A stretch of 64,000 bases of DNA from Cycas panzhihuaensis. Lineage: Eukaryota; Plantae; Cycadophyta. Below, piece by piece: positions 1 to 64,000 of the stretch. How positions within the stretch are numbered: the stretch's first letter is position 1; each line of letters opens with the position of its first letter. The position numbers were made by a program, and so were the translations under genes. Below the pieces are notes generated by a model. That model was given only the letters and a program-made list of their open reading frames with translations. It was not told where the DNA came from and ran no database searches. The stretch covers positions 207,335,741-207,399,740 of the forward strand of contig CM041465.1 of assembly GCA_023213395.1 (NCBI GenBank), given 5' to 3'.

Positions 1-2030
1 GCATGTAACTTTTCAAGAGTATATAATGAGTATGGTAGTGATCACGTTAACCACTACTATGAGAGACTACATTTTCAAGTAAGATGGGCTAATACTCCCT
101 CCTTAGGTGTTATCTTCTTAGAGATCTAAGAGAATACAAGTGTAAAAGTATCAACATTAGCAACTTAGATTTCCCCTTTTAGGTAATCTAGTGGTAGGTT
201 TATTATGTTTCTTCTATTATAGTATCTACATATTTTTGTATTATGCTTATATTTTTTGAGATCACCTGTATCAATGTACACTTAAGATGAATGTTATATG
301 CTCATTCAACCACATTTATAGCCTTGCCTTATTTAATATTTAAATTATTTTCTTATTCATATATATAGGTATAGAACCTAGATCCCTTCAATTCCCTAAC
401 TCCCTCCCCTAGCTTCTAGGCCACTCACAATTATGGAATCAAACTGGTATCATTAGACTTATTTATTTTAAGGAACTTATTTTATTTACCCTAGTTATTT
501 TCATTGTAATTTATTCTTAGGTGGATTTATATGTTTTGGTATTTATTTTGCTCTTTTAGCCAAACCATTTCCATTTCTTTTTAAAATTTTAGGTCTATGT
601 TATTTTGGGGTAGATGGATGAATACTAATGTTTTCAACTATATTATGTTTCTTCTGTCTCCCCATTTATAAACCAACCTTAAAGCACTCCTAGTTCAATA
701 TTCTCTTCTATCCCATCCTCATGCCCAATCTATCAAGGTTGTATCTCTTGAGTCATATTAAGTTCAACTAATCATATCTTATCCTATATAAGTGAAGAGA
801 ATATAAGAACATAATGCCAAAATCTAACATCTTAACTCCATCTTTAGATTAAACTGAGTTGTATAACTTGTGATTAAAGAGTTAGGAACATAATTCAACT
901 ACACCAAAGAGACTAATTTAAATCCACTTATTAAGTCAACCTTATTTTAGATTAGGATTAATGTTTTATGTTGCTCCATATTGAGTTAAGTATTGGGCTT
1001 GCTTATTATAGGATTTAGTGCACAAGGGCATCTATAGATACATGGTTTTTCTTTGTATATTATTAGTTATTGATGACCTTCCAAATTTTCATTATCATCT
1101 CTTCTATATGTTATTCACATTCCTACAATGATATATCTTTGGTTGTATTTATTTTTGCTTGTAATCATTTATTGTAATTAAGATCTCCTTTGTATTTTTA
1201 AAATAATATATGTATTTTAGTAAAATAACTTATTAACTACTCATATGAGTTGGATTGAGATAATCTAATACACAAATTGTATAAAATAATGAAGAAATTT
1301 TATTTTCTTTTTCTGACAACAAGGATACTACCTTCTCAAGATTATCTAAAAATAATAATAACAATAATACATAGCAAGCCACAAGACTAACAAGCTATAT
1401 ATTAAGTTGATAGTCTAAAGGTCTTAGAATATAGATCATACTGTGTGACACTAGTATGCATGTAATTTACTATTTATAATGAGATTAAAATACATAACCT
1501 AAATATAAATTTTTATACATGTAATATAATCTTAATATTCATTCCATAACTTTTATAAAATATTTATACAAGATCAAGACATAAAGAATTAATCTTTATG
1601 TGGAAAAACTAGATTGCTTAGAGGTATTCACTACCTAACCATTCAAAAACTCAATATGAGAATCCAACCCCAAGTCAAAGCATATGATATGAATGTTAGG
1701 ATACCTTCTGCTTACTCTTCACTTGTGACCCAACTCTAAATTTAACATCTCAAATCTAATGGCTCATTACTATCTTGACATGATTCCTAATCAAACTATA
1801 ACTTAACATAGAATCTCTAAGGCTTATTTTATGGTATCACACCACATCTACCTTCTTCTTGTACTAATATATGAGGACTAAAAATAATGATAGCTCATAT
1901 ATATAGTTCTAAATTAACTCATTGATACATGGTCCTAGACTAATTCATTATTTCATATTGCTAAAATATTATCCTATACCAAGCTATTAATATATAGGAT
2001 CAATGTAAGGTCCTAAACAAAGTTGTTGCT
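1..2030. repeat. Direct repeat of 58380-60420; host sequence into which the Tat element inserted
   Basis: gcatgtaacttttcaagagtata... at 1 aligns colinearly with 58380. The alignment ends at agttgttgct (2030) vs agttattgct (60420), exactly where the Tat LTR begins. Roughly 90% identical by eye. Confidence 0.95.
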
Positions 2031-2522
2031 TATTTCCTCGCCATCAGGAATGGACAAGAGTGGCATCTCTTAGGTAAGTAAAACTATACATTTCTATCTC
2101 TTACTCTATCTACTTTTATGGCATGATGAGATGTATTTATGGTTTCAATAGCCTGATATGGTTAAATAGCTTATTTTGTTACTTGGTTTACTTGCCTAGT
2201 TCTTGCCTATGACTATATTTTCAGCCTATGATGACCAAGACCACAGTTCTATGGCATCATATATATCTTAAAGCACCTCCCTAGAGTTTTTAGGTACTTT
2301 ATACCTCTTTAACCCATCTTGACTCATTTCTAGTTTATCGTATGACTCATTAGGTTAGGTTCTAGCTTGCTTGCTCATCAAAGTCGTTTTACATTAATAT
2401 TGATGCTTGGCCTTCATCTTTTCCATATATTGGGAAGCCCAACCACTGCCTAAAGCCCTTAAAAGACCTAACAGCCCTCTAATCTTTATTTTTGTTTCCT
2501 TGGGTTGGTCTCTCATATTATT
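2031..2522 (+). repeat. G1 5' LTR, left part (split by Copia A)
   Basis: Colinear with 33660-34154; interrupted at TTATT. Confidence 0.92.
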
Positions 2523-3015
2523 TCTTAGATATGTTGAACACTTTGCAAGTGTTACATGGGTATAGGTGTTACACTTGAGCCTCTTTATAGGGCCTGGGGG
2601 CCTATTATAGGGCCCCTAATTAGGGGGTATGGGGGGCCACCAGCCCCACAATCAAGGGTTTGGAGGTGGGATCCCCTGAGAAAAATTTTTAGGTGTCTTA
2701 TGGGGGTCTTTATTAGCCCATGGTTTATGCTCGTTATATTATAAAACTACAAGGCGGTATCTTGTAATGTTTTGTCTATATATTCTTATGTAACGACACA
2801 TGTAACATATGGTTGTAGATGAATCCATATGAAGAGTTGGGGTTTATTTATCTTTGTAATTCTTTATCTATTACTCATATTAATAAAAGGTCTATGCTTA
2901 GACCTAAATCTCCCGGTATTATTTGTTGAGTGCTTAGTTTGTTTATTCTATTTGTTCTTTACATGATTTAAAAATTCTATTATCATATTACTTCTATGGT
3001 TATATTTTCTCTTCA
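2523..3015 (+). repeat. Copia A 5' LTR
   Basis: Runs tcttagat...ctcttca. Matches 18488-18872 apart from a ~105 bp GC-rich block. Confidence 0.93.
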
Positions 3016-3017
3016 TT

Positions 3018-3029
3018 TGGTATCTGAGC
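3018..3029 (+). promoter_or_regulatory. PBS (tRNA-iMet) of Copia A
   Basis: tggtatctgagc, one mismatch to TGGTATCAGAGC, 2 nt after the LTR-terminal CA. Confidence 0.9.
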
Positions 3030-3100
3030 TAACGGTTTTAGTTCTGTGGGAAGCCATTTGGTAGGTGGGAGCCTTATGCGAGAACTTAAGTGTGAAGATC

Positions 3101-4296
3101 ATGGTAAGCACTATAAAGATGGAGATTGAAAAGTTCAATGGCCAAAACTCTGAGCTGTGGAAGTTAAAGATGGAAGATATCCTTGCTGAGAAGGATTAGT
3201 GGATCATTGTAGCAGGAACAAATCCTATAACTAGAAGAAGCTTGATCAAAAGGCAATCAACTCAATAAGGTTATGCCTTTCAGACATGGTATTACTGAAT
3301 GTTACCACAAATTCTATGACCAAAGATCTATGGAGAAAGTTAGAGGCTTTGTATCAGACAAAGTCCTTGGTTAATACACTACTTGTTTGAAAAAACTATA
3401 TTCACTCAAGATGAGTTATAGAGATGTAGTTGCAGATCATCTCACTACATTTAACACCATGGTGAGCTAGCTTGTTTCAATTGGGATAACAATGTCTAAA
3501 GAAAACAAGTGTATTACCTTATTATATTCACTTCCTGATTCCTGGGATAATCTTGTAATGATGATTATCAACATGACTACTTCTACCCTAAAATTTGATG
3601 ATGTTGTTGGTACTCTACTATTAGAAGAGATAAGTTGAAAATCTTCTGAGGATTATTCAAAAGAAGCATTAGTGGTGAGAGGTTAAAATCTAGAGAAAAA
3701 TCCAAAATCTAGAGGAAAATCCAAATCTGTTAGAGGCAAAGGAAGGCTGGCCATATGAAGAGCCACTGTTGAGTCAAGGTTGACAAGGGAAAGGCACCTA
3801 AAGCTACTTCTTCCATGGTAATAAAATCTTCTGATGAAGCTAATGGCTATGTTTATTTAGCAGCCTCTAGTAAGTTGTCAAATGTTGAGTCTTGGTTAAT
3901 TGACTCTGGTGCTTCACTTTATGTTACTCCCTATAGGGACTAGTTTTATGAATATAAAAGGATTAATAGAGGAGGGATGGATTTATGAATACATAAGGAT
4001 TGATGGAGGTGAAGTATTTTTTGGGGATTATTACCTATATAAAATTGTAGGTCATGGAAGGGTGAAGGTTTGATTTAGGTATGGAAGGGTTAAAACTATC
4101 CCTGATGTGAGTCATATTCCTAGTTTGGCTATGAGTCTATTATCTATTAGTCAATTGGATGATGTAGGAATAGAACTAATCTTCAATAAGGACAATTGTA
4201 GAATGGTTCAAGGAGCATTAATGTTAGTAAGAAGGGTTAGATTTGGAACACTATATAAGCTTGATGTAAGTACGATGTGTGCTAGAAGTTATAGTC
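3101..4296 (+). pseudogene. Copia A gag-protease (stops and frameshifts)
   Basis: MEIEKFNGQNSELWKLKMEDIL, LLYSLPDSWDNL, protease WLIDSGAS at ~3893. Confidence 0.92.
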
Positions 4297-4548
4297 TATT
4301 GGGGTTAATGTTCATCACCCCACTCCCACCATTTACACATATGAGTGCATATATGTGAAGGTAAGTAAGGTAAGGTTAAGTGTTACTTTAGGTAAGCATT
4401 ATTTTAATATAATTTAAATTTTGAAGGTTGAGGAGGTTTCCCTTCTCCCTCAAACTATATATTTACTGGGGTGACAAACCCTAGTGTCTTTGGACACCAT
4501 CTCTATTAGAAAATATGTACATGCTCTTACCATGTTCCAAATCCTTTA
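4297..4548 (+). repeat. Element B 5' LTR (~80 bp internal deletion relative to the 3' LTR)
   Basis: tattggggttaatgttcatcaccc...aaatccttta. Confidence 0.9.
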
Positions 4549-4740
4549 TTTGGTATTGGAGCTTAGATGTTAACCTATTATAACCTTTATATGGTATCAA
4601 AGCTTAGATCCAGCTTTATTTGGTACCTAACTCTTCATCTACTTGATGAAAGCATAACATATGACTACTTGTTGGATTCTTGGAGAGCCCATTTATCTAC
4701 TAGAGAAATCAGTTTGAAGTTTTGCCTTCTATGAAAGAAG

Positions 4741-4904
4741 ATCTCACTCTCTAAAGTTAATCTTCTACAAACTGGTCATAGCCACATTACCATATTCTTC
4801 ATGTTTTATGTTTTTGATATAAATCTCACTCTCTAAAGTTAGTCTTCTATAAATTGGTCATAGCCACATTACAAAGTTCTCCATATATATATTTCTCTGA
4901 TATA
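4741..4904 (+). repeat. 82 bp tandem duplication in the B leader
   Basis: atctcactctctaaagtt...ggtcatagccacattac occurs at 4741 and 4823. Confidence 0.9.
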
Positions 4905-6050
4905 CTTTCTCTATTATATTTAAAATTTGATCTTATATATGGCTCTATTTGCATGACTATACTCCTTTATGCCTCAACATCTTCATGAGGCCAAGATACG
5001 TTATTCTTCTTATTAAAAAAATTCATTTTTTATTTGAGCTTGCAAGAAAATGTGTTTTTTTAATTTAACATCTATATTAAAAGCCTCAGGGCAATTCACT
5101 ATTATACTTTTCTTGTTGTCACTTATCAAGAGATATTATCACATTCTCTCTATGTTTTTCTATCTACATATCATAAATGGGTTTTCCATCACCCAATTCA
5201 ACTAAAGCTCAAAAATGTTAGTCGAGATATATACAAGTTTCCCTATCCTTCACAGTCATATTGATTCCAACCAAAGCAATTAGAGATTGGGTGTAAGAAA
5301 CTGAGGGTTTGAATCATTATGCAAACCAGTAACTGTTTTATTTAGATGGCTGGTAGGTATAGCTTGCCCATTTCATAGAGCATTCTTCATACCAATCAAG
5401 GTGAAATTTTGCCTTCCATTCTTGTCTCCAACCAAACATTTGAAAGGAACACTTCTCATAGAAGGTGTGGACATTTGCAAAGACGAGGCACGGGAAGCCA
5501 TAATTGATGAATTAATATTGGATGCCCATTACTTCTATAAGCCTTTGTGTATACGACATCTAAATGAGCCAATGTGAGGACATGTTTATATCATATACAC
5601 TCTTTCATTGAAACCATATGTTTTGATCCTTCTTTTCGTAGCCCTGGGTAAAGGAAGTCAAAGCTATTATCTTCGGAGTATTATACGTCGACACAAATAC
5701 CAAAGCTTAGAATGCTTAGTTACTCTAAAGGACACCCCCCTTAAAGCAGTTTATTAAGGTACATAACTTGTGGGTACCAAGCATAACATGCCTCGATAAG
5801 GATACCACTCATATATAAACATTTAGCTTTACCTAGATCTCCTCCCATAATAAAATACTAATAATAATAACATCAATTTTTTTACCTTAACTGTGTAGTG
5901 ACCAAGCCTTGTAGGGTTTGATCTGCTTAGAAACATTTGACCTTCGTGAGGTTGCAAATGATCCACATGCATAAATAGGTATGGTCTTTGTAGTGTTCAT
6001 TGCCCGATCTATGTCACCGGCCATCTCAGTTTTTTCCTTCCAATTTTTTC

Positions 6051-6053
<3 letters not shown>

Positions 6054-6102
<49 letters not shown>
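6054..6102. repeat. Compound (TC)n(TA)n microsatellite
   Basis: Directly visible. Confidence 0.97.
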
Positions 6103-7834
6103 TGTTTAATTGATAAGTGCACCTTCCTCTAGTAAAAAAATCTAATTTTTGATCTATTTTATCATGATTTTAAATTAATTTATTTTATGTAGGTCACTCA
6201 TTAATCGACATTCGATTTCCATTGATATATTTAATTTTTTAAAGGTTTGTAATAAATTAAATTAAGTTTGATTTAATTTTCAATTCCAAGTCTTTATTAA
6301 GAGTCTAGCCCCCTCAAGCCTCAACCCCTAGTTCCGTGACCCCCATGTGACCTGTAGCATTGAGTTAAAAGGGCCAATTTAACTTTATAATTTTTTTTTT
6401 TTTTTTAATTTTTTTTCTTCTAAAGGGTAATTGGCATATTTTTAGTCCTCACTTCTCATTGGAGTACTAGTTTTTAATAAAACTAGTTTTGTTTTGACCG
6501 TAATTTTAAGACTACATCATAGGCTAGTCATTTTCTAGTTTAGACCTAATTTGATTAGTTTTTAATGATCTAAAGCCATCTCCTTTTTTAGCTTTTGGTT
6601 TATTAAACATAAAGAGGTTGCTTTACCATTTTTATTATATCCTCATTATTTGGAATCTGTTTTCTAATCCATTAGTTTTGCTAGAAAGCTGACTCATCTC
6701 TCTTTGTATTGATATAATCTCTTAAGTGTTTTAAAGTCTCTTTGTAATTGTTACAAGCTGTTGAAGTTAAGGTATTCTATCAATCCTAATTACTCACCAA
6801 TCAGTATTTTTTGTAGTTTTTCTTTAAGTTTCTTTTGAAATAAATTAGATTTAAGGTCTTGTACCTGTAAGTGAACTCTTTTTATATTTTTTATAAGGCT
6901 ATATTCTACTTTTATAACATTTTTATCTTATAGCATCATTTCAAGCCCATAAATGGGTCCTTGTACTTATTGATTAAAATCTTGACCTATAGAAGTTAGA
7001 TTTCTAAATGGTCAATTTCGTTGGAAAGCTAATTTGATATTCTTCAATTTAAGACATATTTCATTCAATTCTAAGTTCATTTAGTATGTTTTCGAAGTAA
7101 CTTATTTTATCTCCTTATTCAGTCCTTATCAACATCATTCTATAACTTTTCATACATTATATGATCTGAAAAGGTTATAACTAATTTATTGATTGCTAAC
7201 AACTCATTCTTGAAGATATTATTATTCTTTATTTATATTTTTTAAGTCCTTTTATAGCAAGAAGATAGATTTTCAATACTTCAAGTTAAGTGGTGCTACC
7301 TTAATCAAATAGGTATATTTTATGTTCTATTTGTTTATTTTCTATATTTCTTAGAAGAAACATTTTATCTTCAAATATTTATATCATCTAATGCAAAGGT
7401 TATACTTTAGACTTTTAGTTATTTACTACTTTCAAAGGAATATACCACTGTCAAAAGGATAGCTAATTATTTTTATAATCAAGCATACTTCATTTTGCAT
7501 TAATAAAGATCATTCATTTTTGCTTTAACTACTTCTTATTATTGATTATCTATCATTTCATCATTAAAGATAATTATATTTTAAATTTGCATTATTAAAA
7601 CCTTAAAGGAGCATTTAGATCCTTGCTTTCACAAAGGCATTAATTGATTTAGTTCTATACAAAAGGAAATATTTTATCTAAAAAAAAAAGAGATGTACAT
7701 ATGATCACATTACTCACCTACCTTGCTTAAGGGATTCATATGTATTGAAAGGTACTTATTATCCATTTTATATTATTCATACATTTAAGGTCTTCATTTA
7801 CTTATTCAAGCTCATAAACTAGAATGCATTTCAA

Positions 7835-8344
7835 ATGGTATTTTATTTGGATGATATGCTAATTCCCACACTTGATGGGACCAATTTTCATATATGAAAA
7901 TGATTATTGAAAACACTTCCTATTGCAAAAGATTTTTAGAAATTTGTTGCATGTAGTTACCTAAAGGAAGAAGAAAATTTTAAAGAAAACCTAAGAAAGG
8001 ACAATGAAATCATAACTTTAATATTTAGTACAATAAACGATAATGTATTTATTCATGTTAGTAATTTAACTACATCAAAATTTATTTAGGATACACTAGA
8101 ATCTATTTATAAGAGAGAAACCCTCAATGTGAATGAATTTAACTATGATAATGATGTAGATATGAGGCAGATGTTAGAGCAGGTATTTTACATTGAAGAG
8201 ACTAATGTAGAAGACTCAAATCAAAAGAATGATCACATTGATACACATGAAGATGTATGTACCTTTAACATGATCACTACTCATAAAATAAAGATTCTAG
8301 AAGATAAAGTCAAAGATGCAGTGACTCTTCTCCATTTAAAGTAA
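7835..8344 (+). pseudogene. Element B truncated Copia Gag N-terminus with acidic tail
   Basis: One frame with internal stops: IPTLDGTNFHI*K...STINDNVFIHVSNLTTSKFI*DTLESIY, continuing in frame into ORF 8129-8344. Confidence 0.8.
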
Positions 8345-8537
8345 GTTACACTCACTTGGAGATCACTTGAACCAAACCATATTAAAGAAAACCACTATAC
8401 AAGGATAAAGATACATGAAGATAAAGACAAAGTGAAAGGACATTTGGTCAAGTACTCACGCAAAGTCTATCTTAAATACATGTACCATAAGTTCAAGGAA
8501 AAATAAAGATGTTCATGATGACCATTAAGGGGGAGAA

Positions 8538-8870
8538 TGTTGGGGTTAATGTTCATCACCCTACTCCATCCATTTACACATGTGAGTGCACACATGTGAA
8601 GGTAAGTAAAGTAAGGTTAAGTGTTACCTTAGTTAAACATTATTTTAATGTATTTTAAATTTTAGAGGTTGAGGAGGTTTCCCTCCTCCCTCAAACTATA
8701 TATTTAGTGGGGTGACAATCCCTAGTGTCTTTAGACACCACCTCTATTAGGAAATGTGTACATGCTCTCATACAATAGATTGAATATAATACTTTATTTA
8801 TGCTCATGAAGTATAATGGCTTGATTATTTGATTTCTGCTCTACTTTATCTCCATGTTCCAAATCCTTCA
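8538..8870 (+). repeat. Element B 3' LTR
   Basis: TGTTGGGG...CCTTCA, directly after the PPT. Confidence 0.92.
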
Positions 8871-8875
8871 CAATC

Positions 8876-10827
8876 TAGCTATTAAAGAAAATAGTAATAA
8901 TAACGATAGGACTAAAATATCACTTGCTAGTAAAACTATGTTGTGGCATTAGAGATTGGGCTATATTGGAGAGAAAGGCCTCCATGATTTATTCTCCAAA
9001 GGTATGACATAAGACATCTCTGGAATTAATGGCTCCTTTGATTTTGATTTCTGTGAGCATTGTGTGTATGGTAAACAAAATTAGGTCAATTTTTCTTCAA
9101 GCTCAAAGACAGTAAAGGGTATTCTGTAATTGGTGCACAATAATATTTTTATACCTATTGATATACCTTCATTGGGTGGATCTAAATACTTTGTCTCATT
9201 CATAGATGATTTCTCACGAAAGATATGGTTGTACTTTCTCAAGAAAAAATATGAAATCTTTAATAAATTCAAAGAATTCAAGGCATTAGTCAAGAATCAG
9301 AGTGACATGTAGATCAAGGTACTAAGGACTAATAATAGAGGTGAGTTTTCTCAAAGGAGTTTAAGCAGTTCTATAAGCAGTATGGGATAGCAAGGTAAAA
9401 GATAATTCCTTATACACCACAACAGAACAGAGTTACTGAAAGGATGAATAAGACTTTATTGAAGAGATCAAGGAGTATGCCCAGTGATGTTGGATTAGAG
9501 AAGAAATTCTAGGTAGAGGCTATGATGACTACAAGCTACCTAATAAATAGATCACTGACAACTTCCTTCGTATATAAAACACTTGGAGAAGTGTGGTCTG
9601 GTAAGAAACCATCTCTTGGTCATCTTAGAATTTTTAGTTGTGAAGCTTTTGTGCATATTCCTAAACAACAAAGGACTAAGTTTGATTTCAAAGCATAAAA
9701 GACTATTTTTATTGGCTATGGTAATGGTGTTAAAAGGTATAAGCTTTATAACTTTGAAACATAAAAGGTTGTGTATAGTCATGATGTTGTCTTTAGAGAG
9801 GAGTTTAAGTCTCTAAAGCAAGATGAATAACCAAAGGAGGAACACTCTAAGAAGGTATAATTTAAAGTAAGGGATGAAGATTCTACATCAGAATATGAGT
9901 TAGTTGAAGAGGAAGAACTAGCTATAGAGGTAGCTCAATCTCAAGAACCCCACAACTTGAGGAGATCAACTCATAAGAGAAGATAGCCTAGTAAGTATAT
10001 TCCTAAAGACTCTTGTCACTCTTCTTTTATTTTATCTACTATAGATAATTATCCTAGTATTGTTTGAGAGGCTCTAGAGTCAAAAGAGAGCCAACTCTAG
10101 ATGAAGGCCATCTAAGAAGAAATGATGGCCTTGGACAAAAATAATATGTAGGATTTGGTGGATCTATTTGATGGTAGAAAACCTATTGATAATAAATAGA
10201 TCTTCAAGAAGAAGTTTCTGGTAGATGGTACTCTGAAAAAGTACAAGGCTTGCTTGGTAACAAAGGGTTATTCCTAGGTTAAGGGAATAGATTTTAGTGA
10301 CGTGTTTTCTCCTATTATAAAAGTTACTTCAATTAGATTTTTGTTGGTTGTAGTAGCTACCTATGACCTTGAGGTAGATCAAATAAATGCAAAGACTGCA
10401 TTTCTTCATGATGGCCTTGAGGAAGAAATTTATAAGTTATGGCCTAAATGATTTAAAGTTGTAGGGGAGGAGAATATAGTGTGCATGTTGAAGAAGTCAT
10501 TATATGATTTGAAATAGTCACCAAGGATGTATCAAAAGTTTGATTCACATATATTAGCAGATGGCTTTGTGCATAGCAAAGTAAACCATTATGTTTATTA
10601 TAAGTAAGTTGGTGATTATTTTGTTATTCTAGATTTATATGTTGATGATATCCTTTTAGTTGATAATAATAAAGAAATGAACCAACTTGTAAAAGGCTAA
10701 TTGGAATCTCATTTTGAGATGAAGGATCTTGGTCCTACACATTTTATTTTGAATATTGAGATTAAAAAAGATAGGAGAAATAGGAAGATTTGGCTTAGCC
10801 AAAGATGGTACATTTAGTCAATATTGC
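8876..10827 (+). pseudogene. Copia A integrase and RT N-terminal part
   Basis: LWH*RLGYIGE, CEHCVYGKQ, YFVSFIDDFSRKIW, YTPQQN, KYKACLVTKG, YVDDILL. Confidence 0.93.
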
Positions 10828-11269
10828 TGTTAGATTGTATAATGCAAACTTATGTATTTTAATGTAATTATTTATGTCACATGTCTAAAATATAATTTAA
10901 GTCATTATAATATTTTTTTAACTTGGGTTTATTTAATTAAATTTGTGGAAGGTCGTTGAAATTGTGAAACTGCATTTCAACAAACCTCCTTAGTATTTAA
11001 TCTCCTAAATTCTTAGAACATGTCCCAGGAATCTAGGAGGGCTGTCTTCATGCCTTTTTCAAAGGATGGTTTGGTCTATAGGTGGTTTCACCACATGGTT
11101 TTTGTTTAGTATTATTTTATTAATAAAACTGGAATTTAGGAGGTGGTTTTTCTTCTCCAAAAGGGGTTTTCCACCTGTCAAATCTGTGTGCATATTCAAT
11201 ATCCAATATTTCCTGTGATGTTGTTAATTATGTGATCCTATGATGTTGCTCATGCACCCATTTCCATCA
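10828..11269 (+). repeat. Copia C 5' LTR
   Basis: Close match to 17197-17637. Confidence 0.96.
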
Positions 11270-11281
11270 TGGTATCAGAGC
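11270..11281 (+). promoter_or_regulatory. PBS (tRNA-iMet) of Copia C
   Basis: Exact TGGTATCAGAGC abutting the LTR CA with no spacer. Confidence 0.95.
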
Positions 11282-11378
11282 TCATTATGCCTGTTATTTT
11301 ATTTTTTTTATTAATGTATTAACCATCCAAAACTTTTTTTTTTAATTTTTTATTTTTGGTCACAGTGATCATTCATTC

Positions 11379-12180
11379 AAAACCACCATTAACGCAAATT
11401 CTTTCATTCAACAGTCTTTTATACAAAACTGCCATTAAGGCAAAATCTTTCATTCAACAGTCTTTTACATAAAACTGCCATTAAGGTAGAATTTTTTTTT
11501 TCTATATACCAGTCTACCAGAACTATTTTTTTATCAAAACTTATACTTAAATGGTCATTAATGGCAGAGCCGTATACAAAAAATAACCATCAACAAAGGT
11601 TGTCCTTATAGTAGAAACCCTAACCAAGCCTAAACGTAGTATTCCGCTTTGAAACTGCCATAAAAAAAGGTTGTTCTTGTGAAGAAACCCTAACAAGGGT
11701 CAAATACAAAGATGTGTGAAGACAAAGATAACATGCCATTAAGAAGAAGATCTCTGTCTGAGATGCCATACCAAGCTGCAATGACAGGAAGCCATTCTAA
11801 GGCATTGGACTTGAGATCTAAAGATTTCTGAGAGTCAGGGTTTGGAGCCGAGGTTGGAGCCCTGAACTTCAAGATAACAAAGATTTTCTGGACCTGCATG
11901 CAAAGAAAGGTAGTCACTGTCCTCATGCCCATGTTGTAGACCTGCAAGCAAAGAAAGGTAGCTGGTGTCCTCTTGTCTTCATCACAGACCAGCACGCCTG
12001 TGTTGCAGAGCTGCAAGAAAGAAAACATTGACCTCTTGCCTTCATCACAGACCAGCACACCTCCAGAATATGCCTTCATGCCTCCATTGCAGAGCTACGT
12101 CAACCTCTTACCTTCATCACAGACCAGTATGCCTCCAGAATATGCCTTCATGCCTCTGTTGCAGAGCTGCAAGAAAGTGA
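11379..12180 (+). repeat. Tandem repeats in the C leader
   Basis: 46 bp unit aaaactgccattaaggcaaaatctttcattcaacagtctttt at 11379-11490. Modular cttcatcacagaccagc / gcagagctgcaagaaag repeats at 11890-12180. Confidence 0.85.
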
Positions 12181-13496
12181 ACATCATCACTACCATAGCG
12201 AGAAAATGAGGTAGGGTTTTTACCTTCTCCACCCCGCACCCCAAAAACTAATTTGTTTTCTATTTTTTTGCCTTATAATCTCGTCGGGTCTGCCTTTTAT
12301 TTTATTTTTGTTTTATTTTTTATTTTTTAATAAATCAAAAACCTTTTTAACTATAATATCACTTGATTAATTAAAACATCTTAAAACCCTCCCTTCACTT
12401 TATAAAACTATTTTTTATTCTTTTAATTCAATCAAATCAAATCCCCCCCCTTAACTTTATAAAAAATCCTTTTATCTTTTGATTTAAGTGAAATAAAACT
12501 CCTTTGTTTTTTAATTTAAATCAAACTTTGATGCTAACCATTATATCTTAAATACTTTGATTTCAATTAAAGTCCCACCCCTCTTCTTAAATTTTATAAT
12601 TATCTTTTAATTTTTCTTGATTCAAATGAATCAATGTCAAAAACTTTATTTTAATCTTAATACTTTCATGTAAATCAAAGTTTCCCCCCGTCAAAGTTAA
12701 CACTTTGATTTAAACCAAAAGTTCCTCCTATATTAATACTTTAAGCCCCCCCCCCCCTCACATTGTATTTTATACTTCGATTTAATTAAAACCCCCCTAC
12801 ATTATATACCTTGATTTAAAGCAAATGCCTCCCCTCCCTCCACATTATATTCCATACTTTGACTTTCCCTTCCCTTAATTTTTTTTTTTAAAACAAACTT
12901 TAAAACCTCTCCTATATTACCTTGATTAAAATAACTCTTATACCCTCTTTGTTTTAATACAAACATTTTATTAACATTTTTACAGAATCCTTCTCTCTTA
13001 AGTTTTTCTTCTTATAAGGTATATATAAACCTTATTTCCTTATTATTACTATCTCTCAATACATTTTTTAAATATAGTTAATACTAGGTAAATCTAATTA
13101 ATTTTTTTACCATTACATCTTTTAATTTTCCTTTAACACTTAATCTAATTTAATTCTTAACATTATAGACTTTTGTTTATAAAAAGGGAAACAAAATACC
13201 TAGTTTTTTAAAAATCACTTACTTCATTGTTTAATTTTTTCTAAAAGAGAATTCTTATTTTAAGGGAGTCAGTTTATTTTTCTAAAAGTGATTTTTTTTC
13301 CTAAGGGGGACTATTTTTTTAAAGAAAACTTTTTTCAAAAATAATTGCTTAAATTGTTGTTTGTTTCTTTTTAAAAACATATGATCTTTTTATCTTAAGA
13401 TGTCTTTGTGAAGATTAGTGTTTTTCATTAGGTAATTATTTTTCAAGTCACCGTCATAATTTTTTAAATCTTCAAATACACCTCAACACTCCCAAT

Positions 13497-16400
13497 ATGG
13501 CATTAATGCCAAGGACAGTCACCTATGTTCCAATTCCAGTGTTAATCGGCTTAAACTATGCCAACTGGAGGAATCGCATATCCCATCAGCTTAAACAGCA
13601 AAAGGTATGGCAATATGTAACAGGTGAATTTCAAAAACCAAAAGTTGATGCTACTAAGAATCTTATGGTATATCTGATGAACTCGGATGCCACATTAGGC
13701 ACCATATTAAATTCTCTTTTACCAAAAATTAGTTGGCAATTTTCTTCTCAGAACTTTAGTTGTACCTACTGTCATAAAAGAGGCCATACTATTGATATCT
13801 GTAGAAGTAGAATAGCCTCGGAAGCATGGAAAGCTTCCAAGGGATTGCAAAATAAACTGCAATCCCATTCTCAATCTCATTTCCAATCAAACTCTCAATC
13901 ACGATCATAAAATCATCAATTTCATAATCGTTCCTTGGCAGCAACAACTTTTACGTTTGTTGCTCCTTCCAATCGACCACCACAATGGATCATTGACTCT
14001 AGTGCATACCATCATATGACTGGACACTAGAAAACTTATCCACCTATCAATTTGAAATGAACTCTAAAGAAGAGATTTCGTTCGATAGTGGTAATCAACT
14101 CAAAGTTAAAGGATCTGGTGATGTTACCCTGAAGGATGGTTCAATCAAGGACATTTTTTACGTACCTGGTTTATTACCAAACCTCCTCTCAGTATATCAA
14201 ATTTGTCAAAAAGATCTTATTATCGAATTCTAGAAAAATAAATTTATCATTAAAGACCCATTACACAAATTCAAACATATTGCTTTAGGACCTGTTGATT
14301 ATAATACAAGTCTCTATAGCATGACTAGTTTTTAAAATAATAAATCAAAATCATTTAGTGCCTTCATTGCTAAATCTGACTCCGTCAGCAAACTTTGGCA
14401 TGCAAGATTTGGCCATACTAGCTATGAAAAATTTTAATATTTAATCAAGCATGAAATGGTCCATGGTTTACCACCATTAAATACTGTTTATGGTGTTTGT
14501 GAAGCCTGTGTGACAGGCAAACAACACATGGATCCATTTCCACATAAAACTCAATTCTGAGCAACTACTCCACTAGAACTTGTCCACTCTGATATATGTG
14601 GACCTTTTCATATTCCATCATATTCAAGATCTCGTTATTTTGTTACATTCATTGATGATTATTCAAGAAAATGTTGGTTTATATGCTCAAAACACGCAGT
14701 CAAGTGTTCGACATTTTCGTTGAATATAAAATATTAGTGGAAAATCAATTCAATTTAAAAATCAAAATATTCTGATCTAATAATACTAAGGAATATTTAA
14801 GTAAAATTTTTATCTCCCTCTACAAATCAAATGGAATTAAATTTCAACATTCAGTTGCATATACACCTCAACAAAATGGTGTTGCAGAACACAAAAACTG
14901 TACTCTTATTGAAATGACTTGTTGCATGTTACATGCAAAGAATATCAATCTAAAATTATGGGCAGAAGCAATTAACTATTCTAATTACTTATTAAACCAT
15001 TTACCCAATAAAAGTTTACAAAATGTCACTCCAGAACAAAAATGACCTGGAAAGAAACCATCTGTTCAACACTTACGAATCTTCGGTAGTATCATGTGGG
15101 AACATATTTCTCATGGAAAACGTAAAAAGTTAGATAAAAAAAGTCAAAAATACATCTTCATTGCCTATAGTGAAGAAAGTAAAGTATATAGACTTTTAGA
15201 TCCAGTCACACATAATATTTCTATTTTACGTGATGTAGTATTTGATGAAGAAGGATCTACTTCAACATCTACTTATGTAGAACTCCCTGTAGACTTATTA
15301 ACCAATACTCGTTTGGTTGATGATTCTAAAAAACAAGTTGATTCAGACATCATAGATTCTTTATCAACTCAAGTCTAAAATTGGACTTTATCAGAACCAG
15401 CTGATACAGATTCTTCTCTTCAACCTAGTACATCGAATCAACCTACAACCTCAGATTTAGTTACTCATAAGCAACCAACTTGGGCAACCAAAATACTTGC
15501 TGATGTTAGATCTAATGTAGGCAATCCTACTGATACTAGGCGCACACATATGCAAAAACTTCATACAAATTTTGCTTTAATAATAAAAATAATGGAAAAC
15601 AATGATCCCAAAACTTTTAAACAAGCCAACAACAATCCTGTTTGGTAAGACGCTATGCAGACTGAATTTGTTGCCTTAATTAAAAATTCTACCTAGGATC
15701 TTATTCCACTTCCACCCAGAAAAAATGTAGTTGACTATAAATGTGTTTATAGAACCAAATATAATTCAATAGGTGCAGTGGAAAAATATAAAGCTCGTCT
15801 TGTTGCCAAAGGATTTTCCCAAATAGATGGCATTGACTATAATGAAACCTTTGCTCCTGTTGCAAAGATGAATATAATCAAGACCATCATTGCTCTTGCA
15901 GCCAAATTTGGTTAGGAAATCCACCAAATGGATGTTAAGAGTGATTTCTTGAATGGTGATCTCAAAGAAGAGATCTACATGTCACAGCCACCTCGACTCA
16001 TTGAAAATCCTAATTTAGTCTGTAAACTTAAAAAATCCATTTATGGTTTAAAACAAGCTCCTCGAGCTTAGTATACCGAAGTTAATGATTACTTAATTCA
16101 CATTGGATACACTAGATGTATTAGTGATCTAAATCTCTATTTTAAACGTGAAGATGAAAATCTTACCATTCTAATTCTTTATGTTGATGATATTATTATC
16201 ACTGGATCATCAACCCATAATATTCATCATCTCAAATCAACCTTAATGAACAAATTTGAAATGACAGATTTAGGACTATTACATTATTTTCTAGGTTTAC
16301 AAATTTATCAAAATCAATCAAATATATCACTATCTCAACTTAAATATATTCTCGATTTACTTCAGAGGTTTAACATGGAAAATGCTAAACCTGTAACCAA

Positions 16401-17150
16401 TCCTTTACAATCAGGAGTTAAACTAACTACTGATTGTTCAACTCTATTATATGATCCAACTCTTTATAGACAACTTATTGATAGTCTAATTTATCTTACA
16501 TACACCTGCCCTGACATTTCTTATGATGTTGCTTTATGCTCCAGATGCATGCAACAACCACATGAATCTCACTGGAAAGCAGCCAAACGAATCTTACGTT
16601 ATATAAAGAATACCGTGTTTCATGGTTTAACTTATAACTTTTGTAATAAACCATCAGCATTAACTGGATATATTGATTCCAATTGGGCAGGTGATTCAAA
16701 TGATCGTAAATCTACTTCTGGTTATGTGTTTTTTATTGATTCCTCACCTATTACTTCGTCAAACAAAAAAATGTAGGCATTGGTGTTATCAACAACTGAA
16801 GCTAAATATCGAGTATTAGTCGAAGCTGGTAAAGAATCACTTTGGCTAAAATCTCTACTCAATGAAATTAGTCTGACTCTAAACTCTTCAATTGAAATTA
16901 AAGTTGATAATAAAGGTGCAATTACTATTGCTTCTAATCCTGTTTCATATTCTAGAACTAAACATATAGAATTACATCAGCATTTTATATGTAATCTAGT
17001 TACTGATAATATTATTTGTTTATCTTATTGTCCAACAGATTTATAGATTGCCGATATACTTACAAAGTCTCTAACTGAATTGAAGTATTTACATCTCAAA
17101 GATTTATTAGAGATAAAAGAAGTCTCCATCAAAGGGGGATTATCATGATG
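13497..17150 (+). pseudogene. Copia C gag-pol (stops and frameshifts)
   Basis: [107 protein letters not shown]. Confidence 0.96.
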
Positions 17151-17196
17151 AAGATCTTCTTTTCTCTCCAGTACAAAAGTTTACATTAAAGGGGGA

Positions 17197-17637
17197 TATT
17201 AGATTGTATAATGCAAACTTATGTATTTTAATGTAATTATTTATGTCACATGTCTAAAATATAATTTAAGTCATTGTAATGTTTTTTAACTTCAGTTTAT
17301 TTAATTAAATTTGTGGAAGGTTGTTGAAATTATGAAACTGCATTTCAACGAACCTCCTTAGTATTTAATCTCCTAAATTCCTGGAATATGTCCTAGGAAT
17401 CTAGGAGGGCTATCTTCATGCCTTTTTCAAAGGTTGGTTTGGTCTGTAGGTGGTTTCACCACATGGTTTTTGTTCAGTATTATTTTATTAATAAAACTAG
17501 AATTTAAGAGGTGGTTTTTTTTCCCCAGAAAGGGTTTTCCATCTATCAAATCTATGTGCATGTTCAATATCTAATATTTCCTGTGATGTTGTTAATTATG
17601 TGATCCTGTGATGTTGCTCATGCACCCATTTCCATCA
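17197..17637 (+). repeat. Copia C 3' LTR
   Basis: Match to 10828-11269. Confidence 0.96.
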
Positions 17638-17642
17638 ATTGC

Positions 17643-18440
17643 AATGGTTCAGGTTAGAGGGTAGTAAACTAGTTAATATTCCTCTTCTTGTTGGTTTAAA
17701 ATTATTAACTAAACAATGACCAAAGATTCACTAAGAAGTTAAAGACATGGTGTTTATCCCTTATGCTAGTGTTTTTGGTAGCTTGATGTATGCAATAGTT
17801 TACACTCAACTAGACATTGCCCATGCAATGGGAGTAGTTAGCAGGTATATGCCAAACCCAAGCAAGGAGTATTGGGTGGCTGTGAAAAGGATTTTCAGGT
17901 ATCTATGGGATACATCAGACTATGGAATTTGCCATCAAGAAGATCCCATAGAGAGTAGAATAATGAACTTGAGAGGTTTTATTGATGTTGATTAGGCTAG
18001 AGATCTTAACAGTAGAAGATCTATAAGTGAGTATGTTTTTACCCTTTGTGGTGGCATAGTCTATTGGATGAGTAAAACACAATAAGTTATAGCACTTTCT
18101 AGCACAAAAGCAGAGTATATGGAAGCTACTCATGTATGCAAGGAAGCAGTTTGGTTATAGAGATTATGCCCAGATATTGGCTTTAAGCAAGATGTTGTGA
18201 GGATAGATTGTAATAGTCAAAGTGTAATCTAGCTAACAAAGAATCCTATTTTTCATGCTCAGTCGAAGCATATTGATGTGCAGTTCCATTTTATGAGATA
18301 AATAGTTCAAGATCACAAGGTAGATTTGTAGAAGATTGCCATATAAGAGAATATTATAGACTCATTGATCAATATTGTTAGCACAGAGAAATTTAGATGG
18401 TGTAGAATTGCAATAGGTATTTATGATTTTGGCATTTAGT
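17643..18440 (+). pseudogene. Copia A RT C-terminus and RNase H
   Basis: IPYASVFGSLMYA, AVKRIFRYL, GFIDVD*ARDLNSRRS, SKHIDVQFHF. Confidence 0.93.
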
Positions 18441-18487
18441 AGTTGTATATGTAAGTTTTCTTGTAAAGTATACAATAAGTGGGAGAT

Positions 18488-18872
18488 TATTAGATATTTT
18501 GAACACTTTGCAAGTGTTACATGGGTATAGGTATTACACCTAATCCCTTTGTGTCTTACAGGGGTCTTTGTTGGCCCATGGTTTATACCCATTGTATTGT
18601 AAAACTATAAGGTGGTATCTTGTAATGTTGTGTCTATATATTCTTATATAATAACACATGTAATATATGGTTGTAGATGAGTCCATGTAAAGAATTAGGA
18701 TTTATTCATCTCTATAATTATTTAGCTATTACTTAGATTAATAAAAGGTCTATGCTTAAACCTGAATCTCTTGGCGTTCTTTGTTGAGTGCTTAGTTTTT
18801 TTATGCTATTTGTTCTTTACATGGTTTAAAGTTCTATTATCACATTGCTTCTGCAGTTATATTTTCTCTTCA
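18488..18872 (+). repeat. Copia A 3' LTR
   Basis: Follows the PPT; ends ctcttca, then the TSD. Confidence 0.93.
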
Positions 18873-18877
18873 TTATT

Positions 18878-19151
18878 CTCTAGGTTATTTTTATTATTTG
18901 TTATATTTTTTCATCCTGCTTCAAACTTTGTGGCACTGCATTAAACTTCACAGTACCATGAACTTTACCATAGGGCAATTATCCATTAATTACCACAGCC
19001 AGAAAATGGATAATATATTTTTTCTCTAATATATTTTTATCGCAGAAAATATATTTTGCTCTATTTTGTTAAGAAAGGAGAGGCAAGACCTCTCATTTCT
19101 TCTTGTTATTATTGTCCTATCCTAGGGTTTCCACTAGCCAACAATAGGACA
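18878..19151 (+). repeat. G1 5' LTR, right part (3' end provisional)
   Basis: Colinear with 34155-34875 except for ~460 bp missing. Ends ccactagccaacaataggaca, an imperfect inverted repeat of the LTR start. Confidence 0.65.
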
Positions 19152-21296
19152 GGTTTTGGCCCACTCTTAGGAAGGCAAAAGAAGGATAAATAGCTAGAGT
19201 TATGATTCCTAATGCTACTTCCTCTAGAGTAACCCCCACTTCTTAAGATCCCTTCATACCATACACACTCCATAAGCTAGTACATCCCATCAAGTGTGAT
19301 CCCTTCCATATTTGTAATGTTCACAATACTTGCAACGTTTGCCTCATTACTAGTTTGTGCACATCTTGCTTGCTAGAAACCATTATCATTTCTACACCTT
19401 GTTTTATAATATTTATAGCTTTTATAACATTTGCATCTTCTACAATATCTATAACTTTTATAAGATTTGTAACTTTTACAATACTTGTAGCTTTCACAAA
19501 CCCTTATACCTATTTTGTCTAAACCATTTATTTCCACCCAACTCACTATATGATACCTAACTATTTAGAAGGTGTTTTATTCATAGGATCTAGCCATCCT
19601 GAGGCTATCATCTTCTCTTTATTTCAACCCCCCTTTCCCCTTTTGTGGTTTCATAAGAACATTAATGCATGTAAGGAGAATAATATACTGATTGTCATTA
19701 CTTTTCTTTCATTATAAGAAGTAAACTTTTATTCTCACCAAGGTAGAACACACATGCACTCCTAGATATATATATATATATATATATATTCTTGTGGCTT
19801 ATAAGGGTTTACATGTGTTTTCCAAAGCATAAGAGATGTTGCCTTCCCACGCAAGTGAGGTGACACCATAGTAAAAAGGTACTACTCTCTATCTTCCTTC
19901 ACTTACCTTCTTTCAGTTCCATTATTTCATTTCATTTCCATTTTATTTGCTTTAAAGTATTTTGGAGAAGGTAAGGAAGAACCTCTCAAGCTTCCCCTAT
20001 GACACCCACTATGGAAAGGGAAATGAGGTTGTCAATAAAGAAGATACAAAGAGAAGAATCATGCCACTCCATTAACTGACACATTTTCAAGTGTACTCTG
20101 CTAACCTCCCCTTCTCTTCGCTCCTTTCTCCCCCTCTTTCCCTTTCAATAAAAAATATATTAAAAGGATAAGTATTCTATTTTCGTTTCTTTCATACACT
20201 TACATATCACATAAGGGAGGGAAAGCATAACATTAACTAAGCATCTTTTCTCCTTTCCTCTTGCACTAGAAATGAAATGTTGCATATTTCTTCTTTTCCT
20301 TTGACTCTACATGTTGTATATTGAAAAGGTACAATAAAAGTGCACTTCATCCCTTTCTTACACTAATAGGAAATATTATTACATCTTTCTCATTAGTTGC
20401 ATTGAGAAAAAGAAATAGTTACATATAGATAGTATTTTCATTCTCGCTCTTCCCTCTTGTCCCCTTAAATAACCTTTTGAGAGAAAAGGAATTAAGAGTG
20501 AGGAAGAGTAGTTAGCATCTCTTGCTTGTAACATAAACATTACAATAACTAAACATTGTAATAATTATTAGTTAGAAGCAAAACTACCCCCACCACAACA
20601 AATAAACAAATGACAACCTATCTCCCTTCTCCTCACAATTAGAGGAGAGATCTCCAAAACCTAATTACTCCCACTGCATCTAAGGCTAAATAACAAACTA
20701 GATATGCCCCCATGCACTTCCAATAACAATCACTCCTCTCTCTCACTTCTAGGCCTCCTTTCTACAAGGAACCATCACCCTCTTGCCTCCTCCTCAAAAG
20801 GAGGCCTTTCTTCCCTTCTCCCTTACCTTAAGGGTAGGAGAGCCCATCTACAGTTTCTCGGTAATCTGAGAATCCCTCTTTGCCTAACTGAACCCAAGAA
20901 AGTACTTAGAAAAAAGGGAAGGTCACTGCGCTATTTGTGGGTCCTTGATCCTATATTCTAATGCACAGGTTCCCTTTGAGGGTAACGTATCTCCTTTTTT
21001 TAGGTTTGTAGGCCCCTATTATAGTTATAGTATTAGCTTAGGAGTTCTAATATATAGTGAACCCCTAGAGGCACACTTCCATTGGTGACCATACTAGGGA
21101 TCCACTAGTAAGAAAATATTATAATTTCCCCTTGTGTTAGCATTGCTTTTCTCCTTTTGTCTATACCTTCTAGATTTATTGGGCAACCCCCAACACCTTT
21201 CCTTTTACTTTTACCCTTAGCTCTTCCAAAGTTCTAGGTGAGACATGAATGTGACGATTTTCTCATCATTTACAAGGTCTCCCTCCTACTTCAAAA

Positions 21297-21928
21297 TGTT
21301 GGATATTGTGGCAACAATTATGGGGCTAAAATTTTGGCATGTTTTTGGCGCGATTTCCCCCCCTAATTTTTCTCAGGGGGTTCCAAGTGAGATCCCCCTT
21401 GGTCAGTGGGGGGAGTGGAATGTCCCCTATTAGGAAGGGGTTTAGGGGTGATAGCCCCTGACCTAAAAAATTAACCATGTAAAGCATATTAAAATGTAAA
21501 GAGAATCAGGGTTGTTTGATACAAATACCCTAGATTCTACAGTTGAAATTCATGCCTTGGATACCCCTCTCATGTAGCCCATTTTAGAGATTTTCTTATT
21601 ATATTGTATGTAATGTAATGTACTATGAAGAGGGCAGCAACTATTTATTATTTTAGAGAGCACTCTGTAACTGAGATGTATTATTTCTCCATTCTACAAC
21701 AATAAAGATTGATACCTTTCCTATGTGGATGTTTTCCTAGAACACTGCTAGGGTTTTACCACATTATATTGGGTGCATATGTGATGTTTGGCTTTCATTT
21801 TTATGTTATTATATGATCTCTGATTTTAGAACTTGTATGTAATTTTAAGTTTTGATTTATATAACTAGTTGCAAGAATGCAATAGATCTTGGTGGTTGTT
21901 AAAGAGTTGGGACCTTGTATTCTCAACA
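21297..21928 (+). mobile_element. Copia solo LTR, related to the Copia E LTRs
   Basis: TGTTGG...TCAACA; degenerate TSD caaaa/cggaa; empty site cagaa in G2 (~37013); colinear with 47828-48490. Confidence 0.92.
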
Positions 21929-22099
21929 CGGAAGAGTCTCTATATTCCTTTATTCCCTTGTTAATTTTGAATTAGTTGTGGAGGGATATCTATCAGAATA
22001 GACATACTATGCCTATATTTCTAAAACATAACCACAAACTTCAACCTATTTCTAGGGTCTCGTCCAAGAGGGTAATGACCCTATCTTCTATATAGATGA

Positions 22100-25000
22100 T
22101 CAACAACACTCAGACCTCTACCATTTCTCCATACATGATTTAGGTGTGTCATCCGCTATGGAGTACCACCTCCCTAGACAAAGTGCCCATGGGGATTGAC
22201 CTATAGGTTCCACTTTATATGAGGAACCTTCCACCTCATGTGAGCAAGCGAGGACCTCTCTTGTAGATGTTGTAGAAGTGTTGCAATAGTGTTTCCAAGA
22301 TACAAGTGTCCAATTATCCCTAAAATGGATGGAAAGCATTCTTTGTAGTATGGCACTTCCTTCTTCCTTATATGTGCCTCTTAGTTCTTCCTAATCTATG
22401 CTAATAGCCATGATAGGGCCACTCCTATCATTCCATCTACTTAATGCATCTCTCATGTCCAAGGGACTATTTAATGTATGTTCATATCTCAAATTGGGTT
22501 GAGCATGCCTCTCACAAGTCAGGCAACCACACCCAAACTAACTATGGTTCATGCCCCTCTTACATAACTTAGGGAACCCTCATGTATCCTATCTTTGGGC
22601 CACACGAGATCCATCCTCATGTGTCCCCAATCTCAACTAAGAGATTCTTCCCTTTACCTACCCCCAGGATACACGTCCCAACCATGGAGGCATGGTAAGG
22701 GAAGTCCCCTTATGGTTTATGAGGTAGATTCACTTCACCCATATGGAGTCGCATCTCCTATTGGTGGCCTATATGGGCAAAATCCCATCCCACACCCACC
22801 TTTTTTGTCTTCATGTTCAAACTCATATATGATGCTTTTGTAAGGAGGATTTGCACATCCTCAAGGCTCTTTTTCCCATGCCCCCTCTCAATAAGGGGTA
22901 TACCCTCAAAGGGGAGTGGGCCCCTCTCATACACTTACCTACTTTCTAGCCTTCCCTTAAATAGGAATGGTTTCCTCCTACCAAGTAAGAGGGAATCCAT
23001 ATCTTCCTCATACTCAAACTCCTCAAGGAGAACTTGGGTATCTGTACCCACCTTCTTCTTCTTCTTTTGTCGACCCATTAACTTAACCAAGAGTTTACCT
23101 CTTCGTCGACTATAGGTCAACTCCACTATCCATTAAGGTGCTTAAGACTAACCTACCACCTCATCCCCCTTAAGGTACCTAAATTTGATGGGACCTTATC
23201 ACAGGACCCAACCAATAATGTCAAGAGATTCTCTACGGTGTGCACCGACTATTAGGCCTACGACCATATATTGATGAAACATTTTTCTCATTCTTTGCAG
23301 GGAGATATCCTCAAGTGGTTCTATCATCTCCTTACCTATTCCATTCATTCCTTCCAATGGCTTGTAGACAAATTCGTTAATTATTTTAATGTAGATCATC
23401 CTTTTGAGAGTGGAAGAAAAGCCGTACTCTCCCTTAAATAAGGTCACAAGGAGATGAACCATGACTTTGTGAGGTGCTTCCATGACCTTCTTCATTCCAT
23501 GAAGGCCATGTTGCCCAAGGAATTAAAGAGGGACCTTTTTCATAAATGCCTTCCATCTCAAAGTCCACATCCTCAAAATAGGGGCAACAATGTATGGCTC
23601 TACCATAGTTAAGTGCTTGGCGCTTAAGACCATTGAGATCTAGGTAGGTCTCAAGAAACCTCTCAAGTCATTGCAATGAAGAGAGGCATGCCCATCATCG
23701 CGCGACCAACGATCCCAACAACCTCTAAGGCCTTCTACCCACTCAACATAGAAGACCTTAGATCCATTAACTTCTGTTATATATTCATTCGAGTGTATTG
23801 TGAAGGAGCTTAAGCTCCAACCCTCTCCATCACCTTCACATTCCCATAAGCTCATCCATCATGCCTCCCAAGTTGCACCTCCCAAAAATAAAAATACTCA
23901 CTCTTCTAAAACTAGGAAAACCAAACCTTTCTCAGATAAGATGTGGTGCTCCATTCATGGTAAGTGCTTCCATAAGGACTCACTATGTTGTGCGTAGCAC
24001 CTAGAACTTTCCCTACCTCAAGACTCTTCCCCAAGATAAGTGTCTAAGCCTAATTTAGACCAACTTGTCCATCGAGATCCCTTTCCCAAACATGGAGAAT
24101 GGGACCAACATACCCAAAATAGGGGGAACAGGAATAGGAGGTGACCCCTGACCACTATTCCATGCAAGTGAAAGGAAAAAGGGCAAGGAACTTATCTTCT
24201 CCTACTAGTTCCCACCCTCAAACCTCTCAATCCCATAATAAGGGAAAGAGAGTTATCCAGAGTCCTCTAAAGACCATTCTTTTAGGCACTGTCATGAGAT
24301 CTCAAGTAGCCAAAGAGGCCATTGTGGCCTCCTCTTCACAACATAACTTTTCTTTGGATAATCTACCTTATAAAATTTTGGTAGTTCCTAAGACCATTCC
24401 TGTCTACTCTAGTCATTACAACTTCCAAAGGACATACCCCCAACCTACTAGGAAGGGGAAGTCCTTCTTGATCATTGACGAGCTTCATACTATGGCCACT
24501 AGAATGTCCATGATGGATGTCTTGCAAAGCTACCCTAAGCAGTGCACTCTTCTCCTTGAGGCTTTAGGTCTAACCGATGCTCTAAAACATGCCTTGGATG
24601 CTTCCCCAAAGTAGGAGCCTCTCATCACCTTTGATGTTAAAGACCTCCCTCTGGCAAGTGAAAGGGAGTGCCAATTTCACTATCCTTTCACCATCTTGAT
24701 AGACACTCTAGAATGCACTCTTAGAGGAATAGTTGTAAATAATGGTTCTTCCATTAATGTTATACACTTACGTATAATGCAGGAGTTGGGTATAATGGAT
24801 CTTGAGCTGGTCCCATGGCATTACCAAGTCAACGATGGTAGCGAAAAGACACCCTTAGGCTCAATTTCTATCCCCCTTGCCCTTAAGGATAAAACCATCC
24901 TCATGACATAGTAGTCCTTGATGTAGACATGGACTATAACCTATTGTTGGGATGCTCATGGTTTGACTAGATGGGAGCTATGTGCTCATCCTATTAGGGG

Positions 25001-28000
25001 AAACTAAAGTTCATCCATGAAGGGCAGATGAAGGTTATTTTATAGGAGCCTCCTCCCACTTGATCATTATATTAATCTTGCCAAGTGGCTCGTGACCCAG
25101 TGAGGGGCAACAAGGATCTATCTACCTATTCCTCCACCTATTCAATTGATGTCCCTAGTACTTCTAGATCAGAGGAAGGGACCTCCTTTTTCTCCTCAAA
25201 TCTCATTCACTTCACCCCCATTGGTGTTGGGAGTTATGGATACCTCATCGTTTTGAGTGATCATGAGCCTAAGGATAAGGGCGAGGAGCCTCCTCACTCC
25301 ATATCCCTCCTTAACATCCATAGGAGGCACACATTTCATCACCCATCTAGTCTAGAGTCCCAACCCAAGACCTCTTTAGAGGAGTGTAGCACTTCTATCA
25401 CATTTAGGAAATCATGCATAGTCACTCCTGCCACATGTGTAGTCTCCCAATCTCCTTCATCTTCATCAACTCCCCATACCTTATCGCCCCCCATAGATAA
25501 TGAGGATGGGGAGCCTCTTATCCTATGACATAGGAGGATACCTTCTGACTCTTTCAAGGAGTCTCCAAACTTTATGGAGTGGTGGGTCAACTACTACAGA
25601 CCCATTGCTCCCCCTTCACCCCATTCCTCATCACCTCTAAGCAAGACTATCCACGAAATAGATTACTTTAAAAATGATGAGGCTCTATTAGAACATCTAG
25701 CTAGCTATGTGCCCAACTAAACTTCTGGTCACTATAAACTTGGTTTTTAGAAAAGCTTATCCCTAAGCACACCCCTAGCTGACCCAAATTAGTCTAACAC
25801 TCCTCTAACTCCTTCCATTAACTAAGCTCTCCTCTACTTTGAAGAGGGGAATGCTATGTGCATAGGGAAAACTAAGGATATTACCCTCACCCCTGGCAAG
25901 ATCATAAAGTTTGGAGTGGAATGTATATTTAAAGAAGTAGAGGAATATACACTCCTTTTCCAAGAGTTCTGTGACATCTTTATGTAGGACTATTTAGACA
26001 TGGAGGGAATAGATCCCTCCATTATTACCCACAACCTCACAACTATCCTAAGTGCCTACCCTATGTAGCAAAAATAGTGCCCTCTCTATTCTAAACTATC
26101 TACCATAATAAAAATGGAAGTGGAAAAGCTCCTAGATGTAGGACTAATCCCTTCCATTGATTACCCCAAGTGGGTATCCAATATCGTTCATGTCACTAAG
26201 AAGAACAGAATGATCTAAATCTGCATTGATTTTTGGGACATAAATAATGCTTGTCCTAAGGATAATTTTCCTTTGTTATTTATAGATCAGATCATCAATT
26301 GGATGGTAGGTTTTGAAGTCATATCCTTAATGGATAACTTCTCTAGATATAACCAAATATAAATATCTCTCGAAGACCATTATAAGATGGCCTTCACCAC
26401 CCTATGGGGCACATTTGCCTATAAGGCAATGGCCTTTAGATTAAAGAATGTAGGTGTTACTTATCAGAGGGTAATACAGTTTGTTTTCCATGACCTTAGA
26501 AACAAAACTCTCGAAGTTTTCATGGATGACATGATGGGCCTCTCCCTCAACAGGACCCACCACGCTAAGGGTTTATGTGCTATCTTTACACAATCCTACA
26601 AATACCATGTTAGTTTAAAGCTACTCAAATATGAATTTGTCATGATTGCCTACAAGCTTTTAAGTTTTCTTATCTCCAAACAAGGGATCCAGATTGACCC
26701 CAATAAGGTCAAATCCATTCTTGACATGCCCCCACCTAAAACACAACACCAAATTAAGTCATTTTTGGGTAGGTTGGGTTTTCTTAGGCATTTATTAGTA
26801 GACTTTTCCATAAATGCCAAACCTCTAACTAACTTGCTAAAGAGAGGGTGGGGGGGGGGGCATTTGTATGGTCTATCAAAGCCTAGGAAGCCATCCAAGA
26901 TCTCAAAAAAGCCTTGGCCTCCACCCCAGTCCTGTTGCCCCCTCTCTTTGATCATCCATTTATTCTTTATACCTAGTCTACCGATGAGTCCTTAGGAGCC
27001 ATGCTAGTCCAAGAAGATGATTCAAGGACCAAACATGTTATATATTTCATCAACTACGTATTAGTGGCAACTGAGCTTAACTACCCTCCTACTAAAAAGG
27101 AATGCCTAGCCTTGGTCCATGTGACTAAGAAGTTCAAACATTACCTCTCAGGAATACCACTCATATGATCATCTAATCCAATCTATTGAGGTACCTTTTA
27201 ACCTAGTCCAACTTGACTGGAAGAATAGGTAAATGGGCCATCCTCTTTTAAGAATATGACCTCAAAATCATTAATAGAAAATCAAAGAAAGGAATCTTGG
27301 TTGCTGAATAAGTAGTCGATGCCCCCCTTCCTAACCTTTCAAACCTTCTAGTTGATGATTCTTTACTTGATGAGCCTATCCTGACTATCCAAGACTCGTC
27401 ACCCCATCCACTAACTAGTAGTGAATGGTATGGTGATATTATACAATATCTTACTCAACAATAATACCCTTCCTTATACTAGCGATAAGGTAAAGTTGCA
27501 TGTTAGGGCTATAATTAGGAAATATTTTCTCATAAAGGAAGTATTGTATAAGAGATCCTTTAATGGAATTCACCTCTGCTATGTTAATCTTGATGAAGTG
27601 AACCAAATCCTTTGCGAGTATCATAGTGGCATTTATAGAGGCTATTTTGGAGGCCAATCCATAGCCTAGAGGATCCTTCACATGGGCTACTATTGGCCAT
27701 CCCTCTTTAAGGATGCCATGCTTATGCACAGTGTTGCCAAAGATGCCAGGAGTATACTAATGCTATCCACTTACCTTTGAGGCCCTACATCCTATTATTT
27801 TCCAATGGCCCTTTTCCCAATTGGGATTAGATATTATTGGAGCCATACCTTTATCTTTGTCATCGTAACATAAGTTCATATTAACTGCAATGGAATACTT
27901 AACCAAATGGGCTAAAGTAGTCCTAATGTCATCTACTACTAGAAAGATCATTATCACCTTTATCTATCAACATATTATCTATTAATTCATGGTCCCAAAT

Positions 28001-28668
28001 ATCCTAATCATAGATAATGGCACACCTTTTTGCAATAAAGAGGTGGATGAACTTTTTGAGAAGTTTAAGATATCTCACAAGACCTTCTCTCCTTATTACC
28101 CCCAAGCTAATGGCCAAATTGAATCATTCAAATAAATTCTTATTAATATTTTAAAGAAAACGGTTGCCTAATTCCAAAGGGATTGGCTCCTTCAACTCCC
28201 TTCTGCCTATGGGCTTATCGTACTTGCATTCACACTGTGACAGGGATGACCCCATTCTACCTTGTATATGGGACCAAAGTGGTCCTCCCTTTGGAAGTCA
28301 AGATCCCTTCCTTATGGGTTTCTCTTCGAGGTCTTGTTGATGATGAATCATGCCACCAGGCCTACCTCCTTGATCTTGAAGCCTTGGATGAGAAATGCTT
28401 GGCAGTATACTAAGTGGACCTCACCTCTAAGGCTAGAGTATAAAGGATGTATGATAAATATCTATGTCCTCATCTACTAAACCCTAGGGATCATGTCCTT
28501 AATCTTGAGTACCTCCACAAATGTCTATCCAAGTTTGGGCCCAAGTGGTTTAGCCACTTTGTCATCCTTAAGAGCCTTAATAATGGCACATACAGGATAA
28601 TGACATTGGAGGGTCTTGAATTTAAGAAAGCCCTAAATGGTAAATTCTTAAAGAAGTTTTATGTATGA
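22100..28668 (+). pseudogene. G1 gag-pol: P/S-rich N-terminus, gag, PROT, RT, RH, INT (heavily interrupted; start approximate)
   Basis: VPKFDG (~23175), WCSIHGKCFHKDSLC, VVNNGSSINV (~24735), AFTTLWGTFAY, FMDD, GRIGKWAIL, WPFSQLGLDIIG, YYPQANGQIES, ALNGKFLKKFYV*. Confidence 0.93.
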
Positions 28669-29280
28669 TCATTTCTACTTCTAAGTAGAATAATCACACT
28701 TTTCCTTGATCTAAAATGAGCCTAAACTACTGCTTTAGGCATACCATTATTCCTACTAATTAAAAGAGTAATGATTTTTTAGAGTCACTCCCTATCATCT
28801 TGATTTCATTATTGTATCTCTTTGTCTCCTTTATAAAGGAGTCCCGCCCTTTTCCTAGTTGGGCAAGTAAAACTCATTTACTTTTGAGGGTGGGGTCACC
28901 TCCTAACTTAAGCCCTTTTCATTTGGATATCCATACCTCCCTTGCTATTGTTCTGTAGTGAGGCCACCATGTTCTTCCCAAGGAAAATATGTGCTGCCCT
29001 CACCTAGTCCCATACATAACCATCCAATATATACATGATGATCATATGCACCTAGTGTGAGTGTGGGGTTGCATAAAAAGAAGCAAGCATGCATGGCTTA
29101 TATGTAATATGATCAAAACCATAGTGTAACAATCAAATCAAACCATCTAAGTGCATAATCCCCCATGCATCCGTGCACTTATATTCATGTGTATCCATGT
29201 CCATTTCTACCTATGATCATAAATAAAATAATAAAATCATAGAGATAATGAATAATATCATCATATATCAAAATGGGATG

Positions 29281-29283
<3 letters not shown>

Positions 29284-29346
<63 letters not shown>
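29284..29346. repeat. (AT)n microsatellite
   Basis: Directly visible. Confidence 0.98.
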
Positions 29347-29351
<5 letters not shown>

Positions 29352-29499
29352 GTATAATTATATGATACATCATCTCAACAATGTACCTAAGGAAGCTAGA
29401 ATCCTTGCAGGGAGGAGTACAATCATGTATACATATGTGATAAATAAACTCCCTAGAGGTCCTAATCTTTCCTACCAAAATACATAATACAAAAGTCTC

Positions 29500-31985
29500 T
29501 TGGATACTCTCTCCTCATGGGGTGTCATCCCCTCATCTACCTAATCCCTCGCTAAGAGACCACATCCCTCCCAGGCTCCTATGATGTCTCTGTGAGGTCC
29601 CAGCCTCACTCTCGTCATCTCGTACCCTCCACAGGGTCATGGTCATCATGTGTGTGCCGCTGCATGATGACTAAGCAGCCATCCAGTTGACTAAGTGGTC
29701 GTACCACTCTTACAAGTAGTCCTTCTCGATCAAGACATGATCCCTCTCTCTCTCTACTTTATGGAGCCTCTCCTCCAGCACAATGACCTATATCTAGCTC
29801 CCTGCATTGACCCCTTCTCCTCATGGATAATCCTCCAGCTCTCTCACTTAGCCTTGCAATAAGTCCCTCTCTATTAGTAATTGATCCCTCTTTACCTGCA
29901 TCCCATTCTGAGTGTGATGTAACTGTCTCATGCTCACCTGGTGCTCCTGGGTCACGATAGCCCATATATCTTGTGCTCATATGAGGGGGTGAATTCTATT
30001 ATGTGTGCCCCCACTAATCAAGGCTCCTCACTCTCCATGATGGGAGGTTGTCCCTCCTCATATACATGAAGGAATAACTCGTGAACTACAACCTCTATCA
30101 ATGTTGCCATCTCATCACCACCTGTTAAACCATGCATATCATGTGTCAGTCTAAAATATACATAGTGGCATATCAAAGTATAAGAATAAGTATCTGAGGA
30201 AGCAATAACTAATAAAAATGAAATCTAAAGCTAAAATCAAGGGAGAATCTCACCTATTAGGATAGTCAACTCCTCCTCTCTCATGATCTCCTTATCTTCT
30301 TCTCCCTCAACTACTACCTCTGCTTCCTTGACCCTTGGTACCATCTGCTCACCCTCCTCGTGAGCTACTGGTGTATCTCCTCCCTCTGTCCTCTCAACTC
30401 CCAAGGCCTCCCCCTTCCCTGTAGTTATCACTACCTCTATTGCCACTACCATAGATACTACTACCTTTGGGAATCTGTCAGTAGCTCCCTCGCCTACCTC
30501 TGCACCTCCCTCTAGTCCTACTGTAGTACCCTCATCTCCTCCCTCCTTACCTTTACCATCATTTGGATAGTCACCTAACTCCCCTCCCTCCTCATCACTT
30601 GCCCAATGGATCACTCAATAAGGATCTGCTATATAGTCATTGAGTGTGAGTAGGTCTACTAAGGTAGCTACCATAGAGTGTCTTACATGCACCTAGTCCT
30701 AACTACCCCTAAAACCTATCTGGAATCAATGAACTATAGGTGCACTAGCAGATATCAGGTGGGGTCCTCCTGGTGGGGCTACTCCTCTAAAATGATAAAA
30801 AAACCAACACTACAATAGCGTGCAATAAGAGAAACCACCTCTCTTAACTATCCTAATATAGTCAAGCTAAGCCACCAGATTAACTGCTATCAATGTAGCC
30901 TAGTCAAATCATTCTCCCACCTTGCATCTACATATGGTGGTCATCAAACCACCAAGAATATCCCTATAGTTTTGTTTATGGGAAATCCAAAATAGAATAG
31001 CGAGTGTGATGAGTTTCCTCACTTACCGAACCCTAGATAAAACCATAGACTATACAAAAAGCCCTTTGTGTTCCCATCTACTCCTGCTAATAAAAAATCT
31101 AGCTACCTCTTGACGGGCGACATCTATGCTAGGTAGGGTTCCCAATAAAGTTGGTGTACCTCCAGCTAGCACCTTGAGTATCCTTTGGATATCCTCTAGA
31201 GTGATGCTAATATCCCCCACTTATAGGAGATAAAAAGCATGTCTCCTCCTATCCTAGTAAGACACTATGTCTACTAGGAGCCTCTGGTCAAATGCATACT
31301 ATAGCATCTTGATGATCTTCAATAGCCTGTAGCATCATGTTATTACCCTCTCTTGTAAGCTCATTATCTCGATGAAGTTAATCATAGCCGTCACGATGTT
31401 TTCATGATTATTGACCATAAGAACTTCCTGTAAATATCTATAAATCATGAGTTAGCCCCCATGACCCAACTATTATATCATCTTCCCCCTCTCTAGTTGG
31501 CCTAGGTCGGCTGAAACTTAGCTGAGCTATCAAAATAGAAAAAGTTCTTTTTTTCTTTTCCCTTAATGGGATTCCACCGCATGTCAATATCTATGATACT
31601 ATAGATATTGATACATGCCCCACTGAGATTTTTCTAGGTCTTTTGCAGGCCCTACTCCAAACTTTGCAACACCACAACAAATGTCATGGGGCCATGGCTA
31701 CCCCCCTTAAAAAGGGGGGGTGGCCATAAAAATCCAAAAAAAATATTTTTAATGGACTTAACTCGATCCACTAAGACTAGAGTTGCCTAATGCCCTAGTC
31801 CTCCCCCTCCCCGAGCCCCTACCTATGACCCTTATAGGACCCAAATTTCTAAAAAAGAGCATTAAAATTAAATGATTTAAAAGCAAGGATAAAGGCAAGA
31901 TCCACTTACTAGATTTGGTCTAATGCCCACTATCTCTCTATCATGGTCCCAACAACTATCTCCTCACCAAAATCTAATGGTTGAA
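29500..31985 (-). pseudogene. Spliced antisense gene of G1: plant mobile domain (PF10536-like) plus acidic tract and coiled coil; ends approximate
   Basis: Minus strand reads LLVDIVSY*DRRRHAFYLL*VGDISITLEDIQRILKVLAGGTP, FD*ATLIAVNLVA*LD, GFSYCTLL*CWFFYHF and DLLTLNDYIADPY, the PMD motifs in order. Phase-consistent GT-AG intron at 30253-30122; a further acceptor with CTAAC branch point at 31428. Confidence 0.85.
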
Positions 31986-32062
31986 TCTCCTACAGTGAGC
32001 TTACAAAGTGTGGTAAAGCCTAGTTACTCAAAGGAAAGGGCTCCAGATCGTATGAGGGGCCT

Positions 32063-33083
32063 ATGAAAATGAAATCCATTTTTACTCCCTTGCCCTCTTT
32101 TATTCGTGGGGCCTCCCGAGATGCCATCTTCATTTCCTCCAAGGGGATAGCCCTCATGACCCATTTTCTTCCTTCATTTCCCTTTCTTATAGGCCATGAG
32201 CCCTATCTCATCCCTCAAACCTCCTTTTTCACCCTTTTCTACGTATTTATAGTGAGTTTCTTTAGCTCATTTGAGGCCCACTGTCTCAATTTTTATGTCT
32301 CTCCAAAACCTACCTTTATTTATACTCTATCAGATTGCTTTAACATACTGAATCTATTTTTCTATCCGTTCAAGCCCCCAAGTCTCTGGGTGAGATCTTC
32401 CTCTCCTTTTAGGCCATTGTTAGCCCTATCATAAACCCCAAGGATTGTCAAAAGAGCATATTTTAGCATTGATTCTTGACCCTTCCATCAAGCAAGTGAG
32501 AGCCTAGTAGTTGACCCTCAAGGTTCTCCTATTCCTCTGTAGATAATATATCTAGTTATTTTGAGTTATTATAGCCCCATTGCCACTTTTTTCATCTTAG
32601 TAGGGATATTAACTATTTTCTTTATAAACTGGCCTAAACTCCCTCTTTTCGCCATAGTTCTACTTGTTTTTACTAATGGTGGTAGTCATAGCAACCATGA
32701 ACCCTCTATAGCCCTGTGGATCCTTTGCGATACCTCCAAGAATGACTACATGTGTTATGGGGTCTACTTGCTTGAGGCTACAAATAATGAAGCTGAATAC
32801 ATAGTCATTATCAAAGCCCTTGTCGACATACTTCACTTCTACCATGGTCCTATTAACCTCTATTGTGACCCTTAAATTGTTGTGTCATAACTAACCTAGG
32901 TTTACCAAGTTCATTACCCATGATTTGAGGTCCCTCACCTTGACCATTGGGTCATTATCTCTCTTTTACTCTATGGATATCTGATATATCCCTCAAGACC
33001 ATAATGTTGAGGCTAACAGCCTTATCCACTGTATCTTAGAGTATCGCTTCCCTTCTCTAGGCAATCCATCATCAAGTCTATAG
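32063..33083 (+). pseudogene. Separate 3' ORF: unknown N-terminal region plus archaeal-type RNase H (RVT_3/aRH)
   Basis: VFTNGGSHSN, ATNNEAEYIVIIKAL, LYCDP*IVVS*L, YIPQDHNVEANSL. ORFs 32063-32434 and 32561-32875 are in the same frame. Confidence 0.85.
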
Positions 33084-33659
33084 GCTAAACCTCCTCCCTT
33101 TAAGAGACTTACATCATTGACCAGTTTCCTTGGCACCTCTCAAAGTAGGCTACTAATGAGATTAAGCTATGGTGACCATAAGTTTATGTCTTTACTCCAT
33201 TCTCATGCCATTTGTAGCATGATCTTTTGTATAATTGTACTTTATATTTATAGATTTTTAGCTTGAATTTATATATCTTTTGGCTATGTTCACATTCTAT
33301 ATAGAATTTGCATTATATATGCAAATGATGGGGGTAACTTCCCCCCCTCCCCCCCCTGCCATTCTCCCTTCCTTTTGTATTACACTCTTGGGCATCATAT
33401 AGGCAATCCCCATGCTACCTTGTCTCCACATTACATGCACTCTGGGTCTAGGGTTCTGTACCTCGAGGGTGGGTAGGTCACTGCTCCCTAACCTCTCCCA
33501 AATGCATATCCCTATCTATGTAATCCATTATAGTATTCACTACTTACCTTGGACAATGACATATTAGCATAAGTATATGTTACTAATTTATTTTGTATTA
33601 ATAGCATTCACCATTGTCAGATACTTTTGAGCGACAAGGTTATGTTACCAAGGGGGTAG

Positions 33660-34875
33660 TGTTTCTTGGCCAGTGGGGATGGGAAGGAATGGCATCTCTC
33701 TAGTAAGCATAGGTATATATTCCTATTTCTTGCCCTGTCTACTTTTATGGCATGATGAGATGCATTTATGATTTTAGTGGTATGATATGGTTACATAGCT
33801 TATTTTGTTGCTTGGTCTACTTGCCTAGTTCTTGCTTGTGACTTTGTTTTCAGCCTATGATGACTTGGACCACGGTCCTGTGGCATCATATAACTCATAA
33901 AAGCACCTCCCTAGAGTTTTCAAGTACCTATGGGCCTCTACAACCCATCTTGACTCATTTCTAGTTTGTCATATAACTTATCAAGTTGGATTCTAACTTG
34001 CTTACTTGTTAAAGTCCTTTTATATTGACATTGATACTTGCCCTTCCCCTTTTCTACATATTGGGAAGCCCAACCACTACCTAGAGCCCATAAAAGACCC
34101 TACCAACCCTCCAATCTCTATTTATGTACCCTTGGGCTAGTCTCTTATATTATTCTCTAGGTTATTTTTATTATTCTTTTATATTTCTTCATCCCACTTC
34201 AAACTTTGTGACACCACATTAACCTTCACAGTACCACAAACTTTATTGTAGATGGACTGTCCATTAATTGTTGCAGTTAGAAAATGGCTATATTGACATT
34301 TATTATGAATTTGACACATGGCCGAAGGGTCTTTCCCACCTAAATTGAATCCTAGCATCTCTAAAACCCTAATTTGAACATAAAAACCTAATTTTAAACT
34401 CATTTTCCAATCTCTCATGATAAAAAATGGCTCTTCTCTCTTCTTTTCTCCTTTCTTCTTCCATTCTAAGTTTGATAGGGCAAAAACCCTAGCTTATAGG
34501 TCTAAAAGAAGGATTCTTTAGTGAGATAACTCTCTTCTCAACCTCAATAAGGAAATAACAACTATTTTTTCTGAGATTCAAGGTTCTTCCCCTTTCTAAA
34601 GGAGGCCAACTCCACCAAGAAAGTAGGATTTTGGTTTCCATTCTCCTTGACTATGAGGTAACTTCCAATTTTTATAGATCTTCATGGCTAAAAATATGTT
34701 TTTTTTTTTCTGTTGTTCTCCTTTGAATACGCCTTATTTCATTAGTTATACTTCCTAATATATATTTTAGCATATAGTTTTGCTCCATTTTATTAAGTAA
34801 GGAGAGCCAAGACCTCTTATTTCTTCTTGTTGTTATCATCCTATCCTATGGTTTCTACTAGCCAACGATAAGATG
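33660..34875 (+). repeat. Central Tat LTR shared by G1 and G2 (3' end provisional)
   Basis: Preceded by a PPT and followed by a leader homologous to 19152 onward. Confidence 0.75.
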
Positions 34876-37800
34876 ATCTTTGGGCCACTCTTGGGAAGCC
34901 AAAGGAAGGACAAATGGATAGAGTTCTGACTTCTAAAACCACTTCCTCTAGGGCAACCCCCACTTCTCAAGATCCCTTCACACCATACCTGCTCCATAAG
35001 CTAGTGCATCCCATCAGTTATGATCCCTTCCACATTTGCAATATTCACAACACTTGTAATATACGTTTTATTAACAATTTGTGCACATATTGCTTACTAG
35101 AAGCCCTCATCATTTCTACACCTTCTTTGATAATGTTTACAACTTTTACAACATTTGCATCTTCTACAATATCTATAGCTTTTACAAGATTTGTAACATT
35201 TACAATAATTACAGCTTTTACAAACCCTTACACGTATTTTGTCTAAACCATTTGTTTCCACCCAACTCACCTATATAATACCTAGCTATCTAGAAGGTGT
35301 TTTATTCATAGGAGATAGCCATCTCGAGGCTACCATCTCCTCTTTCTTTCAACCCCCTTTCCCCCCTTTTATGGTTACATAAGAACATTGATGTATGTAA
35401 GGAGAATAATATGATGATTATCATTATTTTTCTTTCATTATAAGAAGTAAACCTTTATTCTCACTAAGGTAGAACACATGTGCACTACTATATATATACA
35501 TGTATGCATATGCTTGTGGCTTGTAAAGGTTTACATGTGTTTTCCAAATCATAAGAATGGTTGCCTTCCTACGTAAGCAAGGTGACACCACAATAAAGAG
35601 GTACTACTCCATCCCTTCCTTCACTTGCCTTCTTTTAGTTCTATTATTTCATTTCATTTCTATTTTATTTGCTTTAAAGCATTTTGGGGAAGGTAAGGAA
35701 GCCCCTTTCAAGCTTTGCCTATGACACCCACTATGGAAAGGGAAATGAGGTTTTCAATAAAGAAGATGTGAAGAGAAGAATCATGTCACTCCATCGATCG
35801 ATGCATTTCTAGGTGTACTCCACTAACCTCCCCTCTCTTTGCCCCTTTCTCTCCCTCTTTTCCCTTGAATAAAAAATATATCAAAAAGACAAGTATTCTA
35901 TTTTAGTTTCTTTCATACACTTACATATCACATAAGGGAGGGAAAGCATAAAATTAACTAAGCATCTTTTCTTCTTTCCTCTTGCACTAGAAATGAAGTG
36001 TTATATAGTTTTTCTTTTCCTTTGACTCTACATGTTGCATATTGAAAAGTTATAAGGAAAGCACACTTAATCCCTTTCTTGCACTAATAGGAAACATTAT
36101 TCTATCTTTCTTATTAGTTACATTAAGAAAAGGAAATAGTTGCATGTAGATAGTATTTACATTCTCACCCTTCCCTCTCGTCCCATTAAATAACATTTTG
36201 AGAGAAAAGGAATTAAGAGTGAGGGAGAGTAGCTAGCATCTCTTGCTTGCAACATAAATATTACAACAACTAAACATTACAATAATTATCAATTATAAGT
36301 AAAGCTACCTCCACCATAATAAATAAACAAATGCCAACCTATCTCCCTCCTCCTCATAATTTGAGGAGAGATCTCTAAAACCTAATTACTCCAATTGCAT
36401 CTAAGGCCAAACAATAAACTACATATACCCCCACATACTTCCAATAATAATCACTCCTCCCTATTGCTTATAGGCTTCCTTTTTCGTAAGGAACCATCAC
36501 CCTCTTACCTCCTCCTTAAAAGGAGGCCTTTCTTCCCTTCTCTCTCACCTGAAGGGTAGGAGAGCCCATCTATGGCTGCTTGGTAATCTGAGGATGCCTC
36601 TTTTCCCAAACCAAACCTAGGAAGGTACTCAGAAAGAATGGAAGGTTATAGTGTTATTTGTGGGTCCTGAACCTACATTTCAATGCATTGACACCTTTTG
36701 AGGGTAACCTATCCCTCTTTTTGAGGTTTCTAGGCCCTTATTATAGTTATGGTACCAGCTTAGGAGCTCTCACCCATAATGACCCCCCTAAAGGCACACT
36801 TCCACTAGTGACCATACTAGGGATCCACCTATAAGGGAACATTATAATTTTCCCTTGTATTAGTATTGCCTTTCTTATTTTGTATATACCTTTTAGATTT
36901 GTTGGGCAACCCCCAACACCTTTTCTTTTACTTTTACCCTTACCTCATCTAAAGTTATAGGTGAGATAAATGTGATGATTTTCTCGTCATTTACAAGGTC
37001 TCCCTCCCACTTCAGAAGAGTCTCCATGTTCCTCCATTCCCTTGTCCGATTTTTAATCGGCTATGGAGGAATATCCATCAGAATGGACATACCAAGCCTA
37101 TGTTTTTGAAATACTACAACAAACTTCAACCTCTTTCTAGGGTCTTTCCCAAGAGGGTAATGACCCTATCTTCTACCAGATGATCAAGAACACTCAAACC
37201 TCTACCATTTTCCCATACATGATATGGGTGTGTCATCCTCTATGGAGTACCACCTCCTTAGCCAAAGTGCCCATGGGGATTGACCTGTAGGTTCCATTTC
37301 ACATGAGGAGCCTTTCACCCCATGCAAGCAATTGGGGACCCCTCCTATAGATGTTGTAGAAGTGTTGCAGTAGTGTTTCCAAGCTATAAGTGCCAGCCAC
37401 CCCCAAAGTTACTGGAAAGTATTCTTCATAGTATGGTATTTCCTTCTTCCTCATATGTACCTCCTAGTTCTTCCCAATCCACACTTATGACCATAACAAG
37501 GCCACCCCTTATCATTCCATATTCTTCATGTAACTCTCATGCCCAAGGGACTATCCAAGGCATGCTCACATCTTAAATTGGGTTAAGCATGCCTCTCCCA
37601 AGTCAGGAAACCACACCTCAACCGACTATGGTTCATGCCCCTCTTACACAACTTAGGAGACCTCATGTCTCCCATCTTCGAGCCACATGAGATTTACCCC
37701 CATGCATCTGCAGTCTCAACCAAGAGATTCTTCACTTTACCTACCCAAAAGATTTGCATCCCAACCATAGGAGATTCTTCCCTTTCCCATTCTAGTTTAT

Positions 37801-40800
37801 GAGGTGGATTCACTTCACCTATATAGAGTAGCACCTCTTATTGGTGGCCCATATGGGCAAAATCCCATCCCACACCTGCCTTCTCTATCTTCATGTGTAA
37901 CCTCACACGTGATGCTTCTGCAAGGGGGATTCGCCCCTCCTTAAGGCTCTTTTTCCCATGTCCTCTCTTAATAAGGGGCATACCCTCAAGGGGGAGTGGG
38001 TCCATCTTGCCTACTTATCTCCTTTCTAGCCTTCCCTGAAATGAGAATGGTTTCCTCCCACCAAATAGGAGGGAATCCATATCTTTGTCATACTCAAACT
38101 CCTTAAGGAGGACTTGGGTATTTGTACATGCCTCCTTCTTCTTCTTTTGCTGACCCATTAGCTTAACTAAGGGTTCACCCCTCCATTGACTATAGGTTGA
38201 CTCCATTATCTATTAATGTGCTTAGGACTAACCTATTACCTCATCCCCTTGAGGTACCTGTATTTGATGGGACCTTATCACAAGACCCAACCAAGTATAT
38301 TAGTAGCTTCTCCATAACATGCATCAACTATTGGGCTTACAACCATATCTTGATGAAACTTTTTCCCCATTCATTATAAGGAGATACACTTAAGTGGTTC
38401 TATTATATCCCCACCCATTACATTCATTCTTTTAAGCAACTTATAGATGAATTTGTTAATTATTTTGATATAGATCATCCCTTCAAGAGTGGGATTAAAG
38501 CCCTACTCTCCCTTAAATAAGGTCATGAGGAGATGAACTATGACTTTGTGAGGAACTTCCATGACCTTCTTCATTCCACGAAGGCCACGATGCATAAGGA
38601 ATTAAAGAGGGACCTTTTCATGAATGCCTTCTATCCTGAAGTCTACATTGAAGTCCTTAAAATATGGGTAATAATGTGCACCTCTACCATAGCTAAATGC
38701 TTGGTTCTTGAGGCCATTGAGATCTAGGTAGGTCTTAAGAAACCTCTCAATTTATCACAATGATAAGAGGCACCCCCTCTGTCATGTGACCAACAATCCT
38801 AACAACCCCCAAGGACTTCTACCCACTCAATAGAGTAGACCTTAGACCCATTAACTTCTACTATATATTCATTTAGTGTATGATGAAGGAGTTTAAGCTC
38901 CAACCTCTCCATTACCTTTAGATTCTCATAGGTCTGTCCATCAAGCCTCCCAAGTTGTACATCACAAAAATAGAAATACCTACTCTTCTCAAACTAGGAA
39001 GATCAAACCTTCCTCAAATAAGAAGTAGTACTCTGTTTATGGTGAGTGCTTCTATGAGGACTCACAGTGTTGGGTGCAATACCCAGAACTTGCTCCACCT
39101 CATGACTCTTCCTCTAGATGGGTGTCTAAGCCCAGTTTAAACTAACCTATCTATCGAGATCCCTCCCCAAACATGGAGAATGGGACCATCATACCCAAAA
39201 TAAGGGAAACAAGAATAAAGGATGATCCATTAATCCCTCTTTCATGTAAACAAAAGGAAAGGGGGTGAGGAACTCATCTTCTCCTCCTAGTTCCCAACCT
39301 CACACCTCTCCATCCTCTCAATCCCACAACAAGGGAAAGAGAGTTATTCAGATGCTTAAGACCACTCCTTTGTACATTGTCATGAGATCTCAAGTAGCCA
39401 AAGAGGCCATTGGGGCCTCCTCTTTATAACATAAATTTTCTGTAGATAATTTGCCATCTAAAATTCTGGTACTCCCTAAGACTATTCCCATCCATTAGGG
39501 TCATGATAACTTCTGAAGGGAACTCCTTCAACCTACTAGGAAGGGGAAGTCCTTCTCAATTGTTGATGATCTCTATATTATGGTTGTTAGAATGTCCATG
39601 ATGAGCATCTTATAGAGTTTCCAAAAGTAACGCGCTCTTCTCCTTGAGGCTTTAGGTATAGCTAATGTTCCCATCCATGCTACCCTAAACTGGGAGCCTC
39701 TCATCACATTTGATCTTAAAGACCTCCCTTCAATAAGTGAAAGGGAGTGCCAGTGGCTCTATCCTTTTACCATCTACATTGACACTCTAAAATGTACTCT
39801 TAGCATAACAGTTATAGACAACAGTTCTTCCATCAATGTTATGCCCTTATGTATAATGTAGGAGTTGGGTATAGTATCTCTTGAGCTAGTCCCAAGGCTA
39901 TGATGGTAGTGAAAAGATACCCTTAGGATCAGTTTCTATCTTCCTCACCCTTGAGGACAAAACCATCCTCACTGACATAGTAGTCCTTAATGTAGATGTG
40001 GACTATAACTTATTGGTGGGATGCCCATGGCTTGACCATATGGGAGTTGTGTGCTCATCCTATTAGGGGAAACTAAAGTTTGTCTACAAAAGGTAGATGA
40101 AGGTTGTTTCTTAGGATCCTCCTCCCACTCGATCATTACATCAATCTCATTAGGTGGCTCACAACTTAATGAGGCACAACAAGGATCTATTGATGTCCCT
40201 AGCACTTCTAGATCAGAGGAAGGGGCCTCCTCTTCCTCCCCAAACTTCATTTGCTTTACCCCTATTAGTGTTTGGAGTTATGGATACCTCATTGTTCTAA
40301 GTGATCATGAGTTTGATAGCGAGAACAAGGAGCCTTCTCACCCCATATCCCTCCTTAACATCCATAGGAGGCACTCACTTCATCATCTATCTAGTCCTGA
40401 GTCCCAACCCAGGACCTCTTTAGAGGAGTGTAGTACTCTTATCGCATCTAGGGAATCATGCATGGTCACTCCTACCGCATACCTGGGCTCCTTCTCTCCT
40501 TCATCTTCATCTACTCCCCACACTTTATCATCCTCTATAGACAATGAAGATGGGGAGCCTCCTATCCCATGACATAGGAGGATACCTTCTAACTCTTTTG
40601 AAGAGTCTCTAGAATACGTGGAGTGGTGGGTCAACTGTTATGGACCTATTGCTCCCCCTTCACCCCATTCCTCATCACCTCTTAACAAGACTATCCACAA
40701 AATATATTGCTTTGAAAATGATGAGGGTCTATTAGAACATCTAGTGGGCTCCACACCCAACCTTCCTTCCAGTCACCATAAACTTGGTTTCTAGAAAAGC

Positions 40801-42499
40801 TTAGCCTGAGGGTCACCCCTAGCCAACCTAAATTAGTCTAGCACTCCCCTGCCTCCTTTTATTAGCCAATCTCCCCTCCACTTTGAAGATCAAAAATACA
40901 TGTGCATGGGGCATAACCAAGAATATCACCCTCATCCCTGATAAGGTCCTAAATGTTGGAGTAGAATGTACATCTAAGGAAGTAGAGGAATATACCCTCC
41001 TTTTCCAAGAGTTTTGCAACATCTTTATATGGGATTATTTAGATACAAAGGGAATAGATCCCCCTATTATTACCCACAACCTCATAACTATCCTGGGTAC
41101 CCATCTTGTTTGATAAAAATAACGCCCTCTCTATCCTAAACTATCTGTTGTAGTGAAAATTGAAGTGGAAAATCTCTTAAATGCAGGATAAATCACTTCC
41201 ATTGATTACCCAAAGTGGGTATCTAATATCGTTCCCATCACTAAGAAGAATGGGATAATCTAAATTTACATTGATTTCTGGGATATAAATAATGTATGCC
41301 CTAAGGATAACTTTTATTTATCATTTATCGATTAGATCATCAATCAGACAACAAGTTTTGAAGTCATGTCCTTAATGGATGGCTTCTCTAGATACAACCA
41401 AATATAAATATACCTCAAAGAATATCATAAGATGACCTTCATCACCCTATGGGGCATGTTTACCTATAAGGCAATGCCTTTTAGATTAAGGAATGTAGGT
41501 GCCACTTATCAAAGGGTAATGTAGTTTATTTTTCATGACCTCATAAATAAAACTCTTAAAGTTTTTATGGATGACATAATAGGCCTCTCCTGCAAAAGGA
41601 CCCACCACCTTAAGGGTTTGCATGTTATCTTTACATGATGCTACAAATACCATGTTAGTTTAAACCTACTCAAATGCATGTTTACCATGACCATTGGCAA
41701 GCTTTTAGGTTTCCTTATCTCTAAACAAGGGATCTAGATTAACATTGATAAGGTCAAATCCATTCTTTACATACCCCTACCCAAATTGCAATGCCAAATT
41801 AAGTCATGTTTGGGCAGGTTAGGTTTCCTTAGGTGTTTCTTGGTAGACTTTTCTATAAACACCAAACCTCTAACTAACTTATTAAAGAAGGGGGGCCCAT
41901 TTGTATGGTTTATCAAAGTTGAGGAAGCCTTCCAAGAGCTCAAAAAATCCTTAGACTCCACCCTAATCTTGGTGCCCCCTCTCTTTGATTACCTATTCAT
42001 TCTTTATACCTCAACTACTAATGAGTCCTTAGGAGCCATGCTAACCTAAGAAGATGATTTAGGGACCAAGCGTTCTATATATTTCATCGGGCACATATTA
42101 GTGGTAGCTAGGCTTAACTACCCTCTTGATGAAAAGGAATTCTTAGCCTTGGTCCATATGATTAAGAAGTTTAAATATTACCTCCTCAGGAATACCACTC
42201 ATATGATCGTCTAATCAGATCTGTTGAAGTACCTTTTAACCTAGTCTAACTTTACTAGAAGGATAGGTAAATGGGTCATCCTCCTTTAATAATATGACCT
42301 TGAAATCATTAATAAAAAATCAAATAAAGGAATGGTGGTTACTAAGCAACTAGCCAATACTCCCATTCCTAACCCTTCAAACCTTCTAGTTGATTATTCT
42401 TTACCTAACAAGCCTATCCTGACCATCTAAGACTTGTCACCCTATCCACTAGCTAATAGAGAATGGTATGGGGATATTATACAATATCTTACCCAACAA
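34876..42499 (+). mobile_element. Second tandem Tat unit G2: leader, gag, PROT, RT, RH; truncated at the start of INT
   Basis: Colinear with 19152-27470 minus the solo LTR. Homology stops after WYGDIIQYLTQQ. Confidence 0.93.
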
Positions 42500-44756
42500 C
42501 TTACTCAATGGCATGTTTACACCTATGACTTAAAGGTAGCTTAGGAGAGAATTCTTCAAACATGCTACTATATTGATCATGAAGGTTTAAACCTCTGATG
42601 GAACTTCTTCCACAATTATCTTATAACAAGAAAGCATGAAAGAAGTAGGATTCTTTTGAAGTAATTTTTCCATTCACTACAATGATACCATTTATATAAG
42701 AGGTACCTTAGGAGCTAATAGCTTACATTTTCACCCCTTTTATTGAAAGCACATAAAATATATTTCATAGTTGGTAATAATGTTACTTAGTGTTTGCATC
42801 TATTAAACTCCTAAAACCACATCAACCCCTCTAATTAACATGATAAACATATTAGTAGATTTACCTACTGACAATATCCACCACAAGTCATGGTTTTCCC
42901 ATTTATGATAGCCACTTGGAATACATCAACTGGCTTTATTATAAGCCCTAGCTTTTCTTTTGTAGGCTAATTTATAAAGTTCTGAGTACTCCCATGATCT
43001 ACCAAGATTGAAACTTTTGCATTTTTTATCAACCCTAAGAATACTAAGGTTTGGGATGCATGTACTTCCCTTATAATTGCTTGGAGAGATATTTGAATGC
43101 TATCCATATTAAATTTTATAAGATCATCCAACTCAGCTTCATCTTTATTCCCCATAGTTTCTTCTTCAGTAATTTCTTCATCAATTTCTTTGGGAACATT
43201 TTCTTCTTCATTGCTTATCATAAACATCTTCTTGGGTGGACATGTATGATCCCTATTATATTTCCTACTATAATAGAAGCAAGCTCTATTTTTAAGATGT
43301 TCAACCCTTGATAATTACTATCCGCTCTTTTTGATAGTAGGAGCCCTTACTTTAGTTCCAAATTATGTCTAGTTTGGTAAGAACTACTAGTTGAGCTATC
43401 TCAAAAAATTAGCTCGGTGAATAAAGCTTTACCTATTCTCTCTAAATTTTACATCAATATTCCTTGTGCAGTAAATGGCATTATTATAATGAAGCTTACA
43501 TCTAAAGGATTCAAGTGGTACCTGATATTCCTTTTAAGCCCTACGATATATACCTCTACTAATTATCATTTATTAATATTAGTTTCAACTAAGTTATGTA
43601 AAACTTAAAATTATTCTTTATAAACTTGCACTATTCTAATTTGTTATAGCCTAGTGAGCTAGGTGAAATAATTAGTTTTTGTCATGTCTTTGTATTGCTC
43701 AATTAAAGTCTTTTTTAAGAAAATCTAACTGTAATAAATTGTCCCTTTCTAGAATATCTATCACCAATAGTAATATTGTAAGGCTAGTAGGGTAGCTACA
43801 ACAACTTCTCCTTGATAGTTAAAGAAATTATCTTGAAGTATACTTCTATTTATAAAATCCAACTATATATACCCTTGGATTTCTCTAGGTCAAATTTTTC
43901 CAATAGGAATGTAGTCCCTCTAAGGCATGGACCTACTTGATCATCTATATTATTCACTTCCTCGATGTCCTCCTCTTCTTTTAAGTATTTATGAGGGCCC
44001 AAATCCTTTTATTGAGTTTAAAGAATATTTGATATCTTTTTTATATCTACTTTTAAATGCCTCAACTTGTTTTGAAGTAGGGATACATTATTGTTAACTT
44101 GGTCTACCCATCTAAACACCTCTACAACTAATTTAGAGGTCTAAAGCACTATTTTTCTAGAAGTAGTGGTCTTCCCTAATCTTAATTTCATTATGAAGGA
44201 AATAATTTTATCCCTTTTTAGAAAAACTTCTATAAATCCTTCTTTAAAATGAAGCTTAAATACTAATAATAGTGATAATTATAGATGGGTAGGAAAATAA
44301 TATATAATTCTTCTGAAAAATACTTATACCAAATTATAATATCGGCTACTAAATATAAATTACAACTACAAATAAGTTAATAATAAGAATTTTAAATTAA
44401 ATAGCGATAAAGTTAGATATCTTATAATTGACAAATAAATTATCTATACAATGATGCTAAAATATAATCAAGTGTTGAAGCTAAAATAAGATCCTTCTTT
44501 GAGGTGAGGTTCCCTCCAAAAGTGTATCCCAAGAGCCAAAATTTATAATAATATAAATATCTTGGATGATGATCTTAAGAGTGACCTTCTTAAATAGTCC
44601 TTCAACTAAATCGATGGACCAGAACACCTTATGAAGCTGACTAGAAAATAAATATTAAGTCAACCATAATAGCTAGGAAGAATTTTAGTAGAATATATTT
44701 ATATTCAAGTCTATTTTCTAGCCATTTTGGAAGCTAGCCAAACTAAGGGGCTTACT
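42500..44756 (-). mobile_element. 3'-truncated Gypsy F (gag, protease, first residues of RT; Reina/CRM-like chromovirus type), putative 5' LTR 44335-44756
   Basis: Minus strand: YFT*LTRL*Q...VYIVGLKRNI (gag), ISLQAI...VSILVDHGSTQNFIN (protease), MFEEFSPKLPLSHRCKHAIE. Degenerate PBS tggtataag at 44331-44323. LTR limits are tentative. Confidence 0.75.
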
Positions 44757-45901
44757 ATAGTATCAGAGTGAAATTATAAATTCTTACATATATGGGATTA
44801 ATCATAGTTGGTCATTGATTATTACAAATGAGTATAGAATGATTTATTGATAAATTTATAGATTACAAGGGATATAACTTAATTCATATTAATACAACTT
44901 ATTATAGATTTAATATAGGTTTCAACATATAAAAAGATATGAAAACATTAACAATTATAGATAAATATAAATATTACAAATTAAAGACATTAAATATTAA
45001 AAGGGGGTTATAGAATATGTGATTTTTCTCATATATATAATATTTAATATATTACTATGAACTCACATTATCCCACATGTATACATATTTATGTATACAT
45101 CATATTGCATGATAAAAAGGTTCAAAGATATTATAGGTTATTTATGAGGTGACATAATCTATAAATATGTACATATACCACTTGAGAACTTGAGAAAGGA
45201 GTAGAAAGATCAAGGTTGAAGATATAATAATTTAAAGATTATATTAAATCAAAGCTTGCAAAACTCTAACCTTTTCCTATGGTTTTTCCCTCTTGGGTTT
45301 TCTATATATAAATATATTATCTCTTATGGTGCATACTCATTTCATTATGATGAATGATTATTAAATGTTTATAACTTTATGTTCATGTTATTACTTTACA
45401 TTACATGAATTATGTACATAATCCTCATGATATGATTAATTAATTATACTTAATTAATATGCTTATGCTATGCATGATTAGTATATTCTAATATAGTATC
45501 AATGTTGAATTCTAAATTCTAAGATGATATCAAAGAATTAAAAATTCTAATAGATATCCCCATCATTTTATATAAATAACTAATGTCCTAAAATTCATAA
45601 CGATGTAGAATAATCTAATCTAGTTAAATATGTTATACGTCTAGTATATTAGACTAATTAGAAATTATTATGATACCATTTATTGTAAACTCGTATAAGT
45701 TGTAATATAAAGTTGATATCTTATAAGCTCAACTATGTTAAAGTATACTTGGTGTCTAAAGACCCAATAAATTATTAAATGATTTCATGATTGAATGATT
45801 ATAATATCCATATATGTTTATATTAGTCCTAATGTATATTCATAAAGGGATATAATCCTTCAGCGTACCTATGTATATTTAAGTAATAATAATAATAAAT
45901 A

Positions 45902-46012
45902 ATTATTAATTAAGGGTTGTAAGTTTGTAACAAATCCTATTTTATAGATAGATAGATAATGTGATTATTAATTAAGGGTTGTAGGGTTTTAACAAATCCT
46001 ATTTTATATAAA
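45902..46012. repeat. ~62 bp tandem duplication
   Basis: attattaattaagggttgta...aacaaatcctattttata occurs twice. Confidence 0.85.
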
Positions 46013-46730
46013 TATACATACACATGTATATATATATGTATATAAATATATAGAGAGAGTATGTGTGTTTTTAAGAACTAGGCTATTTTTCTAAAATTAA
46101 AAAAATAGAAGTTTAAAAAGGTTTAAATTTTATTTATTTATGATTTAAAAAGGATTAATAATAGTAGAGGACCATTAAAATTTATGAATCAAAGTTTGTT
46201 ATATTTGATATTCATACATATCTCTTTTAAGTATGGTTTAATTAACATATTATTCTTAATTTTTTATGAAATTATTAAAAATAAATAAAAAAGAGTAAGT
46301 ATTGTAGCTCTAGAATAAGAACTAAAAGAATTAAAGGAATTTAAAGATTGAGTAGAAGAGTGAATTAAATAAGTGAAGACAAAGATAAGAGGAAGAGAGG
46401 AAGTTAAAGCAGATGTAAATTCATCAATGATTAATAATTTAGATATAGGATTTAAACCCTCGTTTCTTATATTTTAAATGAATTGTTGAATTCTTGTTGG
46501 TTTATTTATGTTTCATTCATCTTAGAACTCCCATGTTATTCGATATTAGAAATTTAAATATTTAAACAAACTAAAAAACATTGAATAAATTATTATGACT
46601 TTTAACATATCAAGATATAAAACCTCAAGGCCCAATACCCAAAATTTAAAATGTTAGTTAAATTTGTAATTTCGCTTTCATCCAATACACAAGAAATTAG
46701 GGATAGGTAAATTGTAATTTTTTTTTCACC

Positions 46731-46757
46731 TAACATTTTTGGTGACCATACTAGCGA
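46731..46757 (+). promoter_or_regulatory. Probable LTR end plus tRNA-Arg-type PBS of an old element hosting Copia E
   Basis: taaca-tttt-tggtgaccatactagcga; same motif as at 21083. Confidence 0.5.
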
Positions 46758-47827
46758 CCAATTCAATGGTCTATTCTTAATACCTATTTCATTAAGTTAT
46801 TTTGATAATATGAAAGATTAGCCATATAACCATTTTATCTAGTGGTGATTTCTTTAATGTATGCATTCATGTTAATGCTTATCTCAAATCTATTAGTCAC
46901 TCCTATTGGTCCCTCTATTATACCTACCCCATTCATGGGTCTCTCTAAGTTTAGTAAGAGATATAATAAAAATACTAATGTACATATAATAGATTTTCAT
47001 GGTGTAATCTATCGATCTTGGATTTATGATAATCATATAAAAATGATGTTTATCCACACTATCTTTGGTGATTTATGGAAGTACTAGTATACTAAATTAC
47101 AAGACTAGATAACTCACTCCTCTAAGTAACTCTTTCATTTATTTATAAATCATTTTTACATTAATCATTAGTTGACATGCAAATATTTACCTCGGGCTTA
47201 TGATCTACTATTAGTTGTGATTTATAGGAGTTAGGAGTATAATGATCTTTAATTGAATATGGAATCCTCCTTTTCATCCCTTGATAATGATTTATTTCAT
47301 CAAGTTTTGCATAAAATATATGCTCTATTAATTGATCATCCTTTGATCATTGTTTAATCATCATCTTTAATCCATACTTAGATCTTAATAGATTAGTTCA
47401 AGCCCTTATGGATAATGAGTATAATTAACCCAATGTCTTAACTTTTGATGTTTACCCTAAACCACCTTTCATTCACTATGATGAAAATATAGAAGTACTT
47501 CTTTGTCTACTACTCTTACTTTGTATGTTGATACCTCTTTAGGGGTTAACAAACATGATATACCTTTTTTAGATAATTCTTTGGTTGAATCATTTTATAC
47601 ATTTCATGAACAAGTTAATCTTCTATTCATTTTTTCAATGAGTTACTAGTCTTTACTAGTGACTCTTCTAATGTTATATCTTTTGATTTAGTCTCATATA
47701 ACATATGTTAAATTATTCCTTAAGTTGTAATCCCTTTTAATCAACATCCTTATTAACTTATAAGGATGTTGGTATTTTTACTAATAAATAATAAAGTTAT
47801 GGTTATATCAGTCTTGTATGTTAGACT

Positions 47828-48490
47828 TGTTAGATAATATGACAACAATGTTTTGGAGGCTAAAATTTTGATAGATTGGTAACAAGATTTTCCCCCAAAC
47901 TTTTGCACAGGGATCTAAGGGGAGTGAGAGCTCTCCTTGATCAGGGAGTGTGGGAGGAGCCAAAATTCCCCTCCCCCCCATAAAGAGGGGGTTCAAGGGT
48001 GGTAGCCCCTGACCAAAAAATCTAGCATTATAAAGCATACTAAATTGCAAAGAGAACTAGGGTTATTCATTCAAAATACCCTAGATTCTATGCTTAAGAT
48101 TTTGCCTTGTAAGAATCTCTCATATAGCCTGATTTAGGGTGTTTTTTTATTATGTTGATGGTGTTCGATATATTAAATATACTGTATTGAGTAGAGGTAG
48201 CTGGTTGTTGTTACTGTGAGTATTCCTCTATAGATTATATATATTTCTCTATTCTTGTATAACAAAGATTGATACCTTTCTTGTGTAGATGTTTCCTTAG
48301 TACACTATCAGGGCTTTATCATGTTATATTGAGTGTATATGTGATGCTTTATCTTTCTAATTTATTTATTATATTATTTCTAATTTAAGAACTTGCATGT
48401 TAAATTTTAGTTTTGATTCTTATAACTAGTTATAAAATAATTTAGATCTTGGTGGTATTTTTTAATTATTGGGACCTAGTTTTCTCAATA
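47828..48490 (+). repeat. Copia E 5' LTR
   Basis: Match to 52306-52979. Confidence 0.93.
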
Positions 48491-48562
48491 AGTGGTATCA
48501 GAGCCACTTTTATTTTTGTAGTGAGTTTGTGAAGGTTTTAGAGTGGCATTTTTCTATACTAA

Positions 48563-51500
48563 ATGGAAAATTTAGTGAATATAAAGTTCAAGATGAAGAA
48601 ATTTAATGGCAAGAATAACTTCGAGTTGTAGAAGTTAAAAGCGTATGATGTTCTAATATAACAAGGTTTGTATAGAGCTCTTGTAGGAAAATTGAAGAAA
48701 CTCACAAGGATGGATGATGATAAATAAGATGATATGGATAAAAGAGATCTTAGCATAATATGATTATGCTTTATAGATGAAGTTTTGTTTAACATTACAA
48801 GGGAGAAGACAGAAGTAGGATTATGGACTTGATTGAAAGGCTTGTACATGACTAAATTAGTGATGAATTAAATCTACTTGAAGAGGCAGTTGTGCTCATT
48901 ATAGATGAAGGAAGGTGTAAAAATTGTTAATAATTTAAATGTTTTCAATACTCTTATTTGTCAGTTGACTAGTATCGATGTCATGATTGATGATAAGAAT
49001 AAGGTTGTTACCTTATTATATTTATTACCAAAATCTTAGGCTAGTATTATCATCTCAATTAGCTTTAGCACTACAAATGAATTAGATTATGATTCTATTA
49101 TGAGTGCTTTGTTGAAGGAAGAAGTAAGGAGGAAGTCCAGTCTTGAAACCTCCACATTAAAAGCTATAACAATAAGAAGCATAATGATTGAGAAAGGACA
49201 AAGCTTTAGGAACATATCGAGGTCAAAGTTAAAAGACAAGAATAGTAAGCTCATATGTTAGTACTTCAATAAGACAAGTCACCTTAAGAAGCATTACTAT
49301 AAAAGGAAGGAGTTCTAAAAAAAGGAAGATCCTGCCAAGGAGGCTGATTAGGTGGAGTTGAATCAAGGTACGAATGATGATGTCTTGGTTACTTATAATA
49401 TTTACCATTATCATCATGATTGGTTATTAGATTTGGGTGCTTCACACCACATGTGTCCATATAATAGTTGGTTTTTATCATACCAAACTCTTGATAGCAA
49501 TGATATACTTATGGGAAATGAAGTTTCCTTTAAGATAGTAGGCATTGGTAGCATCAAAATTAAAATGTTTAATGGTGTAGTAAAAATATTAACTGAAGTT
49601 AGACATGTACTTGATCTAAAAATAAATCTAATTTTCTTGGGTGAACTAAATTCTGATGGTTATAAGTACACAGATCATAAAATAGTCTTGAAGGTGTCAA
49701 AGGGTGTCTTTGTTGTTATGAAATCCTTAAAGAAAGGAAACCATTACATTTTAGTGGGAAGTACAGATGTCAGCCATATAGTTACAACATCAAAGATTGC
49801 ATAAGATCCAGCTCAATTATAGCATTAGAGACTTAGGGACATGAGTCAGAGAGGACTTAAGATGTTGATGAACTATAAATTGCTTCCTAACTTATAGCTT
49901 TTATATTTAACTTTTTATAAATATTATATTTTTAGAAAATAGTATAAACTCAGTTTTAAAGTAGGAAGTCACACTAGTAAAGGTGTTCTAGATTACGTAT
50001 ATTCAGATGTGTGGGGACCAACCCCTACAATTTCTTATGGAGGATCATTGTACTTTCTTACATTTATAGATGATTACTCTAGAAATATATGAGCCTATTT
50101 TTTAAAAAGAAAATCTAAAGTTTTTAGTGTGTTTAAGTAGTTCAAGGCTCTAGTTGAGAAGAGCATTGACGTGTTAATCAAATATTTAAGAACTGACAAT
50201 GGAGGTGAGTTCAACTCCTTGGAATTTGATGACTATTATAGAGAAGCTAGGATAGAAAGACATAAAACCGCTAGCTAAGTTTTTAGTTATGATGCTTATT
50301 CTTTGACTAATAAAATTAACATTCAAAGTTAGACCTGAAATCCAAGAGATGTATCTTTGTTGGTTATGGTGATAGAGATGGTATGAAGGGATACAAGTTG
50401 TGGGATCCTACTGCCTATAAAATCACTATTAATAAAGATGTTATATTTAATGAATCTCCCTTTCTAAAATTAAATAGTATAGAAGTTGAAGTGAAATAGG
50501 AGTAGAAAGTTAAACATCAATAGGTTAAGCTTGAGACCCATCCATCTTTAGAAACAGAAGAGCATGAAGAGCTTTTTGAAGATGAATATGTGGTAGATTT
50601 ATGGGAGTATGTGGACAGTACTTTTCTAACTGTTAGAAGATCTACATGAGTTATTCATCCACCCAATAGGTACAACCCTTTTATTTCTATTACTTTAGTT
50701 TCTAATGATTGTGAGCTTAGATGCTATTAGGAAGTAGTAGATGATATTCATAGTGAGAAGTGTAAGAGGGTTATGTAGGAAGAGATAGATCCTTTGAAGA
50801 AAAATAATTCATGGGACTTGGTAGAACTTCCACATGGTAGGAAGATTATTAGTTATAGGTAGGTTTTTTAGAAGAAAATAAATGTTGATAAATACAAGGT
50901 AAGACTAGTAGCTAAAGGCTTTACACAAAAATTAGGTATTAATTTTCTTGAGATCTTTTCACCAATTGTTAAACCTATTTCAATTTAGGTTTAGGTAACA
51001 TTGGTAGCTTCTCTTGATTTGGAGTTAAGGAAGTTAGATATAAAAATAACGTTTCTAGATGGAGATTTAGATGAGGAGATCTATATGGATTAACTAGAAG
51101 GGTTTGTACAAGATGGTAGGAGAAGACTTATTTATAGGCTCAGAAATTCATTGTATGGCCTGAAGCAATCACCCAAGCAATAGTACAGTAAGTTTGATAC
51201 ATTCATGGAGAGCCAAAATTTTAAAATAAATGGGTATGATCATTGTGTTTATTTTAAATTCTAAGATAATATCTTATTCATTATCTTGGCATTGTATATT
51301 GATGACATGTTGTAAGCAAAAGCATAGCAAAAATCAACAAGTTAAAGGCTTAATTAGCTAAGACTTTTGATATGAAGGATCTAGGAGCTACAAAATAAAT
51401 CTTAGATATGGAGATACATAGAGACAAAAAAAAATGGTAAGCTATGATTATCATAGTAGAAATATACAGAGAAGGTATTAACCAGATTTAGTATGAAAAA

Positions 51501-52259
51501 TGTGAAGCCAGTGAGTATCTTATTGGCTTCTTATTTCAAGCTTTCTTTTAGTATGAGTCCTAGTAATGAAAAAGAAAATGATTATATGTCTCATGTACAT
51601 TATGCCAATGCAGTAGGAAGTTTGATATATGGCATTATATGTGCAAGATCTAATATTTCACATATAGTTAGTGTAGTTAGCAGGTTTATAGAAAATCCAA
51701 GAAAAGAACATTGGGCAATAATGAAATGAGTGCTTTAGTATTTAAAGGGCACAAGTGACTATTGCATCTTCTTTGGAGGTACAGGTAATCAAGTTTGTAG
51801 ATATGTTGATTCAAATTTTGTAGGAGATTTAGATAAGAGAAGGTCTACTTTAGGTTATATATTTACTCTTACAAATGGTTTGTTTAGTTAGATGTCAAAA
51901 TTATATAGTATAATTATATTATTGACTACAGAAGTATAATATATTATTGTAGCACATGCTTGTAAAGAATTAATTTGGTTATAGGGTCTATTGGTTGAGC
52001 TTAGAAGAAAATAGAAAAATGTATAGGTATTTTGTGACAGTCAAAGTACTATTTACTTAAAAAAGAATTGAGCTTATCATAGTAAGACAAAGTATATTAT
52101 TTTGAAGTACAATTTTACTAGACAAGTTGTGAAAGTAGGTGGAGTGGCACTTGAGAAGGTTAATACAAAATAGAATTAATCTAATATATTTATAAGATCG
52201 ATGATATTAGAGAAGTTCAAATGGTGTTTAACTTCTCTTAGCTTATAAAAAAGGTGTTG
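48563..52259 (+). pseudogene. Copia E gag-pol
   Basis: KFNGKNNFEL*K, WLLDLGASHHM, YSDVWGP, TFIDDYSRNI, RTDNGGEF, YGLKQSPKQ, YIDDML, YANAVGSLIY. Confidence 0.94.
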
Positions 52260-52305
52260 AATAGTCCATGAAAGGTATTGGGTAAATTGTTGTCAAGGTG
52301 GAGAT

Positions 52306-52979
52306 TATTAGATATTATGATAACAATGATTTGAAGGCTAAAATTTTGGCAAGTTAGTAGTATAGTTTTTCCTCCAAACTTTTACGAGGGGATCCAAGGG
52401 GGGTGGGACCCCCTCTTAGTTGGGGGATGCAGAGGGAGCCAAAATCCCCCCTACAAATGGATGGGGGGGGGGGGGGGGTGTTCGGAGGTGGTATCCCCAA
52501 CCTAAAAATCTAGCATTGTAAAACATACTAAATTGTAAAGAGAATTTGGGCCATTCATTCAAAATACTCTAGATTCTATGTTTAAAATTTATACCTTATG
52601 TGACTCTCTCATATAGCCCGATTTAGGGTGTTTTTTTATTATGTTGATGGAGTTTGATGTATTGGATGTACTTCATTAAGTAGAGATGGATGGATGTTAT
52701 TACTATGAGCATTTTGTTACAAATTATGTATAATTCTCCATTATTAGATAATTAAGATCAATACATTTCCTGTGTAGATGTTTCTTTAGTACATTGTTAG
52801 GGTTTTACCACGTTATATCAGGTGTATATGTGATGCTTTGTCTTTCTAATTTATTTATTGTATTATCTCTAGTTTAAAAACTTGCATGTTAAATTTTAGT
52901 TTTGATTCCTATAAATAGTTACAAAATAGTTTAGATCTTGGTGGCAGTTTTTGGTTATTGGGACCTAATTTTCTTAACA
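52306..52979 (+). repeat. Copia E 3' LTR
   Basis: Follows the PPT; ends cttaaca. Confidence 0.93.
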
Positions 52980-54201
52980 AGTCTCTCAAATTTGTATACA
53001 TTCATTTTCACTTTCTTTGCTAATAGTTTCTTTTAATTTTGATTTTGACTCTATTAGTTTTTCACTTAGACTAATCATTATCTTTGAAGATAGTGCCAAT
53101 GATAATTTTATGTATTAATTTTTATGGTCCTACCCTTATTTTTCATTTAATTATGTCATATATTTTGTTAAATTTAAAACTATATACAAATAATATATTT
53201 TTAAAATTTATAATGCTAGTTCATTTTGAGTTGTTCTAACCAACTAATGCTTAATTAGTTCTTATTTTGATGTAAATATTACCAATACTATTTATATTCT
53301 TATTTATTTATTTATTTTATTACTATATTACAAGAGTTCATTCTCTATTAAAATCTTACTATTTTTAACAAGTGTCTTTGTTTCTACTCAATAACAAAAA
53401 TTATAAAAATAATCACTTCAAGGATAACTTTTTCTAAATAATTATAGCTCATATGGGAAAAGTTGTTTTGATTGTTTGTATATAAATTCAAGTATATACC
53501 TACTTGGCATATGTATGATTGTCACTATCATTATGTGAGATCTTTTAAGTATCACCTTAATATGAATTATGTGTCTTTTACTAGTGGTTATTCCTTATGT
53601 TTATGCCATTTTGTTAATTTGAATTCATTTTTTTATGATGCTTGAGCCATAGAGTAATTTCATTAATTCATGCTAGTGTCACTCAATACACAAATAGTTA
53701 TCATTCACTTAATACAATGAACTAATGGCATAGGACCCATCCCTTTACAGATTAAGATATTAGCATACATCCACTTCCTATGCTTAAGTCTATAGGATTC
53801 TTATTTCTTTATATATTACTAATATATTCTCCTTGATTATGTTATTTTATATCAAGAGTTCATTGTCTAGGTCTAAGTACATTATTATGCATCTTCCATA
53901 TCATGCTTTATCATAACTTTTATATTCATTTTTCTATTTTTCAAACCATAGCCTTTATAATTACTAGGAGCATATTATTTTTACCTCCATTAAATGGTTA
54001 CCTATTCACTAAAATTCATCATACATATTACTACTACTTATTCAATAATCCATCTTATCCTCTTATCTAAACTTATTTTCTATTTAACCCTCCTCTTTTC
54101 ATTATCCAATCACAATATGCCCTATATTTATTTTTTATATTCTTTGCTCCTTTAGCATATGTATAACACTTAATTCATATAGCTAATATTTTTCTCTATG
54201 G

Positions 54202-54678
54202 TGATGTTGACATAATGATAATAGAAATAATAATAAGTGTAGCATAAAACATTAACAAATTAATACCTCAATCATTCAACATAATAAATTTCCAAATTAA
54301 TTCAAAGATAACAATAGATCTCTCAATAATATTAGATTAATATTAGATTTTCCATTGTAAAATTATAAATATTAGATGAGTCATTCATAGTCAAATCCCC
54401 TATTCAAGGTGAGGGTGTCCTCTTAGATGGCACAACAATACCTTAATGGATCTAGGCCATCAATCCAAATTCAAAATATTAATTTTTTAAAAGATTATCA
54501 TAGATAAATAAGGCTTCTCTATTTATAACCTTACTTTTCTTGCTTTAAGACCAACTTCTAATTCTCTCTCCTAAAAATACTAACTTCATATTATATAAAT
54601 CCTTCCTTATCTTTCTAAAAACCAACTTCACATCTCTCCTAAAAATACCAACTTCTATTAATAATTAGGAATGCCAAA
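54202..54678 (-). repeat. LTR-like repeat homologous to 57395-57879 (solo or orphan)
   Basis: Colinear ~480 bp match. No clear TSD, PBS or PPT. Confidence 0.75.
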
Positions 54679-57394
54679 AGTATCATTCCCTTAAAATACT
54701 TTTACCTTGAAGTATAGATAGGTAGATGTGGGGTTACTTGGACTTGATTTGACAATTTCTTTAATCCACCACCCACTAAGTCCCATATGTCATAGAAATT
54801 TGGTCCCATCTTGTGCCTTTTATTAGAGAGAATTATCATGTAACCTAAGTCTATTGTTGCCTATATCTAAAACCTTATGCATGTTATACATTATCCTATA
54901 TAAAAGTGATCCTATGATATGTGTGATATTCATGGTGCTTGGCCATAATCCTATTTTATGTCCTCAAATGCCATCACTTAGGAGATAAGAGGTTTTAAAA
55001 ATTTTGAGGGGATTTGGTAGGGAAGAAGTAATGTGATTTAAGAAGTTGATAAGAAAACGGTCATAAGGGTCATATAACAACAATTGCATAATGCTAGAAG
55101 AAATGGGAGAAGTGGGGTTTAGTGAGATGATTAATAATAAATTTTAAAATATAAGAAACAAGGATAAAAGAGATTGATGGTGGGCAGTACAAGAGGTTTG
55201 GAAATTGATTCAATGAAGGGTTATGATCAAGATAGATTCGGTTAGATAATTAGAGATCTTAAAGAAATAAGAGTTATATAGGATTATTGTTAGATACTCT
55301 TTATAAGAAAGAGGTTTAAACTGAGGTTCAAAGATGCGAGAAGGGTTGGATAAAGGAATAATAGAGAAAAAGAGTATTGCAGGTTGGGACAAACACACTG
55401 AGGCCTTATAAGAGGCAATTATTATACCGAGAGATGAAATGTGATGAAGAGAGGAGGATGGAAGGTTTTGAACATCCTACTAAGGAAATTCTTTAGGGGA
55501 TGAAGGAACATAGTGGTAATGAAATAAGCTAGGGTTGTAAACAAAGATTAGGATTTTTCTTACAAATAGTTTAGAGTTAAGGAGCTTAGGGGCTTATATA
55601 GCTATGAGATAATGGGAAGTGTTCTTGTTTATAACTCTTAAGTATGGAATGAAAGAGGGTAGTTGAAACTACCCAAAGAAGCATGCATATGAAAAACATG
55701 ATAAAAAACCATATTGAATATCTTAATTGAATTTACTTGATTATATGAACTCTTCCTCAAATAACATAGGTTATTCTTCATAACATGGGATAGATTCTCC
55801 TTGCTCCACTAAATCCTGAATTGATTCTCCTTCTTGCAGCTATAAAGATTCCCAAAACCTTCTACCAAAGGTTTGCTCTTCCTCTTTTTCTATTAGTTCA
55901 TCTACCTACCCTAATTCTTTGGTATATTTGCATTGCTCATGCACTTGCTGGTGTTGATATATTTTCTCTTCTTGAGTTTGGTCTTCCTTGTGATATGTTT
56001 CTTCTTTATGCCTATTTGTTATATCCTATTGAGCTAAGTTATTTTGAATCCCTTTGTCTTACTTCAACTTACTAGATGTTGTACAATATGAAAATGGAAA
56101 CCATAACTAGTTGTTGAGAGGTTTTGGTTTATGAGCCTTATTAATGAATCAATCAGGACCTTTCCCTTTCAAGAGAAGTTCCATACATTGTCCATAATCT
56201 TCAAGTTTTATTCTTCATATAACCATTCAATATTTTGATAAGATCTAGCCATTTTTGCCCCTCGCATATTCATCTAAATAAAAAGAAAGTAGCTCTATTA
56301 TTAACTAGAGTTGTAACTTTAGAGATTAAAATATACATTAAAATTGATCTAAATAATATGTTACTACCATTTAAATTGAAGGTCTTTGAACCAAGATTTA
56401 AATGGTTTAGACAAAATTGAATTCTGAGACCTACAATAGGAATTTAAATACATATTTAAAAAAAATAAAAGTTAAAAAAAAAAACAAATATAAGGCCCTT
56501 TTGTACTTCTCACCTTTGGTCATCTTAGGCTATCTTGTGATCCCCTGCTAATAAAAGGAAAAAATCTACAGACTTTAAGCTAAAGCTAAATGTAATTTAA
56601 TTAAATAAAATTATTTAAAATATATATTCCTATATATTATAGAGATGTATATTCCTATTTATCATGGCATGGATGTAATTTTTAATGTGTAGCATATTGA
56701 TATATATATCATGCCAGATATCACAAATCTTTTTAATGGTATATTACAAATTGACTATCATGCAGTCCCCTAACTAGATAATTCCCTTTAATGACTAAGT
56801 GCACTTCATTCCCTTTAGCTTTGACGATGTATTTAAGATGATCTTTAACTTCTTTCTTTGTTACTTGTATGAATGCTAGTTTCAAACCTTTTTCACACTT
56901 AGAAAACACATACTTACTCCATAACATTGCAATCATATCACATGATAAATAACTTCTAGTTCAATGATGCATGCTTCTATATTAATGAAAGTCGAACTCC
57001 CTTAGCAACTTTTAAGTCAATAATTTCTACATTTTTGTAATGATTAACTAGAATTTACTTATCTATAATGAGATGATGATACCTTTGGAGTAATATGGTA
57101 AGTTTGATCCCGTTAGTTATCATGATAGCTAGATTGTATAAATATAGGCATAAACCACTCCTTATGTCACCTATAAACAACCTTGGGTTAATAGATTTAT
57201 CAATGTCATATGGTTGTATTTATTAATATCATTGGACTATAATTATATATTACTATCTTTGATGGAGTTTATTACTTTATAGGGACATATTTCAAGAAAG
57301 GATGTAGATATTCCTATGATATCACAAGCCAAACCTACTACTAAAACTTTCTTCAATTATTCATGCCTAATCACGAACATGACTCTAATATTAG

Positions 57395-57879
57395 TGATGT
57401 TAACACCCACACAATATTGACAAAAATAATAATAACAATAATGTAAAACATTCAAAAATTAAAACCTTAATAATACATCATAATAAATTTCTATAATAAT
57501 TCAAAGATAATAATAGATCTCCCAATAATATCATATTAATAGTAGATTTTCTATAGTAAAATAATAAATATCTAATGAGTCCTTTATAGTAAAATACCCT
57601 TTTTGAGGCAAGGGTGTCCTCCCATATAGCAAAATAATGCCCTAATAGCTTTAGGCCATTAGTCGAGTTCTAAAATATCAATTCTCCAAAATATGATCAG
57701 AAATGAATTATAGCTCCTCTATTTCTAACCATACTTTTCTCTCTTTAAGACCAACTTTTAATTCTCTCCTCTAAAAATATTGATTTCTCATTAACTAAAT
57801 CCTCATTTATCTTCCTAAAAATTGAATTCACATCTCTCCTAAAAAATACTAGCATTTATTAATAATTAGAAATGCTACA
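57395..57879 (-). repeat. Probable 3' LTR of a minus-strand element extending to the right
   Basis: TG...CA ends; the minus strand reads PPT aagagtggagaa then tgtagcattt. Confidence 0.72.
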
Positions 57880-58379
57880 TTCTCCACTCTTAGTCCTAGT
57901 TTCTTCACTATTACATTAATCTCCAATGGATTGTTTTTGGTTTTGAATAATGAATAAGGCAATAGCTCCATCAAACTACTACTTCTTAGGAACTCTTTAC
58001 TTTTTCTAAGTGTGATATGGCCTCCTACCATTATAAGAGGAGGTTATTTAAAGACCATTGACATATCAACTAATATTACTTCAATGTAAGTATATTTTGT
58101 CTTATTTTTCCATGTTTGCGATCCCTTATTTGCATCACTCTACTAGCCCAATTATCATCTTAAGCCATTTTGGAATGCAAGCCATTATAATTATTCTTAT
58201 ATTATGGATATACATGAGACCAAAGCCTAAATCCTACTTGCATTCCATGCCCAATTTTGTGAATTAGCTAACTTTCTAAAGAGCCTACTACCCCTAACGT
58301 ATGAGCCAATATGTTTGTCAAGGCAATTACAGATAGGTTTAATTAAGTTTTTTTCATGAGTTCTCTATACTCTTTTCTA

Positions 58380-60420
58380 GCATGTAACTTTTCAAGAGTA
58401 TATGATGAGTATGGTAATGATCACGTTAGCCACCACTATGAGAGACTACATGTTCAAGTGAGATGGGCTAACACTCCCTCCTTAGGTGTTATCTTCTTAG
58501 AGATCTATGAGAATACAAGTGTAAAAGTATGAACATTAGCAACTTAGATTTCCCCTTTTAGGTAATCTGGTGGTAGGTTTATTATGTTTCTTCTATTATG
58601 GTATCTATATATTTTTGTATTATGCTTATATTTTTTGAGATCACCTCTATCAATGTACACTTAAGATGAATGCTATATGCCCATTCAACCAACTTTATGG
58701 CCTTGCATTATTCAATATTTAAACTATTTTCTTATTCATCCCCATGGGCATAGAACCTAGATCCATTCAATTCCTTAACCCCCTCCCCTAAGTTCCAGGC
58801 CACTCATAATTATGGAATTAAATGGGTATCATTAGACTTATTTATTTTAAGGAACTTATTTTATTTACCCTAGTTATTTTTATTATACTTTATTCTTAAG
58901 TGGATTTATAGGTTTTGGTATTTATTTTGCACTTTTGGCCAAACCATTTCCATTTCTTCTTTAAATTTTAGGTCTATGTTATTTTAAGGTAGATGGATGG
59001 ATGCTAATGTTTTCAACTATATTATGTTAGTTCCATCTCCCCATTTATAAACCAACCCTTAAAGCATTCCTAGTTCAGTATTTTCTTCTATCCCATCATG
59101 ATGCCCAATCTATCAAGGTTGTGTCTCTTGAGTCATATTAAGTTCAACTAATCATATCTTATCCTATATAAGTGAAGAGAATATAAGAACATAATATCAA
59201 AATCTAACATCTTAACTCTATCTTTAGATTAAACTAAGTTGTGCAACTTATTATTAAAGAGTTAGGAACATAATTTAACTACATCAAAGAGACTAATTTA
59301 CATCCCCTTATTAAGTCAACCTTATTTTTTATTAGGATTGGTGCTTTATGTTACTCCACATTGAGTTGAGTGTTGGGCTTGCTTGTTTTAGGCTTTAATG
59401 CACAAGGGCATCTACAGACACATGGTTTTTATTTGTTTATTTTTAGTTATTGATGACCTTCTAGATTTTCACTATCATCTCTTATGTACGTTATTCGCAT
59501 TCCTACAAGGATATATCTTTGGTTGTATTTATTTTTTATTATAATAATTTATTATAATTAATATCTCCTTTGTATTTTTAGAATAATACAACATTTATTT
59601 TTATAAAACAACTTCTTAACTACTCATATGAGTTGGATTGTGATAATCCAATACCCAAATAGTGTAAAATAACAAAGAAAATTTTCTTCTATTTTCTTTT
59701 TCTGACACCAAGGATATTGCCTTCTCAAGATTAACTAAAAATAATAATAACAATAATATGTAGTAAGCCACAAGACTAATAAGCTACGTATTAAATTGAT
59801 AGTCTAAGGGTCTTGGAATATAGATCACACTGTGTGACATTAGTATGCATGTAATTTACTCTTCATAATAAGATTGAAACACATAACCCAAATATAAATT
59901 TTTATACATGTAATATAATCTTAATATTCATTCCATTACTTTTATAAAATATTTATATAAGATCAAGACATAATGAACTAATCTTTAAGTGGGAAATCTA
60001 GACTGCTGAGAGGTATTCACTACCTAACCATTCAAAAGCTCCACATGAGAATCCACCCCCCAAGTCAAAGCACATGATCTGAATGTTAGGATACTTCCTT
60101 CTTACTCTTCACTTGTGACCCAACTCTAAATTTAGCATCTCATATCCACTGGCTCATTACTATCTTAACTTGATTCCCAATCAAACTATAGTTTAGCATA
60201 GAATCTCCAAGGCTTATTTGATGGTATCACACCACATCTAGCTTCTTCCTGTGCTAATATATTAGGACTAAAACTAATGGCAACTCATATATATAGTCCT
60301 AAATTAAATCATTGATGTATGGTACTAGACTAATTCATTATCACATATTACTAAAGCATTGTCCCAGACCAAGTCATTAATATATAAGATCGATGTAAGG
60401 TCCTAGACTAAGTTATTGCT
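58380..60420. repeat. Second copy of 1-2030, lacking the Tat insertion
   Basis: See the feature at 1-2030. Confidence 0.95.
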
Positions 60421-61485
60421 ATAAGCTACACAATATATACTTTTCTCACCATGGAAGAAGTTCCTATATATTGAATATAAAAGCAACTAATATACTTATA
60501 ATTACTTTTAGGAAAGCCTCCACTTATAATGATATCATACCCTTTCTAGTAACATAAATTCCAATATAGCTAACATAAGGTAAATCAATAATTCAAAGGG
60601 TATTGTTATCAAGCAATAGATTTCTACTAGATCCCATTATATAATACAAGTCATCCTTAGCAATTCTCGCATATCTTCCTTCCTTGATTGTGCTTCTTTA
60701 TTCCCAGAAAAGAATGAAAACCTCCTTTTCTGAATAAATGAATTTGCTCCTCCTTTTTTTGAAGGATGAAGAAATCTCTAAAACAAGTATCCTTAGAGTA
60801 AATGAAGATTCTTCCAAAGTAAGTGAAATAATACTAAAGTTTATACTAATTTGAAAGTAATACTTTCTTTCTCCTCACAAGGCTCCTATTAGTAGTACTA
60901 GCCTAAAGGTTAGACTTTCTTTCTTCCCATAAGTTTTTTATAATTAATACTATCCCAAAAAAAAAGACTTTCTTTCTTCCCAAAAGTCTTTTATAATTAA
61001 TACTAACCCAAAAAAAAAAATATTTCTTCTCACAAGTCTCCTATCATTAACCCTTTTCTTATCATAGGAATAATCTCGACTAAAAAGTGGAATTATTAAG
61101 TAGGATTAAACATAAAAGTCATAAATCCTAGAATTGACCCCTTAAAATTTTCCCCCCTCTTTCATATCATGTGCCCCCTCTTATTCACTTTTATCCCATG
61201 AGCAATTTAGTGGACTTAGTATTTATATCATATATAATATATGGGTACATAGACCCTAAAATATTTACATATGCATAACATGTACATATAGACCTATAAA
61301 CTATAAGGTTATATATCATAATATTTTTATGTGAACTATAAACCAAGGTACATCTCATACACCTGATGGGGCTTTTAACTAGCTCTTATTTATATCAAAG
61401 GATTATTACATTAAAATAGTAAGTGAGAACATAGAAAGAGAATATATAATAAGTTATATACAATTGATATAAATGGGGTATTATA

Positions 61486-63000
61486 TCTACTTCCTGTTAA
61501 AAGAAGCACTATCCCCCATGCAACTATGCCCTGCAAAAGGATATGGATGTTATTGCTACATACTCTCTCTCAGTTCCTAGGTTGCTTTATTAGGTTCTAT
61601 ATAAATCCATCAAACTTTTACCTACTCTATGGCTCAATTCTATAACATCCTTACCCTTTAATCTAATATTTATATAGGTTCCACTTAGAATTATACTCCA
61701 AGTTCAACTTGAATAATTAACTAGTTAAGAACATAATTCAGATCATATATATATTTCTTTAATAATGAAATATGAAAAACATTTTACTCATTTAAATTGG
61801 GTGGAAATGTAAGTTTATTACAGCTGATTCTATCCTCTTTAGGATTTCAAATGGCCAACAATATCTTTTTGCTACCTTTTTAGATCTTCCCAATTTCAAG
61901 GAACTTTGCTTTAGTTTCACTTAAAGAATATATGATCCCCAATACTAAATTCTTTTATTGTCCTTGTTAGATCTGCATAGATATTCTATCAATCTTAAGT
62001 CATCTTTAAATGCTTCTTAATCCTAGTAATATGTTCCTCTATTTCCTACAACTTTTCTAGTTCAATCATATGATAATCTTTTAATCTATCCAAACTCAGT
62101 GGTATGCTACAATTATACTCATACAATGCTTCAAATGGGCTCATACCTAAGGAAGCACGTTGGTTATTGTTATAGATAAATTCTACTAAATGTAAGTTAT
62201 CTTCTTATCTAAATCATTGTTCTATTATGTTTACCTAAGCATGTCCTCAAGTACTTGATTAGCCTATTTAGTTTGTCTATTTAATTTTGGATGATAAGTG
62301 GTATTGAAGTTTAACTTAGTTCTCATTGATTTAAATAATACTTGTCAAAAGTTAGATGTGAACCTTTCATCTTAATCTGAAATGATTCCTTTTGCTATTA
62401 TATGTTATCGTACCACATTTTTCATAAAGATTTCTATTGTATTAATCACTTAATGTGTTGATTACATATGAATCAAAGTGTCGATTTTATTAGCTTGTCT
62501 ATTATTACCATAATAGACTCATTTTTCCTTATATTTTTAGAAGGCCTATAATGAAATCCATGGAAATTACCTTCCATTTCCATTTTGGAACTTCTAAAAG
62601 TTATAGTAATCCTGTAAGATCTTAATGCTCTACCTTGACCTTTTAATATTATAAATAATGACCAACATAACACATTAAATCCTTCTTCAAATATGACCAA
62701 AATAAATTTTTCTTTATAGTTATGAGTCTTCTAATATCCTAAATAACCTACATAGGGAATATTATGAGATTTATTATAATTAATGTTTATATCAAAACAA
62801 CATTTGGAACATTTATTTGATGTTAGAACATAAGGAGTCCACCATCTGAAATATGATAGTCTTTATACTTATGTGTCAACCTTACATTCACTTATTTGTT
62901 TTAGGATTAATTATCCAAAATTCCCTTCATCTATCCATACTAGTCATCATTAAGTAATTTCTATATAATAGTGACTTTTAAGTGTGGTTAAGTAACACTA
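61486..63000 (-). pseudogene. Chromovirus (Tekay-like) Gypsy integrase plus chromodomain remnant; its 3' LTR begins at 61485 and runs leftward
   Basis: Minus strand: YHPKLNRQTK*ANQVLEDML, SPFEALY, EPI*ILD*RV..VKV*W..AT*ELRESM..HPYPF, then PPT aggaagtaga and tataatacccc (TGTAATACCC-like LTR start). Confidence 0.85.
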
Positions 63001-64000
63001 ATAGAAATGATATAAACCAACCTCAACCTAGATTGAGTTAGGCTAATCAAAGTAACATGTTGAAAGGAGTGGATCTAGCCTTCATCTCCATGCACTATAT
63101 ACAAAGTTAAATATAGGAGCAAGATAAACTTGAGAGAAAAATAGTAGCTCTTATAAAATAGGAAGATAAGAATGAGTCTCCTCCATTAAGCTTTATTTTA
63201 TATAGATGAGAGAGTGCATTAGGGTTAGGGTTCTTCTTAATGAGATGAAATTACATATAATGTATATAAAATTACATTTTATTTAAGTGGTCTAATTTAG
63301 AATTTACTTAAGATCCTTTGTAGGGATAATAAACTAATGTAATGACTTTGTAGTGTTAACCCATTTTAATCCCTCTCTTAATAAGGGAAGGTCATTTCAT
63401 CTTATTTTATTCTGTCTTATGAGGTCTTCATTTAAGACTCTTCATAAAGTAAACTACTATGATACTTTTGTGGAAAACCCTCATGGAGAAGAAAACCCAT
63501 AGACTTTCTAACCTACTAACTTGGCTTAGGTGGCTCTTTGAATGAAGCGAGATAACAATCCAGTACAATGAGTTTTGTAGTAGTAATCTACTAAGTCTCT
63601 ATATACCATTTGGTCATCCCTTATGCCCTTTCAAGTTTTCACAGGTTTTGATTTTCTAGAATGGTTTAACCTTTATCACAAATAAGATATAGTAGAGACT
63701 TAGTCTTATCCTTCTACATCCATAAGGGGTTTACGAATAAGATAGAGTATGATGGTCATATTATCATCTCCTTCAATTAGTTAGAGATGGAGGCCCTAAT
63801 ATCAAGTTACCTTTAGAGCTATTCAAACTTCATCTTTTATAGTGGTTTAGTGAAGATATTGACCACTTGATCTATTATAGGGAAGTACTCTAGTTAAATC
63901 ATGCCATCATAAACTAGTTCTCTAATCCTGTAGACTTTTATACTTTAATGTTTGGTATGATTATGAAATATAGGATTTTTAGCCATGTGGATTATAGACT

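Follow-up and report, generated by a model that had tools for sequence, protein, structure and literature searches.

A decayed Tat retrotransposon of Cycas panzhihuaensis with a probably intron-bearing antisense PMD gene and a divergent, probably stand-alone archaeal-type RNase H gene

Tat lineage III of gymnosperms was described as carrying an antisense PMD ORF in its 3' part and an archaeal-type RNase H (aRH) at the C-terminus of the putative Pol, and the passages on this lineage present its PMD without a coiled coil (PMC4408406). In REXdb, TatIII is defined by an aRH after the integrase (INT); its elements are 12.7-17.3 kb long, 64% have a tRNA-Arg primer binding site, 92% have the aRH, and a reverse 3' extra ORF (eORF) of 250 or more codons is recorded for 18% of them (PMC6317226). 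A separate-ORF aRH was later reported for 68% of the Tat elements of Pinaceae, Ginkgo and Cycas, raising the question of how the aRH functions from there (PMC10508981). This arrangement, called Tat structure 3 or 'post-integrase', corresponds to the clusters Tat H (Pinaceae) and Tat I (Ginkgo, Cycas) (PMC10508981, PMC13468544). The aRH ORF was placed 'upstream of pol' in 2023 (PMC10508981) and downstream of the integrase, in the 3' UTR, in 2026 (PMC13468544).

Antisense ORFs between pol and the 3' LTR are also treated in PMC7264820, PMC11963269 and PMC9289625, and gene23 of maize Grande is driven by a promoter of its own that lies upstream, and its protein is nuclear (PMC7264820). A silencing function of PMD is described in PMC5418596 for the host PMD-C proteins MAIN/MAIL1 only; these and the gypsy-encoded PMD-A have the Pfam domain in common with the gene described here. 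An antisense PMD and a separate, post-integrase aRH are thus already published for the gymnosperm lineage, and the suggestion of a first-pass annotation of this DNA that the architecture was undescribed falls for these two parts. It stands for the divergent order of the two genes, of which, as of introns in a Tat PMD gene, we found no description in the text of the literature; figures, supplements and deposited sequences may show the order.

We analysed a window of 64,000 nucleotides of C. panzhihuaensis (assembly GCA_023213395.1, contig CM041465.1), whose features are collected in Table 1. Between two LTRs, with a primer binding site and a polypurine tract (PPT), lies a decayed gag-pol in the Ty3/gypsy order PROT-RT-RH-INT; Pfam matched Retrotrans_gag, RVT_1, RT_RNaseH_2 and rve in gypsy order, and PROT was recognised by eye only. 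The primer binding site, which we take to be tRNA-Arg-like, has a TGG motif that recurs past the 3' LTR at about 36806. INT ends with the TGA at 28666-28668, and the TG that opens the 3' LTR (33660) directly follows the PPT, with both the INT stop and the PPT where the first-pass annotation had put them. At the presumed first Asp position of the native RH we read a stop in this copy (copy 1) and Ser in a tandem second copy (copy 2), both of which are decayed. The second copy begins directly after the 3' LTR and ends inside INT at 42499, and the PMD and aRH genes are absent from it. The 3' LTR merges into this tandem copy, leaving no readable target duplication; in Tat structure 3 one of 5 bp would be expected, along with a primer binding site for tRNA-Arg or tRNA-His. 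The copy is old, as its LTR pair differs by a K2P distance of 0.178 (2690 columns, with 315 transitions and 101 transversions); because of the tandem structure, a date of insertion derived from it is unsafe.

Table 1. Features of the element in the window (position 1 is the first letter of the window)
Feature	Position	Strand	Evidence or remark
5' LTR, part 1	2031..2522	+	blastn 2033-2522 vs 33662-34154, 81%
Nested copia element splitting the 5' LTR	about 2525-18874
5' LTR, part 2, CA at end	18875..21081	+	blastn vs 34141-34290 and 34755-37017
Primer binding site	21083..21100	+	TGG motif one base past LTR end
Solo LTR of a different family	21298-21929
Decayed gag-pol	23200..28668	+	GAG, PROT, RT, native RH, INT; no aRH inside
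Likely last exon of PMD gene, coiled-coil-like	29545..30121	-	one frameshift; 3' end approximate
Likely intron 2, 132 nt	30122..30253	-	donor AG/GTGAG 30253, branch CTGAC 30149, CAG 30122
Main exon: PMD, then Glu/Gly/Val-rich acidic linker	30254..31427	-	Pfam, stop and codon-bias tests
Likely intron 1, about 482 nt	31428..31909	-	donor GTAAGT 31909, branch CTAAC 31455, CAG 31428
Strong hairpin within likely intron 1	31690..31727	+
Likely upstream exon, candidate frame	31910..32060	-	donor 31909, candidate acceptor 32061; covered by related contigs (31825-32091)
Stretch between the two genes, candidate for promoter and 5' leader	32061..32653	.	no convincing homologue, no codon bias
aRH pseudogene, probably stand-alone	32654..33083	+	own profile, Pfam, tblastn
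Polypurine tract (PPT)	33650..33659	+
3' LTR	33660 to about 36804	+	common to tandem second copy

The order of the genes is pol, antisense PMD, sense aRH, PPT, and the element has no further aRH. A profile made from 20 aRH proteins, with the window sequence left out, matched 32654-32923 on the plus strand (iE=1.4e-33), followed by a weak, frameshifted tail (iE 1.6). All other six-frame matches of this profile had iE of at least 1.5, so that there is no second aRH locus in the window, and none was found between PROT and RT or between RH and INT. With the Ginkgo protein Gb_11691 as query, tblastn covered 32639-32920 and 32925-33044, and Pfam RNase_H matched the plus strand with E=0.0064. The aRH occurs solely after INT, in a separate ORF, together with an antisense PMD eORF that scores below the Pfam cut-off, and the element is very probably a decayed Ty3/gypsy element of the gymnosperm TatIII ('structure 3') type. 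Membership in Ogre/Retand (Tat IV-VI) was rejected on the missing aRH between RH and INT, and membership in TatI/TatII on the missing aRH between PROT and RT. Without its nested insertions the element measures about 18 kb, slightly above the range given for TatIII in REXdb (PMC6317226). The first-pass annotation had likewise seen two divergent decayed genes between INT and the PPT, no aRH at the other two sites, and a TatIII-type element with its aRH outside the polyprotein, and on all of these our searches agree with it.

The aRH copy is broken. It contains in-frame stops and one frameshift near 32921-32924, lacks the Arg as well as the first and the last of the catalytic Asp residues, and terminates at the stop at 33081-33083; its codon-position bias is still significant (P=0.0015, compared with 0.012 for the RT of the element). 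Gb_11691 matches the solved RNases H 3u3g, 4e19 and 3hst end to end (E to 2e-21), and we take the product of the intact gene to be about 140 residues long. Cellular archaeal-type RNases H1 such as these three are likewise single-domain enzymes of about 140 residues, whereas the aRH of the window is encoded inside a retrotransposon. It lies approximately 4 kb past the INT stop with the antisense PMD gene in between, and cannot be reached by read-through from pol. The text on lineage III attaches the aRH to Pol, in contrast to this distant position beyond PMD; the order drawn in its figure 2B may agree with ours (PMC4408406). As in Tat structure 3, the aRH is in a separate ORF outside pol, and we consider it probable that it was encoded there as a stand-alone gene.

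Where this gene begins was judged from its relatives. The first-pass annotation had placed the start at 32063, about 100 bp from a 5' coding end of the PMD gene that it put near 31985, a candidate position only. A phmmer search of 1.84 billion proteins with the 305-codon frame from 32063 returned 75 matches. The best stretch began at residue 186 or later in 73 of them, and the other two were one low-complexity match and one running into the aRH core; residues 1-195 had no convincing homologue in this database. The three best aRH relatives (P0001-P0003, all from Logan, 41-58% identical) form a clade with the window aRH (support 97/94), and in all three a Met precedes the first catalytic Asp by 7 residues, at the place that corresponds to 32654 in the window, where the decayed copy itself has no Met codon. 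In Ginkgo-like aRHs, collected among proteins of 40-249 aa and including Gb_11691, Gb_07833 and Gb_19334, a Met stands 14 residues before this Asp in all eight with an intact N-terminus (the N-truncated P0084 was excluded), bearing in mind that gene callers place ORF starts at Met by design. Ginkgo gene models were the only named eukaryotic relatives in that size range. Ginkgo proteins are also the nearest to the window aRH in the aRH tree after its own family, and a joint clade of the two groups has no support there. A scan of related loci gave 21 viral and 80 metagenome loci with 28-40% identity, none of them near the plant family.

These relatives suggest that the aRH likely starts near 32654, not 32063, and with this start the gap between the two genes is about 600 bp and not 100 bp. 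The earlier start would give the aRH an N-terminal extension of 197 residues and the two genes overlapping leaders. Its frame is stop-poor (3 stops in 197 codons, where the other frames have 19 and 11; P=0.013 against shuffles), contigs of other runs match 32036-32073, which holds two ATGs, and P0003 continues upstream of the shared Met for 37 residues. However, LTR and leader frames of this element, which do not code, are just as open (3-4 stops per 197 codons), the frame has no significant codon-position bias (P=0.19), the extension of P0003 does not align to the window, and the Ginkgo-like proteins begin just before the domain. The start at 32063 was therefore rejected for want of a convincing homologue and of codon bias and in view of the Met of the relatives, and we regard the reading built on it as improbable.

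The same relatives bear on the 2015 drawing of lineage III with a 'C-terminal aRNH', that is, an aRH spliced onto the end of Pol, where PMC4408406 puts it. Of the plus-strand donors in 28300-33700 the best lies shortly ahead of the INT stop, at 28640, and its phase fits an acceptor at 32603, an agreement with a chance of 1 in 3. Yet the letters of this donor are inside the INT coding end, and a Met at a fixed place in 3/3 and 8/8 relatives argues against a fused protein. No RT or integrase domain was found in any of the 29 aRH matches scanned, which include all those longer than 200 aa except the low-complexity P0029, so that there is no long retroelement fusion among them, and the group that drew the fusion later described a separate ORF (PMC10508981). 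A Pol-spliced aRH is in our judgement slightly less probable again than the start at 32063.

A stand-alone aRH could also come from a spliced subgenomic RNA of env-like type, initiated in the 5' LTR and bypassing both gag-pol and the PMD gene, in which case an internal promoter would serve the antisense gene only. Spliced env-like RNAs have been reported for barley Bagy2 (PMC7264820), and acceptor-like sites at 32603, 32542, 32412 and 32192 on the plus strand score 3.7-6.8 on a rough matrix. However, the plus strand is pyrimidine-rich throughout, which makes acceptor-like sites expected on it, and the contigs revealed no joint to upstream sequence in the stretch compared, which starts at 29400 and in which a joint to the LTR is undetectable. 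This LTR-initiated RNA is the main rival for the expression of the aRH, and we consider it unlikely.

On the minus strand, Pfam PF10536 (PMD) matched nt 31316-30615 with profile positions 5-245 of 347, and the match is sub-threshold (E=0.0041; 16.8 bits, cut-off 34.9). Because searches of proteins of 497-2000 aa and of 215-685 aa returned no PMD homologue, the identity of the domain comes from this one Pfam match. The coding character of this region was seen in additional tests. In the PMD frame (31427-30255) 14 of 391 codons are stops, while the other two frames have 47 and 36, and none of 2000 Markov shuffles had stops as few; for the PMD core by itself this test fell short of significance (P=0.10). 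Codon-position bias was detected for PMD (P=0.015) and was strong in the acidic linker. The likely last exon has a GC content of 0.49 and a weak Pfam match to the HOOK coiled coil (29949-29836, E=0.019), and its codon bias across the frameshift was not significant (P=0.34).

Two interruptions of this gene, which the first-pass annotation had missed, look like introns. In the likely intron 1 the codon bias vanishes (P=0.94) and there are 13 stops and three palindromes; the hairpin region 31690-31830 is unusually stable (z=-4.15; 0/200 shuffles equally stable). An earlier TAG, 10 nt ahead of the acceptor, is a possible alternative acceptor. The likely intron 2 has a GC content of 0.30, compared with 0.50 and 0.49 in its flanks, and three in-frame stops. 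Two of the five minus-strand CTRAC sites of the region stand 27 nt ahead of a CAG that borders a coding block on its 5' side, on a background of 1.2 per kb, in a test made post hoc and with a rough splice matrix. These signals make it likely that the PMD gene is split by two or more introns and comprises an acidic linker and a last exon resembling a coiled coil. In introns and coiled coil it would differ from the PMD of the lineage III text (PMC4408406), and the passages of PMC10508981 and PMC13468544 on structure 3 mention neither PMD, antisense genes and introns nor an expression route for the aRH. The gene resembles Grande gene23 and the Retand ORFs in being an accessory gene in antisense orientation that follows pol and precedes the 3' LTR (PMC7264820, PMC11963269). 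In contrast to it, the Retand ORFs are mostly Transposase_28 and not PMD, with the aRH inside Pol, and the accounts of Grande and Retand in these two papers give no introns and no divergent partner gene.

The possibility that one or both genes are functionless passengers, for instance a PMD derived from a nested MULE, was also weighed. PMD is also found in MULEs (PMC5418596), and the window copy is wholly decayed. Among the differences from other copies that are listed (40 of 658 and 40 of 128), which are dominated by the decay of the window copy itself, there is no excess at third positions: the counts at positions 1/2/3 are 17/13/16 in PMD and 3/4/1 in aRH. Against the passenger reading, whole-genome contigs of three organisms cover 30/30 bins of 29400-33660 (8063, 6682 and 7180 matching contigs in organisms A, B and C, most of them less than 90% alike), the native RH is reported to be degenerate in all aRH-bearing Tat structures (PMC10508981), and six of the eight Ginkgo-like aRHs keep the first catalytic Asp. 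A nested MULE was rejected because no terminal inverted repeats surround the PMD gene, and 28670-33660 contains only short local palindromes. A TA microsatellite dominates the inverted-repeat matches. We hold passengers to be the least probable of the readings considered.

The contigs also join parts of the cassette. Among the pieces listed (24 of about 22,300), some bridge 31829-32091 and 31961-32266, and there are individual contigs with matches on either side of 32256-32363 and of 32577-32775; no listed piece spans the whole of 29400-33660. Of the five indels listed, two fall in predicted exons, each 3 nt long, and three in intron 1, with lengths of 3, 1 and 2 nt. A RAD run (X8) and run X16 contained no matches to the stretch. 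Run X15, RNA by guess, gave 13 short pieces less than 90% alike, in which no joint matches a predicted intron, and these pieces carry no bearing on expression.

With the aRH start near 32654, the stretch between the two genes is the place where a shared promoter would be expected, and we think an internal divergent promoter there has a little better than an even chance. The TATA box proposed by the first-pass annotation, TATAAATA, is indeed at 32251-32244 on the minus strand. Because the window contains 36 copies of it (15 plus, 21 minus), one copy in 600 bp is ordinary, and the motif was rejected as evidence for a promoter, being at chance level. The hairpin at 32038-32062 was not significant (z=-1.55).

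The explanation that we favour as a whole, with confidence just above even, is a TatIII element with a spliced antisense PMD gene and a stand-alone aRH, both driven from the approximately 600 bp between them. The intergenic stretch would drive transcription of the two genes in opposite directions. The PMD introns, being antisense to the genomic RNA that is packaged, would not be spliced out before reverse transcription and so would persist in the element. The short aRH would be translated from its own mRNA and could act in trans on the RNA:DNA hybrid, replacing the presumably degenerate native RH. By analogy only, with MAIN/MAIL1 and Grande gene23, the PMD-linker-coiled-coil protein may be nuclear and modulate silencing. 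What this locus adds to the published architecture of the lineage is the divergent layout and the likely introns, both from one dead copy.

With the divergent layout, the predicted aRH promoter can be narrowed to a definite stretch, about 32060-32650. The likely introns could explain why no more than 18% of TatIII elements are recorded with a reverse 3' ORF (PMC6317226), with decay as another cause, and the element predicts splice junctions for spliced antisense transcripts, for which PMC7264820 calls for a search. A bolder and doubtful generalisation is that TatIII carries a two-gene unit with one bidirectional promoter, consisting of an intron-bearing antisense PMD-coiled-coil gene together with a free RNase H reaching the particle in trans. 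If true, such a unit would explain how a separately encoded aRH replaces the presumably degenerate native RH, and TatIII would be a retroelement that inherits a spliced, multi-exon gene.

In the segment 33660-42499, a second PBS and gag-pol stand directly after the 3' LTR of the Tat element, and this arrangement is a tandem in which the two copies share an LTR. The second gag-pol is 81% alike to that of the first copy and breaks off within the integrase (42499).

Other repeats are found in and around the Tat element (see the table). The PBS of the copia-type element, at ~3018, is presumably of the Met type, and further repeats are nested within this element. At a larger scale, two copies of a 2-kb direct repeat (1-2030 and 58380-60420), 90% alike and 58 kb apart, enclose the entire nest of elements, and these copies are possibly the LTRs of an older element. 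TA microsatellites shorter than the one listed are present in both LTRs of the Tat element.

Features in the Tat element and its surroundings (window positions)
Feature	Position	Strand	Remark
Candidate acceptor-like site	32061	minus	inside contig-matched stretch 32036-32073
TA microsatellite	29285-29346		between INT stop and end of antisense gene
Copia-type element	2525-18874		nested in Tat 5' LTR; own LTRs ~400-500 bp
Three mutually related LTR-like repeats, ~650 bp	21298-21929, 47827-48493, 52305-52982		other family

The short stretch in which the acceptor-like site lies matches contigs from several runs; ATG occurs twice on its plus strand, and the stretch can form a weak hairpin. Three consecutive palindromes (31579-31618, 31694-31727 and 31730-31759) were seen in the likely first intron of the antisense PMD gene, the middle one with a folding z of -4.15; conceivably, they form a signal in the genomic-strand RNA, for example for packaging or dimerisation. 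A direct repeat (31453-31468 and 32148-32163, 15/16 identical, E=0.89) has its first copy at the branch site of the same intron, and this likeness may be due to chance.

Three Ginkgo proteins related to the aRH pseudogene of the window (P0078, P0079 and P0081) correspond to the gene models Gb_11691, Gb_07833 and Gb_19334, respectively; all are stand-alone RNases H, and they cluster with metagenome ORFs. These three models are likely to be retrotransposon genes that were annotated as host genes of Ginkgo.
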